This document shows positions 1 through 64,000 of a DNA stretch of 64,000 bases, piece after piece. The translations under genes and the position numbers were made by a program. The stretch's first letter is position 1, and each line of letters begins with the position of its first letter. The stretch is from assembly GCA_041641305.1 (NCBI GenBank), contig JBEPYN010000002.1, positions 638,666-702,665 of the forward strand, written 5' to 3'. The DNA comes from Nitrososphaerota archaeon. Lineage in GTDB: Archaea > Thermoproteota > Nitrososphaeria_A > Caldarchaeales > Caldarchaeaceae. The notes under the pieces are model-generated. The model was not told where the DNA came from. It saw only the letters and a list, made by a program, of their open reading frames with translations, and made no database searches.

Positions 1-10
1 GTTTTTCGTT

Positions 11-963
11 ATGCCGCATGACAGCAACGCGATTGGCAGGCTGCATGGCGGCGTGCTGATGGAGTGGATGGTTTCGGCGGCGGCCCTCTGCGGAGTCAGG
101 TTCAGCAAAGGCGAGGTGGTGTTGGCTGCTTTGGACGACCTCTTCTTCATGAACCCCGTATCCGTCGGCGACATGGTCGTGGTCAAAGCCTGGATAGAAT
201 ACGCGGGCCATTCATCGATGGAGGTCGGCGTGGCAGCCTATGCGTATCCGGGAATAGTCGGAGAACCGCGGCTCACCACCACCTCGCATATGGTTTTTGT
301 AGCGGTTGATAGAGCAGGCTCGCCGAGACCGCTGCCCACAAAAATCAAACCCACACGAGACGAGGAGCAGCTGTATTCCTTGGCAGAGAAACGGGCTGAG
401 AAAAGGAGAGGCATGCTCGCAGATAGAAAAACCGTGAGCCTTGACATCTCCGAGTATGGGCCCGACGCCCGCTTCAGGATGAAATCCTCACACCTCGTGT
501 CGCCGTCTGACGCAACCATGGGCGGAATAATGTCGGGTGGGAAGCTGCTGCATCTTCTCGACGAGATGGCTGGTGCTTTGGCTATCTCCTATGCGAAGAC
601 CGTGGCGGTAACAGGGTCCGTCGACTCCACAAGTTTCCACCACCCTATACGGCAGGGCAGCATCATAGATGTCGAGCTTGTTTTAACCGGAGTGGGCAGA
701 TCCTCCGCAGAGATTGCTGCAAAGGTTATAACGGAAAATCCATCCAGCGGCGTCAGAAGACACGCGGCCACAACATACTTCACCATGGTCGCCGTAGACT
801 CGGGGGAAAACCGGTGCCCATGCCGCCGTTTGAGCCAGCCAACGAAGGAGAGGAGAAGCGGCTAAAGGCGATGCAGGCTAGACGCGAGGCCAGACAGAGA
901 AGGTTTGAAGAGATACAGGCTTTTGAACCGCTGCACGAAGTGATAGGACATGGTAAAAGATGA
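11..963 (+). CDS. Double hot-dog acyl-CoA thioesterase; probably starts upstream of the window; apparent 1-nt frameshift at G5A4 (802-810)
   Basis: Two hot-dog repeats (GRLHGGVLM / GIMSGGKLLHLLDE). The -1 frame after 806 continues GKPVPMPPFEPANEGEEKRLKAMQARREAR to TGA 961-963, mirroring the tail of repeat 1. Confidence 0.8.
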
Positions 964-1939
964 GGAGCTCGGCCTATGCATCAGAAGCGTAGACCTTACC
1001 CCGCAGCAGTTCATCGAAGTAGCTAAACGCGCGGAGGAGCTGGGTTACAGCTCGCTCTGGATGACTGAGGAAATGGCACGTGCCTCACCGATAATGCTTA
1101 CGGCAGCCGCTCTCCACACCCGGCGGATAAAACTTGGAACAGCCATACTCAACATCTTCGCAAGAACACCCATGTCCACCGCCATGGAGGCAGCAACCCT
1201 CCAAGAACTCTCACAGGACCGTTTCATCCTAGGCCTCGGCGTAGGAGGCCCAGACATAACTCGCAGAGGACATGGAGCAGACATCTCCAACCCCGTGCAG
1301 AAAATGTCAGAATACATAGAGATAGTGAGAAAATTTCTCACAGGTGAGCGGCTTCAATACAGCGGCAGACACTACCGTGTCGACGGCGTCCGGCTCTGGC
1401 TAAAGAATCCTCGGCCCACCCAAATCTACGTAGCCGCACTAAACCCAGGGATGCTTACACTCGCCGGGGAAAAAGCAGACGGCTTAATTCTCAACCTCTT
1501 CGACCCACGCGCAGCCGACTACGTCAACAAATCAATAAACAAAGGCCTCAAAAACTCACACGACCCAAACAGGCCTTTCAAAAAAACATCATTTGTTTTG
1601 GCAGCTGCTTCAAGGAAACAGGATTCTCTCGCAGCTCTAAAGCGGTCTGTCGCATTCTACCTTAGCTCACCAGCTTATCGGAGAATAATGCGTGAAGCCG
1701 GACACAGAGATGCTGTTGAAAGATTTGCAGCAGCTTTGGAGACACGGGGCCGCGACGCCGCATTTGAGTCCCTAGACGAAGATGTAGTCGAAAGTGTGTC
1801 AATTTTCTGTGACGGAGACATCGGTGAGCAGCTGAAAAGATATCGTCAAGCAGAAGTTACGCCCATCATTTATCCGCAGCCCCGCCCAGGCAACGAGTAT
1901 CAAGACATAATGGCTATCGCTTCAGCGGCCGTCGAGTAA
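950..1939 (+). CDS. LLM-class (luciferase-like/Mer-like) flavin- or F420-dependent oxidoreductase
   Basis: AEELGYSSLWMTE, TRRIKLGTAI, RFILGLGVG, IYVAALNPGML..AGEKADG motifs. Confidence 0.85.
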   Translation: MVKDEELGLCIRSVDLTPQQFIEVAKRAEELGYSSLWMTEEMARASPIMLTAAALHTRRIKLGTAILNIFARTPMSTAMEAATLQELSQDRFILGLGVGGPDITRRGHGADISNPVQKMSEYIEIVRKFLTGERLQYSGRHYRVDGVRLWLKNPRPTQIYVAALNPGMLTLAGEKADGLILNLFDPRAADYVNKSINKGLKNSHDPNRPFKKTSFVLAAASRKQDSLAALKRSVAFYLSSPAYRRIMREAGHRDAVERFAAALETRGRDAAFESLDEDVVESVSIFCDGDIGEQLKRYRQAEVTPIIYPQPRPGNEYQDIMAIASAAVE

Positions 1940-1975
1940 ATCATTTAAATGATAGAACACGTTAGTACTATAGTA
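1940..1975 (+). promoter_or_regulatory. ppdK promoter: TATA (TTTAAA) inside perfect palindrome ATCATTTAAATGAT, plus palindrome TACTATAGTA at the start codon
   Basis: Palindromes at 1940-1953 and 1966-1975. TATA lies 25-30 nt before ATG 1975 (leaderless spacing). Confidence 0.55.
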
Positions 1976-4638
1976 TGTCTTCAAAGGGTTTGGTCGGGCT
2001 CTTTGAGGAGTTCAAAGGCTTGGGCAAGTTTGAGCTTGGTGGAAAGGGTTACGGACTTGTGCAGATGAGCGCAATTGGTTTACCTGTTCCTCCGGGGATC
2101 ATTATCCTCACAACAGCCTGTAAAATGTATTACCGAAAGGGGGGAAAGATTCCGGAGGGGCTGTTTGAAGAACTTATGGAGAAGCTGCGAAAGCTCGAGG
2201 AAAAAGTGGGGAAAAAGCTGGGTGACCCGCGTAATCCGCTCCTATTATCTGTGAGGTCGGGCGCGCCCTATTCTATGCCGGGAATGATGGACACAATTCT
2301 CAACCTAGGCCTCAACGATGAAGTCGCCGAGGGGCTTGCAAAGCTTACAGGCGACCCGCGATTCGCCTACGACGCCTACCGAAGGTTCATCCAAATGTTT
2401 GCACGCATAGCCATGGGTGTCAAAACCGACAAATTCGAGAAAATTCTTGAGGAGACCAAGCATAGGCTCGGCGTCAAGTTCGACATCGAGATACCTGCGT
2501 CGGAGCTTAGGAAAATTGTTGAAGAGTTTAAACGCGTTGTCAGAGAGGAGGCTGGGGTGGATATTCCACAGGACCCCGTGACACAGCTTAAAATGGCTGT
2601 GGAAGCGGTTTTCAGGTCTTGGAACAATCCACGAGCAATCGAGTACAGAAAGTTCTACAAGATACCTGACGACCTCGGGACAGCGGTCAACATCCAGATG
2701 ATGGTTTTCGGAAACCTCGGCGAAAACTCTGGCACTGGTGTCGGCTTCACCCGCGACCCCTCAACAGGTGAGAAAAAGCTCTTCGGAGAATATTTGCCGA
2801 AGGCGCAGGGAGAGGATGTGGTCGCCGGAATAAGAACACCTTTCCCACTCTCCCAGGTTGAGCCCCAACTGTATAAACAGCTACTGGAAATGGCTGAGAA
2901 GCTTGAGAAACATTTCAGAGATATGCAGGATTTCGAATTCACGGTGGAGAACGGTAAGCTCTACCTGCTTCAGACAAGAAACGGTAAGAGGACAGCGCAG
3001 GCGGCGGTAAAGATCGCTGTGGACATGTTTGAGGAGAGGTTGATAACGGCTGAGGAGGCTCTTTTGAGGGTGGAGCCGAAGGAGCTTAACCAACTGCTTC
3101 ACAGACGCATCGACGCATCGTTCAAAGGCAAACCCATAGCAAAAGGCCTAAACGCATCGCCCGGTGCAGCGACGGGCAAGGTTGTCTTCGACACCGATGA
3201 GGCGGCGGAAAGAGGGAACAAGGGAGAAAAAATCATCCTTGTGCGGCCCGAGACAACGCCCGAGGACATCAAGGGGATTATTGCGGCGCAGGGTGTATTG
3301 ACGTCGCGGGGAGGGATGACGAGCCACGCGGCAGTTGTGGCACGTGGAATGGGTAAGCCAGCTGTCGTGGGATGCGAAAGCATCAAGATAAACATGGACG
3401 AGCAATTTTTCGTAACAGCTGACGGTCTGAAGGTGCGGCACGACGATGTAATAACCATCGACGGCTCGACGGGAAACGTCTACCTCGGAGAAGCCCCCAC
3501 CACAGAGCCCGAAATGACCGGGGAGCTCAACAAGCTTCTCAGCCTCGCAGACCGTTTCAGGAGACTTGGTGTTAGAGCGAACGCGGACACGCCGGAGGCG
3601 GCCGCCAAGGCTAGGTCCTTCGGCGCTGAGGGGATAGGGCTCTGCAGAACCGAGCGGATGTTCAACGCCCCGGACAGGTTGCCGATTGTCCGCGAGATGA
3701 TAATGGCGGAAACATCTGAGGAACGGCGCAGAGCCCTTGAGAAGCTGCTGCCGTTCCAGGTCAGCGACTTCATAGGGATATTCACCGCGATGAAAGGCCT
3801 TCCCGTGACCGTGCGGCTGCTTGACCTGCCTCTACACGAGTTTCTACCACCGGCTGAAGAGATACTGAAGGAGATGTTTGAGCTTGTCCAAAAGCCGGGG
3901 AATGAGAAGGAAATCGCTGCTAGGCAGGAGCTTCTACGAAAAGTTTTGGCCCTTAAAGAGCATAACCCGATGCTGGGACACCGTGGATGCCGGCTAGCCA
4001 TCAGGTATCCCGAGATATATGAGATGCAGGTACGCGCTATACTGACGGCCGCTATAGAGGTGCGGAGACGCTATGGCGAGACGGCGAAAATCCAAATCAT
4101 GCTCCCGCTGGTAAGCGAGAGGAACGAGCTCGCATACCTACGGAAAATAATCGAGGAAACGGCTGAGAAACTGTTCAAAGAGTTGGGTGAGAGAATAGAC
4201 TACAAGGTGGGAACGATGATTGAGACACCGAGGGCGGCTTTGACAGCTACGGAGATTGCCGAGGTCGCGGACTTCTTCTCATTCGGTACAAACGACCTCA
4301 CTCAGACAACCTACGGCTTCAGCAGAGACGATGCAGAGGCCAAGTTCATGGCCGACTATCTCGAGAAAAACATCGTCCAACACAACCCGTTCGAATCCAT
4401 CGACACCCGCGGGGTGGGCAGGCTTGTTGAGATGGCTACAGCCGAGGGGAAGAGGGCTAAGCCCACTCTCGAAGTAGGGATCTGTGGAGAACATGGCGGC
4501 GACCCCGACAGCGTCAAATTCTTCCACAAAGCAGGCCTCGACTACGTCAGCGCCTCCCCATACAGGGTGCCCATAGCCCGGCTTGCAGCCGCACAGGCCG
4601 CCATCGGCGAAGAAGCAAAAGTCTCGGCGACCGTTTAA
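1975..4638 (+). CDS. ppdK: Pyruvate, phosphate dikinase
   Basis: LGGKG, SVRSGA..SMPGMMDT, GGMTSHAAVVAR phospho-His, FSFGTNDLTQ, GICGEHGG. Confidence 0.97.
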   Translation: MSSKGLVGLFEEFKGLGKFELGGKGYGLVQMSAIGLPVPPGIIILTTACKMYYRKGGKIPEGLFEELMEKLRKLEEKVGKKLGDPRNPLLLSVRSGAPYSMPGMMDTILNLGLNDEVAEGLAKLTGDPRFAYDAYRRFIQMFARIAMGVKTDKFEKILEETKHRLGVKFDIEIPASELRKIVEEFKRVVREEAGVDIPQDPVTQLKMAVEAVFRSWNNPRAIEYRKFYKIPDDLGTAVNIQMMVFGNLGENSGTGVGFTRDPSTGEKKLFGEYLPKAQGEDVVAGIRTPFPLSQVEPQLYKQLLEMAEKLEKHFRDMQDFEFTVENGKLYLLQTRNGKRTAQAAVKIAVDMFEERLITAEEALLRVEPKELNQLLHRRIDASFKGKPIAKGLNASPGAATGKVVFDTDEAAERGNKGEKIILVRPETTPEDIKGIIAAQGVLTSRGGMTSHAAVVARGMGKPAVVGCESIKINMDEQFFVTADGLKVRHDDVITIDGSTGNVYLGEAPTTEPEMTGELNKLLSLADRFRRLGVRANADTPEAAAKARSFGAEGIGLCRTERMFNAPDRLPIVREMIMAETSEERRRALEKLLPFQVSDFIGIFTAMKGLPVTVRLLDLPLHEFLPPAEEILKEMFELVQKPGNEKEIAARQELLRKVLALKEHNPMLGHRGCRLAIRYPEIYEMQVRAILTAAIEVRRRYGETAKIQIMLPLVSERNELAYLRKIIEETAEKLFKELGERIDYKVGTMIETPRAALTATEIAEVADFFSFGTNDLTQTTYGFSRDDAEAKFMADYLEKNIVQHNPFESIDTRGVGRLVEMATAEGKRAKPTLEVGICGEHGGDPDSVKFFHKAGLDYVSASPYRVPIARLAAAQAAIGEEAKVSATV

Positions 4639-5066
4639 ACGGTTTCAAACTCTTTTTGACGAGCCTCTCCATGGGCTATCCTGTAACGTGCCAAGTTTCC
4701 GCTGCCTGTCCTCTCCAGCCACCCCCTCTCGGCGAGCCTCGCCAAGTATGTAGATGCTGTGCTGAGGGGTATTGGTTCGCGGAACTCATACTGATACGCC
4801 TCCGCTATCTCGCGGGAGGTGAAGAATGAGTAGGGGAAATGCTTCTCAATAACGCTCATCAACTTGGTCAGCTTGTTGCCACGGATGTTTTCACTCGGCT
4901 CAGGCGCGCCACTCACGAGCTCGAGAAAATCCGCAAGCTGGTAGAGCTTTTCCCGGGTGAGGGAGCCCTCAAACGTAATGGCTATCTTGTCTCCGTCGCC
5001 TGTCTCCATCTCAAACTTGACCTTTTTTCTCCGCGGCACCAACTCAGCAAGACGCCGATACATCAT
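4635..5066 (-). CDS. Hypothetical winged-helix DNA-binding protein
   Basis: C-terminal FTSREIAEAY..IPLSTASTYLARLAERGWLER wHTH pattern. Confidence 0.6.
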   Translation of the reverse strand: MMYRRLAELVPRRKKVKFEMETGDGDKIAITFEGSLTREKLYQLADFLELVSGAPEPSENIRGNKLTKLMSVIEKHFPYSFFTSREIAEAYQYEFREPIPLSTASTYLARLAERGWLERTGSGNLARYRIAHGEARQKEFETV

Positions 5067-5182
5067 GCCGGTTTTTATCCGTTAGATGGCCAAACTCTTC
5101 ATCCATCATATCCTGTAAACACCCGCAGAATAGCTGGGTCATACAATACAAGGATATATTCACCTGTTCACCACTTGACGGC

Positions 5183-5953
5183 ATGAGCGAATCCCAGCCA
5201 ACCTTCAAGCTAACCCTTCCTTCGGCAGACTACTTCGCATCCATCGTCAAAGCAATCTCAGCGGTGGTGGATGAAGGCTCCTTCACAGCAGACAGCGAGT
5301 CTCTGAAGCTCACGGGAATGGACCCAGCGCACGTAAGCCTCGTCAACTTTGTCTTCAACCGTGAAGCAGCCGAGGAATACGTTTGCGAGAAACCTGTGGA
5401 GATCAAGGTTAACATCTCCACGCTTTACAAGTTTCTCAAGAGGGCTGGAAACGAATCTCTTACTATCGCGTATGATGAGGATAACAAGCGTCTGACCCTT
5501 GTTTTCGCCAATACAGCAGCACGTAAGGAAAGGAGGTTTGTGATGAGCACTCTTGAGCCGGGCGCTGGGCCTACGCCTGTTCCCAAGCTCACCTTCGAGG
5601 CCAAGTGTAGAGTTGACACAGCGGCCTTCTACGAGGCGGTGGACGATGCAACCATAGTCAGCGACTACGCGCGAATCACCATCACGCCAAACGAGCTGGT
5701 CATATCGAGCAAGAGCGATGTCCAGACCCATGTCACACGTCTCGAGAAAGACGGCAGCCTCGTCCACGAAATCTCAGCGGACAAAGAGGTCTCAGCCAGC
5801 TTCAGCCTCGCCTACCTCGAGAAAATAATGTCAGCCAGCAAAACTCTCTCAGACGAAACAGGAATAGAGCTTTCCACAAACAAGCCAATCAAACTCAGCT
5901 TTCCCCTAACAGGCGGCAAAATAGAATTTCTGATAGCGCCCCGCCTCGAATAA
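5183..5953 (+). CDS. pcn: DNA polymerase sliding clamp PCNA
   Basis: MDPAHVSLV, FSLAYL, KPIKLSF, C-terminal FLIAPR; 256 aa. Confidence 0.95.
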   Translation: MSESQPTFKLTLPSADYFASIVKAISAVVDEGSFTADSESLKLTGMDPAHVSLVNFVFNREAAEEYVCEKPVEIKVNISTLYKFLKRAGNESLTIAYDEDNKRLTLVFANTAARKERRFVMSTLEPGAGPTPVPKLTFEAKCRVDTAAFYEAVDDATIVSDYARITITPNELVISSKSDVQTHVTRLEKDGSLVHEISADKEVSASFSLAYLEKIMSASKTLSDETGIELSTNKPIKLSFPLTGGKIEFLIAPRLE

Positions 5954-5986
5954 ACATATTATACAACCCGAAGAAAGTAGTACACA

Positions 5987-6062
5987 GGGGCCGTGGTCCA
6001 GCTTGGTCTAAGATGCGCGGCTCGGGCCCGCGAGGTCGTGGGTTCAAATCCCACCGGCCCCA
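5987..6062 (+). tRNA. tRNA-Pro(CGG), no intron, CCA not encoded
   Basis: GGGGCCG/CGGCCCC acceptor stem, CGCGG-CT-CGG-GC-CCGCG anticodon arm, GTGGG-TTCAAAT-CCCAC T arm. Confidence 0.95.
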
Positions 6063-6069
6063 TCCATAG

Positions 6070-7056
6070 TCAAATTGTTTCGACGTGTTTCCCGTGCCCG
6101 AGTGCGGTGATGTATCTGCGTGGGTTTATCGGGGAACGGTTTTTGGCCGACTCGAGCACGCATTCGGCGAGAAGTGTGGCGTTGAAGCCGTCGTGAGCGG
6201 TTACGGCTGGTGCGCTGTGGTCTTTCACAGATTCGATGAAGTGCTTCAGCTCGTTGCGCAACGGCTCCGAGGTCTTCATGTGGGGGATGATTGTCTGCTC
6301 AGCCTTCTCCACAACAACTTCTTGTTCGATAAACTTCACGGAGATCACGCCGTTTTCTCCAGTTATGTGCATCTCGCGTTTCTTCCTCGGTGTAAGCCAG
6401 TTTGCTTCAAGCAAGGCGCTGCGCCCCTCTCCATAGGAGAGAAAGATTTGGGCATGGTCTTCGTAACTGTGTCGCAGCCGTCCACACATACCGTAAACCT
6501 CATCGGGAAGTGTTCGGAAAATCCATGTAACAAGGTCGAGGTCATGTATGGCCGTGTCCTTGACCACACCCGTGTCACCAATTCTCTCCGGCCACCAGCC
6601 AATTCTTCTACCGTAGAAAAGCAGCACGTCACCGACCTCTTTCTCCTCAATCAAGCGCCGCGCAAACTGGACAGCGGGGTTAAACCTCTCGATGAAACCG
6701 ACCATCACAACTCTGCCACTCTCCCGATTTTTCTCCAAAATTTTCACCGCCTCATCCACAGTTGAGGCCATAGGTTTCTCGATTAGCAGGTCGCAGCCGT
6801 GGTCGAGGAGTTTCAGGGCGAGCTCTGCATGTGTTGTCGAGGGTGTGCATATTGTGACTGCATCGGGATGCGTTTCCTTCAGCATGGTGTCCACGTCGCT
6901 GTATGTGTTTCCGACCCCGAACCGTGCAGCAGCTTTTCTCGCTCTTTCTATGTCTACGTCGCATACAGCAACCACCTCAGCTTCCCCGAGCTCCTTCAAC
7001 ACCCTGATATGGTTAACACCCCAGAACCCTGCGCCGACAACAGCCACGTCAACCAT
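6070..7056 (-). CDS. Gfo/Idh/MocA NAD-dependent oxidoreductase (WbpB-like UDP-sugar 3-dehydrogenase candidate)
   Basis: GAGFWG, EKPM, VGFIERFNPA, DTAIHDLD; sits in a sugar-nucleotide operon. Confidence 0.85.
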   Translation of the reverse strand: MVDVAVVGAGFWGVNHIRVLKELGEAEVVAVCDVDIERARKAAARFGVGNTYSDVDTMLKETHPDAVTICTPSTTHAELALKLLDHGCDLLIEKPMASTVDEAVKILEKNRESGRVVMVGFIERFNPAVQFARRLIEEKEVGDVLLFYGRRIGWWPERIGDTGVVKDTAIHDLDLVTWIFRTLPDEVYGMCGRLRHSYEDHAQIFLSYGEGRSALLEANWLTPRKKREMHITGENGVISVKFIEQEVVVEKAEQTIIPHMKTSEPLRNELKHFIESVKDHSAPAVTAHDGFNATLLAECVLESAKNRSPINPRRYITALGHGKHVETI

Positions 7057-7062
7057 GCATCC

Positions 7063-8109
7063 TCACACCACAGGCACAAACCAGACATGTGAAAAACGTT
7101 TAGACAACTCTCGCAACACGTCTATCCGCAGCCCAGCCACAAGAACGCCGTCAAACCCCGTGAAAGAACCCAGCCTCTCAAGCAGCACATCCTCACCATC
7201 CAAAACAGAAACCCTCACACGCCTACCCTTCAAAGCATTCACAAACCTCTGACCAGCAGTCTCCGAAAACGCCACAACAAGAAGCCTAAACTCTCTTCTA
7301 TACTTTCTCGAAACCTCCCTCACCTGCGCCAGCACAGAGGCCTCAGCTCTATAAACCGTTTTACGCATCCTTGTGTAGAGGTTGTTGAGAAGAGGCGTGT
7401 TTCTATGCATCTTTAAAGCCTTCACGGCGTCGAGATGCTCCTGATAGAGAATAACATCGCGTGGAAAACAATTCATAACAATTTCGTTATGACCGTAGAG
7501 GATGGCCATTTCCGCCAGGGACCAAGCCTCAACCGCCTCCGACAAAACCTTCGACAGAGAAGCCATCTCAGCCAGCTCAGGAGACTTGAAAAATTTGGCA
7601 CCCAGCTTCTCGAGAACGGGGCTAGGTTTCTCGGATGAACACCATGCGGGCAAAAGATTTCTTGTTGTCGAGACTGCTCCGATGTAGCTTGCCTCTGAGG
7701 GGTCTGCTTTGGAGCTTCGTGTGAAAAGGTTGAGGAGGTGTCTGCATTCGCCGGGCTTGGTCAACCCCGCGATGGTTAACCGCTGTGCTTCGAGGAGTTT
7801 TTCCCCAACTGTTTTGACGAGGTTTTCAGCAGAGTGTAGGGTGTCGCGGCCTTCTTTAATTGTGTTGACTGTTATCCAGACTTCTTGGTAGCTGTTTTCG
7901 GGTTGGCGTGTGATTAGGAGCTTGTTTTCGGCGCATAGCTTGATGAATTCTTGCTTGGATATTCCACGATGTAGGCTGGGGTCATATTCTGCTGCTTTTT
8001 TCTCGACGTAGGGGTCAGGTGTGTAGAAGATAGTCTGAAACCCATGTTTCGCCAGCTTAGCAGCCGCAGGTATGCCTGTCTCATCCATCGACGCCAGCAG
8101 AACCTTCAT
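7063..8109 (-). CDS. Highly divergent UDP-glucose/GDP-mannose dehydrogenase-like protein
   Basis: Rossmann-like N-terminus without GxGxxG; ITVNT, TKPG, AEMASL and CFPRD echo UGDH motifs. ATG 8109 chosen. Confidence 0.5.
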   Translation of the reverse strand: MKVLLASMDETGIPAAAKLAKHGFQTIFYTPDPYVEKKAAEYDPSLHRGISKQEFIKLCAENKLLITRQPENSYQEVWITVNTIKEGRDTLHSAENLVKTVGEKLLEAQRLTIAGLTKPGECRHLLNLFTRSSKADPSEASYIGAVSTTRNLLPAWCSSEKPSPVLEKLGAKFFKSPELAEMASLSKVLSEAVEAWSLAEMAILYGHNEIVMNCFPRDVILYQEHLDAVKALKMHRNTPLLNNLYTRMRKTVYRAEASVLAQVREVSRKYRREFRLLVVAFSETAGQRFVNALKGRRVRVSVLDGEDVLLERLGSFTGFDGVLVAGLRIDVLRELSKRFSHVWFVPVV

Positions 8110-8356
8110 CCACCTTCTCACCCAGCAGCACACGGTAGAGCCAAAAAACGGTCAGCCTATGCCATCCAACAACCCACACAATAAAAACCGCAACCCCAAC
8201 AACCGTCCTCGCAGCAGATACGAGGACAGATGTGGAGGAGCCGTCAAGCACCGCGAAAACTATGTAGGCTATGGATGAAGACGCAACCAAGAAAAGCAGC
8301 CACACCACCGTAACAAGAACCAACATCTTCGGTAGAGCCCTGCTCACGACACCCAC
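8081..8356 (-). CDS. Small two-TM membrane protein
   Basis: 91 aa, two hydrophobic helices, overlaps both operon neighbours. Confidence 0.65.
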   Translation of the reverse strand: MGVVSRALPKMLVLVTVVWLLFLVASSSIAYIVFAVLDGSSTSVLVSAARTVVGVAVFIVWVVGWHRLTVFWLYRVLLGEKVDEGSAGVDG

Positions 8357-9330
8357 CTCCTAATAAACAGGAAATATGTCAAGAGTGAAAGAGCAGCCGA
8401 GTATAGGCAGATGAGAAAAAGCCTCCTGACTACCGCCGGCTCCGTGAGCTTCTCTCCAGCTGTTAGGAGGCGTACAAGAGTTATGGGGGCTTTTCTGTCC
8501 ACGTTGGCGGTTATGGTGCCGGAGTTTATTATAGTTGGCCGTGTGGGAGCCTTTTTTCCGCTTCGTAGGCCGCCGAGCGAGTAGATGATGTGAAACTCGT
8601 TCATGATGTGTGGAAGAAGGGCTACGATGGCGGCGACCTCCATCCGCCCAACTATGGCGACATAGGCTATCACCGAGCCCACAGAGAGGCTGCCTACGTT
8701 TCCAGCAAAGACTTTCGCCGGATAAATATTCTTGGATAAGAACACGAGCAGCACAGCGGCCGTGATTATGCATAGTGTGAAGATTTCGGATTTTCCTTCG
8801 AGGAATGCGATGACTGTTAGTGGCAGTATGGCTGTGAGGCTTGTGACCGCCATGGAGCCGTTCAAGACGTCGAGGCTGTTGACGGCGTTGCAGACAACCG
8901 AGAAACCCAAGAGCACCAGCAGAGGATAAAGTATCGTCAACCTTGTTGATCCAACGAAAGGTAGAACAGGGTCTGGTGAATAGACACCGGCCAAAACCAC
9001 GGGAACACCGGCCAGCAGCAGAAGAACAGGCTTCAGCACGGGGTTAATCTCTCTAAAATCCTCCCACAGGCCCAGCGACGCGGCGACAGCCAGCGACGCA
9101 ACGAAAGGGAGGATGACAAAAGAGGATGTAGAGGCTGCGTACACCGCCGCCCCCGTCGCCAGACCAACAGCTATGGCCAATCCACCGAGCTTAGGCACGG
9201 GATAGGGATTGGGCTTGTGAACATCCAGACCAACGGCGCCGCTCCGCCTCGACAGCCACATGCTCACGGGAAGCATCAAAAACGCCATCGCCGCAGCGGC
9301 CGCAGCGGCAACGAAACCCGTCTGAAACAT
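8344..9330 (-). CDS. MraY/GPT family UDP-HexNAc:polyprenol-phosphate HexNAc-1-phosphate transferase (AglH-like)
   Basis: GLDVHKP..VPKLGG, GLWED, NAVNSLDVLNG, YPAKVFAGNVG; multiple TMs. ATG 9330 chosen. Confidence 0.85.
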   Translation of the reverse strand: MFQTGFVAAAAAAAMAFLMLPVSMWLSRRSGAVGLDVHKPNPYPVPKLGGLAIAVGLATGAAVYAASTSSFVILPFVASLAVAASLGLWEDFREINPVLKPVLLLLAGVPVVLAGVYSPDPVLPFVGSTRLTILYPLLVLLGFSVVCNAVNSLDVLNGSMAVTSLTAILPLTVIAFLEGKSEIFTLCIITAAVLLVFLSKNIYPAKVFAGNVGSLSVGSVIAYVAIVGRMEVAAIVALLPHIMNEFHIIYSLGGLRSGKKAPTRPTIINSGTITANVDRKAPITLVRLLTAGEKLTEPAVVRRLFLICLYSAALSLLTYFLFIRRWVS

Positions 9331-9428
9331 AGCTAAATGCCCGCTGTATCTGAAGGTATTAGTCTTTCCTTTTTCCAGAGAATTATATACCGGATGAGCA
9401 TGGTTGTTCAACGAGGTGGAAGACCTGT

Positions 9429-10496
9429 TTGGCAACTGTTTGGCTGGACATTCTAACGCCTAAGCAGTTCTGGTTTTTTAGAAAGGTTGGGGAGCTTTTC
9501 GCCGCGAGAGGGCACAAGGTTATCGCGACGTCACGCAACTATGAGCAGCTGAGGCCTTTTCTTGAAAACCCCGGGTTCGAGGTCTTCCACGTGGTCGGAG
9601 AGTTTGGTGGCGCGGGGCTGCGGGGCAAGCTGGTGAAGAGTGTTGAGAGGATGCGCGGGCTGCTGGATGTGCTGGAGGATTTTGACTGCGCCGTCTCAAG
9701 CGGCTCACCCGAGGCCGCACGCATAGCCTACGGCCTATCACAGCCCCATGTCCTTGCATCAGACACACCCGAGTCACCTGTCAACCGCCTCGCTGCACCG
9801 GTCTCCAAAAAAATCGCGACACCATGGATAGTGGGGAAACATCCTTGGAAAACCTACGGTGTTAGAGACGGCGACATCAACACATACAGGGCCCTCGACC
9901 CAGTCGCCTGGATAAGAGATCACAAGCCGAGCAAGCAGACGCTCGACGAGCTGGGCCTCATCTCCATGGAATATGTGTTGGTGCGGACGCCGGAGTACAA
10001 GTCCTCCTACCTCATCAGGTCCGGTTACCAGCTTGAGGTGTTCGCGGCTGTTGTTAAACGGGTTGCCGAGAAGCTTAAGCCACGCACCCTCGTGCTGCTT
10101 CCACGCTACGTCGATGAAACACTTTATCTCAAGAACAGGGTTGGTGACATGGCTTTGGTGGTCGAAAAACCTGTGACAGACCTAACCCTCCTAAGCAGCA
10201 GCCTCCTCTTCATCGGAGGCGGCGGAACCATGACACAGGAAGCCGCTCTACTAGGCGTTCCATGCCTATCAATCTACCCAGCCACACCACCGAAGGTGAT
10301 ACGATATCTTGTGTCAAAAGGTTTGGTGGAGAGAGTAAGGGATGTCGAGCATCTTCCGGCGAAGCTTGAGCGTATGATGAGGAACATCGAGAAATTGAGA
10401 GAGGTGTCGGAGAAGAGGGCTGGAAAACTTTTGCGGGGGATGGAGGACCCGGCGCAGAAAGTTGTCTCCACGGTTGAGGCGGCTATGTCCTCATGA
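9429..10496 (+). CDS. DUF354 family GT-B glycosyltransferase-like protein
   Basis: VWLDILTPKQ, SGSPEAARIAYGL, GGGGTMTQEAALLGVP. Confidence 0.75.
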   Translation: MATVWLDILTPKQFWFFRKVGELFAARGHKVIATSRNYEQLRPFLENPGFEVFHVVGEFGGAGLRGKLVKSVERMRGLLDVLEDFDCAVSSGSPEAARIAYGLSQPHVLASDTPESPVNRLAAPVSKKIATPWIVGKHPWKTYGVRDGDINTYRALDPVAWIRDHKPSKQTLDELGLISMEYVLVRTPEYKSSYLIRSGYQLEVFAAVVKRVAEKLKPRTLVLLPRYVDETLYLKNRVGDMALVVEKPVTDLTLLSSSLLFIGGGGTMTQEAALLGVPCLSIYPATPPKVIRYLVSKGLVERVRDVEHLPAKLERMMRNIEKLREVSEKRAGKLLRGMEDPAQKVVSTVEAAMSS

Positions 10497-12021
10497 GCCT
10501 GTCAAAAACCTCGATTACTCTACCAGCCGCTCTCCTAACCTGTCTCAGATACTCGTCGTAAATCTTCTGGTAGACGGTTCTCGTTATTCTGCCTGCTTTA
10601 TAGTCCTCGGCTGAGCGGCCTAGGGCTGATATGATTGACAAAAGTTCTTCAACCGTTTTCTCTATCTGTGGATATGTTTGAGCCATCTCGGATAGTTTCT
10701 TAAGCTCGAGAAGCTCTGTGCGGAGAGACTTGACCGCTTCATCGCTGACCTTGGTTGTCTTAAGCGGCTTGTCCCCGGGCTTGAGCGTCTCCAGCTCCTT
10801 TAGCAGCTTGTCCAAAGCGTTTTCAAGAGATGTCTGAGCCTTCTTCAGCTGCGGAGACACCGTCCTCCTCGGAGCCGCCGTAGTTTTTACCGCGAGGAAA
10901 CCGGCCACAACAATTATCGCGGCCAGCAAAACCGCTGGAACCGGCAGAGTCGAAGCCGGCGAATAAGTGATGGAGACTGTATCACTCCCTGTCAGATACT
11001 TGTTCTGATACATGAACGTGATTTCTCTTCTGTTGTTGTCGAGGACTTTGAGGCTCCAAGGCTCTGTCTCGGCGGATACCTGTGATGCTGGTGGCGTTTT
11101 TAGTGTTACGTAGAGGGTTGTGAAGGATGCGTTAACGATGTTTGGGAACTTGACCTTCACCCTGTCCCCAGCACGTTCCACAACATCTTTAGCAACATAT
11201 GTTATGTCTATCCGTGTTCGCTCGTTTCTACCTATGCTGTAGAGGAATGTGATGTCGAGGGTGCCTGTCTCAGGTGACCAGCTTGTGCCGAGACTGAAGA
11301 TGCCTGACTTGGCTGATACAGGTGTCGCGTCTCTTCCAAGCCGCAGGGATATGGAGTTCATAGACGTGTCCCCGAGGTTTCGCACATACATGGAGATGGA
11401 GACGGTGTTTTGCTCGAGGTCGTAAAGGAAAGTGGCATCCTCCACCGTGTAGCGGAGAAGGTCAGGTGCGTCGAAGGAGATTGAAAGCGTCTTAAACTGT
11501 TTAAGCGGTATGTCTTTCACGACACCTTCCGCAGATGTTTTGTCGCCGGAGATGCTCAGCTCCGCTCCAGAGACAGAGTTTATCGACGGTGTTCCATCCG
11601 CGGAGAAGGTTACAGATATTTCCCTTAAGTCTGTGTCTCTGATCGGGTTGCTGGGCAGTACGAGCAGATACTTTCCTTGACTAATTTCCACGAGCATGTC
11701 CCGCCAGACGGTCACAACCGAAACAGTTCTCCCGCTCCATCCATTTTCGGGAGAAACCTCCAACCACAAAACATCATCCACTCTCTCGACAAACCTGCCC
11801 CGCTCATTTAGCAGATAATATCCTGCGAGGTTTTTCGCCGAGTCAAGCGGATACCCGAGCTTAACCGTCTCAGTCGCCGAGTTCACAGGCACCGTGTCCA
11901 CCACGAAGACCAGACCACCGTCGGCAACATGTATCCGCCTCGAGAAACTATCCTGAGCCGAGACAGATGCAGCGGACAAAACCGTCGCCAGAATCAGCAG
12001 AAAAACCGCGTATCTCTTCAC
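10483..12021 (-). CDS. Type I membrane protein, possibly ribophorin-I-like (signal peptide, beta-rich ectodomain, one TM, helical cytoplasmic domain)
   Basis: N-terminal signal peptide; SRRIHV..GLVFVVDTV start; TM VPAVLLAAIIVVAGFLAV; ~125-aa amphipathic helical C-terminus. Confidence 0.5.
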   Translation of the reverse strand: MKRYAVFLLILATVLSAASVSAQDSFSRRIHVADGGLVFVVDTVPVNSATETVKLGYPLDSAKNLAGYYLLNERGRFVERVDDVLWLEVSPENGWSGRTVSVVTVWRDMLVEISQGKYLLVLPSNPIRDTDLREISVTFSADGTPSINSVSGAELSISGDKTSAEGVVKDIPLKQFKTLSISFDAPDLLRYTVEDATFLYDLEQNTVSISMYVRNLGDTSMNSISLRLGRDATPVSAKSGIFSLGTSWSPETGTLDITFLYSIGRNERTRIDITYVAKDVVERAGDRVKVKFPNIVNASFTTLYVTLKTPPASQVSAETEPWSLKVLDNNRREITFMYQNKYLTGSDTVSITYSPASTLPVPAVLLAAIIVVAGFLAVKTTAAPRRTVSPQLKKAQTSLENALDKLLKELETLKPGDKPLKTTKVSDEAVKSLRTELLELKKLSEMAQTYPQIEKTVEELLSIISALGRSAEDYKAGRITRTVYQKIYDEYLRQVRRAAGRVIEVFDRLMRT

Positions 12022-12070
12022 GACGCCTCAACCACCCACCTAACACTCAGCATTTAAATCAATCTTTAAC

Positions 12071-12175
12071 CGGGCCCGGTGGGACTTGAACCCTGTCGGC
12101 GGGGCACTTCCGTGCCGCTGCTCACGACCTACGGCTTAGGAGGCCGCCGCGCTATCCATTCTGCGCCACGGGCCC
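12071..12175 (-). tRNA. tRNA-Arg(CCT) with 30-nt non-canonical intron at 51/52 (12093-12122)
   Basis: GGGCCCG acceptor, GCGGC-CT-CCT-AA-GCCGT arm. T stem GTG^GG is split by an insert bounded by GTCG-TG|A ... CGAC-AG|G. Confidence 0.92.
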
Positions 12176-12264
12176 GGCGGTGAAAAGTGTTTTGATTGAT
12201 TTTAACCTATTGATGGTGGGGCGGCATAATGGATTAAAGGACGGAGCTGTGCTTGGTGTGTGGA

Positions 12265-12750
12265 ATGTCTGAGGAGGGGTCTGGTTCTCTGGAGGAGTTG
12301 AGGGCGCAGAATAGGGAGTTGGTGGAGCGGCTTTCGTATGCGATGGCCGAGGTGGAGAACATGAGGCGTGTGATGGAGAAGGAGGTTAGGCGGGCTGAGC
12401 AGGCGGCTGCCGAAAGGCTTCTGAGGAAACTGATAACCGTGTATGAGGACTTGGAGAGGGTGGTCAAAGGCCTCGAAACATCGGCTGCTCCTCCAGCTCT
12501 GGCACAGGCTGTCGAGATGGTGTACCGCGAGCTCCAAAACATCCTCGCATCGGAGGGTGTGGAGAAGATGGATGTCGTCGGCAAAGAGTTCAACCCCTTC
12601 GACCACGAGGCCGTCGAATACATCGACTCGGACAACGTCACCGTCGACACCGTGGCCGAGGCCCTGTCCAACGGCTACCGCATGGGAGACAAAATTCTAA
12701 AACCACCTAAAGTCAAGGTCGCGAGGCCCAAGAAGCAAAGCGGCGATTAG
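12265..12750 (+). CDS. grpE: Nucleotide exchange factor GrpE
   Basis: AEVENMRR, FNPFDHEAV, GYRMGDKILKPPKVKV; precedes dnaK. Confidence 0.95.
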   Translation: MSEEGSGSLEELRAQNRELVERLSYAMAEVENMRRVMEKEVRRAEQAAAERLLRKLITVYEDLERVVKGLETSAAPPALAQAVEMVYRELQNILASEGVEKMDVVGKEFNPFDHEAVEYIDSDNVTVDTVAEALSNGYRMGDKILKPPKVKVARPKKQSGD

Positions 12751-12847
12751 ACAGGTTTAGTGCATTTTTCGGGGTTTGTATACCGCATTAGCTTTTAATC
12801 CAAGCCCGACAACCCATCCGTCGGAGCTATAGGAAGGTGACTGATGT

Positions 12848-14623
12848 ATGGCTGAGAAAATTATCGGCATAGACTTGGGTACAAGCAACTCGGCTGCCGC
12901 GGTGGTAATAGGCGGGAGGCCAACAATCATTCCCTCCGTCGAAGGTGTAACACTCTATGGTAAAGCATTCCCATCATATGTCGCCATAACCAAGGAGGGT
13001 GACCTGCTTGTCGGCGAGCCCGCGAGGAGGCAGGCGGTTCTCAACCCAGAGGGGACGGTGACGGCGTGGAAAAGAAAAATGGGCACCGATTATCGTTACA
13101 ACCTGCATGGCAAAGAGTTTACTCCTCAGCAGCTTTCGGCGTTTCTTCTCCAGAAGATTAAGAGGGATGCCGAGGCTTTTCTCGGCGAGCCTGTGAAAAA
13201 AGCCGTCATCACGGTTCCCGCCTACTTCAACGACAACCAGAGACAGGCGACGAAGGATGCCGGCGTGATAGCTGGTCTGGAGGTTGTTAGAATAATCAAC
13301 GAGCCGACCGCCGCTGCTTTGGCCTACGGGCTTAACAAGCTGGACCAGGAGATGAAGATACTCGTCTTCGACCTCGGCGGCGGAACTCTTGACGTAACCA
13401 TCATGGAGTTTGGGCAGGGCGTTTTCGAGGTGTTGGCAACATCAGGGGATACACAGCTGGGTGGAACAGACATGGACAAGGCCCTCGTCGACTACATCGT
13501 GGACACCTACCGCCGAGAAACAGGCATCGACCTCTCAAACGACAGGTCAGCCATGAACAGGATACGTGAAGCCGCTGAAAGAGCCAAGATAGAGCTCTCC
13601 TCGATGACCGAGACAGAGATAAACCTCCCCTACATCGCCTACGACTCCAGCGGGCCCAAAAACCTCTACATGCGAATAAACCGCGCAACACTCGAGCAGC
13701 TCGTAAGACCTATTGTAGAGAGATGCCGTGGCCCAATCATGCAGGCTCTCCAAGACGCCAAGCTCAAGCCCGAGGAAATAGACAAGATAATTCTCGTCGG
13801 AGGCCCTACACGGATGCCCATCATCCAGCAGTTCATCAAAGATGTGCTGGGCAAGGAGCCTGAACGCGGCGTCGACCCGATGGAGTGCGTTGCGATGGGT
13901 GCGGCGATTCAGGCGGCGATAATATCTGGTGAGATGAAGGACAAGGACATAGTTTTATTGGATGTTGTCCCGATTTCGCTCGGCGTTGAGACGCTCGGCG
14001 GAATATTCACCAAAATCATAGAACGGAACACAACCATTCCTGTGCGGAGAAGCGAGATATTCACGACAGCCGCAGACTTTCAGACAAGCGTGGAGATACA
14101 TGTGCTGCAGGGGGAGAGGCCCATGGCCGCTGACAACGTCTCCCTCGGGAGGTTCACGTTATCAGGCATACCGCCGGCGCCGAGAGGCGTGCCCAAGATT
14201 GAGGTGACTTTCGACATCAACGCCGACGGGATACTCACGGTCACCGCCAAGGACCTCGGCACAGGGAAAGACGTCAGCGTCAAGATAACCGCTCCGCATA
14301 GGCTGTCTAAGGAGGAGGTTGAGAAAATGATACGTGAGGCTGAGCAGTTCGCGGAGCAGGATAGGAGGAAGAAGCAGGAGGCGGAGCTGCGGAACGAGGC
14401 CGACGGCCTCATCTACACCGTGGAAAAAGCGTTGAAAGAGTTCGGCGACAAGGTATCCCCCGAGGCCAAGAAAGAGGTTGAAGACGACCTCGCCAAGCTC
14501 AAGGAAACACTCAAGGGCAAAGACATACAGGCAATCAAAACAGCTCTCGAGAAGCTCAGAACCTCTGCACAGAAAATAGGCACAGCCATCTACGGACAGG
14601 GTGAAGGCGAGAAGAAGAGCTAA
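12848..14623 (+). CDS. dnaK: Hsp70 chaperone DnaK
   Basis: [34 protein letters not shown]. Confidence 0.98.
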
Positions 14624-14625
14624 TC

Positions 14626-15738
14626 ATGCCCACAAACGACAAAGACTACTACGAGATACTTGGCGTTCCACGCAACGCGACCAAGGAGGAGATTAAACGA
14701 GCCTACCGTAGGCTCGCCCTCCAATATCATCCCGACAGAAACAAGTCACCCGACGCCGAGGAGAAGTTTAAGGAGATAAGCGAAGCCTACGCAGTCCTGA
14801 TGGACGACGAGAAAAGGAGACTATACGACATGTACGGCAAAGCCGGTGTATCGCAGACCTACAGCACCGAGGACATCTTCCGTTCGAGGTGGTTTGACTT
14901 TGAAGAGCTTTTCCGCGACCTCGGGTTCGGCGGGTTTGAAACGCTTTTCGAAAGGCTTTTCGGGTTTGGGAGAAGACGGAGAAGTCCTCAGCCAACGGTC
15001 GTCGACGTGGATGTGTCTCTTGAAGAAGTCTACAGGGGTGGTGTTAGAGAGGTTCCTCTCGAGGTTTATGACACGTGCCAGCGATGCGGTGGAGTGGGAG
15101 GGGAGTTGGGCTATGTTGACAAATGTGATGAATGCGGTGGAACGGGCCAGTCTGTCAAACGTGTTCAAACAGGTTTTCTCTACTTCACATCCGTCCAGCC
15201 ATGCGGTAAATGCAGGGGGACGGGGAGTGTTGTTAGGAAAAGCTGTTCGGCCTGCCGTGGAAGGGGTGTTGTCTCGAGGACTGAGAAGGTGGTTGTCAAC
15301 ATTCCGCCGGGTGTGGTCGACGGCGAAACGATTGTGATGCGTGGACGCGGGCTGTATGACATGGATGCAGGCGCCCGCGGAGACCTCGTCGTCAGGGTGC
15401 GTGTAAAGCCTGGACGCTGGTTCAGGTTCGAGGACAACAGGCTGGTTATGTTTCTGCCCGTGGCGCCGAGCGAGGTCGCTTCACAACGTGAGGTAACCAT
15501 CCCGTTTTTCGACGGCGACATCAAGGTCAGGCTGAGGCGGGAGCTTTTGGACAAGCCTCTTCTGCTACGGGGTAGGGGGCCGCCCGTCGCAGGCGGGAGG
15601 AAAAGCGACCTCGAGGTCAGGCTTGTCCTGAAAATGCCTGACCAGCTCAGCGGCGAAGCCCTCAAACACTACGCCGAGATTTTGCGCCACGAGTCCGAGC
15701 GTATGGACGAGGAGCGGAGACGCTTCTTCTCTCAATAA
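14626..15738 (+). CDS. dnaJ: DnaJ chaperone (type I)
   Basis: J domain with HPD, G/F region, four CxxCxGxG repeats. Confidence 0.95.
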
Positions 15739-16105
15739 TCTTTGAAACATACATGAGGGGATAGCCCAGCGAAGCCACGTACCTTACCTGAGCCACGGCC
15801 GTTGCCGAGCCGTAGCTAACCACAACGGATGCTGAGATGTCTCTCGGCCCGATAGACCCGTATCCATAGGGCCCGTGTCTCCTCTTTTTTGCGCTCAGCC
15901 TTAGTTTGACGCTTTTTCTGAAGGGCTGGAGGCTGAAGCTTTTCTCAAAGGCTGTTTCGAGGCTATGTTTTGTCTCGGTCGTTACAGGGAGGCCGACAAG
16001 GCTGTGGAAGAGGGCGCCCAACGCGATGCCCGCCTCGAAAACCGCCCTCTCGCGGTCGCTGAACTGTTTCGGGAAAAACCTTCTCCCAGGATCAAGCTCA
16101 GTCAT
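15662..16105 (-). CDS. mptD: Archaeal dihydroneopterin aldolase (MptD-type)
   Basis: [36 protein letters not shown] 16105 chosen. Confidence 0.8.
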
Positions 16106-16165
16106 GATGTGCCAAACCAGAGTGACGGTATAAAACATTAAACGTGGTGCTGGAAAGGTTTCGCC

Positions 16166-16573
16166 GTGGACGAGGTCGAGAGGTTCATCGAGGCTTATGC
16201 CCGTGCGGAGAAGGAGCCGAGCGACGACAACCTGCTCAACCTACTGCATGCTCTCATGCCCTTTTCACCTGCGGGGATAGAGTGGGGCCTCGAGATAGCT
16301 TCGCTCGCGGGCGTCACCTACATGCTCGAGGACGGCAGAGCCATAGCTGTGAAGATTTCACGCGACGAATTCGGCCCCTTCATGCAGACATCGGTTGCAC
16401 AGATCTCGCTCAACACAATCCCGGCCGCGGCCCTCAAAAACATCAAAGACGTAAAAGCATTCGTCAACAGGGTTGCGGAGCATCTCGGGGAATGGGCCAG
16501 ACGCATGCCAGACACAAATCCCGTGAAGAAACGTGTCGAAGCTTTGTTGGAGAGGATGAGACAGCTTGATTGA
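16166..16573 (+). CDS. Hypothetical protein
   Basis: 135-aa ORF with protein-like composition, coupled to the next gene. Confidence 0.7.
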   Translation: MDEVERFIEAYARAEKEPSDDNLLNLLHALMPFSPAGIEWGLEIASLAGVTYMLEDGRAIAVKISRDEFGPFMQTSVAQISLNTIPAAALKNIKDVKAFVNRVAEHLGEWARRMPDTNPVKKRVEALLERMRQLD

Positions 16574-16835
16574 GAAAATTGTTGTGGAAACTGTTGAGGG
16601 AGACAGGCTTTTCAAACTTGTCCGTGGACAGGTCTATGTCCGTGGTGTGGCGGCGCGGTTTGAGGGGGTGGTTTACCAAAGTGTCGGGGGCCCGAACGTC
16701 AGAGCCGTAATAGATTCTGGAGACGCTGAGAAACTGCGTCAACACGGGATCGGGGCTGAGGATGTTGAGAAGATTGAGCTGATGCTTCAGGAGAAAATCT
16801 TGAACGGTGAGGTGGAGATTGGAGAAACAGGCTGA
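16566..16835 (+). CDS. Hypothetical protein
   Basis: 89-aa ORF overlapping both neighbours. Confidence 0.65.
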   Translation: MIEKIVVETVEGDRLFKLVRGQVYVRGVAARFEGVVYQSVGGPNVRAVIDSGDAEKLRQHGIGAEDVEKIELMLQEKILNGEVEIGETG

Positions 16836-17238
16836 GGAAGTTTACCGCGTCGTGGTTGAGGCTATCGAGGCCGGGATAAGAGGCGACGAGGAAGCCTTCA
16901 ACAGTCTTCACAGCCATGGCTACACAAGGTACAGCGACCTCCCACCCTATAGGCTACAGAGCAGAGAGGAGGCCCTCAAGCTCAAACTTAGCCTCCTAAC
17001 CCAGCTCATCGACTTCGAATACAGCCTGGAAAATTTTCAGACATTTTATCACGGGGATGTTGCTGTTGCCTGTTTTCTGATGCGTTACAGGGGCATGGCT
17101 GTTAATGATTATGCTTTTGAGGGCAGGATGGTCGAGGGGTTGGCGAGATGCACGGTTGTATTGGAGAGAAGCGGCAGCGGCTGGCGTATACTGCATGAGC
17201 ATCTTTCACGGGTGCCTGAAGGGTTTTCAGCGGATTAG
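16807..17238 (+). CDS. NTF2/SnoaL-like (DUF4440-type) protein; start may be TTG 16819
   Basis: GDEEAFNSL, GDVAVA, RCTVVLER..GWRILHEHLS. Confidence 0.8.
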   Translation: MRWRLEKQAEEVYRVVVEAIEAGIRGDEEAFNSLHSHGYTRYSDLPPYRLQSREEALKLKLSLLTQLIDFEYSLENFQTFYHGDVAVACFLMRYRGMAVNDYAFEGRMVEGLARCTVVLERSGSGWRILHEHLSRVPEGFSAD

Positions 17239-17670
17239 GGAAACAACTTCAGGCGGGTTCTTCCCAATCTCTATGTATCCCTTCAAAATCCTGGCAAGCT
17301 CGTAGACGTGGCACCGCGTGGCAGGCGGCCCATCCAACCCATAGAAGACACCTTTTCCTTCGACATATGTAAGGTTCTCCTCACCTATTTCGCATCTGTG
17401 GACAAAGGTGTCGCCGTCCCTGAGCTGGAGAACCTCGAAGCAGGGCGGCTCACCATGTCTGCATACAAGTAGAACCCATTTCTTTCCATGGTTAAGGTCG
17501 GGGAGCATGCCCTCCGTCGAGCTCAGCACATCCGGGCCCCGAACACCGACACGCAGCACACCACATCTCCGGCAGCGCCAAGCATCAACAACCTTGAGAA
17601 GCTCGCTCCGATGATAAATGTTCAACGCACCATAGTAGAAATAATCATGAGATTCTGGGCAGCTACTCAT
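17227..17670 (-). CDS. Cys/His-rich hypothetical protein (possible Zn binding)
   Basis: C..H, WRCRRCG, CRH, HRC motifs. Confidence 0.65.
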   Translation of the reverse strand: MSSCPESHDYFYYGALNIYHRSELLKVVDAWRCRRCGVLRVGVRGPDVLSSTEGMLPDLNHGKKWVLLVCRHGEPPCFEVLQLRDGDTFVHRCEIGEENLTYVEGKGVFYGLDGPPATRCHVYELARILKGYIEIGKNPPEVVSLIR

Positions 17671-17686
17671 CCATCATGCACCGTCT

Positions 17687-18346
17687 TCATGTCTCTTTAA
17701 CGAGTATCACGGTCTCCCCGCCATACAATCGTTTGAACGCGTGTGCATCCTGCTCTGACCCGACTATCGCTCCATAATGCATGGGGATGACGACCTTGGC
17801 TTGCATGGATTTGGCGGCCTCAGCTGCCTCCGCAGCGGTCATGACATAGGTTCCGCTCACAGGTAAGAGGGCGACATCCACGCTGAGGCCCTTCATCTCG
17901 GGGATGAAGTCTGTGTCGCCCGCGTGGTAGATGGAGACTCCGCCGAGGGTGAGAACATAGCCCACGCCGCCATACTCTCTCGGGTGAAAAACTTTCCCCG
18001 GCTCGCGGAACTTGTTCACGTTGTAGGCGTGCACAGCCTTCACCTTCGCCTCTCCGACGGAAACCTCGTCACCTGGAGCCACATACTTAACCTCGGCAAC
18101 ACTCAGTTTGCCAATTTTGTTTTGACAGTTTTTCGCGGCGACAATCGTTGTTTTGCTCGAAACAATTTTCTTGAGGTCGTCGACGCTCAGGTGGTCGAAA
18201 TGATCATGAGATATGAGGACAAGATCTCCGGCAGGTCCTCCCCTTATCTGATACGGGTCTATATACACCACAAAGTTTCCACGCGTAATCCTGAAACCGT
18301 CGTGTCCAAGCCAAGTAATCTCAACATCCCGAACACGGTAACCCAT
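17687..18346 (-). CDS. MBL-fold metallo-hydrolase (UPF0173-like)
   Basis: WLGHDGF, IDPY, SHDHFDH, YHAGDT, IPMHYG. Confidence 0.9.
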   Translation of the reverse strand: MGYRVRDVEITWLGHDGFRITRGNFVVYIDPYQIRGGPAGDLVLISHDHFDHLSVDDLKKIVSSKTTIVAAKNCQNKIGKLSVAEVKYVAPGDEVSVGEAKVKAVHAYNVNKFREPGKVFHPREYGGVGYVLTLGGVSIYHAGDTDFIPEMKGLSVDVALLPVSGTYVMTAAEAAEAAKSMQAKVVIPMHYGAIVGSEQDAHAFKRLYGGETVILVKET

Positions 18347-18348
18347 GG

Positions 18349-18657
18349 CTACAGATTTTTCACCCGCGTCTTTATACTTTTTCCGCCGAAAAGGCCCTTG
18401 ACCACCTTCACGCCAAGAGCCCGCAGCTCTTTCTTAAGCTCGTCACGGCCCATGAACAGGAGGTTGAACTCGCTAAACATGCGGGAGAACCTGACATCCG
18501 CATTCTCACCTGAAACAGAGACGGTGCAAACCTCCTTCAGCTCACAATAGCCGCTCCTACAACGCAGCCTAACCAATCCACCAAGTTCATCAGCCACCTT
18601 AAGGTCCTCCAACCCCTCAACAGCAGCTCCACAAACACACCGCAGCAAATCCGACAA
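18349..18657 (-). CDS. Hypothetical protein with CxC/CxxxxC motifs
   Basis: 102-aa ORF ending 2 nt before the MBL gene start. Confidence 0.6.
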   Translation of the reverse strand: MSDLLRCVCGAAVEGLEDLKVADELGGLVRLRCRSGYCELKEVCTVSVSGENADVRFSRMFSEFNLLFMGRDELKKELRALGVKVVKGLFGGKSIKTRVKNL

Positions 18658-18690
18658 GATAAATAAGAGATAGCCAGTATTTTACGCAGC

Positions 18691-19425
18691 ATGATAGACG
18701 TCCACTGCCACCTCACCGAGGAACCCCTCCTATCAAACCTCGACAAGGTCATAGAAGAGGCGAGGCAATCGTCTGTGAAGGCGATAATCACCTCAGGTAT
18801 AGGCCCCGCGGATTGTGAGAAAGTGTTGAGCATAGTTGACGGTGTCTATGTTTATGGCAGCCTCGGCATCGAGCCCTACTCCCTCGAGGGATATGAGCAG
18901 GTGATTGAACTGATCATGAGGAACAGGAAACGGGTTGTGGCCGTCGGCGAGGTTGGGTTGGACTACTACTGGGGCAAGAGGGAGACAAGGGAGATGCAGG
19001 CAAAAGTTTTCAGGGATTTCATCGAGCTTGCGAAGAGCCTCGACCTTCCGCTGGTAATTCACTCGAGAAGCGCGGGAAAATATGCTCTCGACATCCTCTT
19101 CGAAGCTGGTGCTGAGAGGGTTGTGATGCATGCTTTCGACGGCTCTGCAGGCGAGGCAGCCCGAGGCGCGGCGAAAGGCTACTTCTTCTCTGTTCCCCCA
19201 TCTGTTGTAAGGTCTGAGCAGAAGCAGAAGATGGTTAAGCGACTGAGGCTGGAAAACCTTCTACTGGAGAGCGACGCCCCCGTCCTCGGCCCCGAGAGAG
19301 GCGTGGTAAACAAGCCCTCAAACATCGTAATCTCCGCCAAAGCCATCGCATCGCTCAAAAACATACCACTCGTGGAAGTCGTTGAGGAGACAACAGAAAA
19401 CGCTAAAAACATATTCAGGATATAG
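18691..19425 (+). CDS. tatD: TatD family DNase
   Basis: IDVHCH, VGEVGLDY, IHSR, HAF, LLESDAP. Confidence 0.92.
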   Translation: MIDVHCHLTEEPLLSNLDKVIEEARQSSVKAIITSGIGPADCEKVLSIVDGVYVYGSLGIEPYSLEGYEQVIELIMRNRKRVVAVGEVGLDYYWGKRETREMQAKVFRDFIELAKSLDLPLVIHSRSAGKYALDILFEAGAERVVMHAFDGSAGEAARGAAKGYFFSVPPSVVRSEQKQKMVKRLRLENLLLESDAPVLGPERGVVNKPSNIVISAKAIASLKNIPLVEVVEETTENAKNIFRI

Positions 19426-19446
19426 AGGCCGAATGACGGTGAAGAT

Positions 19447-20433
19447 GTGTTGTCAGCGGCAGATGCGAAAAACCTGCCATGGGTAGAAAAATATAGGCCG
19501 AGAAGGCTCGATGACGTGGTTAATCAGGAGCAGGTTGTCGAAGCTCTGAAAAACATAGTCGCTACAAAGAATGTGCCTCACATGCTTTTCGCGGGGCCGC
19601 CGGGAACTGGTAAAACGGCGACGGCTCACGCGTTTGCACAGGACCTTTTCGGCCCACGCTACATAGAGGATGGCCACTTCATCGAGATAAACGCCTCCGA
19701 TGAGAGAGGCATCGAAACCATCCGGGAAAGGGTCAAGACGTATGCGCGCTCAGTCCCCTTCGGAGGCATCGGGTTCAGGCTACTCCTCCTCGACGAGAGC
19801 GACCAGCTCACCGACGCGGCCCAACATGCTTTCCGCCGTACCATGGAACAGTTCTCGACAACATGCAGATTCATACTCGCAGCCAACTACAGCAACAGAA
19901 TCATAGAGCCGATACAGTCAAGATGCGCTGTCCTCAGGTTCAAGCCTCTCAGCAAAGACATGGTGGCCACGATGCTCAAAAAAATAGCCGCGGCCGAAAA
20001 CCTCCAGCTCGACGACGCGGCCGTCGACGCGATCTACGAGTTCTCCATGGGCGATATGAGGAAAGCCATAAACATTCTCCAGTCATCAGCATCAATATCA
20101 AAAACAGTTGACTCTAAGACTGTGTACAACGTCATGGGTGTGGTGAGCAGAGGCGAGGTGATGAGAATGCTTCAGCTTGCACTCGATGGAAAGTTTTCCG
20201 AGGCCCGTGGACTACTCCGTGAACTGATGTATGTTCAGGGATACCAGGCGACCGACATCGTCTCATCTATAGCCCGTGAGATACCTTCTCTCCCAGTCTC
20301 CGAGCAGGATAAGCTGCGTCTGATGGATCTGATAGGCGAGACCGACTACCGCATATCCGAGGGCGGAACACCGGAGGTTCAGCTACAAGCCTTTCTCGCC
20401 AAGCTTGCGTCGATCAAAAGGTCTGGGGCTTGA
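19447..20433 (+). CDS. rfcS: Replication factor C small subunit
   Basis: WVEKYRP, GPPGTGKT, INASDERG, LDESD, IQSRC, GDMRKAIN. Confidence 0.96.
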   Translation: MLSAADAKNLPWVEKYRPRRLDDVVNQEQVVEALKNIVATKNVPHMLFAGPPGTGKTATAHAFAQDLFGPRYIEDGHFIEINASDERGIETIRERVKTYARSVPFGGIGFRLLLLDESDQLTDAAQHAFRRTMEQFSTTCRFILAANYSNRIIEPIQSRCAVLRFKPLSKDMVATMLKKIAAAENLQLDDAAVDAIYEFSMGDMRKAINILQSSASISKTVDSKTVYNVMGVVSRGEVMRMLQLALDGKFSEARGLLRELMYVQGYQATDIVSSIAREIPSLPVSEQDKLRLMDLIGETDYRISEGGTPEVQLQAFLAKLASIKRSGA

Positions 20434-21659
20434 CGCAGCTCTGGACAGAAAAATACAGACCAAAGAAAGTCTCTGAAATAGTTGGTAACAAGGAGGCTGT
20501 CCAAGCTTTCCTCGACTGGATGGCGGGATGGGAGAAGGGTAAACCATCCAAGAAAGCTGTTCTCCTCCACGGGCCGGCCGGCGTGGGGAAAACCTCCCTT
20601 GTGCACGCCTACGCATCTGAGAAAGGATACGAGGTGATAGAGACCAACGCAAGCGATTTCCGGACACGTGAAAACATCGAGAAAATCGTTGGAGCAGCGT
20701 CGGGGATGGCTTCGCTAACCTCGGGCCAGAGAAAAATCATTCTCGTCGACGAGGTCGACGGCATAGACGCGAGAGCGGACGCGGGAGCTGTCACAAGCCT
20801 CGTAGAAATCATATCCAAAACACATGTCCCCGTAGTTCTCGTCGCAAACGATCCATGGGACCCGAGGCTGGCCCCACTAAGAGAAGCCTGCCTGATGATA
20901 CAGTTCAGGAGAATACCCAAGCCATCAGTTGCGGCACATCTCAAGAAAATAGTCGCGGCTGAGAATGTTAAGGTGCCGGAGGATATTCTCCGCAGGATTG
21001 TGGAGAACTCTGAGGGAGACCTACGGTCAGCTATAAACGATTTGCAGATGGCTTCGGCGGCTCTCGAGATGGGTCTGGTGACGGCTCCACGGGATAGAAA
21101 AGACGAGATTTTCACGGCCTTGGCAACGATCTTCAACGCGAAATCCTTCAACACGGCGCAGGAGGCCGCGCGCAACATCGACATCGACCACTCGGAGCTG
21201 ATGCAGTGGATACTCGAGAACGCGCCGCAGCAGCTCTCGCCAACAGACTTGGCCGAGGCCCTTGAAAACCTCGCCAAAGCAGACCTCTACCTCCAAAGGA
21301 TAAACACTAGACAGAACTGGCAGTTCCTCCGCTACGCAGTCCCTATCATGACAGCGGGTGTAGCACTTTCCCGAAAAACATCACCATCCAAATTTGTCAA
21401 GTTCACTTACCCCGAGGCAATCAAGTTTCTCGGCCGCACAAAGTCCATGCGTGAATCACTTGCCAGCATAGCGGAAAAAGTTGGGAAGAAGCTTCACATG
21501 TCGGCGCGGAAAGCCAGAACCGAGATGATACCCTACCTCAAGATAATCATGTCAGGCGACGGTGAAGAATTGGCCGAGTATTTTGAGTTGTCCCCTGCTG
21601 AGGTTCAGTTTCTACGCGGCGGCGAGGTGAAGAAGAAGGGTGCTAGGCGCCGTGGCTGA
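20430..21659 (+). CDS. rfcL: Replication factor C large subunit
   Basis: WTEKYRP, GPAGVGKT, NASDFR, VDEVDG, GDLRSAINDLQ. Confidence 0.95.
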   Translation: MTQLWTEKYRPKKVSEIVGNKEAVQAFLDWMAGWEKGKPSKKAVLLHGPAGVGKTSLVHAYASEKGYEVIETNASDFRTRENIEKIVGAASGMASLTSGQRKIILVDEVDGIDARADAGAVTSLVEIISKTHVPVVLVANDPWDPRLAPLREACLMIQFRRIPKPSVAAHLKKIVAAENVKVPEDILRRIVENSEGDLRSAINDLQMASAALEMGLVTAPRDRKDEIFTALATIFNAKSFNTAQEAARNIDIDHSELMQWILENAPQQLSPTDLAEALENLAKADLYLQRINTRQNWQFLRYAVPIMTAGVALSRKTSPSKFVKFTYPEAIKFLGRTKSMRESLASIAEKVGKKLHMSARKARTEMIPYLKIIMSGDGEELAEYFELSPAEVQFLRGGEVKKKGARRRG

Positions 21660-22800
21660 GGCCTTTGACGAGCTCCTGCTCTAATAGCTGCGCCGGTATG
21701 CCGGGGAGATAGACATAGGTTTTCCTGCCTCTCGCGCCCTCGCTCTTGACCGAGAGCCGTAGAAACCCGAGGTCCTGCAGCTGCTGAAGAATCTCCCAGA
21801 AACTTGTGTAGCCTTTCGCCTCCTGCCGCAGCTCTTCACAAACCAGCTTATAGATCTCGTAAACATCCTGCGAAGTTACGCTGGCCTTGTTTCCCAGCAT
21901 GCTTCGAGCCGTCGAAAGCAGCACAAGCCGTTCATCGGGCCTGAGGTATGCCAGGTTTTCGCGGCGAATGGTTGGATAAACGCTTGCGAGAGCCTTTCTC
22001 ACATGCTCAGCCGTCACCACCGAGCTGCCCTCAGCCTCAGCATATTTTCCCGACCTCCAGAGAAGGTCGATAGCGTATCTCGCATCCTTTCTCTCAGAAG
22101 CAACCTCCGCCAAAAAATCAAGCACCTCATCGCTGATGGCGTTTTTCATAAACGCCTCAGAGGCCCTGTAGCGGAGAATCTCGAAGAGCTGGTCACGGGT
22201 GTATTCTTCGAGGTGGATGCTGTTACCTCCCATGCCGCTCAGCGTCTGCCCATCAAGCCTCTCAAGAAAATCTGCTCCACGGAAGATTAAAATGAGTGAG
22301 ACAAGAGCCCCTGCCTCTATGTCCTCGCTGCTCCTTGTGAGTAGGTAGATTGCACCCGCCCCCTCTTCTGCGATAAGGGCCTCCACCTCATCGAGGCAGA
22401 GGATAAGCCGCGTCTTGTTGAAGCGGAGAAAGTTGACGATGATCTCGAGTATCTCCTCGTCTGAGTAGCCTCTTCTCGGAATCTCTACTCCCAAGACGTC
22501 GGCTGTTTTGCGGAGAGCTGTGTAAAGAGACTTGTGTATGCGGCAGTTTACGTGGACAAACCTGATTTTTCTACCCACGCCGACGGCTCGTCGCTCAATC
22601 TCTTGGCCGAAAAGTTTGGCCAAGCTCGTCTTTCCCGTACCCACCGCACCCCATAAAAACACGCGCACATGAAAAGGCTGCTCATCCCTCAACAGCGATG
22701 AGAAAAAGGAGAAGAGAAGCTCCAGCTCCCTCTCGCGGAAAAGAAGCCTATCAGGCACATACTCGGGAGAAAGCTTCTCCTCATGGCTAAAAACAGACAT
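21643..22800 (-). CDS. cdc6: Cdc6/Orc1 replication initiator
   Basis: LSPEYVPDRLLFRE, GAVGTGKT, HVNC, LDEVE, DARYAIDLL, C-terminal wHTH. ATG 22800 chosen. Confidence 0.92.
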   Translation of the reverse strand: MSVFSHEEKLSPEYVPDRLLFRERELELLFSFFSSLLRDEQPFHVRVFLWGAVGTGKTSLAKLFGQEIERRAVGVGRKIRFVHVNCRIHKSLYTALRKTADVLGVEIPRRGYSDEEILEIIVNFLRFNKTRLILCLDEVEALIAEEGAGAIYLLTRSSEDIEAGALVSLILIFRGADFLERLDGQTLSGMGGNSIHLEEYTRDQLFEILRYRASEAFMKNAISDEVLDFLAEVASERKDARYAIDLLWRSGKYAEAEGSSVVTAEHVRKALASVYPTIRRENLAYLRPDERLVLLSTARSMLGNKASVTSQDVYEIYKLVCEELRQEAKGYTSFWEILQQLQDLGFLRLSVKSEGARGRKTYVYLPGIPAQLLEQELVKGLSHGA

Positions 22801-22835
22801 TCCCAAGAAACTCCTACGCAGCAGCTGACATAAAA

Positions 22836-22877
22836 GAGCACCTCTTACGTACAGCAGCTGTACGAAAAAGGTGTCTC
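22836..22877. repeat. Inverted repeat upstream of cdc6: perfect core CGTACAGC-A-GCTGTACG (22848-22864) with imperfect outer arms
   Basis: Read directly; outer arms GAGCACCT ... AGGTGTCTC. Confidence 0.7.
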
Positions 22878-22888
22878 TGAGCATCTCA

Positions 22889-22962
22889 TGGGCCGGGGCG
22901 GACTTGAACCGCCGACCTCCGCCGTGTGAGGGCGGCGTCCTACCAGGCTAGACCACCGGCCC
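22889..22962 (-). tRNA. tRNA-Val(CAC)
   Basis: GGGCCGG/CCGGCCC acceptor, CCGCC-CT-CAC-AC-GGCGG arm, GGCGG-TTCAAGT-CCGCC T arm. Confidence 0.95.
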
Positions 22963-23015
22963 CCTGTTTCCCGCTATTGGTAAAGCTTTAAGTCTTACCT
23001 TGTGGAAGAAAATTC

Positions 23016-23249
23016 ATGGCAATTTCTTTGACGGAGATCGTCATAATCGCCGCGATTATCCTGATTGCCATCTATATTCTGCCGGGTAAGCTTCCGAAGC
23101 TTGCGAAGTCTTTGGGTGAGGCGAAGCGCGAGTTTGAGAAAACTGCTAAGAGGGAGGAGGTTTTGGAGAGAGCCCGTGAGCTGGGTATCGATGTGACGGG
23201 TAAAACGCTTGAGGAGATCGAGGAAGAGATACGTCGGCACGGTCACTAG
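23016..23249 (+). CDS. tatA: Twin-arginine translocase TatA
   Basis: N-terminal TM then KLPKLAKSLGEAKREF amphipathic helix. Confidence 0.9.
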   Translation: MAISLTEIVIIAAIILIAIYILPGKLPKLAKSLGEAKREFEKTAKREEVLERARELGIDVTGKTLEEIEEEIRRHGH

Positions 23250-23539
23250 ATGGTTGGGCATTCGCATGGATTAGACCCGCATCTCGGACAGCCTTTTCCA
23301 TACTTTTTCTGGAACGCGTTCTCGAGGTCTATGGAGGCGACGTTGCAGAAGCTTAGAAGCCATGCCAGGACGTCTGCAGCCTCTTCATCCAACTGTCCCC
23401 GTCCCCTGCCCTTGATGTAGGCGTCTGAAAGCTCCCCCATCTCCGAGACAAGCCAGAGAAAAGTCCGGTCGAGGCCGCGGGCCCTGTCACGTCTCCCATA
23501 AACCTGGTCAAGATGCTGCTGGGCCTCACCTATCTCCAT
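23246..23539 (-). CDS. MazG-like nucleotide pyrophosphohydrolase
   Basis: SEMGELSD ... EEAADVLAWL; C-terminal CPRC..PCEC. Confidence 0.88.
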   Translation of the reverse strand: MEIGEAQQHLDQVYGRRDRARGLDRTFLWLVSEMGELSDAYIKGRGRGQLDEEAADVLAWLLSFCNVASIDLENAFQKKYGKGCPRCGSNPCECPTI

Positions 23540-23592
23540 GAGGTGGATGTTTTACGGAAAAATTTATACATCCTCAGGGCATTTGTATTCAG

Positions 23593-24264
23593 ATGTTCAC
23601 ATTCCCCACAGTTGAGGAAATAGTCTTGACACTTGCGCTGTTTATCTGGATATTGTTTCTGACATCTTTTGTCACGCGTAAGATATACGGCTGGATGGTC
23701 GGGCGAGGAATGGCGCATAACGTCGCGGTTTACTACAACCGTAAAATCATACACGTGTTGGCAGGAGGCTTAGCGGCCATAGCCGTGGCCCTTTTCATGA
23801 AGAGCTATTTGCCCGTGTTAGCGCTCGTCGCGGTGTTGGCGGTGGGTAATTATCTACCCCATAGAAGGGGGAGGCTGATGTATTGGTATCAGGTGGAGGA
23901 CAACATGTATGAGGTTCATTTCGTCATCATGTGGGGCCTGATAATGGGGCTTGGATTCTATCTCGGCGATGTGAGGCTTGGTCTGCTGCCTATCCTGTTC
24001 ATGAGTGTGGGCGATGGCGTCACGGGTTTTGTGCGGAACATGATTTACAGGAGGAGGACAAAGTCGTGGTGGGGAAATTTGGCTATGGCGCTTTTCTGCA
24101 TACCCGCTGGATACATGTTGTACGGTTTTCTGGGCATGGCTGCTGGAGCCGCTGCCTCGTTTGTCGAACGGTTTGAGTTCGGCAGAGTAGACGACAACAT
24201 AACTGTCCCTCTTGTCTCGTTTGCTTTTCTCGTGGCTGCGCCTGTGTTGGGCGTGTCTATATAA
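23593..24264 (+). CDS. CTP-dependent polyprenol (dolichol/phytol) kinase family membrane protein
   Basis: RKIIH, GDGVTG, KSWWG, DDNITVP. Confidence 0.8.
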   Translation: MFTFPTVEEIVLTLALFIWILFLTSFVTRKIYGWMVGRGMAHNVAVYYNRKIIHVLAGGLAAIAVALFMKSYLPVLALVAVLAVGNYLPHRRGRLMYWYQVEDNMYEVHFVIMWGLIMGLGFYLGDVRLGLLPILFMSVGDGVTGFVRNMIYRRRTKSWWGNLAMALFCIPAGYMLYGFLGMAAGAAASFVERFEFGRVDDNITVPLVSFAFLVAAPVLGVSI

Positions 24265-24295
24265 TGCTTATATTACATTATTTTCCTTGAAAATC

Positions 24296-26653
24296 GTGGC
24301 TGTAACACGTCTTTTTGGAGCGAAGGTCAAGAGACGAGAGGACCCGCGTTTTCTGACTGGACGCGGCAGATACACCCACAACATAAACGTGCCCGGAATG
24401 GTTTACGCATGCTTTGTCAGGAGCCCGCATGCGCACGCCAAGGTTGTCAGGGTTGATTCCTCGGCTGCTGAGAAGGCTTCGGGTGTGTTGGGTGTTTTCA
24501 CGGGTGCGGACTTGGATGATAAGCTGGGGCCGATACCGTGTGCTTGGCAGATTCCCAACTCCGATATCAAGGTTCCCCGCTACATGCCTCTCGCCGTGGA
24601 CAAGGTGAGGTTTGTGGGCGACCCTGTGGCGGTTGTCGTGGCCCGATCCTATGCCGAGGCTTTGGACGCGGCGTCGCTTGTACAAGTCGAGTATGAGAAG
24701 CTCCCCGCTGTAACAAGTCCTGAAGAAGCTGTTAAACCCGGTGCGCCTCAGCTCTACGACGACGTCGCCAACAACACCGCCTTTGTATGGCGTGCTTCGG
24801 GAGGAGATGTTGACAAGGCTTTCGAAAGAGCAGATGTGGTGGTTTCGCAGAGGCTTGTCAACAGCAGGCTTCAGCCAACGCCGATGGAGACAAGGGCTGT
24901 TCTCGCCGACTACAACCCCACGACAGATGAGGCGACTGTTTACCTCACGAGCCAGAACCCGCATGTCCACAGGCTTCTCCTCTCCCTCGTCACAGGTCAT
25001 CCAGAGCATAGGCTAAGAGTTGTATCCTACGATGTAGGCGGAGGATTTGGCGCGAAGATCCACCTCTACTCTCCCGAAGTCGTGTTGCTGCATCTCGCAA
25101 AAACCCTTCGGAGACCTGTCAAATGGATGGAGACAAGGACGGAGAACTTCACCGCAACCATTCACGGCAGAGACCACATACAGTATGTGGACCTCGCCGC
25201 CGACCGCGGTGGCCATGTTCTTGGACTGCGTGTCAAATCTTATGCCAACATGGGGGCGTATCTCTCAACAGCTGCACCGGGCATACCCACTATCCTCTTC
25301 GGCCCCATGCTGAGCGGGCCTTACCGCATACCCGCAATCTCGGTAGAGGTTATCGGAGCTTTGACAAACACTGCGCCCGTTGATGCCTACCGTGGAGCCG
25401 GTAGGCCTGAGGCGACCTACATTCTCGAGAGGATGATGGATATTCTCGCGAGGAGGCTTGGGAAAGACCCTGCGGAGGTGAGGCTGAAGAACTTCATCAA
25501 GAAGGAGATGTTCCCCTACACGGCGATGCCCATCGGCCTCGTCTACGACAGCGGCGACTATGAGAGAGCTTTCATGAAAGCCCTCGAGCTCTCGCGGTAC
25601 TCGGAGTGGAGGAGGAAGCAGGAGGAGATACGGGCGAAGGGAAGGCTCATCGGCATAGGGGTCAGCAGCTACATCGAGATATGCGGTCTGGGCCCATCAT
25701 CGGTTGCGAGGGCCACAGGGTTCGGCCTCGGGCTGTGGGAAAGCACAGTCATCCGAGTGCATCCAACGGGAAAAGTCTCGGTATACATAGGCGGCCATCC
25801 ACATGGACAGGGTGAGGAGACAACCTTCGCGCAGATAGTGGCTGACAGGCTTCAGATACCGATTGAGGATGTGGAGATTCTTCACGGAGACACAGCCATG
25901 GTTCCATTCGGCATGGGCACCTACGGAAGCAGAACAACACCTGTGGCAGGAGCCTCCGTGGCCATCGGATGCGACAGAATACTCGAGAAGGCCCGTAAGA
26001 TAGCGGCTCATCTTCTCGAAGCAAGTGAGAAAGATGTGGAATACGCTGGCGGAAAATTCTACGTCCGCGAAATGCCTGAGAAGAGCAAGAGCTTTGCAGA
26101 GGTCGCCTACGCTGCTTATGGAGCAGGTGCGAATGAGCTGCCTCAGGGCCTTGAGCCGGGCCTCGAGACAACCGTCTTTTTCGACCCTCCCAACTTCACC
26201 TTCCCCTTCGGCACACACATCTGCGTAACAGAGGTTGACCCGGAGACTGGAGAGGTGAAGGTTCTCGAATACTATGCGGTGGATGACTGCGGCAACCGGA
26301 TAAACCCGATGATTGTTGAAGGGCAGATTCACGGCGGAATAGCCCAGGGTCTTGCACAGGCCCTTTACGAGGAAGCCAGCTACAGCGGCGACGGACAGCT
26401 TCTGACAAGCAGTTTATCTGAATACCTAGTGCCGACGGCTGTTGAAATTCCTCGCATAGAGACTGATGAAACGGTAACACCTTCGCCAGTCAACCCCATA
26501 GGTGTCAAGGGCATAGGCGAAGCGGGAACCATCGCGTCGACGCCTGCCGTTGTCAACTCCGTCCTCGACGCCATAGCACACCTCGGAATCACACACATCG
26601 ACATGCCTCTCAAGCCCGAGAAAATCCTCGCCGCCATCAAACAAACACGTTAA
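24296..26653 (+). CDS. Molybdopterin hydroxylase large subunit, form II CoxL/CutA-like
   Basis: RREDPRFLTGRG, GGGFGAK, AYRGAGRPE active-site loop, KGIGEAG. GTG 24296 chosen. Confidence 0.9.
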   Translation: MAVTRLFGAKVKRREDPRFLTGRGRYTHNINVPGMVYACFVRSPHAHAKVVRVDSSAAEKASGVLGVFTGADLDDKLGPIPCAWQIPNSDIKVPRYMPLAVDKVRFVGDPVAVVVARSYAEALDAASLVQVEYEKLPAVTSPEEAVKPGAPQLYDDVANNTAFVWRASGGDVDKAFERADVVVSQRLVNSRLQPTPMETRAVLADYNPTTDEATVYLTSQNPHVHRLLLSLVTGHPEHRLRVVSYDVGGGFGAKIHLYSPEVVLLHLAKTLRRPVKWMETRTENFTATIHGRDHIQYVDLAADRGGHVLGLRVKSYANMGAYLSTAAPGIPTILFGPMLSGPYRIPAISVEVIGALTNTAPVDAYRGAGRPEATYILERMMDILARRLGKDPAEVRLKNFIKKEMFPYTAMPIGLVYDSGDYERAFMKALELSRYSEWRRKQEEIRAKGRLIGIGVSSYIEICGLGPSSVARATGFGLGLWESTVIRVHPTGKVSVYIGGHPHGQGEETTFAQIVADRLQIPIEDVEILHGDTAMVPFGMGTYGSRTTPVAGASVAIGCDRILEKARKIAAHLLEASEKDVEYAGGKFYVREMPEKSKSFAEVAYAAYGAGANELPQGLEPGLETTVFFDPPNFTFPFGTHICVTEVDPETGEVKVLEYYAVDDCGNRINPMIVEGQIHGGIAQGLAQALYEEASYSGDGQLLTSSLSEYLVPTAVEIPRIETDETVTPSPVNPIGVKGIGEAGTIASTPAVVNSVLDAIAHLGITHIDMPLKPEKILAAIKQTR

Positions 26654-26692
26654 AAAAACTTTTAATCCAACCCTGAAAATACGGTCTTCGAG

Positions 26693-27112
26693 ATGTCTTC
26701 CATTCCGCGTGGGAAACTCGTCGGGATGCAGGTATACAACCCGGATGGCACGCTTGTCGGCGTTGTTCAGGACATAGAGCTGCCGATTGGAGGAGGCGAG
26801 TTTGGGCTGCAGATTCTCTCCAAATACAACCTGGTTGAGCATGTGCCGTGGAGCATGGTCGCGGCGGCGGGTGACATAATCATTCTCAAGGAGAAAATCG
26901 AGCTGAAGCAGCCTGAGGCACCGCCTGTCCAGACGTTTGTAGCTCAGCCGCAGGCCCCAGTTCAGCAGAGAGGAGGAGTAATCTCAAGCGTCACGTCTAG
27001 GCTGCCCTTCGGCAGACGTGAAAAGAACCCTTGCCCAACATGCGGAAAAGAGCTTTCCTGGATTGAGCAGTATCAGCGCTGGTACTGCTACAACTGTGGA
27101 AAATATGTTTAG
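26693..27112 (+). CDS. PRC-barrel protein with C-terminal Zn ribbon
   Basis: GMQVYNPDGTLVGVVQDI..VPWSMV..GDIIIL; Q/P linker; CPTCG..WYCYNC. Confidence 0.8.
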   Translation: MSSIPRGKLVGMQVYNPDGTLVGVVQDIELPIGGGEFGLQILSKYNLVEHVPWSMVAAAGDIIILKEKIELKQPEAPPVQTFVAQPQAPVQQRGGVISSVTSRLPFGRREKNPCPTCGKELSWIEQYQRWYCYNCGKYV

Positions 27113-28293
27113 AGAAGAGGCCTCTGCACAAGAAGGTTTTCTCTCTCCAAGCGTTGCACAACTTTTTTGACGTGTTTGTTTGCTGAGAACTTTAGGTATA
27201 GATATGATGAGGTAATGGAGACCGTGAACAATAGATGCACGATAAATGCGAGAAGTATCATGGCGAGGACGAGGTCGCCGTCGGCCACCGAAAATGTGAA
27301 ACCTATGGGGGAAAAGATGAAGGTATAGATTTCTATCATCTCGTCGGCGAGGCTGTGGATTTTCGGCTCCGTCAAAAACTTTCTTACGGGGTTGAAGACC
27401 CTTATGCCGCAGTCCTCGAAGAGCCATAAGACGGGCCCGACGTAGAGTGAGCCAAGAGCAATCGCGACGATGGATATGAATGCGGCGTCTGCGGTTGCGG
27501 AGAACGGGTCTTCGCCGAATAGATTTATTCCCAGCAGGTCGAGAATGCTCGCCACCGTCGTGGTAACTCCGAGACCAAAGGCCATGGGATAGTAGCTGCG
27601 CGAGGCGACGTTGAAGATGGTGGTCTCCTCCGTTTTAGGCGGCTCGACTGCGACCAAAACAGCCCCCGCTCCCCTCTGTCGTTTAAGCAGCCAAGTGCTG
27701 AGCCGGTCTGCGAAAAGATGCCAGATGAGCCATGTGACCGCGACGGGTAAGACATACCGTATGTAGAAGTTGGGGCTGTTGACCAAAGTGATGAACGGAA
27801 GGTAGAGAGCGAGTATGAGCACGACATCAAGCTCATCTTCATGCCTGTTTCTCTGCAAAACTATCCCAGCCTTTGATACACGCCTGTTAATCACCAACGA
27901 GGCAACGGTTGCTGAGAGAATCAGAGCGGGGCCAACGCTCCATGCAAGCGTCATTATCAACTGCTGATATACCCAATTCTCCGCATCGAGTGGTGTGGAC
28001 CATGAGGCGGCGAATGCAGCCGCAGAAATGATAACTCCAAGGATAAGCGAGTAGAGATACCATTTTCTCAGCGGATGCAGGGCGCTGATGATCCATCCGA
28101 GGCCAAAAGCAGCCAAAGCAGGGCCAGCGTCAAACATGAAAACAGATTCCCACCAAACCAGCCACAATACACCATGCCCCAGAACAGAGAGCACGTACCC
28201 GAGCAACACTATAAAGAAGCCGGCGAACAGAAGAGCTGCACCAGTTCTCAAAGAAGGCTCCGCCAATTCTTCACCCCCTCCTATACAGCACAC
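27109..28293 (-). CDS. Multi-pass membrane protein, unknown function (start uncertain)
   Basis: About 9-10 hydrophobic segments. Confidence 0.7.
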   Translation of the reverse strand: MCCIGGGEELAEPSLRTGAALLFAGFFIVLLGYVLSVLGHGVLWLVWWESVFMFDAGPALAAFGLGWIISALHPLRKWYLYSLILGVIISAAAFAASWSTPLDAENWVYQQLIMTLAWSVGPALILSATVASLVINRRVSKAGIVLQRNRHEDELDVVLILALYLPFITLVNSPNFYIRYVLPVAVTWLIWHLFADRLSTWLLKRQRGAGAVLVAVEPPKTEETTIFNVASRSYYPMAFGLGVTTTVASILDLLGINLFGEDPFSATADAAFISIVAIALGSLYVGPVLWLFEDCGIRVFNPVRKFLTEPKIHSLADEMIEIYTFIFSPIGFTFSVADGDLVLAMILLAFIVHLLFTVSITSSYLYLKFSANKHVKKVVQRLERENLLVQRPLL

Positions 28294-29593
28294 CTATCCT
28301 GTTCAGCAACGCAAGCAGTACAAGAACAGCCAAAACCGCTGTCGAGACCGGCGAATTCGACACAAACCTCTCCACAGCAAGGTTTCGAACCATAGCAGCG
28401 GGCTGCCTCTCAAGAGCAAGTATGACGGAAAACAGGCTGCTTCGGAGGAAACGGTTTACATATTCATCGGACTGGACAACAGCTCTCTCAAACAACGGAT
28501 AGTACCCCGACGCTGTGGAGAGCTTTGAAACAACTACTTCAAAAGAGCCTATGTTTTTCGATGTCATTTTACGCAGCGAAGCGAGAGCCGTGGGATAGAC
28601 GATGTTTACCGCAGATGTCTTCTGCTGAGCCGCCGCGAAAACCTGCTCAGCAGACGCAGCCGGGTCATAGAGAAGAAGGTTACTCACTTGTGTTTCAACC
28701 GTGAGCAACCTATCTCCGACATAGTAGAGTTTCTCCATTTTCTCCAAAAACCTAAACACGTTCTCCAACGCAGTCGAGGAATAGATGTCCTGCTGGTTCT
28801 CCGCAGCATCCACCAGCGCCGCAAACGCTCTACTCGCAGTTTCAAAATCTGTCTCCGGATTGTTCACAGCCGTCAAGTTGGCCACATAGTCTACGTGAAC
28901 TCTCCATAGGCCTGACAATTCAATAGGAGCCTCCACATCTGCTTCATGCGCTAGAGTCAAGAGACGTGAAAGAGCGGTCAACGACTGTATAAGTTGGCCG
29001 TCGTTTTGTGTTGAGAATGCTACTATTTCTTGAAAATGGTCCGCATAGCTGCTAACGGCGTATTGTATCTCCTCTTTGTTGACGGAGCCGCCCGTCATCT
29101 TAGAGATCCAATTGGCTTGGACGAGCAGCGCAGCCTTCGAGTAAACTGGTGTCCAGCCCAAGAAGCCTTCGAGGCTATCGCCCAAAATGTTCAAAACCTC
29201 CCTGCTCCGTTGGCTACGTGTCAACCCATAGTGCAACGCGGCGAAATACGATGTTTGTAGATGCGTGAGAAAATTTTCTGCTGTCGGGATTTTTCCCGTG
29301 AACCCGACGTCGACACCGTCTCCCTTTAGAGCCCTTGTGTTAACCTGCTCCGCTATCTTGTTGAGGAGGTTGAGCGACTCGGCGTCGCCGAGGCCCATGT
29401 GGATAGACGCGGCGAAAATACCGTGCAACGCCATGGCCCTAAGGCTCACGGCCCCGCCTCCAGAAACCTGCTCAACCACATCACGCAAATACTCATAATC
29501 ACTTCGCAACGCATCTTTCACAGCTGATAACTCGAAGCCGCTGACCGGAAAAACCAGAGTAGCCAAAAGAAGGCAGACGAGGACTTTTCTCAA
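28271..29593 (-). CDS. Secreted, mainly helical protein with C-terminal membrane anchor
   Basis: Signal peptide MRKVLVCLLLATLVFPVSG; C-terminal TM plus basic tail. Confidence 0.7.
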   Translation of the reverse strand: MRKVLVCLLLATLVFPVSGFELSAVKDALRSDYEYLRDVVEQVSGGGAVSLRAMALHGIFAASIHMGLGDAESLNLLNKIAEQVNTRALKGDGVDVGFTGKIPTAENFLTHLQTSYFAALHYGLTRSQRSREVLNILGDSLEGFLGWTPVYSKAALLVQANWISKMTGGSVNKEEIQYAVSSYADHFQEIVAFSTQNDGQLIQSLTALSRLLTLAHEADVEAPIELSGLWRVHVDYVANLTAVNNPETDFETASRAFAALVDAAENQQDIYSSTALENVFRFLEKMEKLYYVGDRLLTVETQVSNLLLYDPAASAEQVFAAAQQKTSAVNIVYPTALASLRKMTSKNIGSFEVVVSKLSTASGYYPLFERAVVQSDEYVNRFLRSSLFSVILALERQPAAMVRNLAVERFVSNSPVSTAVLAVLVLLALLNRIGVLYRRG

Positions 29594-29667
29594 ACTGTTT
29601 TACTCCGATTTCTCACTTTAAAATAAACATATCCTTAAAACTGTCGACGGATAAAGTCGGCCTAACC

Positions 29668-31212
29668 ATGCAGATTGCCGAGAGGAAAACGGGAGAGAGG
29701 CTTGTTGTTTATGCTTCAGCCGTTTTTCTGCTCGGCGTTCTTGTTCTTGTTCCACCTGCGTTGGTGAATGAGGCGCCGTTCTGGGACGACAAGGCATACA
29801 TCAACAACGCGTTGATAGCGAGCGGTCGGCTGGACCCCCGCGATGCTCAGGGGCCTTTTGCGGAGGAAAGGCCTCCTCTCTTTTGGTGGATGCTCACCGG
29901 CATCTACCTGCTAAACACACCGGTCGAATATGCTCGCCTCCTCTCGCCTCTGTTGACCGCCGCAGGCATAGTAGTCATGTTCCTTCTTGTCTCCAAGCTG
30001 TTCAACAGCCTTTTGGCGGGCATTTTATCAGCGGTCTTCACAATCACTCTCAACTATTTTGTCCAGACCACTTCATACATCTTGACCGACTCCTCTGGGT
30101 CTGTGCTGGCTTTCCTCGCCCTGCTCACCTTCAGCCTCGGCCTCAGATATGGGCCGTTTCTCTGGGTCGCGGGAGGGTTGACAGCTGTATCCATAATGGC
30201 GAGGGACCAAAACCTTCTCCTGCTTCCCGTCATGTTACTATCGATGATTTGGATAGCCCGTGTCCCGAGGACTGTGAAGCTGTTCTACTTGTTGTTCCTG
30301 GGGGCTGTGGCGGCTGCCGCGGTATGGATGCGGCAGGAGGTCTTCCTACAAATTCTTTCAGACATCCTAACACCCATCGTCACAGACGTCGTCTACCTTC
30401 CGCTGCTGATTGTTTTCACCGCGGCGGTTCTCATAGCTGTTTACAAAATTCATGAGCAGAAAAACCTTCTATCGAGGCGGCCGAGTATTGAGGAGAGAGC
30501 GTTCGACCTCTTGCTAGGCCTCGCTATGATGCTGTTCATCATGCATCCGTTTTTCCTCGACAACGTGAGGCTTGGCGAAGAGTTCCAAATCGCTGGACGA
30601 GGAATTTTCTCGAGACCTGTTGCCCACTCCATCATGGTGAGAGACGACATCATCCGGAGCGGGTTAAGTTTTCTGGAAAGAGTACAGTTCTGGGTCGCGG
30701 CTTTCCCGAGCCTGCTCACCGCCCCTCTTCTCGCCGCAGCCGTGGCAGGCGCTTTCCTCACCTTGAGAAACCGTGTCGAAGAAGCCAAGCCCCTCATACT
30801 CTGGTTCGCGCTCACAGTAGCATACATCATCCTCTTCACACACATAGAATACAGGTTCCTGGTCCCCACTGTTCAGCCAGCCGCTGCCCTCGCGGCATAT
30901 GCTGTCGCACGGCTTTTTTCGATGAATAGGTGGCTCGCCTTTGTGGCTGTAGGTGTTGTTTTGGTTTATGCGGTTTTTCCAACGCAGTTTTACGGTGTTT
31001 TGCCCGAGTTCAGGGAGCCTGTGACGGTTTCGGGGTGGAGAACCATGCTCGACGGCGGGTTAGGTGGATGGTTGACGGATTATGCAGCTTACCTCAGGGA
31101 TGTCCAGAAACCGCCAGAGCTCAAAATAGCCGTCATCAACCTCTTGGCTGCGTGGACAACAGGGCCTCTTCTCCTCGCAGCTGCTTATGTCGGTGTCAGA
31201 AATCCGCTTTAA
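29668..31212 (+). CDS. GT-C fold (PMT/ArnT, GT39/83-like) glycosyltransferase
   Basis: WDD..Y, ERPPLF, TD, YRFLVP; many TMs. Confidence 0.8.
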   Translation: MQIAERKTGERLVVYASAVFLLGVLVLVPPALVNEAPFWDDKAYINNALIASGRLDPRDAQGPFAEERPPLFWWMLTGIYLLNTPVEYARLLSPLLTAAGIVVMFLLVSKLFNSLLAGILSAVFTITLNYFVQTTSYILTDSSGSVLAFLALLTFSLGLRYGPFLWVAGGLTAVSIMARDQNLLLLPVMLLSMIWIARVPRTVKLFYLLFLGAVAAAAVWMRQEVFLQILSDILTPIVTDVVYLPLLIVFTAAVLIAVYKIHEQKNLLSRRPSIEERAFDLLLGLAMMLFIMHPFFLDNVRLGEEFQIAGRGIFSRPVAHSIMVRDDIIRSGLSFLERVQFWVAAFPSLLTAPLLAAAVAGAFLTLRNRVEEAKPLILWFALTVAYIILFTHIEYRFLVPTVQPAAALAAYAVARLFSMNRWLAFVAVGVVLVYAVFPTQFYGVLPEFREPVTVSGWRTMLDGGLGGWLTDYAAYLRDVQKPPELKIAVINLLAAWTTGPLLLAAAYVGVRNPL

Positions 31213-32860
31213 CTCGTAGGTCGACGAGGGCGGGAACACCTCTCAACACGTCGTCGACAGCTCTTCTCAAAACCTTGGCAGCCTCCTCATATGTTTCCGC
31301 TTGGTAAGATGAGAAACCGATACCGCGTCCAACTGCCTGGATGTCAAGAGGCTCGGGGAAATCAACACCTTCAACCTTTTTCTCAAAATCTGAGAAGCCT
31401 ACTTCGGCCATGCTCTTCTTCACATCATACCAGCATCCGTCGTTGAAAACAGCCACTAGGATAGGCAGATGATACCATTTTGCCAAAGCCGCGGCTGCGA
31501 CGGGATTGTTGAAGACGAAGCTGCCGTCGCCGAGAACAACGGCTACAAAGGCCTGTGGGTTAGCCATCTTTATTCCGAGGGATGCGCCCAGCCCCCATCC
31601 CAGAGAACCGCCCGGAGGCTCCCCGAAATAGGTTCCCGGCGTGTCGAAGACAAGGTAGTCAGGTTTTAGAGAATACTCGTTGACTATGACCGAGTTTTTT
31701 GGGAGCACTTCGCCGAGAAGGTGAGAGGCTAATCGCTTCGTCAGCGTGTTCCCGAATTTATCTTGGGTAAGGTCTTCTTCGAATGCTTTCCGCCAGTTTC
31801 TCCAATCCCTCTCAGCAGCCGCCTTTCTCTCCTCAAGCAAATCTTTCCTAACCTCTGCCGAGCCGCTCTCAAACAATTCTAGAAGCTTCTCGAGAAAAAG
31901 GGAAGTCTCTGAATAGACTGCTTCATCGAAGCCAAACCCCCAGACATTCATCCTCGTCTTTAACGGGTCGAGGCCGACTGAGACCCTGTAAACATCTGTG
32001 GGCCACTTTTCTGCAGGCAGCCAGGGGACATCCGAGTCCAGCACCAAGATACAGTCAGCCCGCCCAATCTCAGCAGGCGCGGAGAAGATGCTTGTGTTGG
32101 GGAAGTTGACGTAGTCGGCGACGGCGTAGTTAACCCGGAGACACAGCCTCTCAGCCAACCTCTTCAACAAATGGAAAGCCCTGGCATTTCTTCCAGCAGA
32201 CCTCGTCAAAACAATTGGGTAGCTTGCTGTGGAGAGTTTCTCGGCGATTCTCTTGACTACTGAAGGATTTGGTGATGGCGGCTCGGAAACGATGGGCCGG
32301 CGATGTTGAACATCTTTCTCCGGCTTGGCGAGAAAATGTTCGCGGTAAATTCCGAGGTAGACAGGGCCCTGTGGAGGAGACATGGCGACCTCGGCAGCCC
32401 TCGAAACCGCTTCAGGGATCTCCGCAGTTTCGCAGACCACATAATCCCATTTGACAAACTGTCTCACCAAGCCGCGTATGTCGCGTACATCTTGGCCCCA
32501 GTGGACGCGGATTTTTCGAGACCCGCTGTATCCCTTGGACGAGTATGAAGTCACGCCCGAGATGAGGATGATGGGTATCTCAGCTGTGTATGCGTTGAAG
32601 AGGTTGGGTAACGCGTTTGCCACGCCTGGGACGGTGTGAACCATGACCGCGGAAGGCTTCTCACCTACGAGGCTGTAGCCGTATGCTGTCGAGACAGCCG
32701 TGGTCTCGCTCAGGCAGACAACCATCTCAGGCCTCTGCAGCGGGCTTAGCTGCATGTAATCCAGCAGAAGACCAGAGTACTCCGTCCCAGAGTTGATGAA
32801 AAACTTCTCGACACCGGTTTTCCTGAGAGAAACAAGCAGCAAACCCCCACCCGACAACAT
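31196..32860 (-). CDS. Thiamine-diphosphate enzyme (benzoylformate decarboxylase/acetolactate synthase-like)
   Basis: NSGTE, VHTVPG..N, PQGPVYL, GSLGWGLG, GDGS..FND. ATG 32860 chosen. Confidence 0.85.
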   Translation of the reverse strand: MLSGGGLLLVSLRKTGVEKFFINSGTEYSGLLLDYMQLSPLQRPEMVVCLSETTAVSTAYGYSLVGEKPSAVMVHTVPGVANALPNLFNAYTAEIPIILISGVTSYSSKGYSGSRKIRVHWGQDVRDIRGLVRQFVKWDYVVCETAEIPEAVSRAAEVAMSPPQGPVYLGIYREHFLAKPEKDVQHRRPIVSEPPSPNPSVVKRIAEKLSTASYPIVLTRSAGRNARAFHLLKRLAERLCLRVNYAVADYVNFPNTSIFSAPAEIGRADCILVLDSDVPWLPAEKWPTDVYRVSVGLDPLKTRMNVWGFGFDEAVYSETSLFLEKLLELFESGSAEVRKDLLEERKAAAERDWRNWRKAFEEDLTQDKFGNTLTKRLASHLLGEVLPKNSVIVNEYSLKPDYLVFDTPGTYFGEPPGGSLGWGLGASLGIKMANPQAFVAVVLGDGSFVFNNPVAAAALAKWYHLPILVAVFNDGCWYDVKKSMAEVGFSDFEKKVEGVDFPEPLDIQAVGRGIGFSSYQAETYEEAAKVLRRAVDDVLRGVPALVDLRVKADF

Positions 32861-32964
32861 ATCTATCCAGATTGGCTTAACAGCGTCAAAAAGTTTTCGA
32901 AAAGTTGGAATAACGTATAAAACACGCCCAATAGACATCGTGCCCGGGTTAAACAAGTTTGGTG

Positions 32965-35754
32965 ATGCGTAGAAACGGTCGCGGGAGACGTTTCGGCTAC
33001 ATCATAGCCGTTTTCCTCGTTCTGCTGCTATTCAGTGGTCTTTTCATCAGTTCGTTCATAAACATCTGGCTAAACGTGATGGAGTTTGGAGACCTCTTCA
33101 TCCGGCCATTCTATTTCTCGTTAATCGGCGGCCTAATCCTCTCATTCATCGCCCTTTTCCGCCTCGACTTCGTCTCACGCAAATCCCTAGTCATCTGGTC
33201 CTTGCGCACATTCCTAGTTCTAATGCGTGGCGGCTTCGCCCCACGAATTCTCGACTTTGACAGGTTCAGACTATCTCTACAGACTTTCCTCGCCTGGCAG
33301 TTCACGAAACTGCTCGCGGGCACATTCATCTTCTCCAACAGCATATTCGGAATGGCGGTGACAGCTTCTCTAAGCGGCTGGTCTATGGGGTTGGAGAATT
33401 TGCCGAGGATATTCACCCTGCCTTTCACGTCATTTGGCCCCGGAGACATAAGCGGTGCAGACGCTGTAGTCGACGCCTCCCCAGCCCTCATCATCCTCCT
33501 TCCACCGATTCTTTCAGCCATCGGCACGAGGCTGTTCCTTCTCGTAGGTATAACAAACTTGGTTAAGGTAATGGCGAAAGCTCTCGTCTCCTACGCTGAG
33601 ACGGGCACGATAACGATAAAGGCTTCGACAATCGAGTTTCTCGCCAGCCTCGGGCTTGCGTGGACAGGGTTCAACCTCTTCTTCCCATCATCCATAGACT
33701 ATAACACTAAGGTTTTGATACTGGCAGCTTTCGCGGCCTCGGCTGTTCTGGCTTTCTACGGCTATCTCGACCTGCGTGGAAAACGTTTTCTCAACAGTAT
33801 CTGGCTGAGGCTGGGTTTGCTTGTTATAATCGGGCTCCTGACCGCGTCTGTGGTGACTGTGCAGAACACCATAGCCGACGCCCAGAAAATCGAGTATAAA
33901 GGCCCATATGTTCTGCAGGAAATTCATGTCAACCGTTTCCTCGCAGACCTCAACTTCAGGATTCTGCCCTACAACTTCAGCAAAACAACCGTTTCAGCTG
34001 CCAACGCATCAGCCATAGTAAACGCGAACAAAGACATCCTGAGTCGAGCTAGGCTATGGGACTGGGACGCGGCATTCGCCAAACTGAGGCCCGAAATAGG
34101 GCTCATACCCTATGTTGATTTCGAGGACTCCGACATTCTCAGGTTCAACGGAAGCCTTTACTGGAGCGCGTCGATGAAGCCTGTCCTACCCCCGACAGTC
34201 ACACCCGCCGACGCATGGTACAACCGCCACCTCGTATACACCCACATCCCCCAAGGATTCCTGATGCTTGACGCACACCAAGGCGATATAGTGGACAGCT
34301 CAAGGTTCTTCAAAGAGAGAAGAATATACTACGGCGAGGGAGGGGCACGTAGCCTTTTCTCCAGCGACTGGGCCGCAATCATTTTGGGTAAAGATGTTTC
34401 TGACGAAATCGGTGGTGCAAGGTACAACGGAACGGGCGGTGTTAAGATAGGGCCGCCTCTCAGCTGGTTCTACGACGTAACCTTTTTCCTAAGCTACCCG
34501 GACAAGGAAATCCTCCTTCTCAGATACCGCGATGTCCACGACAGAGTGCAGCTTCTCTTCCCATACTTCACATACATCATCAACGGCGAATATGTTGACA
34601 TGTTCCCCGTCACAGATGGTGCAAGAACCTATTGGATGATGCCGCTGATAGTCAGTCTTCCTGCGGAAAACGTGCCATGGTCTAATGGCAACCCCTTTGT
34701 ACGCTTCGTCGGGCTAGCCCTAGTAGATGTCTACAACGGCGAAATAGACTTAATTGTTCGTGGAGACGACATGTTTACCAAGCTGTTTGAAGCTGTTTAC
34801 GCCGATAAGGTTAGCAGGGAGATGCCGCCATGGCTCCACAGCCAGATAAGATACCCCGCCGAGCTCTTCGACTACCAGACGAGGATGTTCTCCCTCTACC
34901 ACATCGATGACCCAGCCATCTATATACAGGCCCGCCAATTTTATGAAATCCCCGAAGGTGTTGAGGTCTACTACGTGGTCACCAAACTTCCCAACCACAA
35001 CCAGCTCGAATTCGTCGGAATACTTTCTCTCGAGCTTCGGGGCTCGAGGGGCCTAAACCTGGCGGGATACGCGGTGGTCAGAAACGATTACCCACACACT
35101 GGTGAGATGTATTTCTACAGGGTCTCCGAAGAATCTGTGACCAAGCTGCTAGGCCCCTCGGCGGCATTACAGGCTCTGCAGAGAGACCCCGACTTCCGGA
35201 CGCTCAGCACGCTTCTCGCCTCCCCGCGGATAGGTGAAACAATCTTCTACGAGGTGGGCGACCACCCCGTCTACATCATCCCGGTTTACACCGCGAGAGA
35301 GGGCGAAGGCGTCGTTACACAGCTGGGAACCGTCGCGGTTGTTGGCGCGGCCTTCACCGGCTTGTACTATGTTGGTCTCGGTCAAACCGTTGAAGAGGCC
35401 TTCAGAAACTATCTCCTAAAGCTGGCGGGCGAATCCGCTCCACCTGTCTCACCCGTCGACACCCGCGAAAACCGCCTGAACCGGCTGAAGACACTTCTTC
35501 AGGAATTGGGCCTCCCGTCGGAAACACCGGAGCAGATAAACGCCAACATCGTCTACAAAACCAAAGCCCTGAACTACACCTCGGAAACAGACTTCGAAGA
35601 AATTAAAACAACTCTGACAGAGTTTGTGCAATATTGGAGGCAATACGGCGCTATTCTTGTCTACTGGGTTTCTGGAGATAGCTTATATTTAGGAGCGATT
35701 TATCAGCAGTCGGGAGTGGTCACACTCAGGTACGTGATGGTGGTGGTCGAATAG
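32965..35754 (+). CDS. UPF0182 family membrane protein
   Basis: N-terminal TMs, RLWD, HLVYTH, RIYYGE, VDVYNG, IRYP..LF. Confidence 0.85.
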   Translation: MRRNGRGRRFGYIIAVFLVLLLFSGLFISSFINIWLNVMEFGDLFIRPFYFSLIGGLILSFIALFRLDFVSRKSLVIWSLRTFLVLMRGGFAPRILDFDRFRLSLQTFLAWQFTKLLAGTFIFSNSIFGMAVTASLSGWSMGLENLPRIFTLPFTSFGPGDISGADAVVDASPALIILLPPILSAIGTRLFLLVGITNLVKVMAKALVSYAETGTITIKASTIEFLASLGLAWTGFNLFFPSSIDYNTKVLILAAFAASAVLAFYGYLDLRGKRFLNSIWLRLGLLVIIGLLTASVVTVQNTIADAQKIEYKGPYVLQEIHVNRFLADLNFRILPYNFSKTTVSAANASAIVNANKDILSRARLWDWDAAFAKLRPEIGLIPYVDFEDSDILRFNGSLYWSASMKPVLPPTVTPADAWYNRHLVYTHIPQGFLMLDAHQGDIVDSSRFFKERRIYYGEGGARSLFSSDWAAIILGKDVSDEIGGARYNGTGGVKIGPPLSWFYDVTFFLSYPDKEILLLRYRDVHDRVQLLFPYFTYIINGEYVDMFPVTDGARTYWMMPLIVSLPAENVPWSNGNPFVRFVGLALVDVYNGEIDLIVRGDDMFTKLFEAVYADKVSREMPPWLHSQIRYPAELFDYQTRMFSLYHIDDPAIYIQARQFYEIPEGVEVYYVVTKLPNHNQLEFVGILSLELRGSRGLNLAGYAVVRNDYPHTGEMYFYRVSEESVTKLLGPSAALQALQRDPDFRTLSTLLASPRIGETIFYEVGDHPVYIIPVYTAREGEGVVTQLGTVAVVGAAFTGLYYVGLGQTVEEAFRNYLLKLAGESAPPVSPVDTRENRLNRLKTLLQELGLPSETPEQINANIVYKTKALNYTSETDFEEIKTTLTEFVQYWRQYGAILVYWVSGDSLYLGAIYQQSGVVTLRYVMVVVE

Positions 35755-36192
35755 ATGCAGCAAAGCAGAAACCAAGGAGGGTTCGCGGGCTTCTGGCTAC
35801 TGATGCTGCTGCTGGTCGCGGTCGCAGCCGCATCCTTCTTCATACGCCTACAGCCCGGAATACTTGGCCTCGTTCTCGCCGCGATGGCTGTTCTCCTCAC
35901 GCTCTATTGGGCGAAAGCCGTCAAAAACAGCCTCGGCACCTCCGCTTGGGATGATTATCTTCTCGAGCTTCGTCAGGAAGGTGATGTTTTGGATGTGACG
36001 GCTCAGGTTCCGGGGCCTGAGACAAAGGTGCGTGTAGAGCTTTTCGGGAAGAAGCTTGTTCTCATAGGTGGCATGGGTTTCAGGCGGACGGTTAAACTCC
36101 CCTTCGAGGCGATGCTGCGGGAGATTAGATACGTCAACGGGATTCTCAACGCGAGGCTTGTGAGGAGAACCGCGTCAGCAACTACTGGCTGA
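35755..36192 (+). CDS. Two-TM protein with C-terminal Hsp20/alpha-crystallin-like domain
   Basis: Two TMs, then VTAQVPG..VRVEL..FRRTVKLP..YVNGIL. Confidence 0.65.
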   Translation: MQQSRNQGGFAGFWLLMLLLVAVAAASFFIRLQPGILGLVLAAMAVLLTLYWAKAVKNSLGTSAWDDYLLELRQEGDVLDVTAQVPGPETKVRVELFGKKLVLIGGMGFRRTVKLPFEAMLREIRYVNGILNARLVRRTASATTG

Positions 36193-36898
36193 GACTCGCT
36201 AAAACATCGTCAACAGTTTGATGAAGCGACAAGACATAGGGTATGCGCTCCTTTCTCGCGAGCTCCACAGCCATCGTGTCAACATCCTCGACACGCCTCG
36301 GCCCATGTATGGCTATGAGCCGCGGCCTCAGCGGGAAAATCTTCGCAGCAATTATAGGCGACCGGCCTCTCTCAACATTCGTGAAAACCACCACCCTCTC
36401 GGTGCTTGCCCCCAAGAGCCTGAAAAAGTCGTAGGGCCCAAGCCTCATGATGGCCTCTATGCTGTCGACAACCGTGTATCCGAAAATCAGGGAACTATGC
36501 TGCTCCTGCCCAGCCAGCCAAACCCCCCTCAACAGCTTCACGACATCAGCCATGGTTTTGGGCGTGGTGTACTCGGACATTCCGAGGACCACGTCTGAAA
36601 GCGTCTGAACATCCGAGGCGAACTCCCGTATCTTTAAACCTCCCCGTTTCTCATCAAGCCTGATAAGCGCCTCAACATATCTGCGGATGAAATCAGTACC
36701 CGGCGACTTCCGTCTACTCTTCTCATAATCGCTCAAAACAGATGAAGAGATGTTCATCTCCTTCGCGATGCTTTTCTGGCTCAGCTCAAACAAGGTGCGC
36801 CACTTCTTCAAAACCTCTCCAGGCTTCTTAGAGAAAACAACTTCACCCGCGATGATGTTCTTCAGGTTCCTTTTCCTCGCGTCATCTATTTCTGACAA
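36182..36898 (-). CDS. Archaeal XRE-type HTH transcription regulator (COG1709-like)
   Basis: IAGEVVFS..PG..LKKWR..F..SQ..SVLSDYE..RRKSPG; GYTVVDS; FTNVERGRSP. Confidence 0.85.
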   Translation of the reverse strand: MSEIDDARKRNLKNIIAGEVVFSKKPGEVLKKWRTLFELSQKSIAKEMNISSSVLSDYEKSRRKSPGTDFIRRYVEALIRLDEKRGGLKIREFASDVQTLSDVVLGMSEYTTPKTMADVVKLLRGVWLAGQEQHSSLIFGYTVVDSIEAIMRLGPYDFFRLLGASTERVVVFTNVERGRSPIIAAKIFPLRPRLIAIHGPRRVEDVDTMAVELARKERIPYVLSLHQTVDDVLASLSQ

Positions 36899-36945
36899 TT
36901 ACTGGGATGTTTATGGTTTTTTTGAATTTAAGAGTTACAGAGGCG

Positions 36946-37046
36946 TGGGGGCGGTGGGACTTGAACCCACGGTCTTCGGGTGTCGCCTCTTGACCAGCCT
37001 AGTTGATCTGGAGCCCGACGCCTTGGCCTTGCTCGGCTACGCCCCC
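36946..37046 (-). tRNA. tRNA-Trp(CCA) with 26-nt canonical 37/38 intron (36982-37007)
   Basis: GGGGGCG/CGCCCCC acceptor, TCGGG-CT-CCA-G^A-CCCGA, GTGGG-TTCAAGT-CCCAC. Confidence 0.93.
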
Positions 37047-37196
37047 TCATTAAAGCCGACACCCGCTTCCTTAAGATGGTTACTCTCACCCCAGTTTGCG
37101 GCCCATGAACCCACCAAGCTGCACGGCATACGGTCAGACAGCAACCATATACAACAATCTGAAAAAATTGTTTGAAGCCCTAGAATAAGCAGATTT

Positions 37197-37315
37197 GGCC
37201 GCCGGCACGCGGCTTTCGCGAGGGGTCTCCCACCTCACTAGTGCCGCGCGGATGGGGCTTAGCTTCCAGGTTCGGCTGAGTCTGGGCGTTTCCCCCATCC
37301 TATGACCGGCGCCGA
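37197..37315 (-). rRNA. rrf: 5S rRNA (stand-alone; ends approximate)
   Basis: GGTCATAG..GGGGAAACGCCC..CCGAACCTGGAAGCTAAGC..TAGTGAGGTGGGAGACC..GCGAAA; terminal helix GCCGG/CCGGC; ~120 nt. Confidence 0.9.
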
Positions 37316-37339
37316 TTATACGGGTTTTCGGGTCTTATT

Positions 37340-37480
37340 TTAAGCTATGCCGAGTAGGCTCGGTGCCCGCATCAGAAACATTGCAAGCCCTACAACGGCG
37401 ACCATCGTCAACAAGAACGCGAGGATGTAGGCTAGGGAGGAGAAGACGTCCCAGAACCTCGTCTTACTCAGCTTGACCAT
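37340..37480 (-). CDS. Small single-TM protein, 46 aa (below ORF-track cut-off)
   Basis: MVKLSKTRFWDVFSSLAYILAFLLTMVAVVGLAMFLMRAPSLLGIA*; fills the gap between 5S and the YbaK gene. Confidence 0.6.
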   Translation of the reverse strand: MVKLSKTRFWDVFSSLAYILAFLLTMVAVVGLAMFLMRAPSLLGIA

Positions 37481-37522
37481 GTGCTTCACTGTTTAATGCG
37501 AGGTCAAAAGCCTTTCTTTGGA

Positions 37523-37987
37523 CTATTTCGAGACATCGACAATGTTGTTTCGCAGGTGATGGACGAGGTCGTTGGCATTAATTTTGATTAAGGAGCTGTC
37601 GTCGCCGCCAGATGCATAAACAACTGAGTGGTTGAGGATTGATTTGTCAACATAGGTCCTAATCTGCTTGATGTGTCCGAAGGGTGGGACGCTGCCCACC
37701 GGATACCCTGTTTCCTCCAACACTTCCTCGGGCTTTGCGAGGTGAACAGGTTCATTCACCATTCGGGTGAACTTTTTCAGGTCAATCCTTTTATCGCCGG
37801 CTAAAACAACGAGATATGTTCTAGAACCTTTTAGAACGATGCTTTTGGCGATTTGGCTAAGCTCGCATCCGACTGCAGTAGCCGCCGACTCGGATGTCCG
37901 AGCCTGCTCAGGCCGCAGCACAACAAACTCAACCATCAGCCCATGCTGAGCAACGTATCGCCTCAGCCGCTCCGACAACTCATCCAA
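37523..37987 (-). CDS. YbaK/EbsC aminoacyl-tRNA editing domain protein
   Basis: QIAKSIV, GDKRID, TGYPVGSVPPFG, YASGG. Confidence 0.9.
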   Translation of the reverse strand: MDELSERLRRYVAQHGLMVEFVVLRPEQARTSESAATAVGCELSQIAKSIVLKGSRTYLVVLAGDKRIDLKKFTRMVNEPVHLAKPEEVLEETGYPVGSVPPFGHIKQIRTYVDKSILNHSVVYASGGDDSSLIKINANDLVHHLRNNIVDVSK

Positions 37988-38120
37988 TCACTGAACAGGC
38001 GGGGAAAAAACTTTGCCGAGCCAATTTCTTTTGAATGTGTATATAAAAAGGTAACCTGTACTACAAATCTCAGTGGCGGCCCGTGCTAGGTTATTAATGG
38101 CATTTAAAAGAGGGCGCGTC

Positions 38121-39956
38121 ATGTTTCCATTGTCGGGTTATAGAAGCTTGTCTACCCTTGCTTGTATCTTGTTTTTGGCGCTCGGTGTTCTCGCTCCATT
38201 TCAGCTTGTATCCCCGGCCTCTGCACACTATGCAGGCCCTTCTCCGTCAACTTTACAAGCATACGGCAGCGCGGTCCTCGACTTGAGTATAGACGCGGGA
38301 TACTCGTGTATCAAGTATCCTCAAACCCCTCCGCATGCCTTCATAATATGTGAGATGAACGACCAGCTCTATGACTACTATTTCTGGGCTGTTTACGACC
38401 CAACCTTCAGCGAAAACGATAACGGAGGCATTTTGTTCGACAACAATCACAACGGTGTTGTAGAACAGTGCCAGGTGGTTGAAGACGCGTTGTATTATGT
38501 AGTTAGAAATAATAACTTGGTGGGGCGAGATGCACATTACTGCTTTCAGTCACCTATGCCTCAGCTTCCTCCAGCCTTTGCTGACGCAAGTTTAGACGTG
38601 ATGGGTTTATGTCAGTATGATTCCACCCCTTCGCCTCTACTCCAGCTTCAAGGTCCTGCATACATTTGTGAGGTGCGGAAACCAATGAACAGCGGCGATA
38701 TCGAAGACTATGCGCTATCCCCAGGTAGTACGGTTGGCTGGTGCTCTTTCCATTTCGACAACGGAGCAAACTCTATGTTTGAGTATCCTGTGGACTGCTA
38801 CAGCAGGGCCCGTGGCCAGGTTCAGGGAGGAGGAGATGCAGGGAATTATGGACACGTGGTGAAGCTGACAAACCAGCAAACAACAACCACAACACAAACC
38901 ATCTCGACCTCGACAACCCAAAGTCTTCCAACCGACTGTAGTTGCGCAATAGATTTGAGCACAGGCTCGATAAATTTCACCGCAAAATCTGCGGGGAGCC
39001 AGGAGAATCCGGCTTTTTCACCGTTTGACTGGTGGCTGAGGATGCCTAACGGAACTTTGGTGAAACCATGGGTTGTCAACAACGCTGGGCCCTGGGCCTC
39101 GGCGCCGGCGGGGAGTATGTGGCTTTCGCCCTACATAGACAGCGCCAACTATCCTGCGTCGGACGCGCCAGCCGACACAAACTTCACCTACAGCATAATT
39201 TTCACAGCTCCTTCGCCTGGGGTAATTTACCTTAGAGCGGCGTCAGACGATCCGTCATGGTTCTACTTAGACGGCGTCTATCTCGGTGTCAATGTCCTGG
39301 GTTATGCACTTTATCCACAGCCTCAGCCATCTTGGTGGGTGATTCCTGTGACACAGTCGGGGATACATAACCTGACGGCCGTCGTCTTCAACCAGCCGGG
39401 CGGAACTCCAACGGGTTTACTGGTAGATGCGAGATTCTGTGCAAGAGGCGAGGCAGTTTCAACGGTTACATCCACTGCGGCAACAACGGTCACAGCCACG
39501 ACAACCATAGGCACAACATCGACAATAACATCTCCGGTCACAACAACTGTCACATCCACCATCTTGTCCACGTCAACTGTCACCACAACCCAGACAACCA
39601 CTCAGCAAACCGTTTCAACAACAACCACCATATCAACGCTCACAACAATCTCGGCTACAACCGAGACAACTAAGGTAACAATAACAGCCACCTCGACAAT
39701 CATAGTCATAGACCCCTTGCTGGAGATAAAGCTGGACATAGCGCTGCCTCTTCTCGGAGCAATACTGGCACTACTTACATTAATGTATCTCAAATGCTGC
39801 AAGAAGAAGTTGCACGGCGGCAAAGGTCAGGGCTCGCCTAAAGAGGGTGACGATGATTCAAGAGGAAGCAGAGGAGAAGAAGACAGCGGTCAGAAGTCGA
39901 GGAAACATGGCGAAATCGAGGAGCTTGTGATAAAGACTAAATCCACTCCACCGTAA
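38121..39956 (+). CDS. Cell-surface protein: signal peptide, Cys-rich DOMON-like domain, PA14/jelly-roll-like domain, Thr-rich stalk, TM, charged tail (start uncertain, 38073-38121)
   Basis: ILFDNNHNG..CEVRKPM; AASDDPSWFYLDG; TTVTATTT tracts; TM followed by KCCKKK. Confidence 0.7.
   Translation: MFPLSGYRSLSTLACILFLALGVLAPFQLVSPASAHYAGPSPSTLQAYGSAVLDLSIDAGYSCIKYPQTPPHAFIICEMNDQLYDYYFWAVYDPTFSENDNGGILFDNNHNGVVEQCQVVEDALYYVVRNNNLVGRDAHYCFQSPMPQLPPAFADASLDVMGLCQYDSTPSPLLQLQGPAYICEVRKPMNSGDIEDYALSPGSTVGWCSFHFDNGANSMFEYPVDCYSRARGQVQGGGDAGNYGHVVKLTNQQTTTTTQTISTSTTQSLPTDCSCAIDLSTGSINFTAKSAGSQENPAFSPFDWWLRMPNGTLVKPWVVNNAGPWASAPAGSMWLSPYIDSANYPASDAPADTNFTYSIIFTAPSPGVIYLRAASDDPSWFYLDGVYLGVNVLGYALYPQPQPSWWVIPVTQSGIHNLTAVVFNQPGGTPTGLLVDARFCARGEAVSTVTSTAATTVTATTTIGTTSTITSPVTTTVTSTILSTSTVTTTQTTTQQTVSTTTTISTLTTISATTETTKVTITATSTIIVIDPLLEIKLDIALPLLGAILALLTLMYLKCCKKKLHGGKGQGSPKEGDDDSRGSRGEEDSGQKSRKHGEIEELVIKTKSTPP
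39455..39700 (+). repeat. Thr/Ser-rich low-complexity coding tract (ACA/ACC-rich)
   Basis: STVTSTAATTVTATTTIGTTST... within the surface protein. Confidence 0.8.
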
Positions 39957-39958
39957 CG

Positions 39959-39967
39959 TTTAAAAGC
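39959..39967 (+). promoter_or_regulatory. Probable TATA box of the 16S rRNA transcript
   Basis: TTTAAAAG right after the upstream stop, followed by a hairpin-rich ~170-nt leader. Confidence 0.55.
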
Positions 39968-40501
39968 TACGCAAAAGATGTTAATATTGCCCCGGTCGAG
40001 AAGGCGGCTCCGACCGGACCGATAAAGGGAGAGACACTCCCACGGGTTGATGGTTCGGCCTCCTACCAGGGGCATAAAATGAGGACCTGAAAAACTCACC
40101 GTTCAGGTCTTAACACGGGCCAAGCCCCCACAAAACTCCTCCGCAGCCGTACACCCAGGCACGACTCCGGTTGATCCTGCCGGACCTCACTGCTATCGGG
40201 GGGAGACTAAGCCATGCAAGTCAAGGCCCATAGCCACCTGTGGGCCTGGCGTACGGCTCAGTAACACGTGGCCAACCTACCCTGAGGAGGCGGATAACAC
40301 CGGGAAACTGGTGTATAAACCGCCATAGGTGAGAGGATCTGGAATGACCTCTCGCCGAAAGATGCACACGGGGACGCCTGTGTGCATGCCTCAGGATGGG
40401 GCTGCGGCCCATCAGGTAGTTGGTGGGGTAACGGCCCACCAAGCCTATAACGGGTACGGGCCCTGAGAGGGGGAGCCCGGAGATGGACTCTGAGACAAGA
40501 G

Positions 40502-40545
<44 letters not shown>

Positions 40546-41046
40546 GCTCACGCGTGACGGGGTCACCCCGAGTGCCACCCTCGTGGTGGCTTTTGCGCAG
40601 TGTAAACAGCTGCGCGAATAAGCGGGGGGCAAGACGGGTGTCAGCCGCCGCGGTAATACCCGCTCCGCGAGTGGTGAGGACTATTACTGGGCTTAAAGCG
40701 TCCGTAGCCGGCTCGGCGTGCTCCGCGTTAAATCCAGCAGCCTAACTGCTGGGCCGCGCGGAAGACTGCCGGGCTTGGGGGTGGGAGAGGGCAGCGGTAT
40801 TCCCGGGGTAGGGGTAAAATCCACTGATCCCGGGAGGACCACCAGTGGCGAAGGCGGCTGCCCAGAACACGCCCGACGGTGAGGGACGAAAGCTGGGGGA
40901 GCGATCGGGATTAGATACCCCGGTAGTCCCAGCCGTAAACGATGCGGGCTTGGCGTCGGAGCGGCTACGAGCCGTTCCGGTGCAGAAGGGAAACCATTAA
41001 GCCCGCCGCCTGGGGAGTACGGCCGCAAGGCTGAAACTTAAAGGAA

Positions 41047-41417
<371 letters not shown>

Positions 41418-41448
41418 CGTTGCGGCTTAATTGGAGTCAACGCCGGAA

Positions 41449-42058
41449 AGAGGGGTTCCAGCAGCAAGGATTATTACCTTAAAATTCGCTACAATTGAAA
41501 AGGATGGGCGTGTATGACGAGTGTTTTAGAAACAGGGAGCTGGCTGCCAAAGTATTGCTTCCTTTGATAGAATTCGAATTTGGATTAATTGCAGACGATA
41601 AACCTACATTAGTTCAATCCAAAGACAATTTGAAACAGATAAGGAAGGTATTCGAAATATGCAAAAGACATGGGTGGACAACTTCGAAACATATCTCGTA
41701 TAAGGGAGGAAATCCATACTTTAGGATAAACATGGCGGGATTTCGTGAGATATACAAGATTGCGGGGCCCTTTGCAGATGCCAAGAAGGATAGATGGGCT
41801 CAGCTGCTCCTTGAGCGTAGTGGAAAAAAGGGCGGCTACAGGGGTGATAAGCTATCAACGGAAGAAAGATTGATGGCTGTCTTCAAGAGATGCCCCGATG
41901 AAAAATGGAAAATTGAAGAATTATGTCTTGAATTGAGGTTACTTCCCGGAACTGTCAGGGCAGCTCTACGCAACTTGGAAAAGTTGCAAATCATTAGGAA
42001 AATCAGATTAGGTAGATCATATCTTTACATGCTTGCTGCTGTTTAACCCCTCCCGGAT
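41449..42058 (+). mobile_element. 16S intron at E. coli 977/978 (610 nt), ORF-containing
   Basis: Splits CAACGCCGGAA^ACCTTACC. BHB CCGG-AA|A / CCGG-AT|A; stem GAGGGGTT..CAGCAGCAAG / CTTGCTGCTG..AACCCCTC. Confidence 0.93.
41504..42046 (+). CDS. Intron-encoded divergent single LAGLIDADG-like domain fused to a C-terminal winged helix (alternative start TTG 41495)
   Basis: VLLPLIEFEFG helix, LVQSKDN, CKRHGW, PYFRIN, IAGPF..KK; then EERLMAVF..KIEELCLEL..GTVRAALRNLEKLQII..GRSYLY. Confidence 0.65.
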   Translation: MGVYDECFRNRELAAKVLLPLIEFEFGLIADDKPTLVQSKDNLKQIRKVFEICKRHGWTTSKHISYKGGNPYFRINMAGFREIYKIAGPFADAKKDRWAQLLLERSGKKGGYRGDKLSTEERLMAVFKRCPDEKWKIEELCLELRLLPGTVRAALRNLEKLQIIRKIRLGRSYLYMLAAV

Positions 42059-42284
42059 ACCTTACCGGGGGCGACAGCAGGATGATGGCCAGGTTGAAGG
42101 CCTTGCCGGACGAGCTGAGAGGAGGTGCATGGCCGTCGCCAGTGCGTGCCGTGAGGTGTCCTGTTAATTCAGGCAACGGACGAGACCCGTGCCTCCAGTT
42201 GCGACCGGGCCGGAAGGCGCCGAGCACTCTGGAGGGACTGCCCCGGAAACGGGGAGGAAGGAGCGGGCTACGGCAGGTCAGTAT

Positions 42285-42985
42285 AGGAGGGCTGACGGGT
42301 CATATCCCTTATCTTTGTATGCAAGTTTATCAATGCCTCAACTAATGCTTCTTCTATGAATACAATGGCCTACATCGCTGGGCTTGTAGCAGCCGATGGG
42401 AACGTTGCAGCAGATGAACCTTATTTTTACGTGTCAAGTAAAGAAAAATCCGATCTGGAAAACTTTGTTGCACCGCTGGTTGAAAGAATTCTAGGTAGGA
42501 AGGCGACATTGTTCTATGATAGATGCGCATCGGTGTACAAGTTGAAGGTGTACAGCCGGAATTTATGGACCAGACTTGTACAAGATTATAAAATACCTCC
42601 CGGTGAAAAGGCTTCGATAATAACTCCGCCAACATTTCTGAACGCTGACGATGAGGCAGCTTATATCCGTGGATGGTTCGATGGAGAAGGGTGGTGCGAA
42701 ACATTGATTGTACGGAGCTTACATCATGTGTACAAATACCCTAGGATTGGTTTCAAAGTCAAAAGTCTAGCCATACGCGACTACATCTGGCTGGTGCTCT
42801 ACAAGTTAGATGTAAAACCCAGCTGCTATTCTAGGGCTGATGGCAGTTTTGGGATTTGGATAAACGGTGTAACTCGTTGCCGTGGTTTTAGGGAAAAAAT
42901 TGGGTTTGGATATCCCAGTAAAAGAAGAGCCTTGGAGAGATTACTTGATGAATGTGTTTATTGACCCGTACCAGCCTCCGCTGAA
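42285..42985 (+). mobile_element. 16S intron at E. coli ~1205 (701 nt) carrying a homing endonuclease
   Basis: Splits GGTCAGTAT^GCCCCGAA. BHB CAGT-AT|A / GCTG-AA|G; stem GGAGG.CTG.ACGGGTCA / TGACCCGT..CAGCCTCC. Confidence 0.93.
42356..42964 (+). CDS. Double-motif LAGLIDADG homing endonuclease
   Basis: YIAGLVAADG and YIRGWFDGEG motifs; IPPGEK linker; FREKIGF..PSKR. Confidence 0.92.
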   Translation: MNTMAYIAGLVAADGNVAADEPYFYVSSKEKSDLENFVAPLVERILGRKATLFYDRCASVYKLKVYSRNLWTRLVQDYKIPPGEKASIITPPTFLNADDEAAYIRGWFDGEGWCETLIVRSLHHVYKYPRIGFKVKSLAIRDYIWLVLYKLDVKPSCYSRADGSFGIWINGVTRCRGFREKIGFGYPSKRRALERLLDECVY

Positions 42986-43363
42986 GCCCCGAATCCCCCG
43001 GGCCGCACGCGACGTTCAATGGTGGGGACAGTGGGCTGCGACCCCGAAAGGGGAAGCCAATCCCTAAACCCCACCTCAGTAGGGATCGAGGGTTGCAACT
43101 CGCCCTCGTGAACGCGGAATCCCTAGTAACCGCCCGTTAACACCGGGCGGTGAATACGTCCCCGCTCCTTGCACACACTGCCCGTCGCTGCACCCGAGCT
43201 GGAACTGGGCGAGGGCCAGTCGCGTTGGCTGGTTCGAGCCCGGTTCTGGTGAGGGGGCAGAAGTCGTAACAAGGTGGCCGCACGGGAACGTGTGGCCGGA
43301 TCACCTCCCTGTACCGTACTCCTGCCTGGGTGGCTTCGGAGGATGTGGAAAGGGCTTGGCCCG

Positions 43364-43396
43364 TTTTGTTTCTTTTTATGTTGGCTTTTTTGGTTT
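43364..43396 (+). terminator. Oligo-T tract after the 16S processing stem
   Basis: TTTTGTTTCTTTTTATGTTGGCTTTTTTGGTTT. Confidence 0.5.
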
Positions 43397-43412
43397 AGTG
43401 TGGGGTGTTTGG

Positions 43413-44450
43413 TTGAGGGCTGCGGTGTTTCATGGTCCCGGCGATCTTCGTGTGATGGATGTTGAGAAACCTTCTCCCGGAAGAGGCGAGGTGCTGGTTA
43501 GAACGTTTGTGACGCTTACGTGTGGAACGGATTTGAAGATGTTTCTCCGCGGCCATCCCTATGCGAGGCCTCCTGTGATAATGGGGCATGAGTTCGCGGG
43601 AGTGGTTGTCGAGGTGGGTGAGGAGGTTGAATGGGTGAACGTGGGTGACGAGGTTGTCGCAGCAAACTCCGCCCCATGCGGCTACTGCATATACTGCAAG
43701 CTCGGCCGCTTCAACCTCTGCGAAAACCTCGGCGAAACAATCATCGGGTTCAGCGTCGACGGCGCATACGCGGAATACATCAAGCTCCCACGCCGCATAG
43801 TCACATTCAACCTCTACAAGCTGCCCAGAGGCCTTGAGCCACGTGTCGCAGCGTTGCTTGAGCCGCTGGCCTGTGTTGTGAGGGGGCAGAGGCTCATAAA
43901 CATCGACGTGGGAGATGCTGTGGCGGTTGTGGGCGCCGGCCCCATCGGCTTGCTTCACATGATGCTGGCCAGGTTGTCGGGTGCGCGGAAGGTGATTGTC
44001 CTCGACGTCAACTGGAACAGGCTGCGCTTCGCCTCCGAGCTTGGAGCAGACCTTGTCATCAACAGCGGCGAAGAAGACGCGAGAAAACGTGTTTTCGATG
44101 AGACGGGTGGAATAGGCGCAGACGTCGTGATCGAGGCTGTGGGCTTGCCTGAGACATGGGAGACGGCGTTGAAGCTTGTCAGGAAAGGCGGCACCGTGCT
44201 CTTCTTCGGCGGCCCACCAGCCGGCACAAAGTTGACAGCAGACACGCACATCATCCACTACGGCGAGCTCAGCCTCCACGGCTCCTTCCACCACACACCC
44301 CAAGACGTTGTAAGAGCCCTCAGGCTCCTCGAGTCACGCAGACTACCCTTCGAAAAGCTGGTCACAGGCGAGGCACGTATCGAGGAGATTCACAGGGTTT
44401 TTGAGGAGCTTAGGCAGGGCAGGCACATCAAGGTCGCCATCAAAACCTAA
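43413..44450 (+). CDS. Zn-dependent medium-chain dehydrogenase (threonine/sorbitol DH-like)
   Basis: CGTD, GHE, CxxCxxC..C, LEPLAC, GAGPIG. TTG 43413 chosen because the longer ORF overlaps the rRNA. Confidence 0.9.
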   Translation: MRAAVFHGPGDLRVMDVEKPSPGRGEVLVRTFVTLTCGTDLKMFLRGHPYARPPVIMGHEFAGVVVEVGEEVEWVNVGDEVVAANSAPCGYCIYCKLGRFNLCENLGETIIGFSVDGAYAEYIKLPRRIVTFNLYKLPRGLEPRVAALLEPLACVVRGQRLINIDVGDAVAVVGAGPIGLLHMMLARLSGARKVIVLDVNWNRLRFASELGADLVINSGEEDARKRVFDETGGIGADVVIEAVGLPETWETALKLVRKGGTVLFFGGPPAGTKLTADTHIIHYGELSLHGSFHHTPQDVVRALRLLESRRLPFEKLVTGEARIEEIHRVFEELRQGRHIKVAIKT

Positions 44451-45466
44451 CTCTCGATAACAACTTTGAGGCTTGCCCCGGCGTCACGCGCCTTCTCAAA
44501 AGCTTCGACAGCCTCTTCAATCGGGTAGACATGTGTTATAAGGTGTTTTAGTGAGAAAACTTCCTGGGCGAGCATTTTGAGCACCGTGTTTGTCTCGGTC
44601 TCGGTGGTGGAGTAGCTTGTCACTATGTTTTTCTCCTCGATGAAGAGCCTGCTGAAGTCGACCTCTGTTTTCTCGCCTTTCTCGGGTGCGCCGAAGAGTA
44701 GGAGTGTTCCGCCGTTGCGTAGACTGTCGAGGGCTGTTGAGAGTGGTTTGTAGGCGGGTGTTGCGAGGACCGCTATGTCGACGCCGAGGCCATCGGTCAA
44801 CTCCCTACATTTCTTCGCAAAGTCTGTGTCGAACGGGTTCACGGCGACGTCCGCACCGTTTTCCAGGGCCTTGGTTCTCCTGAATACGGAGAGCTCGGAG
44901 ACAGCGACCACAGGAGCTCCAAAGGCCTTGGCCATGACTATGAAGATGGAGCCCGTCGGCCCCGCTCCAACGAGTGAGAGAGTTTTTCCAGCCCTGAAAC
45001 CCGCTCTCCTCAACGCCCGTAACACACACGCCGCAGGCTCGATGAACACAGCCTCTTCCCACTCCAAGGCATCCGGCAACCGGAGCACAGCACCCCTCTC
45101 CACGTTGACACGCGGAACTCTGAAAAACTCGGCGAAGCCACATGGCTCTATGCTTGTCTTCAAAAAAAGCGGACACATGGTTGGAGAGCCTTCTCTGCAG
45201 TAGTAGCATTTTCCGCAGGAGACATGATGGTGGACAAAAACTCTGTCACCTTTCTCGAAGCCCTCAGCCCGCGACTCTGCGACGATGCCTACAACCTCGT
45301 GGCCAAGCATCGGCGGCGTCAAGGGCCTTCCAAAAGCCTTCTCAAGATCTGTGCCATCTACACCGCACATCCGCATCTCGACAAGCAGCTCACCCTCGCC
45401 AACCTCTGGTACATCGACGTCAACAACCTCCACACCTCCTCCGGCCCTAACCTTGACAGCCTTCAC
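44447..45466 (-). CDS. Zn-dependent medium-chain dehydrogenase
   Basis: CGVDGTD, GHE, HHVSCGKCYYC..C, EPAAC, GAGPTG. Confidence 0.88.
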   Translation of the reverse strand: MKAVKVRAGGGVEVVDVDVPEVGEGELLVEMRMCGVDGTDLEKAFGRPLTPPMLGHEVVGIVAESRAEGFEKGDRVFVHHHVSCGKCYYCREGSPTMCPLFLKTSIEPCGFAEFFRVPRVNVERGAVLRLPDALEWEEAVFIEPAACVLRALRRAGFRAGKTLSLVGAGPTGSIFIVMAKAFGAPVVAVSELSVFRRTKALENGADVAVNPFDTDFAKKCRELTDGLGVDIAVLATPAYKPLSTALDSLRNGGTLLLFGAPEKGEKTEVDFSRLFIEEKNIVTSYSTTETETNTVLKMLAQEVFSLKHLITHVYPIEEAVEAFEKARDAGASLKVVIES

Positions 45467-45498
45467 ACAAACCCCCGCCAATCATGTGGCTAAATGTT

Positions 45499-46338
45499 TT
45501 ACCACCAGCCAATCTTGTCGAGAAGGCCCTTGGCCCTTGCGCGTCCAACTGCCCGTTTGAAAACATAGTATCCGAGGGCGGCCCATAGAATGGATGCGAG
45601 GTAGGCGGCGGCCATGTTGTGTGCTGTGGGTAGTCCTAGGGCGTTGCGGAGTGTGTTGAGGGCTTGGTTCGTGGGGAGAATGTAGGACAGCGGCTCGGCG
45701 AGGGGGCTTAGGCGCTGCACGGGGAAGATGATGTCGCCCAGCAGGTAGAGGAGGCCGAGGAAATAGTAGGTCAGGCTCCACTGCAACTTATTGGTCAAAA
45801 GGTTAATCGAGGGCAGCATGTAGAAGAGGCCGAATGAGCCTATGTACATCGCCCCGAGAGCCAGCAAAAACTCTCCCAAATTCTCCAGCCTAAGCGGCAT
45901 GCTGTAGCCAATCCCCCAGACGAGTAACGCATAGGCGGCCGCGAAGGAGCTTAGGGTCGAGAAGAGTGATATGCCAGCTACTGCGATGAACCTGCCGAGG
46001 AAATAGATGCTGAGAGACGAGGTTGTAATGTAGATGCTTTTCATGACGCCGTAGCGTTCTCTATCCTGTGAGACGATGGTGCCGCCTGTCTCGGCCGCAA
46101 AGATGTATGGTGTGAAGAAAGCTGTTCCGACAAAGATGTAGGCTAGGTAGTTTGGGTCGACGGGTTTGCCTGTGAAGTTCATTCCGACGAGGTACAGTAG
46201 CGGGAAGAGAAGCGTTGACGCGAGGGGCCTGATTATCTGGAGGCCTATGAAGATGGTTGGCTCGGTCCAGTTGCTCTCGACCTCCCAGCCCACCCATGCG
46301 GAGGACCACAGGGCCCTGACAAGTTTTCTCACATCCAT
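45499..46338 (-). CDS. ABC-2 type transporter permease
   Basis: Six TMs, DRERYG, GDIIFPV..LP. Confidence 0.85.
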   Translation of the reverse strand: MDVRKLVRALWSSAWVGWEVESNWTEPTIFIGLQIIRPLASTLLFPLLYLVGMNFTGKPVDPNYLAYIFVGTAFFTPYIFAAETGGTIVSQDRERYGVMKSIYITTSSLSIYFLGRFIAVAGISLFSTLSSFAAAYALLVWGIGYSMPLRLENLGEFLLALGAMYIGSFGLFYMLPSINLLTNKLQWSLTYYFLGLLYLLGDIIFPVQRLSPLAEPLSYILPTNQALNTLRNALGLPTAHNMAAAYLASILWAALGYYVFKRAVGRARAKGLLDKIGWW

Positions 46339-47153
46339 CTCAGGCTCAGCCTCCCCTCTCTCCTGCCGAGGTTCTCCATGAAAATCAGAACACGCCAAGC
46401 CAACGGTATCAGCACCAGCGTCAAGGCAAGCAGCACATAGATGTGGAGCATGATTTGCTGAACATTTTCGCCAAGTATGATTGTCCGCCTCAGCCCATCA
46501 ATCCCGAACGTGAGAGGTATCAGCGATACGAGAAATTGGAGAATGGCTGGGAAGGGCGAGTATCGGCCTATAGTGGGGAAGTAGAGTCCTGAGAGGAGGT
46601 AGACAGGCTCGCTGAGGATGTCGTTGAGCTGGTATGCTCCCCTGCCGTAGAGCATGTAGAGAGATGACATGAGCATGCCGAGGCCATACAGGGCTGTAAG
46701 CGTGAGGACGAAGATGAGGAAAACTGCCAACGGGTCACCGACATTCACCGGGACGCGGAGAACAAAGGTGGCGAGGAGAAATATGAGCAGGGCCCTGATG
46801 GATGTGTTGATTATTGAGCCGAGGGACATGCCGAGGAGGATTGACATTTTCGAGATGGGTGCGATGATGTAGAGGTCGAGGTTTCCGCTCTCCTTCTCCC
46901 AGTAGAGCTGGCTCGCCATCAGCCAGAGGACGTTATCCCAGAAAGCCATCATAGCCCCGCCCAAGACCGCGAAGCCAGCCAGCTCCTCGCTCCCCGAAAC
47001 CCGGTAAAGCGTCGCCGCCGCAAAAACAACCAGCAAAGGTATCACTGACTCTGTCAAAACCCACTCAGGCTCTCTGAACTGGCTCCTGACACGCACATAT
47101 GTCCGCGCGTATGCGGCCTTTAGGTTATGCCTCAAATTCTGAAACAAACTCAC
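46329..47153 (-). CDS. ABC-2 type transporter permease
   Basis: WEKESGNLD..AP, LSGLYFP, PLTFGIDGLR. Confidence 0.88.
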   Translation of the reverse strand: MSLFQNLRHNLKAAYARTYVRVRSQFREPEWVLTESVIPLLVVFAAATLYRVSGSEELAGFAVLGGAMMAFWDNVLWLMASQLYWEKESGNLDLYIIAPISKMSILLGMSLGSIINTSIRALLIFLLATFVLRVPVNVGDPLAVFLIFVLTLTALYGLGMLMSSLYMLYGRGAYQLNDILSEPVYLLSGLYFPTIGRYSPFPAILQFLVSLIPLTFGIDGLRRTIILGENVQQIMLHIYVLLALTLVLIPLAWRVLIFMENLGRREGRLSLRWM

Positions 47154-48102
47154 CACCTCCCACAAGCTTGACGTAGACATCTTCGAAGGAGGGCATGGCT
47201 TTGATGAGGGAGAGAACCTTGCCGCCGCGTGAGGTTATGTGTTCGACGAGCTCCGCTGCCTCCTCCCAGTCGTTGACCACCACACGGATACGGTAAATGT
47301 TTGTGGCCGGGTCGTGCGTCTTGTAGGCGCCCGTCAGCAGGTCCAACACCTTCTCAGCATCTGTCGGCAGCCACACCTCCATCACAGCCACCGTCTTTCC
47401 CGCAACGAGGCTTCGCAGCTCAGCAGGCGTCCCCTCAGCGACTACGCGGCCCTTGTTGAGCACAGCCACCCGCGAACACATCTCCTCAACCTCAGCCATG
47501 TAGTGGCTGGTGAGGATAACGGTCCGCTCGCTGTCACCACTCACCCAGTCCTTGATAAGCCTCCTAATCCTCCGGGCTGAAACAGCGTCGAGACCTATGG
47601 TCGGCTCGTCTAGAAAAAGCACCAGAGGCTCGTTCACAAGGCCGCGGGCGAGATTCATCCTCTGCCTATACCCTGTTGAGAGGTTGCGGAGAAGCTCGTT
47701 CTCCACCTCCTTCAACCCAACCTCCTCAATCAACCTGCTGATTCTCTCCCGAGCTGTCTGCTTGTCCAAGCCGTAGAGCATCGAGTAGAACCAGAGGTTC
47801 TCCCGCACCGTTATCAAGCCGTAGCCCGGTGTATCCGCTCCCGAAACCAAGTTGAGCAACGGCCGAATCTTCGACGCTTCCTTTGAGACATCGTAGCCGT
47901 ATACATATGCTTGGCCCGTCGTAGGGAGGAGGAGCGTCGTGAGGATTTTGACGAGCGTGGTTTTGCCGGCGCCATTCGGCCCAAGCAGCCCATATATCTG
48001 TCCCTTCTCGATCCTGAGGTTGACGTCCTCAAGCGCCTGCACAACCGTTCCGCGGTTTCTGAAAACTCTCCCAAGATTAACAGTCTCAGCTGCGAAGACC
48101 AT
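47125..48102 (-). CDS. ABC exporter ATP-binding protein (DrrA-like)
   Basis: GPNGAGKT, LSTG, LFLDEPT, TSH. Confidence 0.92.
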   Translation of the reverse strand: MVFAAETVNLGRVFRNRGTVVQALEDVNLRIEKGQIYGLLGPNGAGKTTLVKILTTLLLPTTGQAYVYGYDVSKEASKIRPLLNLVSGADTPGYGLITVRENLWFYSMLYGLDKQTARERISRLIEEVGLKEVENELLRNLSTGYRQRMNLARGLVNEPLVLFLDEPTIGLDAVSARRIRRLIKDWVSGDSERTVILTSHYMAEVEEMCSRVAVLNKGRVVAEGTPAELRSLVAGKTVAVMEVWLPTDAEKVLDLLTGAYKTHDPATNIYRIRVVVNDWEEAAELVEHITSRGGKVLSLIKAMPSFEDVYVKLVGGGEFVSEFEA

Positions 48103-48205
48103 AGCATATCACCGTCAGCTCATTAAACCAGCCGAGTATTCAACTTGAGGCTGGCACCCATTTGGAATGAGTTTAAATAATTAGATGAAGTAGCTGGTCA
48201 CAAAC

Positions 48206-49996
48206 ATGAGTACTGTTCGGGGTAAGATTATCTGGGTTGCGGGGCCTGCAGTGAAAGCCGACGGCATGATGGGCGCGAAGATGTATGAAACAGTCTATGT
48301 TGGTGAAGAGAGGCTGATTGGCGAGATTATCAAGCTCACGGGAGATGTCGCGTTTATACAGGTTTACGAGAACACGAGCGGGCTGAGGCCCGGCGAACCC
48401 GTGGAATCAACTGGTTCGCCGCTATCAGTTTCGCTGGGCCCTGGCATGCTCGGCAGCATCTACGACGGTGTTCAGAGACCTCTTGACGCAATAGGAAAAA
48501 TCTCAACAGGCTTCATCAAGAGAGGAATCAAAGTTGATCCTCTGCCACGGGATAAGAAGTGGAAGTTCACGCCTGTTGCGAAGAAGGGCGAAGAGCTTGG
48601 TCCGGGAGACATCATAGGTGAGGTGCCTGAAACACCTCTCGTGATAAGCAAGATAATGGTGCCGCCCAACGCGAAGCGAGGCAAACTAACATACGTCGCT
48701 CCTGAGGGCGAGTACACCATCGAGGACACGGTGGCTACTCTCGAGACCAGAGAAGGGTCCACAGACCTCCGGCTCTACCATAACTGGCCAGTTAGAAGAG
48801 CGAGGCCTTTCAACAGAAGGCTTGACCCCGAGGTGCCAACCATAACGGGGCAACGTGTTCTCGACACCTTCTTCCCAATCTCCAAGGGCGGGACAGCCTG
48901 CATACCCGGAGCCTTCGGAACGGGAAAAACCGTCACGCTTCACCAGCTCGCAAAATGGAGCGACACAAAAGTCATTTTCCATGTCGGATGCGGAGAACGC
49001 GGCAACGAGGAGTCAGAAGTTTTGACAGAGTTTCCGCATCTAAGAGACCCGGCGACAGGGAGGCCGCTCATGGAGAGAACAGTACTCATCGCCAACACGA
49101 GCAACATGCCTGTGGCGGCTCGTGAAGCCAGCATCTACACAGGCGTAACCATGGCAGAATATTTCAGGGACATGGGCTACGATGTTCTGCTTGTAGCGGA
49201 TTCGACAAGCCGCTGGGCGGAGGCCCTCCGCGAAATCAGCGGAAGGCTTGAGGAGATGCCTGCCGAGGAGGGTTATCCCAGCTACCTCGCGAGCAGGCTG
49301 GCGGAGTTCTATGAACGGGCTGGACGTGTGGTCACGCTTGGGAACCCCGAGAGGATAGGGAGCGTAACGCTTGTGGGTGCAGTAAGTCCGCCGGGCGGAG
49401 ACTTCACAGAGCCCGTCACAACACACACCATGAGGTTTATCAGAACCTTCTGGGCCCTCGACGCAAACCTCGCATACACACGCCACTACCCGGCGATCAA
49501 CTGGATCACCAGCTACTCGGGCTATGTTGAGACTGTGCGCAAGTGGTGGGCTGAGAATGTTACGGTGGACTGGTTTGAGCAGCGTTACCAGGCTTATCGG
49601 CTTCTCCAGAGAGAGGCTGATTTGCTTGAGCTTGTTAGACTGCTTGGGCCCGAGGCGTTGCCGGATGAGGAGAAGCTCATCATAGATGTGGCGCGTATGA
49701 TTCGTGAAGGTTTTCTGCAGCAGAGCGCGTACGACGAGGTTGACGCCTACTGTCCGCCGCCGAAACAGTACAAGCTGCTCAGGCTATTCGTCATGTTCCA
49801 CAAGCTCGCCGAGGAAGCGTTGAGGAAAGGAGTGGCCCTGAAGGATATACGCTCGCTCCCCATAATCTCGAAGCTCATCAGGGCAAAGTATGAGGTTCCG
49901 AATGATAGGCTGGAGCTTTTGGATGAGCTTGAGAAGGTTATGGTGGATGCGTTTGAGAAGCTGGTGTATGGGGAGAAGGTGGAGGTGAAGGCGTGA
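48206..49996 (+). CDS. atpA: A/V-type ATP synthase subunit A
   Basis: [35 protein letters not shown]. Confidence 0.97.
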
Positions 49997-51393
49997 TGGC
50001 TGCTGAGAAAAGCGGTGTGGAGTATCTCTCTATTCAGGAGATTAAGGGCCCGTTGATGGTTGTCGGCGGAGTTTCAGGCGTTGGCTACGATGAGTTGGTC
50101 GAGGTCGAGACCGTTGACGGAGAGCGGAGGCTTGGCAGGGTAATCGAGGTGAGTGAGGGCCGCGCCGTTGTGCAGGTCTTCGAGGGCACGCAGGGTCTCG
50201 GGATAGCGGGGACGAAAGCACGTTTCCTCGGCAGAACCATGGAGACACCTGTATCGACCGAGATGCTTGGCCGCGTTTTCGACGGATTGGGCAGGCCCAT
50301 AGACGGCTTACCCGACCCCATAGCGGAGGACGTGCTCGACGTCAACGGCGAGCCGATCAACCCCGAGCAACGCGAATACCCCTCAGACTTCATCCAAACA
50401 GGAATATCTGCGATAGACGGAATGAACAGCCTCGTCCGAGGCCAGAAGCTTCCCATCTTCTCGGGAGCAGGACTGCCCCACAACATGCTCGCGGCACAGA
50501 TAGCGAGACAGGCAACCGTCCCAGGCAAGGAGGAGGAGTTCGCCGTAATCTTCGCGGCGGTCGGTGTCCAGAACGACGAAGCCCGCTACTTCAGAAGAAG
50601 CCTCGAGGAAAGCGGCGCCATCAAACGCAGCGCCCTCTTCCTCAACCTCGCCGACGACCCAGCCATCGAACGAATAGTCACACCCCGTATAGCGCTAACC
50701 CTGGCCGAATACCTCGCCTTCAAACAGGGATACCATGTACTCGTCATCATAACAGACATCACAAACTATGCCGAGGCTTTGCGTGAGGTTAGTGCGGCCC
50801 GTGAGGAGGTTCCCGGCCGAAAAGGTTATCCGGGCTACATGTACACAGACCTTGCGTCGCTGTATGAGAGGGCTGGGAGGATTAAGGGCCTTAAGGGCAG
50901 CCTCACCCAAATGCCCATCCTCAGCATGCCCAGCGACGACATCACCCATCCAATACCGGACCTAACAGGCTACATCACCGAAGGCCAGATAGTTCTCTCA
51001 CGCGACCTTTACAGGAAAGGCATCTACCCGCCCATCAACGTCTTGATGAGCCTCAGCAGGCTTATGGGCCCCGGCATCATTTCGCAGAAGAAGACGAGAG
51101 CAGATCACGGAGACGTCAGCAACCAGCTATACGCGGCATACGCCAGAGCCGTTCAGCTCCGCTCCCTCGCAGAAATCGTCGGAAAATCAGGCCTCTCCGA
51201 AACAGACCTCAAGTACCTCGAGTTCGGCGACTTGTTTGAGCAGCGTTTCCTCCGCCAGGGCCCCAACGAGAACCGCACCCTCGACCAGACCCTCGAAATC
51301 GCGTGGGACATCCTCTCAAGCCTGCCTGAGACCGAGCTGACCAAAATCAAGGAGGAGCACATCCGTAAACACTATCGGCAAAGGACATCTTAG
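49993..51393 (+). CDS. atpB: A/V-type ATP synthase subunit B
   Basis: [37 protein letters not shown]. Confidence 0.97.
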
Positions 51394-51394
51394 G

Positions 51395-52537
51395 TTGCCC
51401 CGCGACAGAAGATGGCTGCTTCTCTCATGGTTATTCGTCGACAGAATAGTCTACACCCTTAACTGGCTCGCAATCTCCCCCGCCCAACCCTTTCTCGCAA
51501 AAGAGCTGAACATCGGCCTCAGCGCGCTCGGAATACTCGGCACAGTTTTTCTCCTCGGTGTAGCTATTTTCCAGCTTCCCGCGGCGATTTTGGCCGCGCG
51601 TTATGGGGCAAAGAAGATAGCGTTGCTCGGGCTTTTTCTCTCCTCGTTTTTCGCGGGGTTGTGTGGCCTGGCCCCGGCTTTTGAGCATCTCCTAGTTCTC
51701 CGTTTCTTGACGGGTGTGTTTCTCAGTTTCTTCTTCGGGCCCGGCATCACGTTCTTCGCCCCTCTTTTCAGCACACGTGAAAGAGGAACAGCTGTCGGCG
51801 TCTATAACGCGGGTTTTCACACGGGGACGTTGGTGACGCTCGGTGTGTGGCCCACGGTGATGAGCCTGTATGGGTGGAGGCTTGGTTTACTTATTCCCGG
51901 TGTGGCTGGACTGTTGCTGGCTTTTGCTACTTACAGGGTGTCGAGATGGGTGGAAGACTCTGTTGACCCACATGGAATACATGTCTCAGCTATCGGAAAC
52001 AGGTTTGTTCTCTACTCTGCCCTCGGACTGGGGTTCGCTGGAGCCGCATGGTATCCGTTGACACAGTTCGGCATCCTATACCTAACAAGCGAGGCCAAGC
52101 TTGATGTGGGTGTTGCGGGTGCTATGGTTTCTGTGCTCTCACTGGGCAGTGTTGTTGGAGCACCGCTTTCCGGAAGGCTGTATGACAGGGCCCGAGACCG
52201 TAAGCGCCTCCTCTATCTCCTCAACCTATTCAACTCACTCTCCCTCGCGGCCTTCGCGCTCAGCCCCGTCCAAGCCATCATACCCATCGTTTTCCTAACA
52301 GGCCTCTTCTACACAGCCTCCAACAACCTCTACTATGTCACACCCATGATGGTTGTCAACCAGTCGGAGATCGCGGTAACCGTTGCAACCGTGAACATGG
52401 TGCATCTTTTCGCGGCCTCGGCCTTTCCGTATGTGTTTTCGGCTGTGGCTGAGGGCTGGGGATATTTCGCGGGATGGATGATGATGGTTTTTGTTAGTTT
52501 GTTGGCGGTGTTGTGTGTTTGGCGGATGAGGTTTTAA
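51395..52537 (+). CDS. MFS transporter
   Basis: 12-TM pattern, AARYGAKK motif A, ERGTAVG. Confidence 0.88.
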   Translation: MPRDRRWLLLSWLFVDRIVYTLNWLAISPAQPFLAKELNIGLSALGILGTVFLLGVAIFQLPAAILAARYGAKKIALLGLFLSSFFAGLCGLAPAFEHLLVLRFLTGVFLSFFFGPGITFFAPLFSTRERGTAVGVYNAGFHTGTLVTLGVWPTVMSLYGWRLGLLIPGVAGLLLAFATYRVSRWVEDSVDPHGIHVSAIGNRFVLYSALGLGFAGAAWYPLTQFGILYLTSEAKLDVGVAGAMVSVLSLGSVVGAPLSGRLYDRARDRKRLLYLLNLFNSLSLAAFALSPVQAIIPIVFLTGLFYTASNNLYYVTPMMVVNQSEIAVTVATVNMVHLFAASAFPYVFSAVAEGWGYFAGWMMMVFVSLLAVLCVWRMRF

Positions 52538-52566
52538 CCACTATGTAGTGGTGAAAGGGTTAAATA
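52537..52566 (+). promoter_or_regulatory. 7-2-7 palindrome ACCACTA-TG-TAGTGGT just upstream of BRE/TATA (TTAAATA)
   Basis: Palindrome 52537-52552; TATA 52560-52566; ATG 52589. Confidence 0.6.
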
Positions 52567-52588
52567 AAAACAACCACATCAAACAAAC

Positions 52589-53062
52589 ATGAACATCTTC
52601 GAGGAAGCCGAGGAGATAATGGAGAACGCCTTGGTCTCCTCCCTAAGCGTTGTAACACCCTCGGGGGAGGTGTTGACCAACCCGATGCTCCCCCTCTACA
52701 GCCGCAAACGCAAAAAACTCTACATGACATCCAGCATACTCTTCAGCAAGAAAATCAACTACATCAAAAAGAACCCAAGGGTCGGCGTGCTATTCAGCGG
52801 CCGACCATTCATCAAAACACCGAGATACTCCGCTCTCCACGTAAAAGGCGACGCAAAAGTCTACGAGGAAAACCTTCACAACGGCTGGGAATGGCTTGTG
52901 GAGCTATGGCGCGCCAAAGAACCATACATAGAGGCCTTCATCAAGCAGAGGGTTGCTCTGCCTCTTTTCTGGGAAAGAGCGGTGATCGAGATAGAGCCGA
53001 GAGAGATGCTGCTGTGGCCTGATGGCGATTTGTCTAAGGAGCCGCTGAGGTGGAGAGCATGA
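52589..53062 (+). CDS. PPOX-like split-barrel flavin/F420-binding protein
   Basis: LSVVTPSG..P, TS...SKK..IKKNPRVGVLF, VKGDAKV, IEIEP. Confidence 0.8.
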   Translation: MNIFEEAEEIMENALVSSLSVVTPSGEVLTNPMLPLYSRKRKKLYMTSSILFSKKINYIKKNPRVGVLFSGRPFIKTPRYSALHVKGDAKVYEENLHNGWEWLVELWRAKEPYIEAFIKQRVALPLFWERAVIEIEPREMLLWPDGDLSKEPLRWRA

Positions 53063-54381
53063 GCCTCGCAGCGGAGATCGAGAAATACAGTGACGTAGTC
53101 GTCTCCTACCTAGACGAAGACGGCTACCCGATGAGCTTCTCCACAACCGCGAGACAGAGCGACGGCAAACTCATCCTCGAAAAACCCCCACACATAAGCC
53201 CGCCCAAGAAAATAACAGTACTCCTAAACCACATAACCCCCCTCCCAACAGGAGGCTACACCGACAGAAGATACGTGATGATGAAGGGAGAGGCAGAGGC
53301 CGACGGCAACACAATAATCTTCAAGCCAACCAAGCAGTATGGCTGGGACGAGAAAACTAAACCATTTTTCCAATACTGTGAAGAAAGGGTTCCACAGGCG
53401 AAGAGTTATGTGACACGGTTGAGCGAGGCTTTGGGCAAGCAGGTCAAGCCTCGTCTCCCAACCCTCCAGCTCCTCTTCAGAGCGACACGGTTCCCATTCC
53501 TCACAGCAACCGCGGCACCCGTCCTCATGGGCGTAGGCACAGCAGCCTACCTCGGATACTTCGACCCACTCCTTTTCATCCTAACCCTGATAGGCGCGAG
53601 CCTGATACATCTCGCCCTCAACATGACCAACGACTACTACGACACAAAACTCGGAGCAGACCCCGCCAACATAACTCCAACACCCTTCAGCGGAGGCTCC
53701 CGAATACTTCACTACGGCCTAATGACACCGCGTCAACTACTATTACTAATCATACTCTTCTACGGCGCCGGCATAGCGATAGGCCTTTACCTCGCTTTTC
53801 TCAGGGGCCTCATCCCGATTCTGACGGTGATGGCAACAGGTGTCCTGATAAGCATCTTCTACACGGCTCCGCCTCTCAAGCTCGCCTACAGAGGTTTGGG
53901 CGAGGCCGCTGTCGGCATCGGCTTCGGACCAATAATCGTCCTCGGCAGCCACTATGTCCAGACACAGTTCTTCTCTCTCGAGGCCCTCGTCGCATCGATA
54001 CCCATAGGCATACTCATCATGCTCATTCTCTACGTCAACGAAATACCCGACGCACCATATGACAAAGCCGCCGGCAAACTCACATTGGTTACACGTCTCT
54101 CAAAAAAGGGCATGCTCAGAGGATACAAGGCATCTCTCGCGGCCGTCTACGTCGTGATGGTTGCAGCCGTATTGTTGAGGCTTGCTCCGCCAACAACCCT
54201 GATAGCCCTCGCAACAATCCCGAAAGCCGTCGCAACAGTTAGAAACGTTGCCCAGACATACGGCAACCCCTACCTAATGATTCCAGCCCTCGCCTCAAAC
54301 ATCAACGTCGCCACATTCACGGGACTTCTACACGCCGCAGGCTTCTTCCTCTGGGCGCTGATAAGCTACGTGATGGGCTAA
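53059..54381 (+). CDS. Fusion: split-barrel-like N-domain plus MenA/UbiA-family prenyltransferase
   Basis: N-terminal VSYLDEDGYP..KGEA..FKP; NDYYD, SGGSR, YTAPPLKLAYRGLGE, NEIPD..D..AGK.TL. ATGA overlap with previous gene. Confidence 0.85.
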   Translation: MSLAAEIEKYSDVVVSYLDEDGYPMSFSTTARQSDGKLILEKPPHISPPKKITVLLNHITPLPTGGYTDRRYVMMKGEAEADGNTIIFKPTKQYGWDEKTKPFFQYCEERVPQAKSYVTRLSEALGKQVKPRLPTLQLLFRATRFPFLTATAAPVLMGVGTAAYLGYFDPLLFILTLIGASLIHLALNMTNDYYDTKLGADPANITPTPFSGGSRILHYGLMTPRQLLLLIILFYGAGIAIGLYLAFLRGLIPILTVMATGVLISIFYTAPPLKLAYRGLGEAAVGIGFGPIIVLGSHYVQTQFFSLEALVASIPIGILIMLILYVNEIPDAPYDKAAGKLTLVTRLSKKGMLRGYKASLAAVYVVMVAAVLLRLAPPTTLIALATIPKAVATVRNVAQTYGNPYLMIPALASNINVATFTGLLHAAGFFLWALISYVMG

Positions 54382-54414
54382 ATCTATAAATCATATTGTT
54401 TGCAGACATTTTCT

Positions 54415-55491
54415 ATGGTTAAGAAAACTAGAGCAGGTAAACCCTCTTATGTAGGAACACTGCGTGGAAAAGATTTCCTCAACACCAACGACTTCACTCA
54501 GGAGCAGATTAACAACATTCTGAAGGCTGCTCGAGACCTGCGAGAAAAATTCCGGGCAAGGAAACCAACAGAGTATCTCAAGGGCCAGACGCTTTTCATG
54601 CTCTTCTACAACCGCTCCCTCCGCACGCGCAACAGCTTCGAGGCAGGCATCTATCAGCTGGGTGGTCACGCACATTTTCTCAGCCCATCAGACGTCTACA
54701 CGCCCACGCTGCCAGAAGACATGATACCATATCAGACAGAATCCATAGCTGACGTGGCCCGTGTTCTCAGCACATACGGCGACGCCATCGCCGTCAGGAT
54801 TTACGGCGACGCTGCGAAGTGGCACATCGGCAGGGGTCACCGGGTCATCCAAGAGTTCGCGAAATGGGCCACAATACCTGTCCTCAACATGGAGGATGAC
54901 ATATACCACCCGTTCCAAGCCCTCGCAGATATGATGGCTATACAGGATGTGGCCCCCAAGCCTCGGGGCAGGAAATTCGTCGTCTCCTACGCTTACTCAG
55001 GCGGCTTGAAGCCCCTCGCCGTGCCCCAGAGCTGCATACTCATAGGCACACAGTTCGCCATGGATGTCGTGCTCGCTCATCCACCGGGCTTCGAGCTCGA
55101 GGACCACGTCATAGAAGCATGCAGAAAAAACGTGGAACAATACGGCGGCTCCTTCACCATCACACATGACATGAAAGAAGCCTTCGAGGGAGCTGACTTT
55201 GTCTATCCAAAAGCCTGGTCGCCGCGGAAGTTCTTCCCACCATATAACTCGGCCGTGGACAAGGAGGGGGCCATGAAGTATCAGGACCAGTTCAAGAGCT
55301 GGATATGCACACCCGAGCTCATGGATTTGACCAACAGAGGTAAGTATATGCACTGCGGCCCCGCCGACAGAGGTCAGGAGGTTGTTGACGAGGTCATAGA
55401 CAGCCCCAGCTACTCGCTCTACTTCCAGCAGGCGGAGAACAGGCTGCATGTCCAGAAGGCGGTTATGTCGATGACGATGGGGAGAAGATGA
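54415..55491 (+). CDS. YgeW-like (knotted-type) carbamoyltransferase 1
   Basis: SLRTR, HPFQALAD, YAYS..KPLAVPQ, YPKAW, YMHCGPAD; TATAAA at 54385-54390. Confidence 0.85.
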   Translation: MVKKTRAGKPSYVGTLRGKDFLNTNDFTQEQINNILKAARDLREKFRARKPTEYLKGQTLFMLFYNRSLRTRNSFEAGIYQLGGHAHFLSPSDVYTPTLPEDMIPYQTESIADVARVLSTYGDAIAVRIYGDAAKWHIGRGHRVIQEFAKWATIPVLNMEDDIYHPFQALADMMAIQDVAPKPRGRKFVVSYAYSGGLKPLAVPQSCILIGTQFAMDVVLAHPPGFELEDHVIEACRKNVEQYGGSFTITHDMKEAFEGADFVYPKAWSPRKFFPPYNSAVDKEGAMKYQDQFKSWICTPELMDLTNRGKYMHCGPADRGQEVVDEVIDSPSYSLYFQQAENRLHVQKAVMSMTMGRR

Positions 55492-56516
55492 GAACCGGCG
55501 AAGACATCCTCGACCTCATAGGCAACACGCCGCTGCTACGTCTCCGCCAAATAGAGAAACAACATGGGGTGGATGCCGAGATATGGGCTAAGCTCGAGTT
55601 CTACAACCCATCCGGCAGCCTAAAAGACCGCATATACCGCGAGATGATAACGAAAGCCATCGAGAGGGGCGACCTGAGGCCCGGCATGGAGATTCTCGAG
55701 GTCTCGACAGGCAACGCGGGGATCGCATGCACCTTTGTCGGCACACATCTTGGTTACAAGGTTACCATCGTAATGCCCGAGGGAATGAGTGAGGAGAGGA
55801 AACAGCTCATAAGAGCGTTCGGCGGCAACCTCGTCTTCACACCCGGCGCAGAGTCTGACGTGGACCTCAGCCTAAGAAAAGCCGAGGAAATGATGCGGCA
55901 GAACCCGCGCAAATACTGGTTCCCCAACCAGTTCACAAACCCCGACAACATCCAAGCACACATCAAAACCACCGGCCCAGAGATATGGGAGCAGACAAAG
56001 GGCAAGGTTGATGCTTTCGTGATGTCGCAGGGCTCCGGCGGAACAGTAAGCGGCGTCGGAAAATTCCTCAAGGAAAAAAAGCCGAGCGTAAAGATATACA
56101 CAGTTGAGCCAAGCGAGGCACCCATCATCAGCGAAGGCAAATGGGGCTCGCACAAAATCGAGGGCATAGGAGACGGCTTCATACCACGCAACCTCGACCT
56201 CGGAGTATGCGACGGAGTTGTCACAACAACCTCCGACGAGGCAATTGCGATGGCCAAGCAGCTCGCACGCCTCGAGGGAATATTCGGCGGAATATCCTCG
56301 GGATGCAACGTCGCAGCCGCGGTCAAAGTCGCAAAAAAGCATCCAGAGCTCCGGAAAATAGTGACACTGATATGCGACTCGGGAAACAGATACCTCTCAA
56401 CGGAGTTGTATGGTGAGGGTAAGAAAACAGTTGTCCCCGAGCGTGAGCACCCCCTCGACGAATACACGAAAACCGTCAGGGAGAAACATTTGCACCGTCT
56501 CGAGATAATAAGGTGA
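55488..56516 (+). CDS. PLP-dependent cysteine synthase family (fold II) enzyme
   Basis: KLEFYNPSGSLKDR, STGNAG, NQF, GSGGT, HKIEGIG. Confidence 0.9.
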   Translation: MRTGEDILDLIGNTPLLRLRQIEKQHGVDAEIWAKLEFYNPSGSLKDRIYREMITKAIERGDLRPGMEILEVSTGNAGIACTFVGTHLGYKVTIVMPEGMSEERKQLIRAFGGNLVFTPGAESDVDLSLRKAEEMMRQNPRKYWFPNQFTNPDNIQAHIKTTGPEIWEQTKGKVDAFVMSQGSGGTVSGVGKFLKEKKPSVKIYTVEPSEAPIISEGKWGSHKIEGIGDGFIPRNLDLGVCDGVVTTTSDEAIAMAKQLARLEGIFGGISSGCNVAAAVKVAKKHPELRKIVTLICDSGNRYLSTELYGEGKKTVVPEREHPLDEYTKTVREKHLHRLEIIR

Positions 56517-57021
56517 GCATGTTATAGCGGGGTTCGAATACGACGAAGAGCATGGAACTGTCCAAGACCCTGTACTCGGAGGCAGGGTTCTTGTGCTGTC
56601 TGGGAGGCTTTTCGCTGAGATGAGGGTTCTTCTCTCTTACTCTATGTCGGGGCCCGCGGTGGACACCCTGTTGTGGCACATCGGAAACAAATATGGTGTG
56701 GCGTTGGGCAGGAGAACAAAGAAGATGTCGAAAACTCCGGGGGATGCTGTGGAGCTTTTGGCGAAGGCGGCTCAAAGGTCGGGCTGGGGCAAGATAACGG
56801 TCGACAACAAATTCGAAACGGCTGGTGAGATGGTGGTATTCTTCGAGGACTGTGTCTTCTGCGAGGGCGTGGTCGGCGAAAAAACACCCGCCTGCAGTTT
56901 TCTATCAGGTATTCTCGCTGGTATAGGGGAGGAGATATACGGCGGAAGTGTAGTGGCTCGGGAGGAGCTTTGCAGAGGTGTGGGTGACAGCCTCTGCCGC
57001 TTCAGGATAACAAAGGTGTAG
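56512..57021 (+). CDS. V4R small-ligand-binding domain protein; start ambiguous (first canonical start GTG 56593)
   Basis: GWG, C.FC, ACSFLSGILAG, E..CRG.GD..CRF. The frame stays open and coding-like back to 56512. Confidence 0.8.
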   Translation, partial: GEHVIAGFEYDEEHGTVQDPVLGGRVLVLSGRLFAEMRVLLSYSMSGPAVDTLLWHIGNKYGVALGRRTKKMSKTPGDAVELLAKAAQRSGWGKITVDNKFETAGEMVVFFEDCVFCEGVVGEKTPACSFLSGILAGIGEEIYGGSVVAREELCRGVGDSLCRFRITKV

Positions 57022-57025
57022 AGGC

Positions 57026-58270
57026 TTGTTTGTCGAAAAAATGGTCTGCTCAAGATGTGGAACAGAATACAGCCCATCCATCAACCCAATCCTCTGCAGA
57101 AACAACGACAACGGCCGCCTAGACATCTTCTACGACCTTGACCGCGTTGCCGGGTCATTCACCAAGTCCTCTATTGAGAAACGTCCGCCGAACGGTGTTT
57201 GGCGCTACTGGGAGCTCATGCCCGTCGACCAGCGTTATGCTTCTCCTCTGAAAGAGGGTAACACGCCTCTGCTCCATGCCCAACGGCTCGGCGAAGAACT
57301 TGGCGTCAAGAAGCTTTTCCTCAAGGATGAGACACGTAATCCCACGGCTTCTTTCAAAGACCGTGCGATGGCTGTTGGCGCCGCGAAGGCTGTTGAAATG
57401 GGTAGGAGGGATGTGGTCATCGCCTCGAGCGGTAACGCGGCATCTTCTCTGGCCGCTTACAGCGCCTCTCTTGGTCTACGGTGCACAGCCTTTGTACCAG
57501 AAGATGTTGCCATCGGAAAGGCCTCGCAGCTTCTGCTTTATGGTGCGAGAGTTCTCCGGGTCAAGCAGGTGGAGGAGGGACGTGACCCAACTGTAGACCT
57601 GATGATGCAGACAGTGAGAGAGCTTGGCTGGTATCCCTGCCCAAGCTTCGGCGCCTTCAACCCCTACCAGGTCGAGGGCCCCAAAACCATCGTCTATGAA
57701 ATGGTTGAGCAAATGGGCTGGAATGTTCCCGACTTTGTCTTCATACCCACAGGCTCAGGATGCCTCGCCACAGGAATATGGAAAGCGTTGAAAGAGATGC
57801 ATCAGCTCGGCTTAATCGAGAGCTATCCCAAGATGGTGCCTGTCCAGCCCACTGGTAACATGCCCCTCGTGAGAGCAATTCTTCAGGGGAAAAAGTTTGA
57901 GGAGATAGAGCCGGAGAAATGGCCCAAATCTATTGCGTCAGGTCTTCTCGACCCATATCCTTGGGACGGTGACGCGGCGATGGCGGGTGTGAGGACAACA
58001 GGTGGCACGGCCGCTGCCGTCGAAGAGTATGAGATTAGAGAGGCTGTAAAGAGGCTGGCCCGTCTTGAAGGGGTTTTTGCCGAGCCATCAGGCGCCGTCG
58101 GAGTGGCCGCTGTCCAGAAACTCCTTGATCAAGGGGTTGTAGAAGCCTCGGACACGGTGGTTGTTCTGGTGACTGCCTCGGGGCTGAAAGAACCGGAGAA
58201 AGTTGCCTCCACAGCCGAGCTTCCGCTCATACGCCCCTCTCTGAGTGAGCTGAAGAAGTATTTATCATAG
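57026..58270 (+). CDS. Threonine synthase-like PLP enzyme (fold II)
   Basis: N-terminal CxxC, EGNTPL, KDETRNPTASFKDR, ASSGN, PTGSG, AEPSGA. Confidence 0.88.
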   Translation: MFVEKMVCSRCGTEYSPSINPILCRNNDNGRLDIFYDLDRVAGSFTKSSIEKRPPNGVWRYWELMPVDQRYASPLKEGNTPLLHAQRLGEELGVKKLFLKDETRNPTASFKDRAMAVGAAKAVEMGRRDVVIASSGNAASSLAAYSASLGLRCTAFVPEDVAIGKASQLLLYGARVLRVKQVEEGRDPTVDLMMQTVRELGWYPCPSFGAFNPYQVEGPKTIVYEMVEQMGWNVPDFVFIPTGSGCLATGIWKALKEMHQLGLIESYPKMVPVQPTGNMPLVRAILQGKKFEEIEPEKWPKSIASGLLDPYPWDGDAAMAGVRTTGGTAAAVEEYEIREAVKRLARLEGVFAEPSGAVGVAAVQKLLDQGVVEASDTVVVLVTASGLKEPEKVASTAELPLIRPSLSELKKYLS

Positions 58271-58287
58271 AGAAAACAGGATTCGCC

Positions 58288-59244
58288 ATGAACAGAAGCG
58301 AGCTCATCGTTGTGGCTCTCGGTGGAAATGCGCTTCTGAGACGCGGTGACAAGGGCACTTTTGAGGAGCAGTATAGAAACGTCGGCAACGCGGCAAAGTA
58401 TCTCGCAGACATCGTCGAAGCAGGCCATCGACTAGTCATCACCCACGGCAACGGCCCACAGGTCGGAGCCACTCTTCTCCGCCACGACGCCGGTCAAAAG
58501 CTGCACAACATACCCGCCTTCCCCATGGATGCCTGCGGAGCAGAGACACAGGGCTTCATAGGCTACATCATACAGCAAAACCTCCGCAACGAGCTCAAGC
58601 GACGCGGCATCGACAAATACGTCATAACCGTCGTGACACGTGTAATCGTCGACAAAAACGACCCAGCGTTCAACAACCCAACCAAACCCATCGGCCCATT
58701 CTACAAAAAAGAAGAGATGGAGAAAATCAAGGCAGAGCACCCTGAATACATCTTTGTCGAGGACAAGGCACGAGGAGGCTGGAGAAGAGTGGTGCCGTCA
58801 CCCGACCCAAAAATCATCGCCGAGAGACATGCGATAAGGAAGCTTGTTGACGAAGGGTTCATAGTTGTGGCAAGCGGCGGAGGCGGAATACCGATAGTTG
58901 AAGAAAACGGCAAAGCATATGGAGTGGAGGCTGTAATCGACAAAGACCTCGCCGGCGAGAGGCTCGCCGAATTAATCGGGGCGGACCGGTTCATCATTCT
59001 GACGGATGTCGACGGAGCCTACCTAAACTTTGGAAAACCCGACCAGAAGAAGCTGGAGAAAGTGTCAGCGGCTGAGGCGAGGCGCTACCTCGAGCAGGGA
59101 CATTTCGGCTCAGGCTCGATGCTTCCCAAGGTGTTGGCTTGCATTAGGTTCATCGAGGCAGGCGGCAAAGAGGCAGTGATTGCCGAGCTTTCTCAATTTA
59201 AAGAAGCTTTGAAAGGCTCGGCGGGAACCCACTTTATTCCCTAA
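58288..59244 (+). CDS. arcC: Carbamate kinase
   Basis: ALGGNAL, THGNGPQVG, PTKPIGP, RRVVPSP, GGGGIP, EAVIDKD, GSMLPK. Confidence 0.96.
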   Translation: MNRSELIVVALGGNALLRRGDKGTFEEQYRNVGNAAKYLADIVEAGHRLVITHGNGPQVGATLLRHDAGQKLHNIPAFPMDACGAETQGFIGYIIQQNLRNELKRRGIDKYVITVVTRVIVDKNDPAFNNPTKPIGPFYKKEEMEKIKAEHPEYIFVEDKARGGWRRVVPSPDPKIIAERHAIRKLVDEGFIVVASGGGGIPIVEENGKAYGVEAVIDKDLAGERLAELIGADRFIILTDVDGAYLNFGKPDQKKLEKVSAAEARRYLEQGHFGSGSMLPKVLACIRFIEAGGKEAVIAELSQFKEALKGSAGTHFIP

Positions 59245-60260
59245 ATTTTTCCAGCCACCAAAGAAAGTATAGCCGCTCTTACATAAAGTAGGTTCTCGGC
59301 CTGGTCATAGATAACGCTTCGCGGCCCATCCATGACATCGTCGTCAGCCTCCTGTCCACGGAACACGGGGAGCACATGCGTCACTATACCATGCCGCGAC
59401 ATGAGGTCTGTCAACTCACGTGTAAGCTTCCAATCCCTGTATTTATTGTGCAACTCGATTTCTCTTTCCCGGCCGAACCTGTTCATCCCCGTGATTACGC
59501 ATTCGTGGCTTGCCCAGCTTCGTGGAAAAACTGCATCCGCGTTCTCGAGAGCCTCTTTGTAGCTGTGGCTGATGGTCAGGGAGCCGCCGCTCTCTTCAGC
59601 ATTTTTCTTAGCGAGCTTCACAAGGTTCTCGTCTATGTCGAAGCCGGGGGGATAAGCGAGGACAACATCCATACCGTAACGTGTGGCTATCAGCATCTCA
59701 TCCTGTATGCTTCCCCAGCTCCGGACCTTGTCGCTATAAGCCCACATCAAAACATACTTCTTCTTCTCAACACGTCCCAGCTTCTCCCGCAAGGTGTAGA
59801 GATCTGTGATGGCCTGGCTCGGGTGAAACATGTCGTCAGCCATGTTGATGACAGGGATTTTCGCATGCTCGGCATATTCTCTGATGACAGCGTTCCCCCT
59901 CCCATAAACATAGTCCACAGCTGACTCCAGTATCCTTACGCCGAGGACGTGGCCCAGCCTCTCATACATCTTGGCTATGTCTTTTACAGATTCGCCTTCG
60001 GCGCCTCGGGTGGTTGCGAAGTCGATGAACTGTGCATGGCCTCCGAGCATGGTTGCAGCGGCCTCGAAGCTGGCCCGCGTTCGCGTGCTGGTGTTGTAGA
60101 AGAGCATGAACATGGTCCTGTTCTTGAAAAGCTCGGGAACGTTTCCAGCCGCCCTCGCTATCTTCAGGCTCCGCGCCAAATCCATCGCCGCATCAATTTC
60201 CTCAATACTCCAGTCCTGCGAAGAAATCAGGTCCCTACCATAAAGCTCCGTCAGAGTCAT
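59241..60260 (-). CDS. YgeW-like carbamoyltransferase 2 with HVLP in place of HCLP
   Basis: STRTR, GRGNAVIRE, HPSQAITD, MWAYS, FPRSW, THVLPVFRG, QAEN. Confidence 0.85.
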   Translation of the reverse strand: MTLTELYGRDLISSQDWSIEEIDAAMDLARSLKIARAAGNVPELFKNRTMFMLFYNTSTRTRASFEAAATMLGGHAQFIDFATTRGAEGESVKDIAKMYERLGHVLGVRILESAVDYVYGRGNAVIREYAEHAKIPVINMADDMFHPSQAITDLYTLREKLGRVEKKKYVLMWAYSDKVRSWGSIQDEMLIATRYGMDVVLAYPPGFDIDENLVKLAKKNAEESGGSLTISHSYKEALENADAVFPRSWASHECVITGMNRFGREREIELHNKYRDWKLTRELTDLMSRHGIVTHVLPVFRGQEADDDVMDGPRSVIYDQAENLLYVRAAILSLVAGKI

Positions 60261-60314
60261 AATCACATCGATTCAGACGGCAATTTATACATCGCGTTCC
60301 ACCAGACCTTATCT

Positions 60315-60719
60315 TTACGCCTCTTCAGGGGAGGATGTGCCGCGGCCTAAAATGTTGAACGCATCCTTCAGAACCACATCTCTCCCAATAGCCTCCATAG
60401 CCAAAGGCGTCTTCAGCCTTCTCTGCCTCTCAAACTCGCGAAGCGTCAAGGGTATTATCTCGAGACTTGGAAATTTTTTCAAAACCTCCACGACCTGCTC
60501 AAACCTGTTAAGAGGATTTGGATCAAACCTTGGGGACACCACAAGTAGGTCTACATCGCTCCACTGGTTAAAGTCTCCTCTCGCATATGAGCCAACCACT
60601 GCCGCGGAAACAGGGCCCACAATCTTTTCAACCAACCTAACAGCTTCCGCAGCTGCTGCAACAGCCATCCTCCTCATCATCTCTCTTTCCTCAACAACTC
60701 CCATCTCATCCTCACCCAA
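60315..60719 (-). CDS. Minimal nucleotidyltransferase (MNT)
   Basis: GSYARGD..WSDVDLLVV. Confidence 0.9.
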   Translation of the reverse strand: MGEDEMGVVEEREMMRRMAVAAAAEAVRLVEKIVGPVSAAVVGSYARGDFNQWSDVDLLVVSPRFDPNPLNRFEQVVEVLKKFPSLEIIPLTLREFERQRRLKTPLAMEAIGRDVVLKDAFNILGRGTSSPEEA

Positions 60720-61087
60720 CCCAAAACATTCTCAGCCCTCTTAATGGCCTCGGCCGCCTCATTTTCAGAAAAATATTCCTCGGGCATGCCCGATTCCCAG
60801 ACATCAGGATACCTTGTAGAAGTGTAGTATTTGTCGAGCCTCAAACAGTCTTCAAGAATTTTCTCGTCACCGCCGGCTATGCTTTCCAAAGCTTCATACA
60901 GTTTTTTGAGGCTGTGGCCGTAGCGTGGGTTGCCACAACCCCAGAGAAGTGCTTTCAATGCCTTTTCGGCTGCCTGATGCGATTTGAAGCATGCCCAGTT
61001 ATAGTCTCCAGCCTTTAGGTCTTTCACGGCTGAGTTTAGGGTTGTTGAAGCGCTTGCCATCCATCTACTGTATTCTTCTTCGTCCAC
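60677..61087 (-). CDS. HEPN domain protein (HEPN-MNT pair)
   Basis: WACFKSHQAAEKALKA, GHSL, LDKYY..TRYPD. Confidence 0.9.
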   Translation of the reverse strand: MDEEEYSRWMASASTTLNSAVKDLKAGDYNWACFKSHQAAEKALKALLWGCGNPRYGHSLKKLYEALESIAGGDEKILEDCLRLDKYYTSTRYPDVWESGMPEEYFSENEAAEAIKRAENVLGWVRMRWELLRKER

Positions 61088-61139
61088 GTTGGTGCACCCT
61101 GCTCATTATGGTTGAGGAGGTATTTACATCTGTGCTGTC

Positions 61140-63464
61140 TTACTGTCGGTTTTTGTGAAGTTCTTCAAGCACTCGTTGAGGTGTGAGCGGGAGCTCGCGT
61201 ATGTAGACGCCTGTGGCGTTTGCAACGGCTGCTGCTATCGAGGCAGCTGGGAGAACTACGGGTATCTCTCCCATGGCTTTGGCTCCGAAGACACCTATGC
61301 TGCCCTTAACCTCGACGATGATGCTGCGGATTTCTTCGGGGGCGTCTGAGGCAGTTGGGATGACGTATGTGTGCAGGTTTGGGTTGATGACGACGCCGTC
61401 GTCGTGGACAATCTTCTCCATCAACGCATATCCCTGGCCCATGATGCTTCCCCCCTCGTAGACAGCGATCAGCCCCAGCGGGTTTATCGCGCGGCCCACA
61501 TCGTATGCGGCGGTTAGCCTATCCACCCTGACCACACCTGTCTCGGTGTCCACTGTTACCTCGGCGACGAGTGCACCGTAGGTGTACTGGTTGTATGGTG
61601 CTCCCTGACCTGTCTCAGGGTCCCACTTGGTCGACGGAGCCAAGTAGTAGCCGACCGCCCGGAGCGAAAGATTCTCCTCGAAACACTGGTTGACCACCTC
61701 ATGCCAGGACACCGACCTTCCGTTAGCCGTCACCAAGCCATCCCTAAACTCTAGGTCAGATGGATTGGCTGAGAGCATTTTGGCGGCGACTTGTGCAACT
61801 GTTGCCCTTATTTTGAGCGCTGCGTCGAGGGCTGCCTGGCCGCCTATTACGGTTGTCCGGGATGCGACGGTGGGCCCTGCGTTGGGGACGGCCGCTGTGT
61901 CCGGTCTCTCAAGCCTAACCATGGAGAGTGGAAGCCCGAGTGTTTCGGCGGTGACTATGGCGAGTGATGTCAGGGCCCCTGTTCCGTATTCGGTTAAACC
62001 TGTTTGGACAACGACTTTTCCGTCTCTCTCGACGTAGGTGACTACTGTTGCGAAGTCGTCGCCCTCTGGTCCGAGGGTGTTGCCGTGGTAGAGCATCGCT
62101 ATCCCGATGCCTTTTTTCAAGACCTTGTTCAATCTGTTAAACTCCTGTATCTCTTTTACACGTTTCTCCCACTCGCTTGCCTCGACTGCTTTTTGGTAAC
62201 ATTTCAGGAGGCCGTCGTCTTCGATTTTCTGACTTGTTGATGTGAGAGAGCCGGGACGGAGCATGTTCATCTCACGTATCTCGAGGGGTGTGAGGCCAAG
62301 CTCCTCCGCAAGCTCGTTCATCACCGTCTCGGCTGCGAAATGTGCCTGCGGTGCCCCGAAGCCACGTGTCGAGCCTGCCATCGTGTTGTTGGTGAGGACG
62401 CAGTAGCCGTCGGCCCAGACATTCGGGACCTCATATGGTCCTGTGCAGTGGAACGTGGCTCGTCCGATGACGAGGTGTCCCTTGGAGATGTATGCTCCCG
62501 TGTCCTCTAATAGTGTTGACTTCCAGGCCAAAAGTTTCCCATCATTCCTGGCTCCAACCATGTTTGTTATCTCGAAGGGGTGGCGTTTGCACTGGACCGT
62601 CATGGCTTCGCTGCGGGTGAACGCGGCGAGAGCAGGCTTTCCCGTGTAATATGTTGCGAGACATGCATATGCCGCCACGTCTATCGGTGTTTCGTCGCTT
62701 TTTGGGCCAAAGCCTCCGCCGGTGGCCGCTTGGATAACGCGGAGCCTGTCACCGGGTACACCGAGTATCTTTACCGCTTTGTTGTATACATCGTAGAGGT
62801 TCTGCATCGAGGATATACACGTTATCTTTCCATCCGGCTCCATGAAAGAGTAGGCTATCTCTATCTCGAGGGGTAGGCCTGTGATGAACTGTGTGCGGTA
62901 TGTTCGCTCGATGATGACGTCGGATTCTCTGAACCCTTTCTCCACGTCACCTTTTCTTATCTTGAAGTGTGTGACCACGTTGTCCCTGTCCTGTATTCTT
63001 GGGGCGTCGGGCTTCATGGCTTCGCGTGGGTTGGTTACAACGGGGAGTGGGTCGTAGTCGACTTCTACATGTTCAGCCGCTTCCTCCGCATCCTCCAGAC
63101 TCTCCCCAACCACGAGAGCAACAGCCTCCCCGATATGTCTAACCTTTTCATAAGCCAGCAGGGGTCTATCGCTTATCAGGCTTCCCGCATCGTTCACGCC
63201 TGGTATGTCACGGTGTGTGAGCACCTTGACGACACCTTTTCTAGATGCGGCTGGAGATGTGTCTATTTTCCTTATGTAGCCGTGGGGAACCTTGGAGCGC
63301 ACGGCTTTGACGTAGAGAGTTTTTCCTGAGACGAGGTCGGCTGTGTAAAGTGGTTTGCCGAGGACCGCGTCGAGAGCGTCAACACGTGCAACCTTCTTCC
63401 CGACTATGAGGAACTCGCGGGCCTCGATAATCTCCCTGAAACGTCTAGCTATCTCCTCGCTCAT
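61140..63464 (-). CDS. Xanthine dehydrogenase family molybdopterin-binding subunit
   Basis: GGGFGPK, KRHP, RGFGAPQ, TVASR, GRAINP, KAMGE. Confidence 0.92.
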   Translation of the reverse strand: MSEEIARRFREIIEAREFLIVGKKVARVDALDAVLGKPLYTADLVSGKTLYVKAVRSKVPHGYIRKIDTSPAASRKGVVKVLTHRDIPGVNDAGSLISDRPLLAYEKVRHIGEAVALVVGESLEDAEEAAEHVEVDYDPLPVVTNPREAMKPDAPRIQDRDNVVTHFKIRKGDVEKGFRESDVIIERTYRTQFITGLPLEIEIAYSFMEPDGKITCISSMQNLYDVYNKAVKILGVPGDRLRVIQAATGGGFGPKSDETPIDVAAYACLATYYTGKPALAAFTRSEAMTVQCKRHPFEITNMVGARNDGKLLAWKSTLLEDTGAYISKGHLVIGRATFHCTGPYEVPNVWADGYCVLTNNTMAGSTRGFGAPQAHFAAETVMNELAEELGLTPLEIREMNMLRPGSLTSTSQKIEDDGLLKCYQKAVEASEWEKRVKEIQEFNRLNKVLKKGIGIAMLYHGNTLGPEGDDFATVVTYVERDGKVVVQTGLTEYGTGALTSLAIVTAETLGLPLSMVRLERPDTAAVPNAGPTVASRTTVIGGQAALDAALKIRATVAQVAAKMLSANPSDLEFRDGLVTANGRSVSWHEVVNQCFEENLSLRAVGYYLAPSTKWDPETGQGAPYNQYTYGALVAEVTVDTETGVVRVDRLTAAYDVGRAINPLGLIAVYEGGSIMGQGYALMEKIVHDDGVVINPNLHTYVIPTASDAPEEIRSIIVEVKGSIGVFGAKAMGEIPVVLPAASIAAAVANATGVYIRELPLTPQRVLEELHKNRQ

Positions 63465-63916
63465 CTTCTTCTCACCTGTTTAAAGGCCTCTTCAAACCGT
63501 AAATAGCTGCCGCATCTACACAGCACGCTTCTGAGAGTATGTCTAATCTCCTCGCTGTCGGCGTCCGGGTTTGTGTCGTAGAGGTGTTTGAGGACGAGAA
63601 GGGCTGCTGGTATGCAGAAGCCGCACTGGACCGCGCCAAGGTCTATGAATGCTTGTTGAAGTGGGTGAAGCCGTGAGCCGTCCCCCATGCTCTCCACTGT
63701 CTTAATCTTGTGTCCCGAAGCTTGGTAAGCAAGCACCAGACATGAGTTGACAGGCTTGCCGTCGAGCAAAACTATGCATAGGCCACAGTCCCCAACTCCA
63801 CACCCCTCCTTAACGCTGACAAACCCCAGCTTCCCGCGGAGAACATCACTCAACCTCTCATGTGGCTCGACATCGACAACATATTTCACATCATTAACCT
63901 CGAGCTCAGCCCTCAT
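63461..63916 (-). CDS. Xanthine dehydrogenase family 2x[2Fe-2S] subunit
   Basis: GCGVGDCGLC..NSCL, QCGFC, CRCG. Confidence 0.95.
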   Translation of the reverse strand: MRAELEVNDVKYVVDVEPHERLSDVLRGKLGFVSVKEGCGVGDCGLCIVLLDGKPVNSCLVLAYQASGHKIKTVESMGDGSRLHPLQQAFIDLGAVQCGFCIPAALLVLKHLYDTNPDADSEEIRHTLRSVLCRCGSYLRFEEAFKQVRRR

Positions 63917-63922
63917 CCATCC

Positions 63923-64000
63923 TCACCTCATCAAGTTTTGAAGAAGACGCTTAAGCAAAACACCCGCAGCCCTCCGGCGATACCATGAAGAAGCCAAAAC
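63923..64000 (-). CDS. 3' end of xanthine dehydrogenase family FAD-binding subunit (truncated by window edge)
   Basis: ...VLASSWYRRRAAGVLLKRLLQNLMR*, matching the (R)AS.xYR tail of CoxM/XdhB; directly upstream of the Fe-S gene. Confidence 0.75.
   Translation of the reverse strand, partial: VLASSWYRRRAAGVLLKRLLQNLMR

Follow-up and report, generated by a model that had tools for sequence, protein, structure and literature searches.

A Caldarchaeum-like archaeon carries a candidate variant of the reductive urate pathway with two carbamoyltransferases

Background

An oxygen-free, reductive route for the breakdown of urate, or 2,8-dioxopurine, was described in gut bacteria in 2025, and its genes in Escherichia coli are xdhD-ygfM, ygfK, ssnA, hyuA, ygeW, ygeY, ygeX and yqeA (PMC12507026; bioRxiv 10.1101/2025.04.24.650524). 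For the YgeW and YqeA pair of this pathway, the formation of ATP from diureidopropanoate has been demonstrated (bioRxiv 10.1101/2025.04.24.650524). The reductase occurs in several published variants, namely YgfK, UacX and an F420-type luciferase-like reductase (F420-LLM), the latter being found in Chloroflexota, and the variant of Clostridioides difficile combines a UacX reductase of the PydA type with the hydrolase UacY (PMC12507026). Two transferases beside xdhABC and hyuA have in addition been noted in a locus of Nocardioides (PMC4016543). An archaeal version of reductive purine breakdown is not described in the literature that we searched. Here we analyse an archaeal gene cluster which, with a probability that we put at about 0.6 and as judged from sequence and gene neighbourhood, would encode a variant of the reductive urate (2,8-dioxopurine) pathway in which both ureido groups are released as carbamoyl phosphate.

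Results

The window, by which we mean the whole stretch of 64,000 nucleotides that was analysed, comes from a hot-spring, Caldarchaeum-like archaeon whose genome is 99.3% complete. The genes considered here are the following:

51395..54381, + strand: MFS transporter, PNPOx-like protein and UbiA/MenA-like prenyltransferase (Pfam), upstream of CT1
54415..55491, + strand: carbamoyltransferase CT1 (open reading frame opens at 54400; Pfam OTCace_N and OTCace)
55488..56516, + strand: CysK-like fold-II PLP enzyme (TIGR01139 cysK)
56593..57021, + strand: small V4R-domain protein (Pfam V4R, 51 bits)
57026..58270, + strand: ThrC-like fold-II PLP enzyme (NF006050)
58288..59244, + strand: carbamate kinase, CK (TIGR00746 arcC)
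59241..60266, - strand: second carbamoyltransferase, CT2 (Pfam OTCace_N and OTCace)
60315..60719, - strand: MNT-type nucleotidyltransferase, one half of a HEPN-MNT pair (Pfam NTP_transf_2)
60677..61087, - strand: HEPN-domain protein, the other half of the pair (Pfam HEPN, 109 bits)
61140..63464, - strand: XDH-family molybdopterin (Mo) subunit (Pfam Ald_Xan_dh_C, MoCoBD_1 and MoCoBD_2)
63461..63916, - strand: XDH-family 2Fe-2S subunit (Pfam Fer2 and Fer2_2)
63923..64000, - strand: FAD subunit, last 25 codons, with the remainder on contig C4

Every gene that the first-pass annotation had listed was recovered in its place with Pfam and NCBIfam models. Its set of XDH-family subunits on the - strand is whole for the Mo and 2Fe-2S subunits, whereas the FAD subunit is represented by no more than its last 25 codons because contig C2, and with it the window, ends there. 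The full FAD subunit of 277 amino acids is present in the independent Logan contig L017, in which 1 base separates the end of C2 from the start of C4, as well as on C4. The contig joins are further backed by an overlap of 127 nt and by colinearity with the single-contig genome of a member of the same genus (G018). Past base 64000, where a search for further pathway genes had been advised, lie the missing part of the FAD subunit, an SsnA-like amidohydrolase, an F420-type luciferase-like reductase (LLM), an adenine deaminase and a Bmp-type ABC transporter. The end of the window holds about half of this putative purine-catabolic island. Intergenic gaps on the + strand measure -4 to 76 nt, with a 4-nt overlap between the end of CT1 and the start of the CysK-like gene, and the convergent CK and CT2 genes also overlap by 4 nt at their ends.

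Some of the neighbours differ in how widely they are kept. The HEPN-MNT pair is a genus-only insertion at this locus, being present in G018 (HEPN fragments only) and absent from the related genome G193, and it stands outside the pathway. Likewise, the V4R protein is specific to the genus, with a match of 75% identity in G018 and none in G193 or other relatives, and is possibly a ligand-binding regulator. The MFS, PNPOx-like and UbiA/MenA-like genes are kept upstream of CT1 only within family f1 (G018, G193 and G105), and it is doubtful that they belong to the pathway.

By its sequence, CT1 is a carbamoyltransferase of the knotted AOTCase/YgeW type. Its best NCBIfam model is that of AOTCase (NF003384; 283.8 bits, under the cut-off of 288) and its best PDB match is the AOTCase of Xanthomonas (3kzc, E 1e-63), with which it shares an insert after the first strands, a Pro-rich loop and a K-[AS]-W motif in place of SMG. 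It differs from AOTCase, however, in that it has HCGP instead of HCLP and has catabolic purine genes instead of arg genes as neighbours. CT1 contains the motifs SLRTR, HPFQ, KPLAVPQ (the Pro-rich loop), VYPKAWSP and HCGP. CT2, which is 38% identical to CT1 and reaches 223.7 on NF003384, contains STRTR, HPSQ, VFPRSW and HVLP and has no proline in the corresponding loop. Both proteins lack DxxxSMG, and their scores are 229 (CT1) and 204 (CT2) on the ornithine carbamoyltransferase model TIGR00658 (cut-off 281) and 143-148 (CT1) and 151-159 (CT2) on the YgeW models TIGR03316 and NF005538 (cut-offs 453-500). CT1 and CT2 each form a clade of their own (SH-aLRT 97 and 98, respectively) separate from that of AOTCase, the branching order among the three not being settled by the tree, and both fall outside the clade of YgeW and the Chloroflexota transferases, lying as near to AOTCase.

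An assignment of CT1 or CT2 as ornithine carbamoyltransferase (ArgF/ArcB) is countered by the missing DxxxSMG, the altered HCLP and the sub-cut-off scores on TIGR00658; membership in YgeW by scores far under the cut-off and by the position in the tree; and membership in AOTCase by scores under 288 and by the separate clades. The canonical OTC (with VSMG and HCMP, score 380) and ATC are encoded elsewhere in the genome. Neither transferase thus turned out to be a plain OTC, a possibility that had been raised before, nor is either an aspartate enzyme, and the idea that they are of the YgeW type had to be dropped.

The CysK-like enzyme scores above the cut-off of TIGR01139 (368 against 351) and has the cysteine synthase 2egu as its best PDB match (E 1e-85). 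It adjoins CT1 in families f1, f2 and f3 and in L019, and one CysM-like paralogue is found elsewhere in the genome. These are the scores of an ordinary cysteine synthase, which makes a part of this enzyme in the pathway doubtful. The ThrC-like enzyme exceeds the cut-offs of TIGR00260 (188 against 167) and NF006050 (322 against 303) and contains the PLP-lysine motif SFKDR, and is therefore, on sequence grounds, a member of the threonine synthase family. It is one of four ThrC paralogues in the genome, two of the other three outscoring it on TIGR00260, and in a tree of ThrC proteins the cluster-linked clades are not separated from housekeeping paralogues. In nearly all archaeal and bacterial loci, ThrC-like lies beside CT1, SsnA-like or CK, and YgeX is never there. 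In the genome studied here, YgeX has no tblastn match and YgeY (an M20 enzyme) only weak M20 matches elsewhere. The earlier suggestion that ThrC- and CysK-like enzymes replace YgeX is supported for ThrC-like by complementary distribution only, and is doubtful for CysK-like.

The SsnA-like hydrolase (454 amino acids) adjoins the XDH-family genes. SsnA is its best NCBIfam model, with scores of 360 on TIGR03314 (cut-off 444) and 332 on NF005540 (cut-off 455.5). In a tree of 26 sequences it forms a clade with the SsnA proteins of E. coli and Chloroflexota (SH-aLRT 99) to the exclusion of DadD/GuaD-like paralogues, and E. coli SsnA in turn has it as best match in this genome. The best models of the adjoining LLM are all of the F420 class; CofD and CofE are present in the genome, while CofH (FO synthase), YgfK and a UacX-like protein were not found in it. 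A second pair of SsnA-like and LLM genes also occurs in the genome. Next to the cluster, in this genome as in several related ones, lie the adenine deaminase (550 on TIGR01178, over the cut-off of 472.5) and the Bmp/PnrA-type ABC transporter. A HyuA-type hydantoinase is encoded outside the cluster, beside another XDH on contig C1; it scores 456 on TIGR02033 (cut-off 393), is 36% identical to E. coli HyuA and has orthologues inside the cluster in G137, G172, L018, G398 and G258. The genome thus holds candidates for the ring-opening hydrolases that the first-pass annotation had advised looking for, one next to the XDH genes and one on C1.

The Mo enzyme of the cluster is accompanied by both its 2Fe-2S and its FAD subunit. 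Its Mo subunit, one of nine of the XDH family in the genome (eight paralogues besides the cluster one), is predicted to be an XDH-family hydroxylase or dehydroxylase: it scores 509 on the XdhA models (cut-off 780), best matches 4-hydroxybenzoyl-CoA reductase (320 bits) and bovine XO (303 bits) in the PDB, and keeps the equivalents of Arg880 and Glu1261 but has Ser at the position of Glu802. This Ser and the top match to a benzoyl-CoA reductive dehydroxylase, together with the number of Mo subunits, the second SsnA-like/LLM pair and the fact that CT1 and CT2 are not YgeW orthologues, would also suit a scheme in which the same logic of reduction, ring opening and phosphorolysis is applied to a different N-heterocycle, such as a modified base, a hydantoin or a pyrimidine. 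In that case the pathway would pass through other ureides than in E. coli and end in another amino acid, which would be the substrate of ThrC-like and CysK-like. We regard this as decidedly unlikely in view of the flanking adenine deaminase and Bmp/PnrA-type transporter and of the position of the hydrolase in the SsnA clade.

CT1, CT2, CK, ThrC-like and SsnA-like recur together in families of the Caldarchaeales, in Desulfurococcaceae, in family f52, on a Bathyarchaeia-like contig and in some bacteria, often with the Mo enzyme, so that the neighbourhood proved to be conserved as had been asked of it; CT1 and CT2 are at most about 5 kb apart in most genomes. Carriers in culture include Desulfurococcus amylolyticus, Staphylothermus marinus and Thermosphaera. 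Among 400 genomes of the phylum, SsnA-like orthologues are found in 36 of the 41 that have a CT1 orthologue and in 0 of the 359 that do not, counts which rest on related genomes and amount to about five or six independent lineages. In relatives without LLM (Desulfurococcaceae, f52 and the Caldarchaeales genus g13), a PydA/UacX-like protein with DHO_dh and 4Fe-4S domains adjoins SsnA-like. Ten bacterial loci contain CK and ThrC-like: seven have two carbamoyltransferases and no YgeY, three have one carbamoyltransferase and YgeY, and none has YgeX. Across these ten loci the second transferase and YgeY are therefore mutually exclusive.

CK is a single-copy gene whose product scores 430.7 on TIGR00746 (cut-off 358.25) and is 46% identical to E. 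coli YqeA. CarA and CarB (carbamoyl-phosphate synthetase) were not found in the 99.3% complete genome despite the presence of OTC and ATC, and the absence of arginine and agmatine deiminases, first noted for the window, extends to the whole of this genome. Several related lineages lack CarAB as well, five Desulfurococcaceae genomes being without CPSase, and across the order the occurrence of CK and CPSase is nearly complementary. Pyrococcus and Thermococcus have a carbamate kinase-like carbamoyl-phosphate synthetase. The archaeon resembles them in that it lacks CarAB and has a single CK beside transcarbamylases, but its CK is embedded in a predicted catabolic ureide module. Since CarAB is missing, since CK and CPSase are nearly complementary and since genus g6 has CK without CT1 or CT2, the single CK may also, or instead, work anabolically as the source of carbamoyl phosphate, so that the energy conservation proposed at the outset is no more than a possibility.

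Taken further, these observations could mean that the + strand unit is a biosynthetic island for carbamoyl phosphate and amino acids, in which CK is a carbamoyl-phosphate synthase as in Pyrococcus, CysK-like and ThrC-like are the ordinary synthases that their scores over the NCBIfam cut-offs would allow, CT1 and CT2 serve anabolism with an unassigned acceptor, and the purine genes are incidental neighbours. We consider this unlikely. Canonical OTC and ATC are already there, CT1 and CT2 lack the ornithine motif, and the three further ThrC paralogues include two better candidates for a threonine synthase by TIGR00260. Moreover, SsnA-like is confined to genomes with CT1, synteny of the module with SsnA, HyuA, UacX-like or LLM, XDH, Ade and Bmp extends over several phyla, and genera g9 and g12 hold CPSase together with CK, CT1 and CT2.

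Discussion

In the proposed reductive variant, purines would be taken up and then deaminated, the Mo enzyme would set the oxidation pattern, and dearomatisation of the ring, the task of YgfK or UacX elsewhere, would fall to the F420-dependent reductase. Opening of the two rings by the SsnA-like and HyuA-like hydrolases would give 2,3-diureidopropionate, from which CT1 and CT2 would each phosphorolyse one ureido group to yield two carbamoyl phosphates, CT2 taking over the job of the hydrolase YgeY. ThrC-like, in place of YgeX, would convert the resulting 2,3-diaminopropionate to pyruvate and ammonia, and CK could use carbamoyl phosphate and ADP to make ATP. Like ThrC-like for YgeX, CT2 is proposed as the stand-in for YgeY from complementary distribution only.

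The view with which the analysis started, that the archaeon has its own form, assembled from other components, of the E. coli ygeW/ssnA/xdh system, held at its core, given the hydrolases, the reductase and the synteny, although the transferases are not of the YgeW clade. Common to both organisms are an XDH-family Mo enzyme with FAD subunit, an SsnA-clade amidohydrolase adjoining a dearomatising reductase, a HyuA-type hydantoinase, a carbamoyltransferase beside CK, a fold-II PLP enzyme as the last step and, close by, genes for purine deamination and uptake. Different from E. coli, the archaeon lacks YgfK, YgeY and YgeX, has an F420-type luciferase-like reductase, two transferases outside the YgeW clade and a ThrC-family PLP enzyme for the diaminopropionate ammonia-lyase, and its hydantoinase gene is unlinked.

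The set of archaeal reductases, LLM here and UacX-like in relatives, mirrors the published YgfK/UacX/F420-LLM variants (PMC12507026). The Chloroflexota and Actinomycetota loci with the F420-LLM variant likewise place an F420-type LLM next to SsnA and also carry a carbamoyltransferase, CK, ThrC-like and often a second transferase. There, however, the main transferase belongs to the YgeW clade and the second is pseudo-ATCase-like and near ATC, and some of the loci keep YgeY; as these are other clades than those of CT1 and CT2, the arrangement with two transferases appears to have had a separate origin. The architecture of UacX from C. difficile (DHO_dh and 4Fe-4S) is matched beside SsnA-like in Desulfurococcaceae, f52 and g13, whereas the genome of the window has LLM and no UacX-like protein. 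In C. difficile the ureido group is removed hydrolytically, without carbamoyltransferase and CK, while the archaeal clusters keep CK and two transferases.

Rubrobacter xylanophilus offers a further parallel, as its ureidoglycine carbamoyltransferase is a non-canonical transcarbamylase that acts on a purine-derived ureide next to CK (PMC4016543), which is what we propose for the archaeon. This enzyme is a pseudo-ATCase that turns allantoate and phosphate into ureidoglycine and carbamoyl phosphate (PMC4016543), and thus belongs to an oxidative route. One might accordingly imagine that urate is opened oxidatively in the archaeon too and that CT1 and CT2 phosphorolyse allantoate, ureidoglycine or oxalurate (compare Rubrobacter UGTCase and oxamate transcarbamylase) to feed CK, and an allantoinase-/dihydroorotase-like gene (350 bits, cut-off 358) does lie beside other XDH paralogues on C2. 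Yet neither uricase nor a transthyretin-type HIU hydrolase was found in the genome, the conserved partners (SsnA, dearomatising reductase and hydantoinase) are markers of the reductive route, and in a pathway ending at glyoxylate the conserved PLP enzyme would have no obvious task. An allantoin-type route is therefore very improbable.

Since the genome lacks CarAB, the canonical OTC and ATC must likewise draw on the carbamoyl phosphate pool that the reductive variant would fill. It is possible, although not probable, that in CarAB-less archaea of the Caldarchaeaceae and Desulfurococcaceae the module is a carbamoyl-phosphate hub, in which both ureido groups of the purine would be phosphorolysed by two transferases of clades of their own and the product would be split between ATP, via a reversible CK, and the direct synthesis of arginine and pyrimidines, while an enzyme of the threonine synthase family would have become a new lyase for diaminopropionate (or ureido-alanine). 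The proposed pathway can be tested in cultured relatives.

Anatomy of the gene cluster

We read the gene cluster at the end of the window as an archaeal variant of the reductive pathway of purine and urate degradation, a reading that is well supported by its anatomy, by phylogeny and by conserved context. Within this pathway we infer the substrates of two non-canonical carbamoyltransferases, CT1 and CT2, and of a PLP enzyme of the threonine synthase family (ThrC-like), as well as the direction in which the carbamate kinase (CK) works. The reading frames and domains of the cluster are as the first-pass annotation gave them, and both an SsnA-like amidohydrolase and a transporter, which it had proposed to look for past base 64000 are present there.

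Features of the cluster and of its continuation past base 64000
54415-55491, + strand: CT1
+ strand, following CT1: CysK-like (cysteine synthase family) PLP enzyme, small V4R protein, ThrC-like PLP enzyme, CK
Minus strand, convergent with the + unit: CT2, MNT and HEPN pair, Mo and 2Fe-2S subunits of an XDH-family enzyme
past 64000: FAD subunit of the XDH-family enzyme, 277 aa
past 64000: amidohydrolase, 454 aa; best NCBIfam model SsnA, 360 bits vs cut-off 444
past 64000: luciferase-like oxidoreductase (LLM), top models all F420-class
past 64000, divergent: adenine deaminase (Ade), 550 bits > 472.5
past 64000: Bmp/PnrA-type ABC transporter

The + strand unit is densely spaced, with intergenic gaps of -4 to 76 nt. 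Only the final 25 codons of the FAD subunit lie inside the window, since the window ends where contig C2 ends. In the genome of 1.66 Mb (four contigs, 99.3% complete) C2 is continued by the 3.5-kb contig C4; the two ends lie 1 base apart in an independently assembled Logan contig, whose CT1 is identical to that of the window. C4 in turn shares 127 nt at its end with the reverse-complemented end of contig C3, and G018, a genome from the window's genus assembled as a single contig, is colinear with the whole stretch. The SsnA-like gene of G018 (L052 13515-14880) consists of a 410-aa ORF and a separate C-terminal fragment, which points to a frameshift or to an error in the assembly.

CT2 and the XDH operon are separated by an inserted HEPN-MNT pair (60315-61087, - strand) whose two ORFs share 43 nt. 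This insertion is seen in the genus of the window only: G018 retains MNT and fragments of HEPN, and G193, another carrier of the cluster, has none at the site. Upstream of CT1, at 51395-54381, are an MFS transporter (anion:cation-symporter-like), a PNPOx/FDOR-like protein and a long UbiA/MenA-like prenyltransferase, an arrangement that is kept in three genera of the family and not further.

Comparison with the bacterial pathway

The bacterial reductive urate pathway was solved in gut bacteria in 2025. In it urate is reduced by XdhD-YgfM to 2,8-dioxopurine, which is dearomatised by YgfK, or by UacX in C. difficile; ring opening by SsnA and HyuA yields 2,3-diureidopropionate, of which one ureido group is phosphorolysed by YgeW, the carbamoyl phosphate giving ATP via YqeA, and the other is hydrolysed by YgeY; the resulting diaminopropionate is converted by YgeX to pyruvate and ammonia (PMC12507026; bioRxiv 10.1101/2025.04.24.650524). 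Neither of these two founding papers mentions archaea, and the later papers within the literature that we searched do not extend the pathway to them.

When the E. coli proteins were used as tblastn queries against the whole genome, SsnA matched best the gene on C4, YqeA matched CK (46% identity), the XDH subunits had many matches and HyuA had two, whereas YgeW matched CT2 and CT1 at 30-32% only, YgeY found weak M20 matches only and YgeX and YgfK were not found. The better HyuA match, on contig C1, is a true D-hydantoinase/dihydropyrimidinase (TIGR02033, 456 > 393) and adjoins the XDH paralogue closest to the XDH of the cluster. Uricase and a transthyretin-type HIU hydrolase are absent from the whole genome. 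Arginine or agmatine deiminase as a source of carbamoyl phosphate was rejected, neither family occurring in the genome.

Since CofD and CofE are present, use of F420 by the organism, as predicted for the LLM from its sequence, is plausible; the genome yielded no CofH, the FO synthase, and F420 would be either fully synthesised or made from scavenged FO. The Mo subunit retains the equivalents of Arg880 and Glu1261 and has Ser at the position of Glu802, and its closest structure by sequence is the reductive dehydroxylase 4-hydroxybenzoyl-CoA reductase, slightly ahead of bovine xanthine oxidase. These features are compatible with an XdhD-like reduction but are no proof of it.

The genome contains several related loci. 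There are nine XDH-family Mo-subunit genes in its 1.66 Mb; at C1:32281-37286 an XDH-family enzyme is paired with a D-hydantoinase, and at C2:110171-116149 two tandem Mo subunits lie beside an allantoinase-/dihydroorotase-like protein (350 vs 358 bits). A second pair of SsnA-like hydrolase and F420-class LLM (C3:728-4497), 35% and 49% identical to the cluster copies and adjoined by a DadD/guanine-deaminase-like hydrolase, may serve another base in a parallel route. Finally, C1:261675-262073 encodes a eukaryote-type ubiquitin-conjugating E2 (UQ_con, 103 bits) of a kind found in 0 of 14 control prokaryote genomes, which fits a Caldarchaeum-like organism.

The carbamoyltransferases and PLP enzymes

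The genome has four transcarbamylase genes, namely a canonical ornithine carbamoyltransferase (OTC; NF001986, 388 > 306), a canonical aspartate carbamoyltransferase (ATC; 337 > 237), CT1 and CT2. CT1 carries the motifs SLRTR, HPFQ, VYPKAWSP and HCGP and a Pro-rich loop, CT2 the motifs STRTR, HPSQ, VFPRSW and HVLP; the ornithine motif DxxxSMG is retained by the OTC of the genome and absent from both. For CT1 the top model and structure are those of N-acetylornithine carbamoyltransferase (AOTCase; 283.8 vs 288; PDB 3kzc, E 1e-63), for CT2 the best structure is the Pyrococcus OTC, followed by AOTCase. A tree of 71 sequences gives CT1 and CT2 a clade each (support 97 and 98, respectively); the two clades make up, together with Xanthomonadales AOTCases, a trio without resolved branching order, set apart from the OTCs and from the clade of E. 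coli YgeW and the cluster transferases of Chloroflexota and Actinomycetota. As judged from sequence, this placement puts CT1 and CT2 outside the YgeW family, though they stand in a YgeW-like context. More than 120 sequence clusters are 73-86% identical to CT1, and its close homologues bear the NCBI names of Nitrososphaerota or Thaumarchaeota MAGs.

The ThrC-like enzyme scores above the threonine synthase cut-offs and retains the SFKDR lysine; two of three further ThrC paralogues in the genome outscore it on TIGR00260. In the ThrC tree there is support for the cluster-linked clades of archaea and for those of bacteria, but as their branching relative to the housekeeping paralogues is not resolved, the phylogeny does not show neofunctionalisation. 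The CysK-like enzyme looks by sequence like a normal cysteine synthase (368 > 351; PDB 2egu, E 1e-85), and its conserved position beside CT1 is the sole hint of a role in the pathway.

Conservation across archaea

Orthologues of CT1 (at least 51% identity) are present in 41 of 400 sampled genomes of the phylum: in all of the window's family, in parts of three other Caldarchaeales groups, in 14 of 16 genomes of a family that is Desulfurococcaceae, going by Thermosphaera sp., Desulfurococcus amylolyticus and Staphylothermus marinus among the sources, and in a few others. CT2 is mostly within 5 kb of CT1; in part of Desulfurococcaceae the distance is about 26 kb. The neighbourhoods fetched were compared with all cluster proteins.

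Genes near CT1 in other archaeal genomes (G) and loci (L)
G193: MFS, PNPOx, UbiA, CT1, CysK-like, ThrC-like, CK, CT2, XDH, SsnA-like, LLM; HEPN-MNT absent
G137, G172, L018: CT1 close to LLM, SsnA-like, ThrC-like, HyuA-like, Ade
G398: consecutive CT1, HyuA-like, CT2
G318: single block of ThrC-like, UacX-like, SsnA-like, CK, CT1, CT2
G258: Ade, amidohydrolase, Bmp ABC, CT2, UacX-like, ThrC-like, CT1, CysK-like, XDH, HyuA-like

Four genomes without LLM (G240, G258, G318, G398) have in its place a DHO_dh and 4Fe-4S protein of PydA/UacX architecture (UacX-like), of which there is none in the window's genome. SsnA-like orthologues (E <= 1e-90) occur in 36 of the 41 genomes with CT1 as against 0 of the 359 without, a count that is to be taken as consistency rather than statistical proof, the genomes being related and representing some five or six lineages. 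A tree of 26 sequences groups the archaeal cluster hydrolases and the second copy in the window's genome with the SsnA proteins of E. coli and Chloroflexota (SH-aLRT 99), and the DadD/GuaD-like paralogues fall outside this clade.

In G398, of Caldarchaeales genus g13, two tungsten-type aldehyde:ferredoxin oxidoreductase (AFOR) genes lie between CT2 and the amidohydrolase/ThrC-like genes (L060 11953-17974), each preceded by a 4Fe-4S gene and with the UacX-like reductase between the two; as no XDH is nearby, AFOR-family enzymes may replace the Mo hydroxylase there. The Thermosphaera-like G240 (Desulfurococcaceae) has three extra genes flanking CK in the block from CT1 to the SsnA-like gene (L063 10964-14655), encoding a 306-aa protein without Pfam match, a radical-SAM protein and an EamA-family transporter.

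Bacterial relatives and proposed enzyme replacements

A search of genome contigs with the CT1 alignment gave 80 loci among the matches listed, mostly distant bacterial OTC/AOTC, which were scored for six pathway genes (CK, ThrC-like, SsnA-type, XDH, hydantoinase, YgeY). Of these listed loci, 53 are ordinary OTC/AOTC with none of the six and serve as negative controls. Ten of those listed, from Chloroflexota, Actinomycetota and one unclassified bacterium, combine a transferase with CK and ThrC-like and often add SsnA, HyuA, XDH, MocA, YqeB or Bmp. Among these ten listed loci a second transferase is found in seven, all of them without YgeY; the other three pair a single transferase with a YgeY (41% identical to that of E. 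coli), and YgeX is found in none. This pattern supports the view that ThrC-like replaces YgeX and that a second transferase replaces YgeY. Since the Chloroflexota second transferase is pseudo-ATCase-like and not a relative of CT2 in the 71-sequence tree, the two-transferase layout seems to have had more than one origin. A similar transferase pair was reported in Nocardioides in 2013 (PMC4016543).

Carbamate kinase in lineages without carbamoyl-phosphate synthetase

Searches with TIGR01369, PF02787 and the E. coli proteins (tblastn) found neither CarA nor CarB of carbamoyl-phosphate synthetase (CPSase) in the 99.3% complete genome, which yet has OTC and ATC, and whose sole carbamate kinase is the CK of the cluster. 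Across 75 genomes of the order CK and CPSase are almost mutually exclusive.

Distribution of CK, CPSase and CT1/CT2 in the window's family (f1) and in genera (g) of the order
f1, g13, g14: CK yes; CPSase no; CT1/CT2 yes
g162: CK yes; CPSase no
g6: CK yes; CPSase no; CT1/CT2 not found
g5, g7, g8, g11: CK no; CPSase yes; CT1/CT2 no
g9, g12: CK yes; CPSase yes; CT1/CT2 yes (g12: CT1 in 1 of 2 genomes sampled)
g10: CK no; CPSase no; CT1/CT2 no

The kinase of g6 adjoins a Bmp-type ABC transporter. CPSase is missing also from five complete Desulfurococcaceae genomes. Given this and the distribution in the order, the kinase of these lineages probably serves anabolism. Carbamate kinase works anabolically in Pyrococcus. 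Conservation of ATP from purine-derived carbamoyl phosphate would be plausible, and the most interesting of the remaining readings is that a shared pool of carbamoyl phosphate may feed both ATP formation and biosynthesis.

Environmental occurrence

The stretch is nearly identical in contigs of several hot-spring metagenomes, among which may be the one that this DNA came from. A hot-spring metatranscriptome (X21) gave no reads on it in about 3% of the raw reads, too little to be a test. From a microbial-mat RNA library (X20) there are short contigs of 99% or higher identity on AtpB, CK and XDH Mo/FeS only, and none on CT1, CysK-like, ThrC-like or CT2; such contigs give neither strand nor transcription and are a mere hint of expression. 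Matches in a further library (X24) are partial and 90-95% alike and thus derive from other organisms.

Implications

If our reading is true, archaea would possess a route of anaerobic purine degradation that is absent from the literature searched. The route would be modular, with Mo-XDH or possibly W-AFOR, with YgfK, UacX or F420-LLM, with hydrolase or transferase and with YgeX or ThrC-like as alternatives, and its archaeal form could give two carbamoyl phosphates, and at most 2 ATP, per purine as compared to one. It would also suggest a candidate function for two widespread families that carry the annotation 'ornithine carbamoyltransferase', and for a paralogue of 'threonine synthase'. As the module is carried by Desulfurococcus, Staphylothermus and Thermosphaera, it is testable in culture. 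In lineages that lack CarAB, finally, purine catabolism would be tied to carbamoyl phosphate supply.

Follow-up and report, generated by a model that had tools for sequence, protein, structure and literature searches.

The 64,000-nucleotide stretch of DNA analysed here (the window), from a hot-spring archaeon (Ca. Caldarchaeum), raises the question of why two divergent carbamoyltransferases, CT1 and CT2, should be encoded next to genes for a carbamate kinase, two PLP enzymes and a molybdenum enzyme, and which reactions they might catalyse. The features on which the answer depends are the following:

54383..54392, + strand: TATA-like box ATCTATAAAT, within the 33-nt gap upstream of CT1
54415..55491, + strand: CT1, carbamoyltransferase of an uncharacterised knotted-group clade (Pfam OTCace_N + OTCace)
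55488..56516, + strand: CysK-like fold-type-II PLP enzyme, an extra paralogue (TIGR01139, 368 bits), 4-nt overlap with CT1
56593..57021, + strand: V4R-domain protein (small-molecule-binding or regulatory domain) in the CT1 operon (Pfam V4R, 51 bits)
57026..58270, + strand: extra ThrC-like paralogue, a fold-type-II PLP enzyme whose N-terminus bears a Cys-rich motif (NF006050, 322 bits)
58288..59244, + strand: carbamate kinase, end of the CT1 operon, convergent and overlapping with CT2 (TIGR00746, 431 bits; cut-off 358)
59241..60260, - strand: CT2, carbamoyltransferase of a second uncharacterised knotted-group clade (Pfam OTCace_N + OTCace)
60315..61087, - strand: nucleotidyltransferase (60315-60719) and HEPN (60677-61087) pair, named by reading the translations, without HMM search
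61140..63464, - strand: Mo subunit of a xanthine-dehydrogenase (XDH)-family enzyme (Pfam Ald_Xan_dh_C, MoCoBD_1, MoCoBD_2)
63461..63916, - strand: 2Fe-2S subunit of the same XDH-type enzyme

The CT1, CysK-like, V4R, ThrC-like and carbamate kinase genes thus follow one another on one strand, and CT2 lies on the other as the final gene of the XDH operon. The open reading frame of CT1 (54400-55491, +) opens at a TTG (54400), and the internal ATG at 54415 is probably the real start, because of the TATA-like box and because the closest homologues have 350-358 aa; archaeal promoter geometry suggests a leaderless transcript from near this ATG. For CT2 (open reading frame 59241-60266, -, opening at GTG 60266), the ATG at 60260 gives a protein of 339 aa, the length of its closest homologues. 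The coordinates and motif strings that an earlier note had quoted for both genes are all present in the sequence: SLRT, YAYSGGLKPLAVPQ, YPKAW and HCGP in CT1, and STRT, WAYSDKVRSWGSIQ, FPRSW and HVLP in CT2. The first motif reads SLRTR in full in CT1 and STRTR in CT2, and the proteins further contain HPFQ and HPSQ, respectively.

In a phylogenetic tree, CT1 and CT2 (38% identical to each other) form clades of their own, with support values of 98/94 and 97/99, respectively. Both lie outside the OTC group and the AOTC clade (support 100/99; NF003384, the AOTC model, gives 371-428 bits for five proteins of that clade), and both score below the curated cut-offs of all NCBIfam models. Judged by their sequences, they are neither OTC, AOTC nor YgeW proper, and represent separate, old clades within the knotted AOTC/YgeW group; the prediction of new specificities, distinct from those of OTC and AOTC, agrees with this placement outside the characterised clades. 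They are extra to the housekeeping transcarbamylases, because a canonical OTC (DVFVSMG, HCMP) and a canonical PyrB are encoded elsewhere in the genome. As had also been noticed, the DxxxSMG loop of OTC is absent from both; YPKAW and FPRSW align with DVFVSMG of the genome's own OTC and with YPKSW of E. coli YgeW.

The description of the pair as "YgeW-like" is apt only in part. The motifs that the note gave for YgeW are correct (E. coli YgeW has WAYSPSYGKPLSVPQ, YPKSW and HCLP), CT1 shares with it (W/Y)AYS..KPLxVPQ and YPK[AS]W, and the YgeW clade is placed weakly beside CT1 (support 63/35). However, identity to E. coli YgeW is only 32%, both proteins score 143-159 bits on the YgeW models (143-148 for CT1) against cut-offs of 453-500, and they lack the extra insertions and C-terminal tail of YgeW. 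Their top sequence or fold matches are AOTC for both proteins or, for CT2, the OTC of P. furiosus (5e-53, compared with 3e-48 for AOTC). Among solved structures, X. campestris AOTCase (PDB 3kzc/3kzk) is the best sequence match of CT1 (1e-63) and also the top fold match of its AF2 model (pLDDT 96.3; TM 0.85); the CT2 model has a pLDDT of 97.2. Similar length, an extended 120's loop and AENRLHVQKA near the C-terminus are features in common with this AOTCase, as are the long 80's loop and the KPL proline-rich loop of CT1, whereas in CT2 the 80's loop is short and OTC-like and the "proline-rich" loop contains no prolines.

Given these resemblances, CT1 and CT2 might be taken for ordinary arginine-pathway isozymes, as is implied by their public names ("ornithine carbamoyltransferase" or "N-acetylornithine carbamoyltransferase") and by the score of CT1 on NF003384, its best NCBIfam model (283.8 bits, slightly below the cut-off of 288; CT2 reaches 223.7 bits). 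Such an identity is hardly credible, being contradicted by the tree, by the missing DxxxSMG motif, by the Thr and Glu that CT1 carries at the AOTC-defining positions Glu92 and Lys302, by a gene context in which arginine genes are absent and by the separate canonical OTC.

Both proteins are likely to be active, since the residues that bind carbamoyl phosphate (SxRTR, the Arg of xRI, HPxQ and H..P) are invariant among the ~120 cluster representatives of each family, which argues for selection on both as enzymes. In the CT1 family, SLRTR, HPFQ, YPKAW and HCGP are each found in 120/120 representatives and YAYSGGLKPLAVPQ in 116/120; in the CT2 family, STRTR occurs in 117/117, FPR[SNG]W in 116/117 and HVLP in 114/117, with HVMP in the remaining 3. 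On these alignments the motifs are fixed family traits, reflecting neither chance nor decay, and the earlier suggestion that one chain might be non-catalytic runs counter to them. An altered HCLP motif had been claimed for both proteins, and both do differ from the HCLP of E. coli YgeW. The HCGP of CT1 does break the superfamily motif HxLP (Leu to Gly), but the HVLP of CT2 remains within it, because the second residue of this motif is variable (PMC4581275).

The functions of the two enzymes might best be approached through the genes with which they travel. Position 64000 is the end of both the window and contig C2, and the XDH operon resumes on contig C4 with the FAD subunit, an SsnA-like amidohydrolase and an F420-dependent LLM reductase; a further part, with an adenine deaminase and a Bmp-type ABC transporter, is found at the end of contig C3. 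The same gene order is unbroken in loci L006-L014. Synteny of the XDH subunits, LLM reductase, SsnA-like amidohydrolase, CT2, carbamate kinase, ThrC-like, CysK-like and CT1 genes extends across 80 loci in at least five archaeal lineages, the cluster being conserved in Caldarchaeales, Nitrososphaerales, Bathyarchaeia, Asgard and Desulfurococcaceae and flanked by adenine deaminase and a Bmp purine/nucleoside-type ABC transporter. Carbamate kinase, a single tblastn match and the sole copy in the genome, is beside CT2 or CT1 in 40/80 of the related loci. The ThrC-like gene (three further copies in the genome, 32-37% identity) is syntenic with CT1/CT2 in 40 loci, and the CysK-like gene (a second copy at C2:78673, 37% identity) adjoins CT1 or the ThrC-like gene in Caldarchaeales, Nitrososphaerales, Bathyarchaeia and Desulfurococcaceae. 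The V4R gene occupies this position in Caldarchaeales loci only. The nucleotidyltransferase/HEPN pair between CT2 and the XDH genes is an insertion outside the pathway; the nearest relative (L005) has only part of it, and other Caldarchaeum loci lack it, their Mo subunit gene directly adjoining CT2.

The best NCBIfam model for the Mo subunit is XdhA (509 bits vs a cut-off of 780), and for the cluster amidohydrolase SsnA (360-376 bits). The reductase is exchanged among lineages, an F420 LLM enzyme in some and a DHO_dh+Fer4 (PreA/UacX-like) enzyme in others; the alternatives in the bacterial pathway include UacX, an F420 luciferase-family enzyme and YgfK (PMC12507026). Clusters of the Nitrososphaerales contain a hydantoinase (TIGR02033, 475 bits; cut-off 393). 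That of the present genome is at C1:35918, on another contig and beside a different XDH, and its lack of linkage to the Caldarchaeum cluster is a point against the reading that we prefer below. Within the 99.3% complete genome, no orthologue was found of YgeY (top score 96 bits vs a cut-off of 321) or YgeX (36 vs 274), and the CysK-like enzyme is a candidate for the YgeX-type step. The cluster corresponds to the reductive urate (2,8-dioxopurine) pathway of bacteria, in an archaeal version that lacks both YgeX and the hydrolase YgeY.

Co-occurrence was assessed across 400 Thermoproteota genomes with a completeness of 80% or more. CT1 is present in 44/400 and CT2 in 41/400, and all 41 genomes with CT2 also have CT1; SsnA-like genes (E<=1e-85) were detected in 38/41 of the CT2-positive genomes and 0/359 of the others, although the genomes counted are related (six families), so that the independence of the observations is overstated. 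Genomes G017 and G018 carry the CT1/CT2 pair, with no SsnA-like gene found at E<=1e-85, another point against the reading preferred below. Of five cases in which CT2 occurs in a different context, four have CT1 at another place in the genome, and both genes are present in the cultured Thermosphaera aggregans.

Strict co-occurrence (41/41) speaks for a mixed CT1/CT2 trimer or higher oligomer, which would catalyse one reaction at interface active sites built from both chains; in transcarbamylases the active site is indeed formed between subunits, and the neighbouring chain contributes its 80's loop (PMC4581275), and this loop is 9 residues longer in CT1 than in CT2 in the alignment. Such an assembly is nonetheless unlikely. 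The solved members of the family are all homotrimers or multiples of these (PMC4581275), and each chain has the full catalytic set, leaving no apparent degenerate partner. Moreover, the genes here are in separate convergent transcription units, are separated by 26 kb to 640 kb in closed genomes of Desulfurococcaceae and are unlinked in some Nitrososphaeria, and Hadarchaeota loci pair CT2 with an OTC-type gene in place of CT1.

We prefer the explanation, to which we give a probability of roughly 0.55, that both CT1 and CT2 are active in catabolism, each phosphorolysing a different ureido group and passing carbamoyl phosphate on to carbamate kinase. The direction and order of the two reactions, their substrates and the gain in ATP are inferred, the substrates and the catabolic direction from gene context. 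The XDH-type Mo enzyme, the F420-dependent reductase, the SsnA-like ring-opening amidohydrolase and a hydantoinase would generate a C3 skeleton with two ureido groups (2,3-diureidopropionate or its precursor). One of these groups might be phosphorolysed by CT2, co-transcribed with the XDH genes, and the other by CT1, co-transcribed with the two PLP enzymes and carbamate kinase; the latter would convert both carbamoyl phosphates to ATP, and the CysK-like and ThrC-like enzymes would remove the leftover diaminopropionate-type product. The earlier idea of two enzymes acting in sequence agrees with the conservation of this purine-catabolic cluster and with the strict co-occurrence.

The nearest functional analogue is YgeW (YTCase) of E. 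coli, likewise a knotted-group transcarbamylase beside a carbamate kinase, YqeA, and clustered with an XDH-type Mo enzyme, a reductase, SsnA and a hydantoinase (PMC12507026; bioRxiv 10.1101/2025.04.24.650524). YgeW and YqeA produce ATP from 2,3-diureidopropionate (bioRxiv 10.1101/2025.04.24.650524), the kind of catabolic role proposed for CT1 and CT2. In the bacterial pathway, YgeW takes off one ureido group by phosphorolysis, to carbamoyl phosphate, and YgeY hydrolyses the other. Two studies disagree on which of the groups is the target of YgeW (PMC12507026; bioRxiv 10.1101/2025.04.24.650524), so that the reference reaction is itself in dispute, which counts against the preferred reading. Unlike the E. 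coli system, the archaeal cluster has two transcarbamylases, CysK-like and ThrC-like PLP partners and an F420 LLM or UacX-like reductase in place of YgfK. The same logic of ureido phosphorolysis followed by carbamate kinase is known for catabolic OTC (arginine deiminase pathway), putrescine transcarbamylase (agmatine deiminase pathway) and the ureidoglycine transcarbamylase of Rubrobacter (PMC4016543), but each of these systems employs one unknotted OTC/ATC-branch enzyme, whereas here two knotted-group enzymes would serve one purine pathway. Counting against two phosphorolyses, generic M20 peptidases encoded elsewhere in the genome could hydrolyse one of the ureido groups.

The two enzymes might instead serve different branches or steps, both catabolic and both feeding carbamate kinase, which we regard as possible though rather improbable. 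For example, one of them could act on a ureido compound derived from purines while the hydantoin ring is still closed (5-ureidomethylhydantoin), or one could act on a pyrimidine-derived N-carbamoyl-beta-amino acid and the other on the purine-derived one. The separate transcription units, with CT2 among upper-pathway genes and CT1 beside the PLP enzymes and carbamate kinase, are consistent with such a division, as are the unlinked Caldarchaeum hydantoinase and the dihydropyrimidinase-type, PreA-type (dihydropyrimidine-dehydrogenase-like) and class-III aminotransferase genes of some clusters, three enzyme types that also serve reductive pyrimidine breakdown. The near-perfect co-occurrence of CT1, CT2 and SsnA-like genes argues for a single pathway, however, and purines are the substrates to be expected from the XDH, adenine deaminase and SsnA-like genes.

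The direction of carbamate kinase bears on a further alternative. CarB is absent from this genome and from 15/16 genomes of the family, and the single carbamate kinase may be at least partly anabolic, supplying OTC and ATC, which counts against the catabolic reading; carbamate-kinase-type synthesis of carbamoyl phosphate is known in Thermococcales (PMC6022934). CT1 and CT2 would then carbamoylate unusual amines to ureido amino acids, for example diaminopropionate or diaminobutyrate from the CysK-like and ThrC-like enzymes. Antibiotic pathways do include transcarbamylases for these two amines (PMC4581275), and SbnA-type CysK homologues make diaminopropionate precursors (the present CysK-like protein scores 207 bits on TIGR03945). 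We consider an anabolic module very unlikely. Biosynthesis offers no role for the XDH, SsnA-like, reductase, adenine deaminase and purine-type transporter genes to which the pair is tightly linked across lineages; the loss of CarB does not track the CT pair (genera g13 and g15 have neither, g5 and g6 have both); and the known diaminopropionate and diaminobutyrate transcarbamylases are members of the unknotted OTC branch and have TRWQ and HDLP motifs.

If the preferred reading of two catabolic phosphorolyses is true, this archaeon would probably gain ATP from both ureido groups of a degraded purine, where gut bacteria gain it from only one.

The 1.66-Mb Candidatus Caldarchaeum assembly from which this DNA derives (99.3% complete) encodes four transcarbamylases: a canonical ornithine transcarbamylase (OTC), a canonical PyrB, and the two proteins CT1 and CT2 considered here, which are 38% identical to each other. 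Both of the latter contain the Pfam domains OTCace_N and OTCace, at 114-139 bits per domain, and their genes are placed as follows.

54400-55491, plus strand: open reading frame of CT1, likely start ATG at 54415
59241-60266, minus strand: open reading frame of CT2, likely start ATG at 60260

The start chosen for CT1 is likely because of the TATA-like sequence ATCTATAAAT at 54383-54392 and the length of the close homologues (350-358 amino acids), and that for CT2 because its close homologues are 339 amino acids long.

An earlier note on this DNA had described the two proteins as a divergent YgeW-like pair, each with an altered HCLP motif. All of the motif strings quoted there for CT1 and CT2 occur in the sequences, the motifs it gave for YgeW are those of the E. 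coli protein (WAYSPSYGKPLSVPQ, YPKSW and HCLP), and when the pair is aligned to E. coli YgeW and to the OTC of this genome the DxxxSMG loop of OTCs is indeed absent, with YPKAW in its place in CT1 and FPRSW in CT2. The unusual motifs are fixed traits of two families: SLRTR, HPFQ, YPKAW and HCGP are each found in 120/120 cluster representatives of the CT1 family, and STRTR and HVLP in 117/117 and 114/117 representatives, respectively, of the CT2 family. As for the altered HCLP, the second residue of the superfamily motif, HxLP, is free (PMC4581275), and for this reason HVLP of CT2 conforms and only CT1 departs from it, through a Leu-to-Gly change seen in all 120 relatives. Even a genuine OTC can differ in the third residue: the genome's canonical enzyme (L001, positions 916-1986 of that locus) has HCMP rather than HCLP. 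The carbamoyl-phosphate motifs SxRT and HPxQ are kept in CT1 (SLRTR/HPFQ) and CT2 (STRTR/HPSQ) and are invariant in both families. With the catalytic motifs thus retained on both sides, we reject the suggestion of the earlier note that one of the chains might be a non-catalytic subunit.

The scores of CT1 and CT2 against curated family models fall below every relevant cut-off. The best NCBIfam model for both is that of N-acetylornithine transcarbamylase (AOTC, NF003384), on which they reach 283.8 and 223.7 bits, respectively, against a cut-off of 288; the OTC model TIGR00658 gives 228.8 and 203.6 bits against 280.85. Among solved structures, the nearest to CT1 is the AOTCase of X. campestris (1e-63) and the nearest to CT2 is the OTC of P. 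furiosus (5e-53), followed by AOTCase, while the YgeW structure is matched at ~1e-37 by either protein. A tree was built from 86 sequences, namely the two families together with relatives retrieved by searching 1.8 billion representatives, YgeW of E. coli, and OTC and PyrB of the source genome. In this tree AOTC, YgeW, CT1 and CT2 form one group apart from the OTCs (support 100/99), and the pair does not fall inside the characterized OTC and AOTC clades. The AOTC clade (100/99), five members of which score 371-428 bits on NF003384, includes neither CT1 nor CT2; these form clades of their own, supported at 98/94 and 97/99, respectively. The YgeW clade is separate and weaker (89/31), and stands weakly beside CT1 (63/35).

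AOTCases are defined by Glu92, Asn185 and Lys302 (X. campestris numbering) together with an arginine-biosynthesis context (PMC4581275). The CT1 residues aligned to Glu92 and Lys302 are Thr and Glu, and the neighbors of CT1 and CT2 are purine-catabolic rather than arginine genes. Ordinary membership in the OTC or AOTC families is ruled out by the model cut-offs, the tree and the AOTC-defining residues; the idea that CT1 and CT2 are simply isozymes of these enzymes is contradicted by every test and can hardly be credited. The proposed likeness to YgeW holds for the catabolic context, which CT1 and CT2 have in common with YgeW-type enzymes (a place beside a carbamate kinase in a purine cluster with SsnA, the ring-opening amidohydrolase, and a xanthine-dehydrogenase-family enzyme, XDH). 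It does not extend to the proteins themselves, which score 143-159 bits on YgeW models with cut-offs of 453-500, form clades separate from YgeW and lack, in the alignment, its specific insertions and 19-residue tail. By the defining features of those families, then, the sequences of CT1 and CT2 place them outside YgeW, AOTC and OTC alike. The public names of their relatives are ornithine carbamoyltransferase, N-acetylornithine carbamoyltransferase or hypothetical protein.

The AlphaFold (AF2) models of both proteins are confident (pLDDT 96.3 for CT1 and 97.2 for CT2). For CT1 the best superposition is with AOTCase (TM 0.85); the fold does not assign a subfamily, because CT2 superposes about equally on P. 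furiosus OTC, AOTC and the YgeW-type protein of E. faecalis (TM 0.86-0.87). In knotted transcarbamylases (AOTC, SOTC and YTC) the 120's loop is extended and a further loop is rich in proline (PMC4581275). The latter corresponds to KPLAVP in CT1 and to DKVRSWGSIQ, without proline, in CT2, whose Foldseek TM-scores do not tell a knotted fold from an unknotted one.

In the source genome CT1 heads a tight plus-strand operon, in which it overlaps by 4 nt a gene for a CysK-like PLP enzyme, followed by genes for a V4R protein, a ThrC-like PLP enzyme and a carbamate kinase (431 bits), the only one in the genome. Both PLP enzyme genes are additional paralogues. CT2 converges on this operon from the minus strand, as the last gene after those for the Mo and 2Fe-2S subunits of an XDH. 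Beyond the end of the window, which is also a contig end, the CT2 operon was traced by comparison with homologous loci that are unbroken in sister genomes. It continues on the 3.5-kb contig C4, where the XDH FAD subunit is accompanied by an F420-dependent LLM oxidoreductase and by an amidohydrolase that matches the SsnA model best (360 bits, below the cut-off of 444), and at the end of contig C3 with a Bmp-type ABC transporter and an adenine deaminase that exceeds its model cut-off (521 bits). A D-hydantoinase (456 bits, above cut-off) adjoins another XDH at position 35918 of contig C1.

Several further features of the locus may be recorded. The V4R protein (142 amino acids; 56593-57021, plus strand) separates the two PLP enzyme genes in no lineage other than Caldarchaeales, and may sense a ligand on behalf of the operon. 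Directly upstream of CT1 (51395-54381, plus strand) are genes for an MFS transporter, a PNPOx-like split-barrel protein and a split-barrel/UbiA-MenA prenyltransferase fusion, a trio that keeps this position in all Caldarchaeales loci (L005-L022) and not in other lineages. A toxin-antitoxin-like nucleotidyltransferase/HEPN pair, named from the translations, forms an insertion that separates CT2 from the gene for the XDH Mo subunit (60315-61087, minus strand); in other Caldarchaeum loci the two genes adjoin directly. A second set of genes, at the start of C3 (positions 1-4500), may represent a second N-heterocycle pathway. It encodes a Mo-hydroxylase large subunit truncated to its C-terminus, a paralogue of the F420 LLM enzyme with 48% identity to the cluster copy, and two amidohydrolases, one SsnA/chlorohydrolase-like and one deaminase-type.

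Comparison of 80 loci with CT2 relatives, by tblastn and clustering of ORFs, found recurring versions of the cluster. In Caldarchaeales the order is LLM enzyme, SsnA-like protein, XDH (FAD, FeS, Mo) and CT2, with carbamate kinase, ThrC-like, CysK-like and CT1 on the opposite strand. In Nitrososphaerales CT1 is followed by CysK-like, ThrC-like, XDH, CT2, a permease, the LLM enzyme, an SsnA-like protein (376 bits), a hydantoinase (475 bits, above cut-off), a deaminase-type amidohydrolase and carbamate kinase, and in Bathyarchaeia by carbamate kinase, CT2, ThrC-like, CysK-like, an amidohydrolase and a Bmp transporter. In Desulfurococcaceae and certain others the LLM enzyme gives way to a DHO_dh plus 4Fe-4S protein of the PreA/UacX type. 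The reductase of the bacterial reductive urate pathway is similarly exchanged among YgfK, UacX and an F420 luciferase-family enzyme (PMC12507026), of which the last two are the types seen in the archaeal clusters. Other arrangements exist. Two Hadarchaeota loci (L063, 2210-3229; L064, 6770-7807) have CT2 followed by an OTC-type transcarbamylase rather than CT1, and the nearest representative of that gene, P0261, exceeds the TIGR00658 cut-off with 292 bits. In a subgroup of Nitrososphaeria (L026, L033, L037-L047 and L074) CT2 lies in a different conserved neighborhood, with a MoCF-biosynthesis domain, Trm112, UDP-glucose dehydrogenase, an amine oxidase and a radical SAM protein, and CT1 stands elsewhere, beside MFS transporter and SufBD genes.

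In a sample of 400 Thermoproteota genomes at least 80% complete, in which the carriers belong to six families and the counts are not independent events, CT2 orthologues were found in 41 genomes and CT1 orthologues in 44, the latter including 41/41 of the CT2-positive genomes. SsnA-like genes (E<=1e-85) were detected in 38 genomes, all among the 41 with CT2, and in 0/359 of the others. CT1 was present elsewhere in the genome in 4/5 Nitrososphaeria with CT2 in an unrelated neighborhood. The pattern is clear despite the kinship of the carriers. Two Caldarchaeales genomes (G017 and G018, locus L093) have CT1, CT2, carbamate kinase, both PLP enzymes and hydantoinase, with no SsnA-like gene at E<=1e-85. 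The co-occurrence of CT1 and CT2 would be compatible with a mixed trimer of the two, but we consider this quite improbable, given that the two genes belong to separate transcription units, lie 26 to 640 kb apart in closed genomes and each encode a full catalytic set, and that the transcarbamylase family consists of homotrimers throughout.

Of the parts of a reductive urate cluster, the source genome has the XDH subunits (Mo and FeS in the window, FAD on C4), an LLM F420 reductase (also on C4), an SsnA-like protein, a hydantoinase and a carbamate kinase. In the pathway of E. coli and Clostridium sporogenes urate undergoes two reductions, the first of which gives 2,8-dioxopurine; YgeW removes one ureido group by phosphorolysis and YqeA makes ATP from the resulting carbamoyl phosphate, YgeY hydrolyses the other ureido group, and YgeX deaminates diaminopropionate to pyruvate (PMC12507026; bioRxiv 10.1101/2025.04.24.650524), the two reports disagreeing on which ureido group is taken by YgeW. 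The archaeal cluster has the upper half of this pathway plus carbamate kinase; it differs in having two transcarbamylases for YgeW and YgeY, and two fold-type-II PLP enzymes for YgeX. Genome-wide searches found no orthologue of YgeY, an M20 ureidohydrolase (best 96 bits against 321, TIGR03526), or of YgeX, a diaminopropionate ammonia-lyase (best 36 bits against 274, TIGR01747).

CT1 and CT2 are, in our view, quite likely both active catabolic enzymes of this purine pathway. The simplest reading, to which we assign a probability of roughly 0.55, is that each would remove one ureido group by phosphorolysis, in the manner of YgeW with YqeA, so that the harvest of carbamoyl phosphate would be doubled. 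The differences of CT2, including the second residue of HxLP, suggest a target different from that of CT1. We think it rather unlikely that the two serve different steps or branches, one acting before ring opening or on a pyrimidine-derived N-carbamoyl-beta-amino acid.

The large subunit of carbamoyl-phosphate synthetase, CarB (TIGR01369, PF02787), was not found in the source genome or in 15/16 genomes of its family, despite the presence of canonical OTC and PyrB in the former. The cluster carbamate kinase, as the sole one in a genome without CarB, may therefore also be an anabolic source of carbamoyl phosphate. The same two facts might be taken to mean that the module as a whole is anabolic, which appears very unlikely to us: loss of CarB does not track the CT pair, there being genera with both and genera without both, and the purine-catabolic partner genes would be left unexplained.

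A literature search found no paper on an archaeal version of the pathway or on the CT1 and CT2 clades. To our knowledge the bacterial 2,8-dioxopurine pathway was solved only in 2025, and for bacteria only. The phosphorolytic reading of CT1 and CT2 would extend it, with another lower half, to archaea of several phyla, and the analysis defines two uncharacterized transcarbamylase clades of hundreds of members each, uniformly mis-annotated as ornithine or N-acetylornithine carbamoyltransferase. More tentatively, and at somewhat less than even odds, many archaea (cultured Desulfurococcaceae, and uncultured Caldarchaeales, Bathyarchaeia, non-ammonia-oxidizing Nitrososphaeria and Asgard lineages) might practice a reductive purine fermentation of higher energy efficiency, in which two dedicated, anciently diverged transcarbamylases would remove both ureido groups and so yield two carbamoyl phosphates and two ATP per purine; in lineages without CarB, such as this Caldarchaeum, the same module could also provide carbamoyl phosphate for arginine and pyrimidine synthesis. 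Both genes occur in a cultured organism with a closed genome, Thermosphaera aggregans DSM 11486 (CT1, ADG90586.1; CT2, ADG90564.1), which makes the phosphorolytic reading testable there and with thermostable recombinant enzymes. The predicted doubling of the ATP yield from purine fermentation would bear on the energy economy of archaea that grow slowly on necromass in the subsurface and in hot springs.
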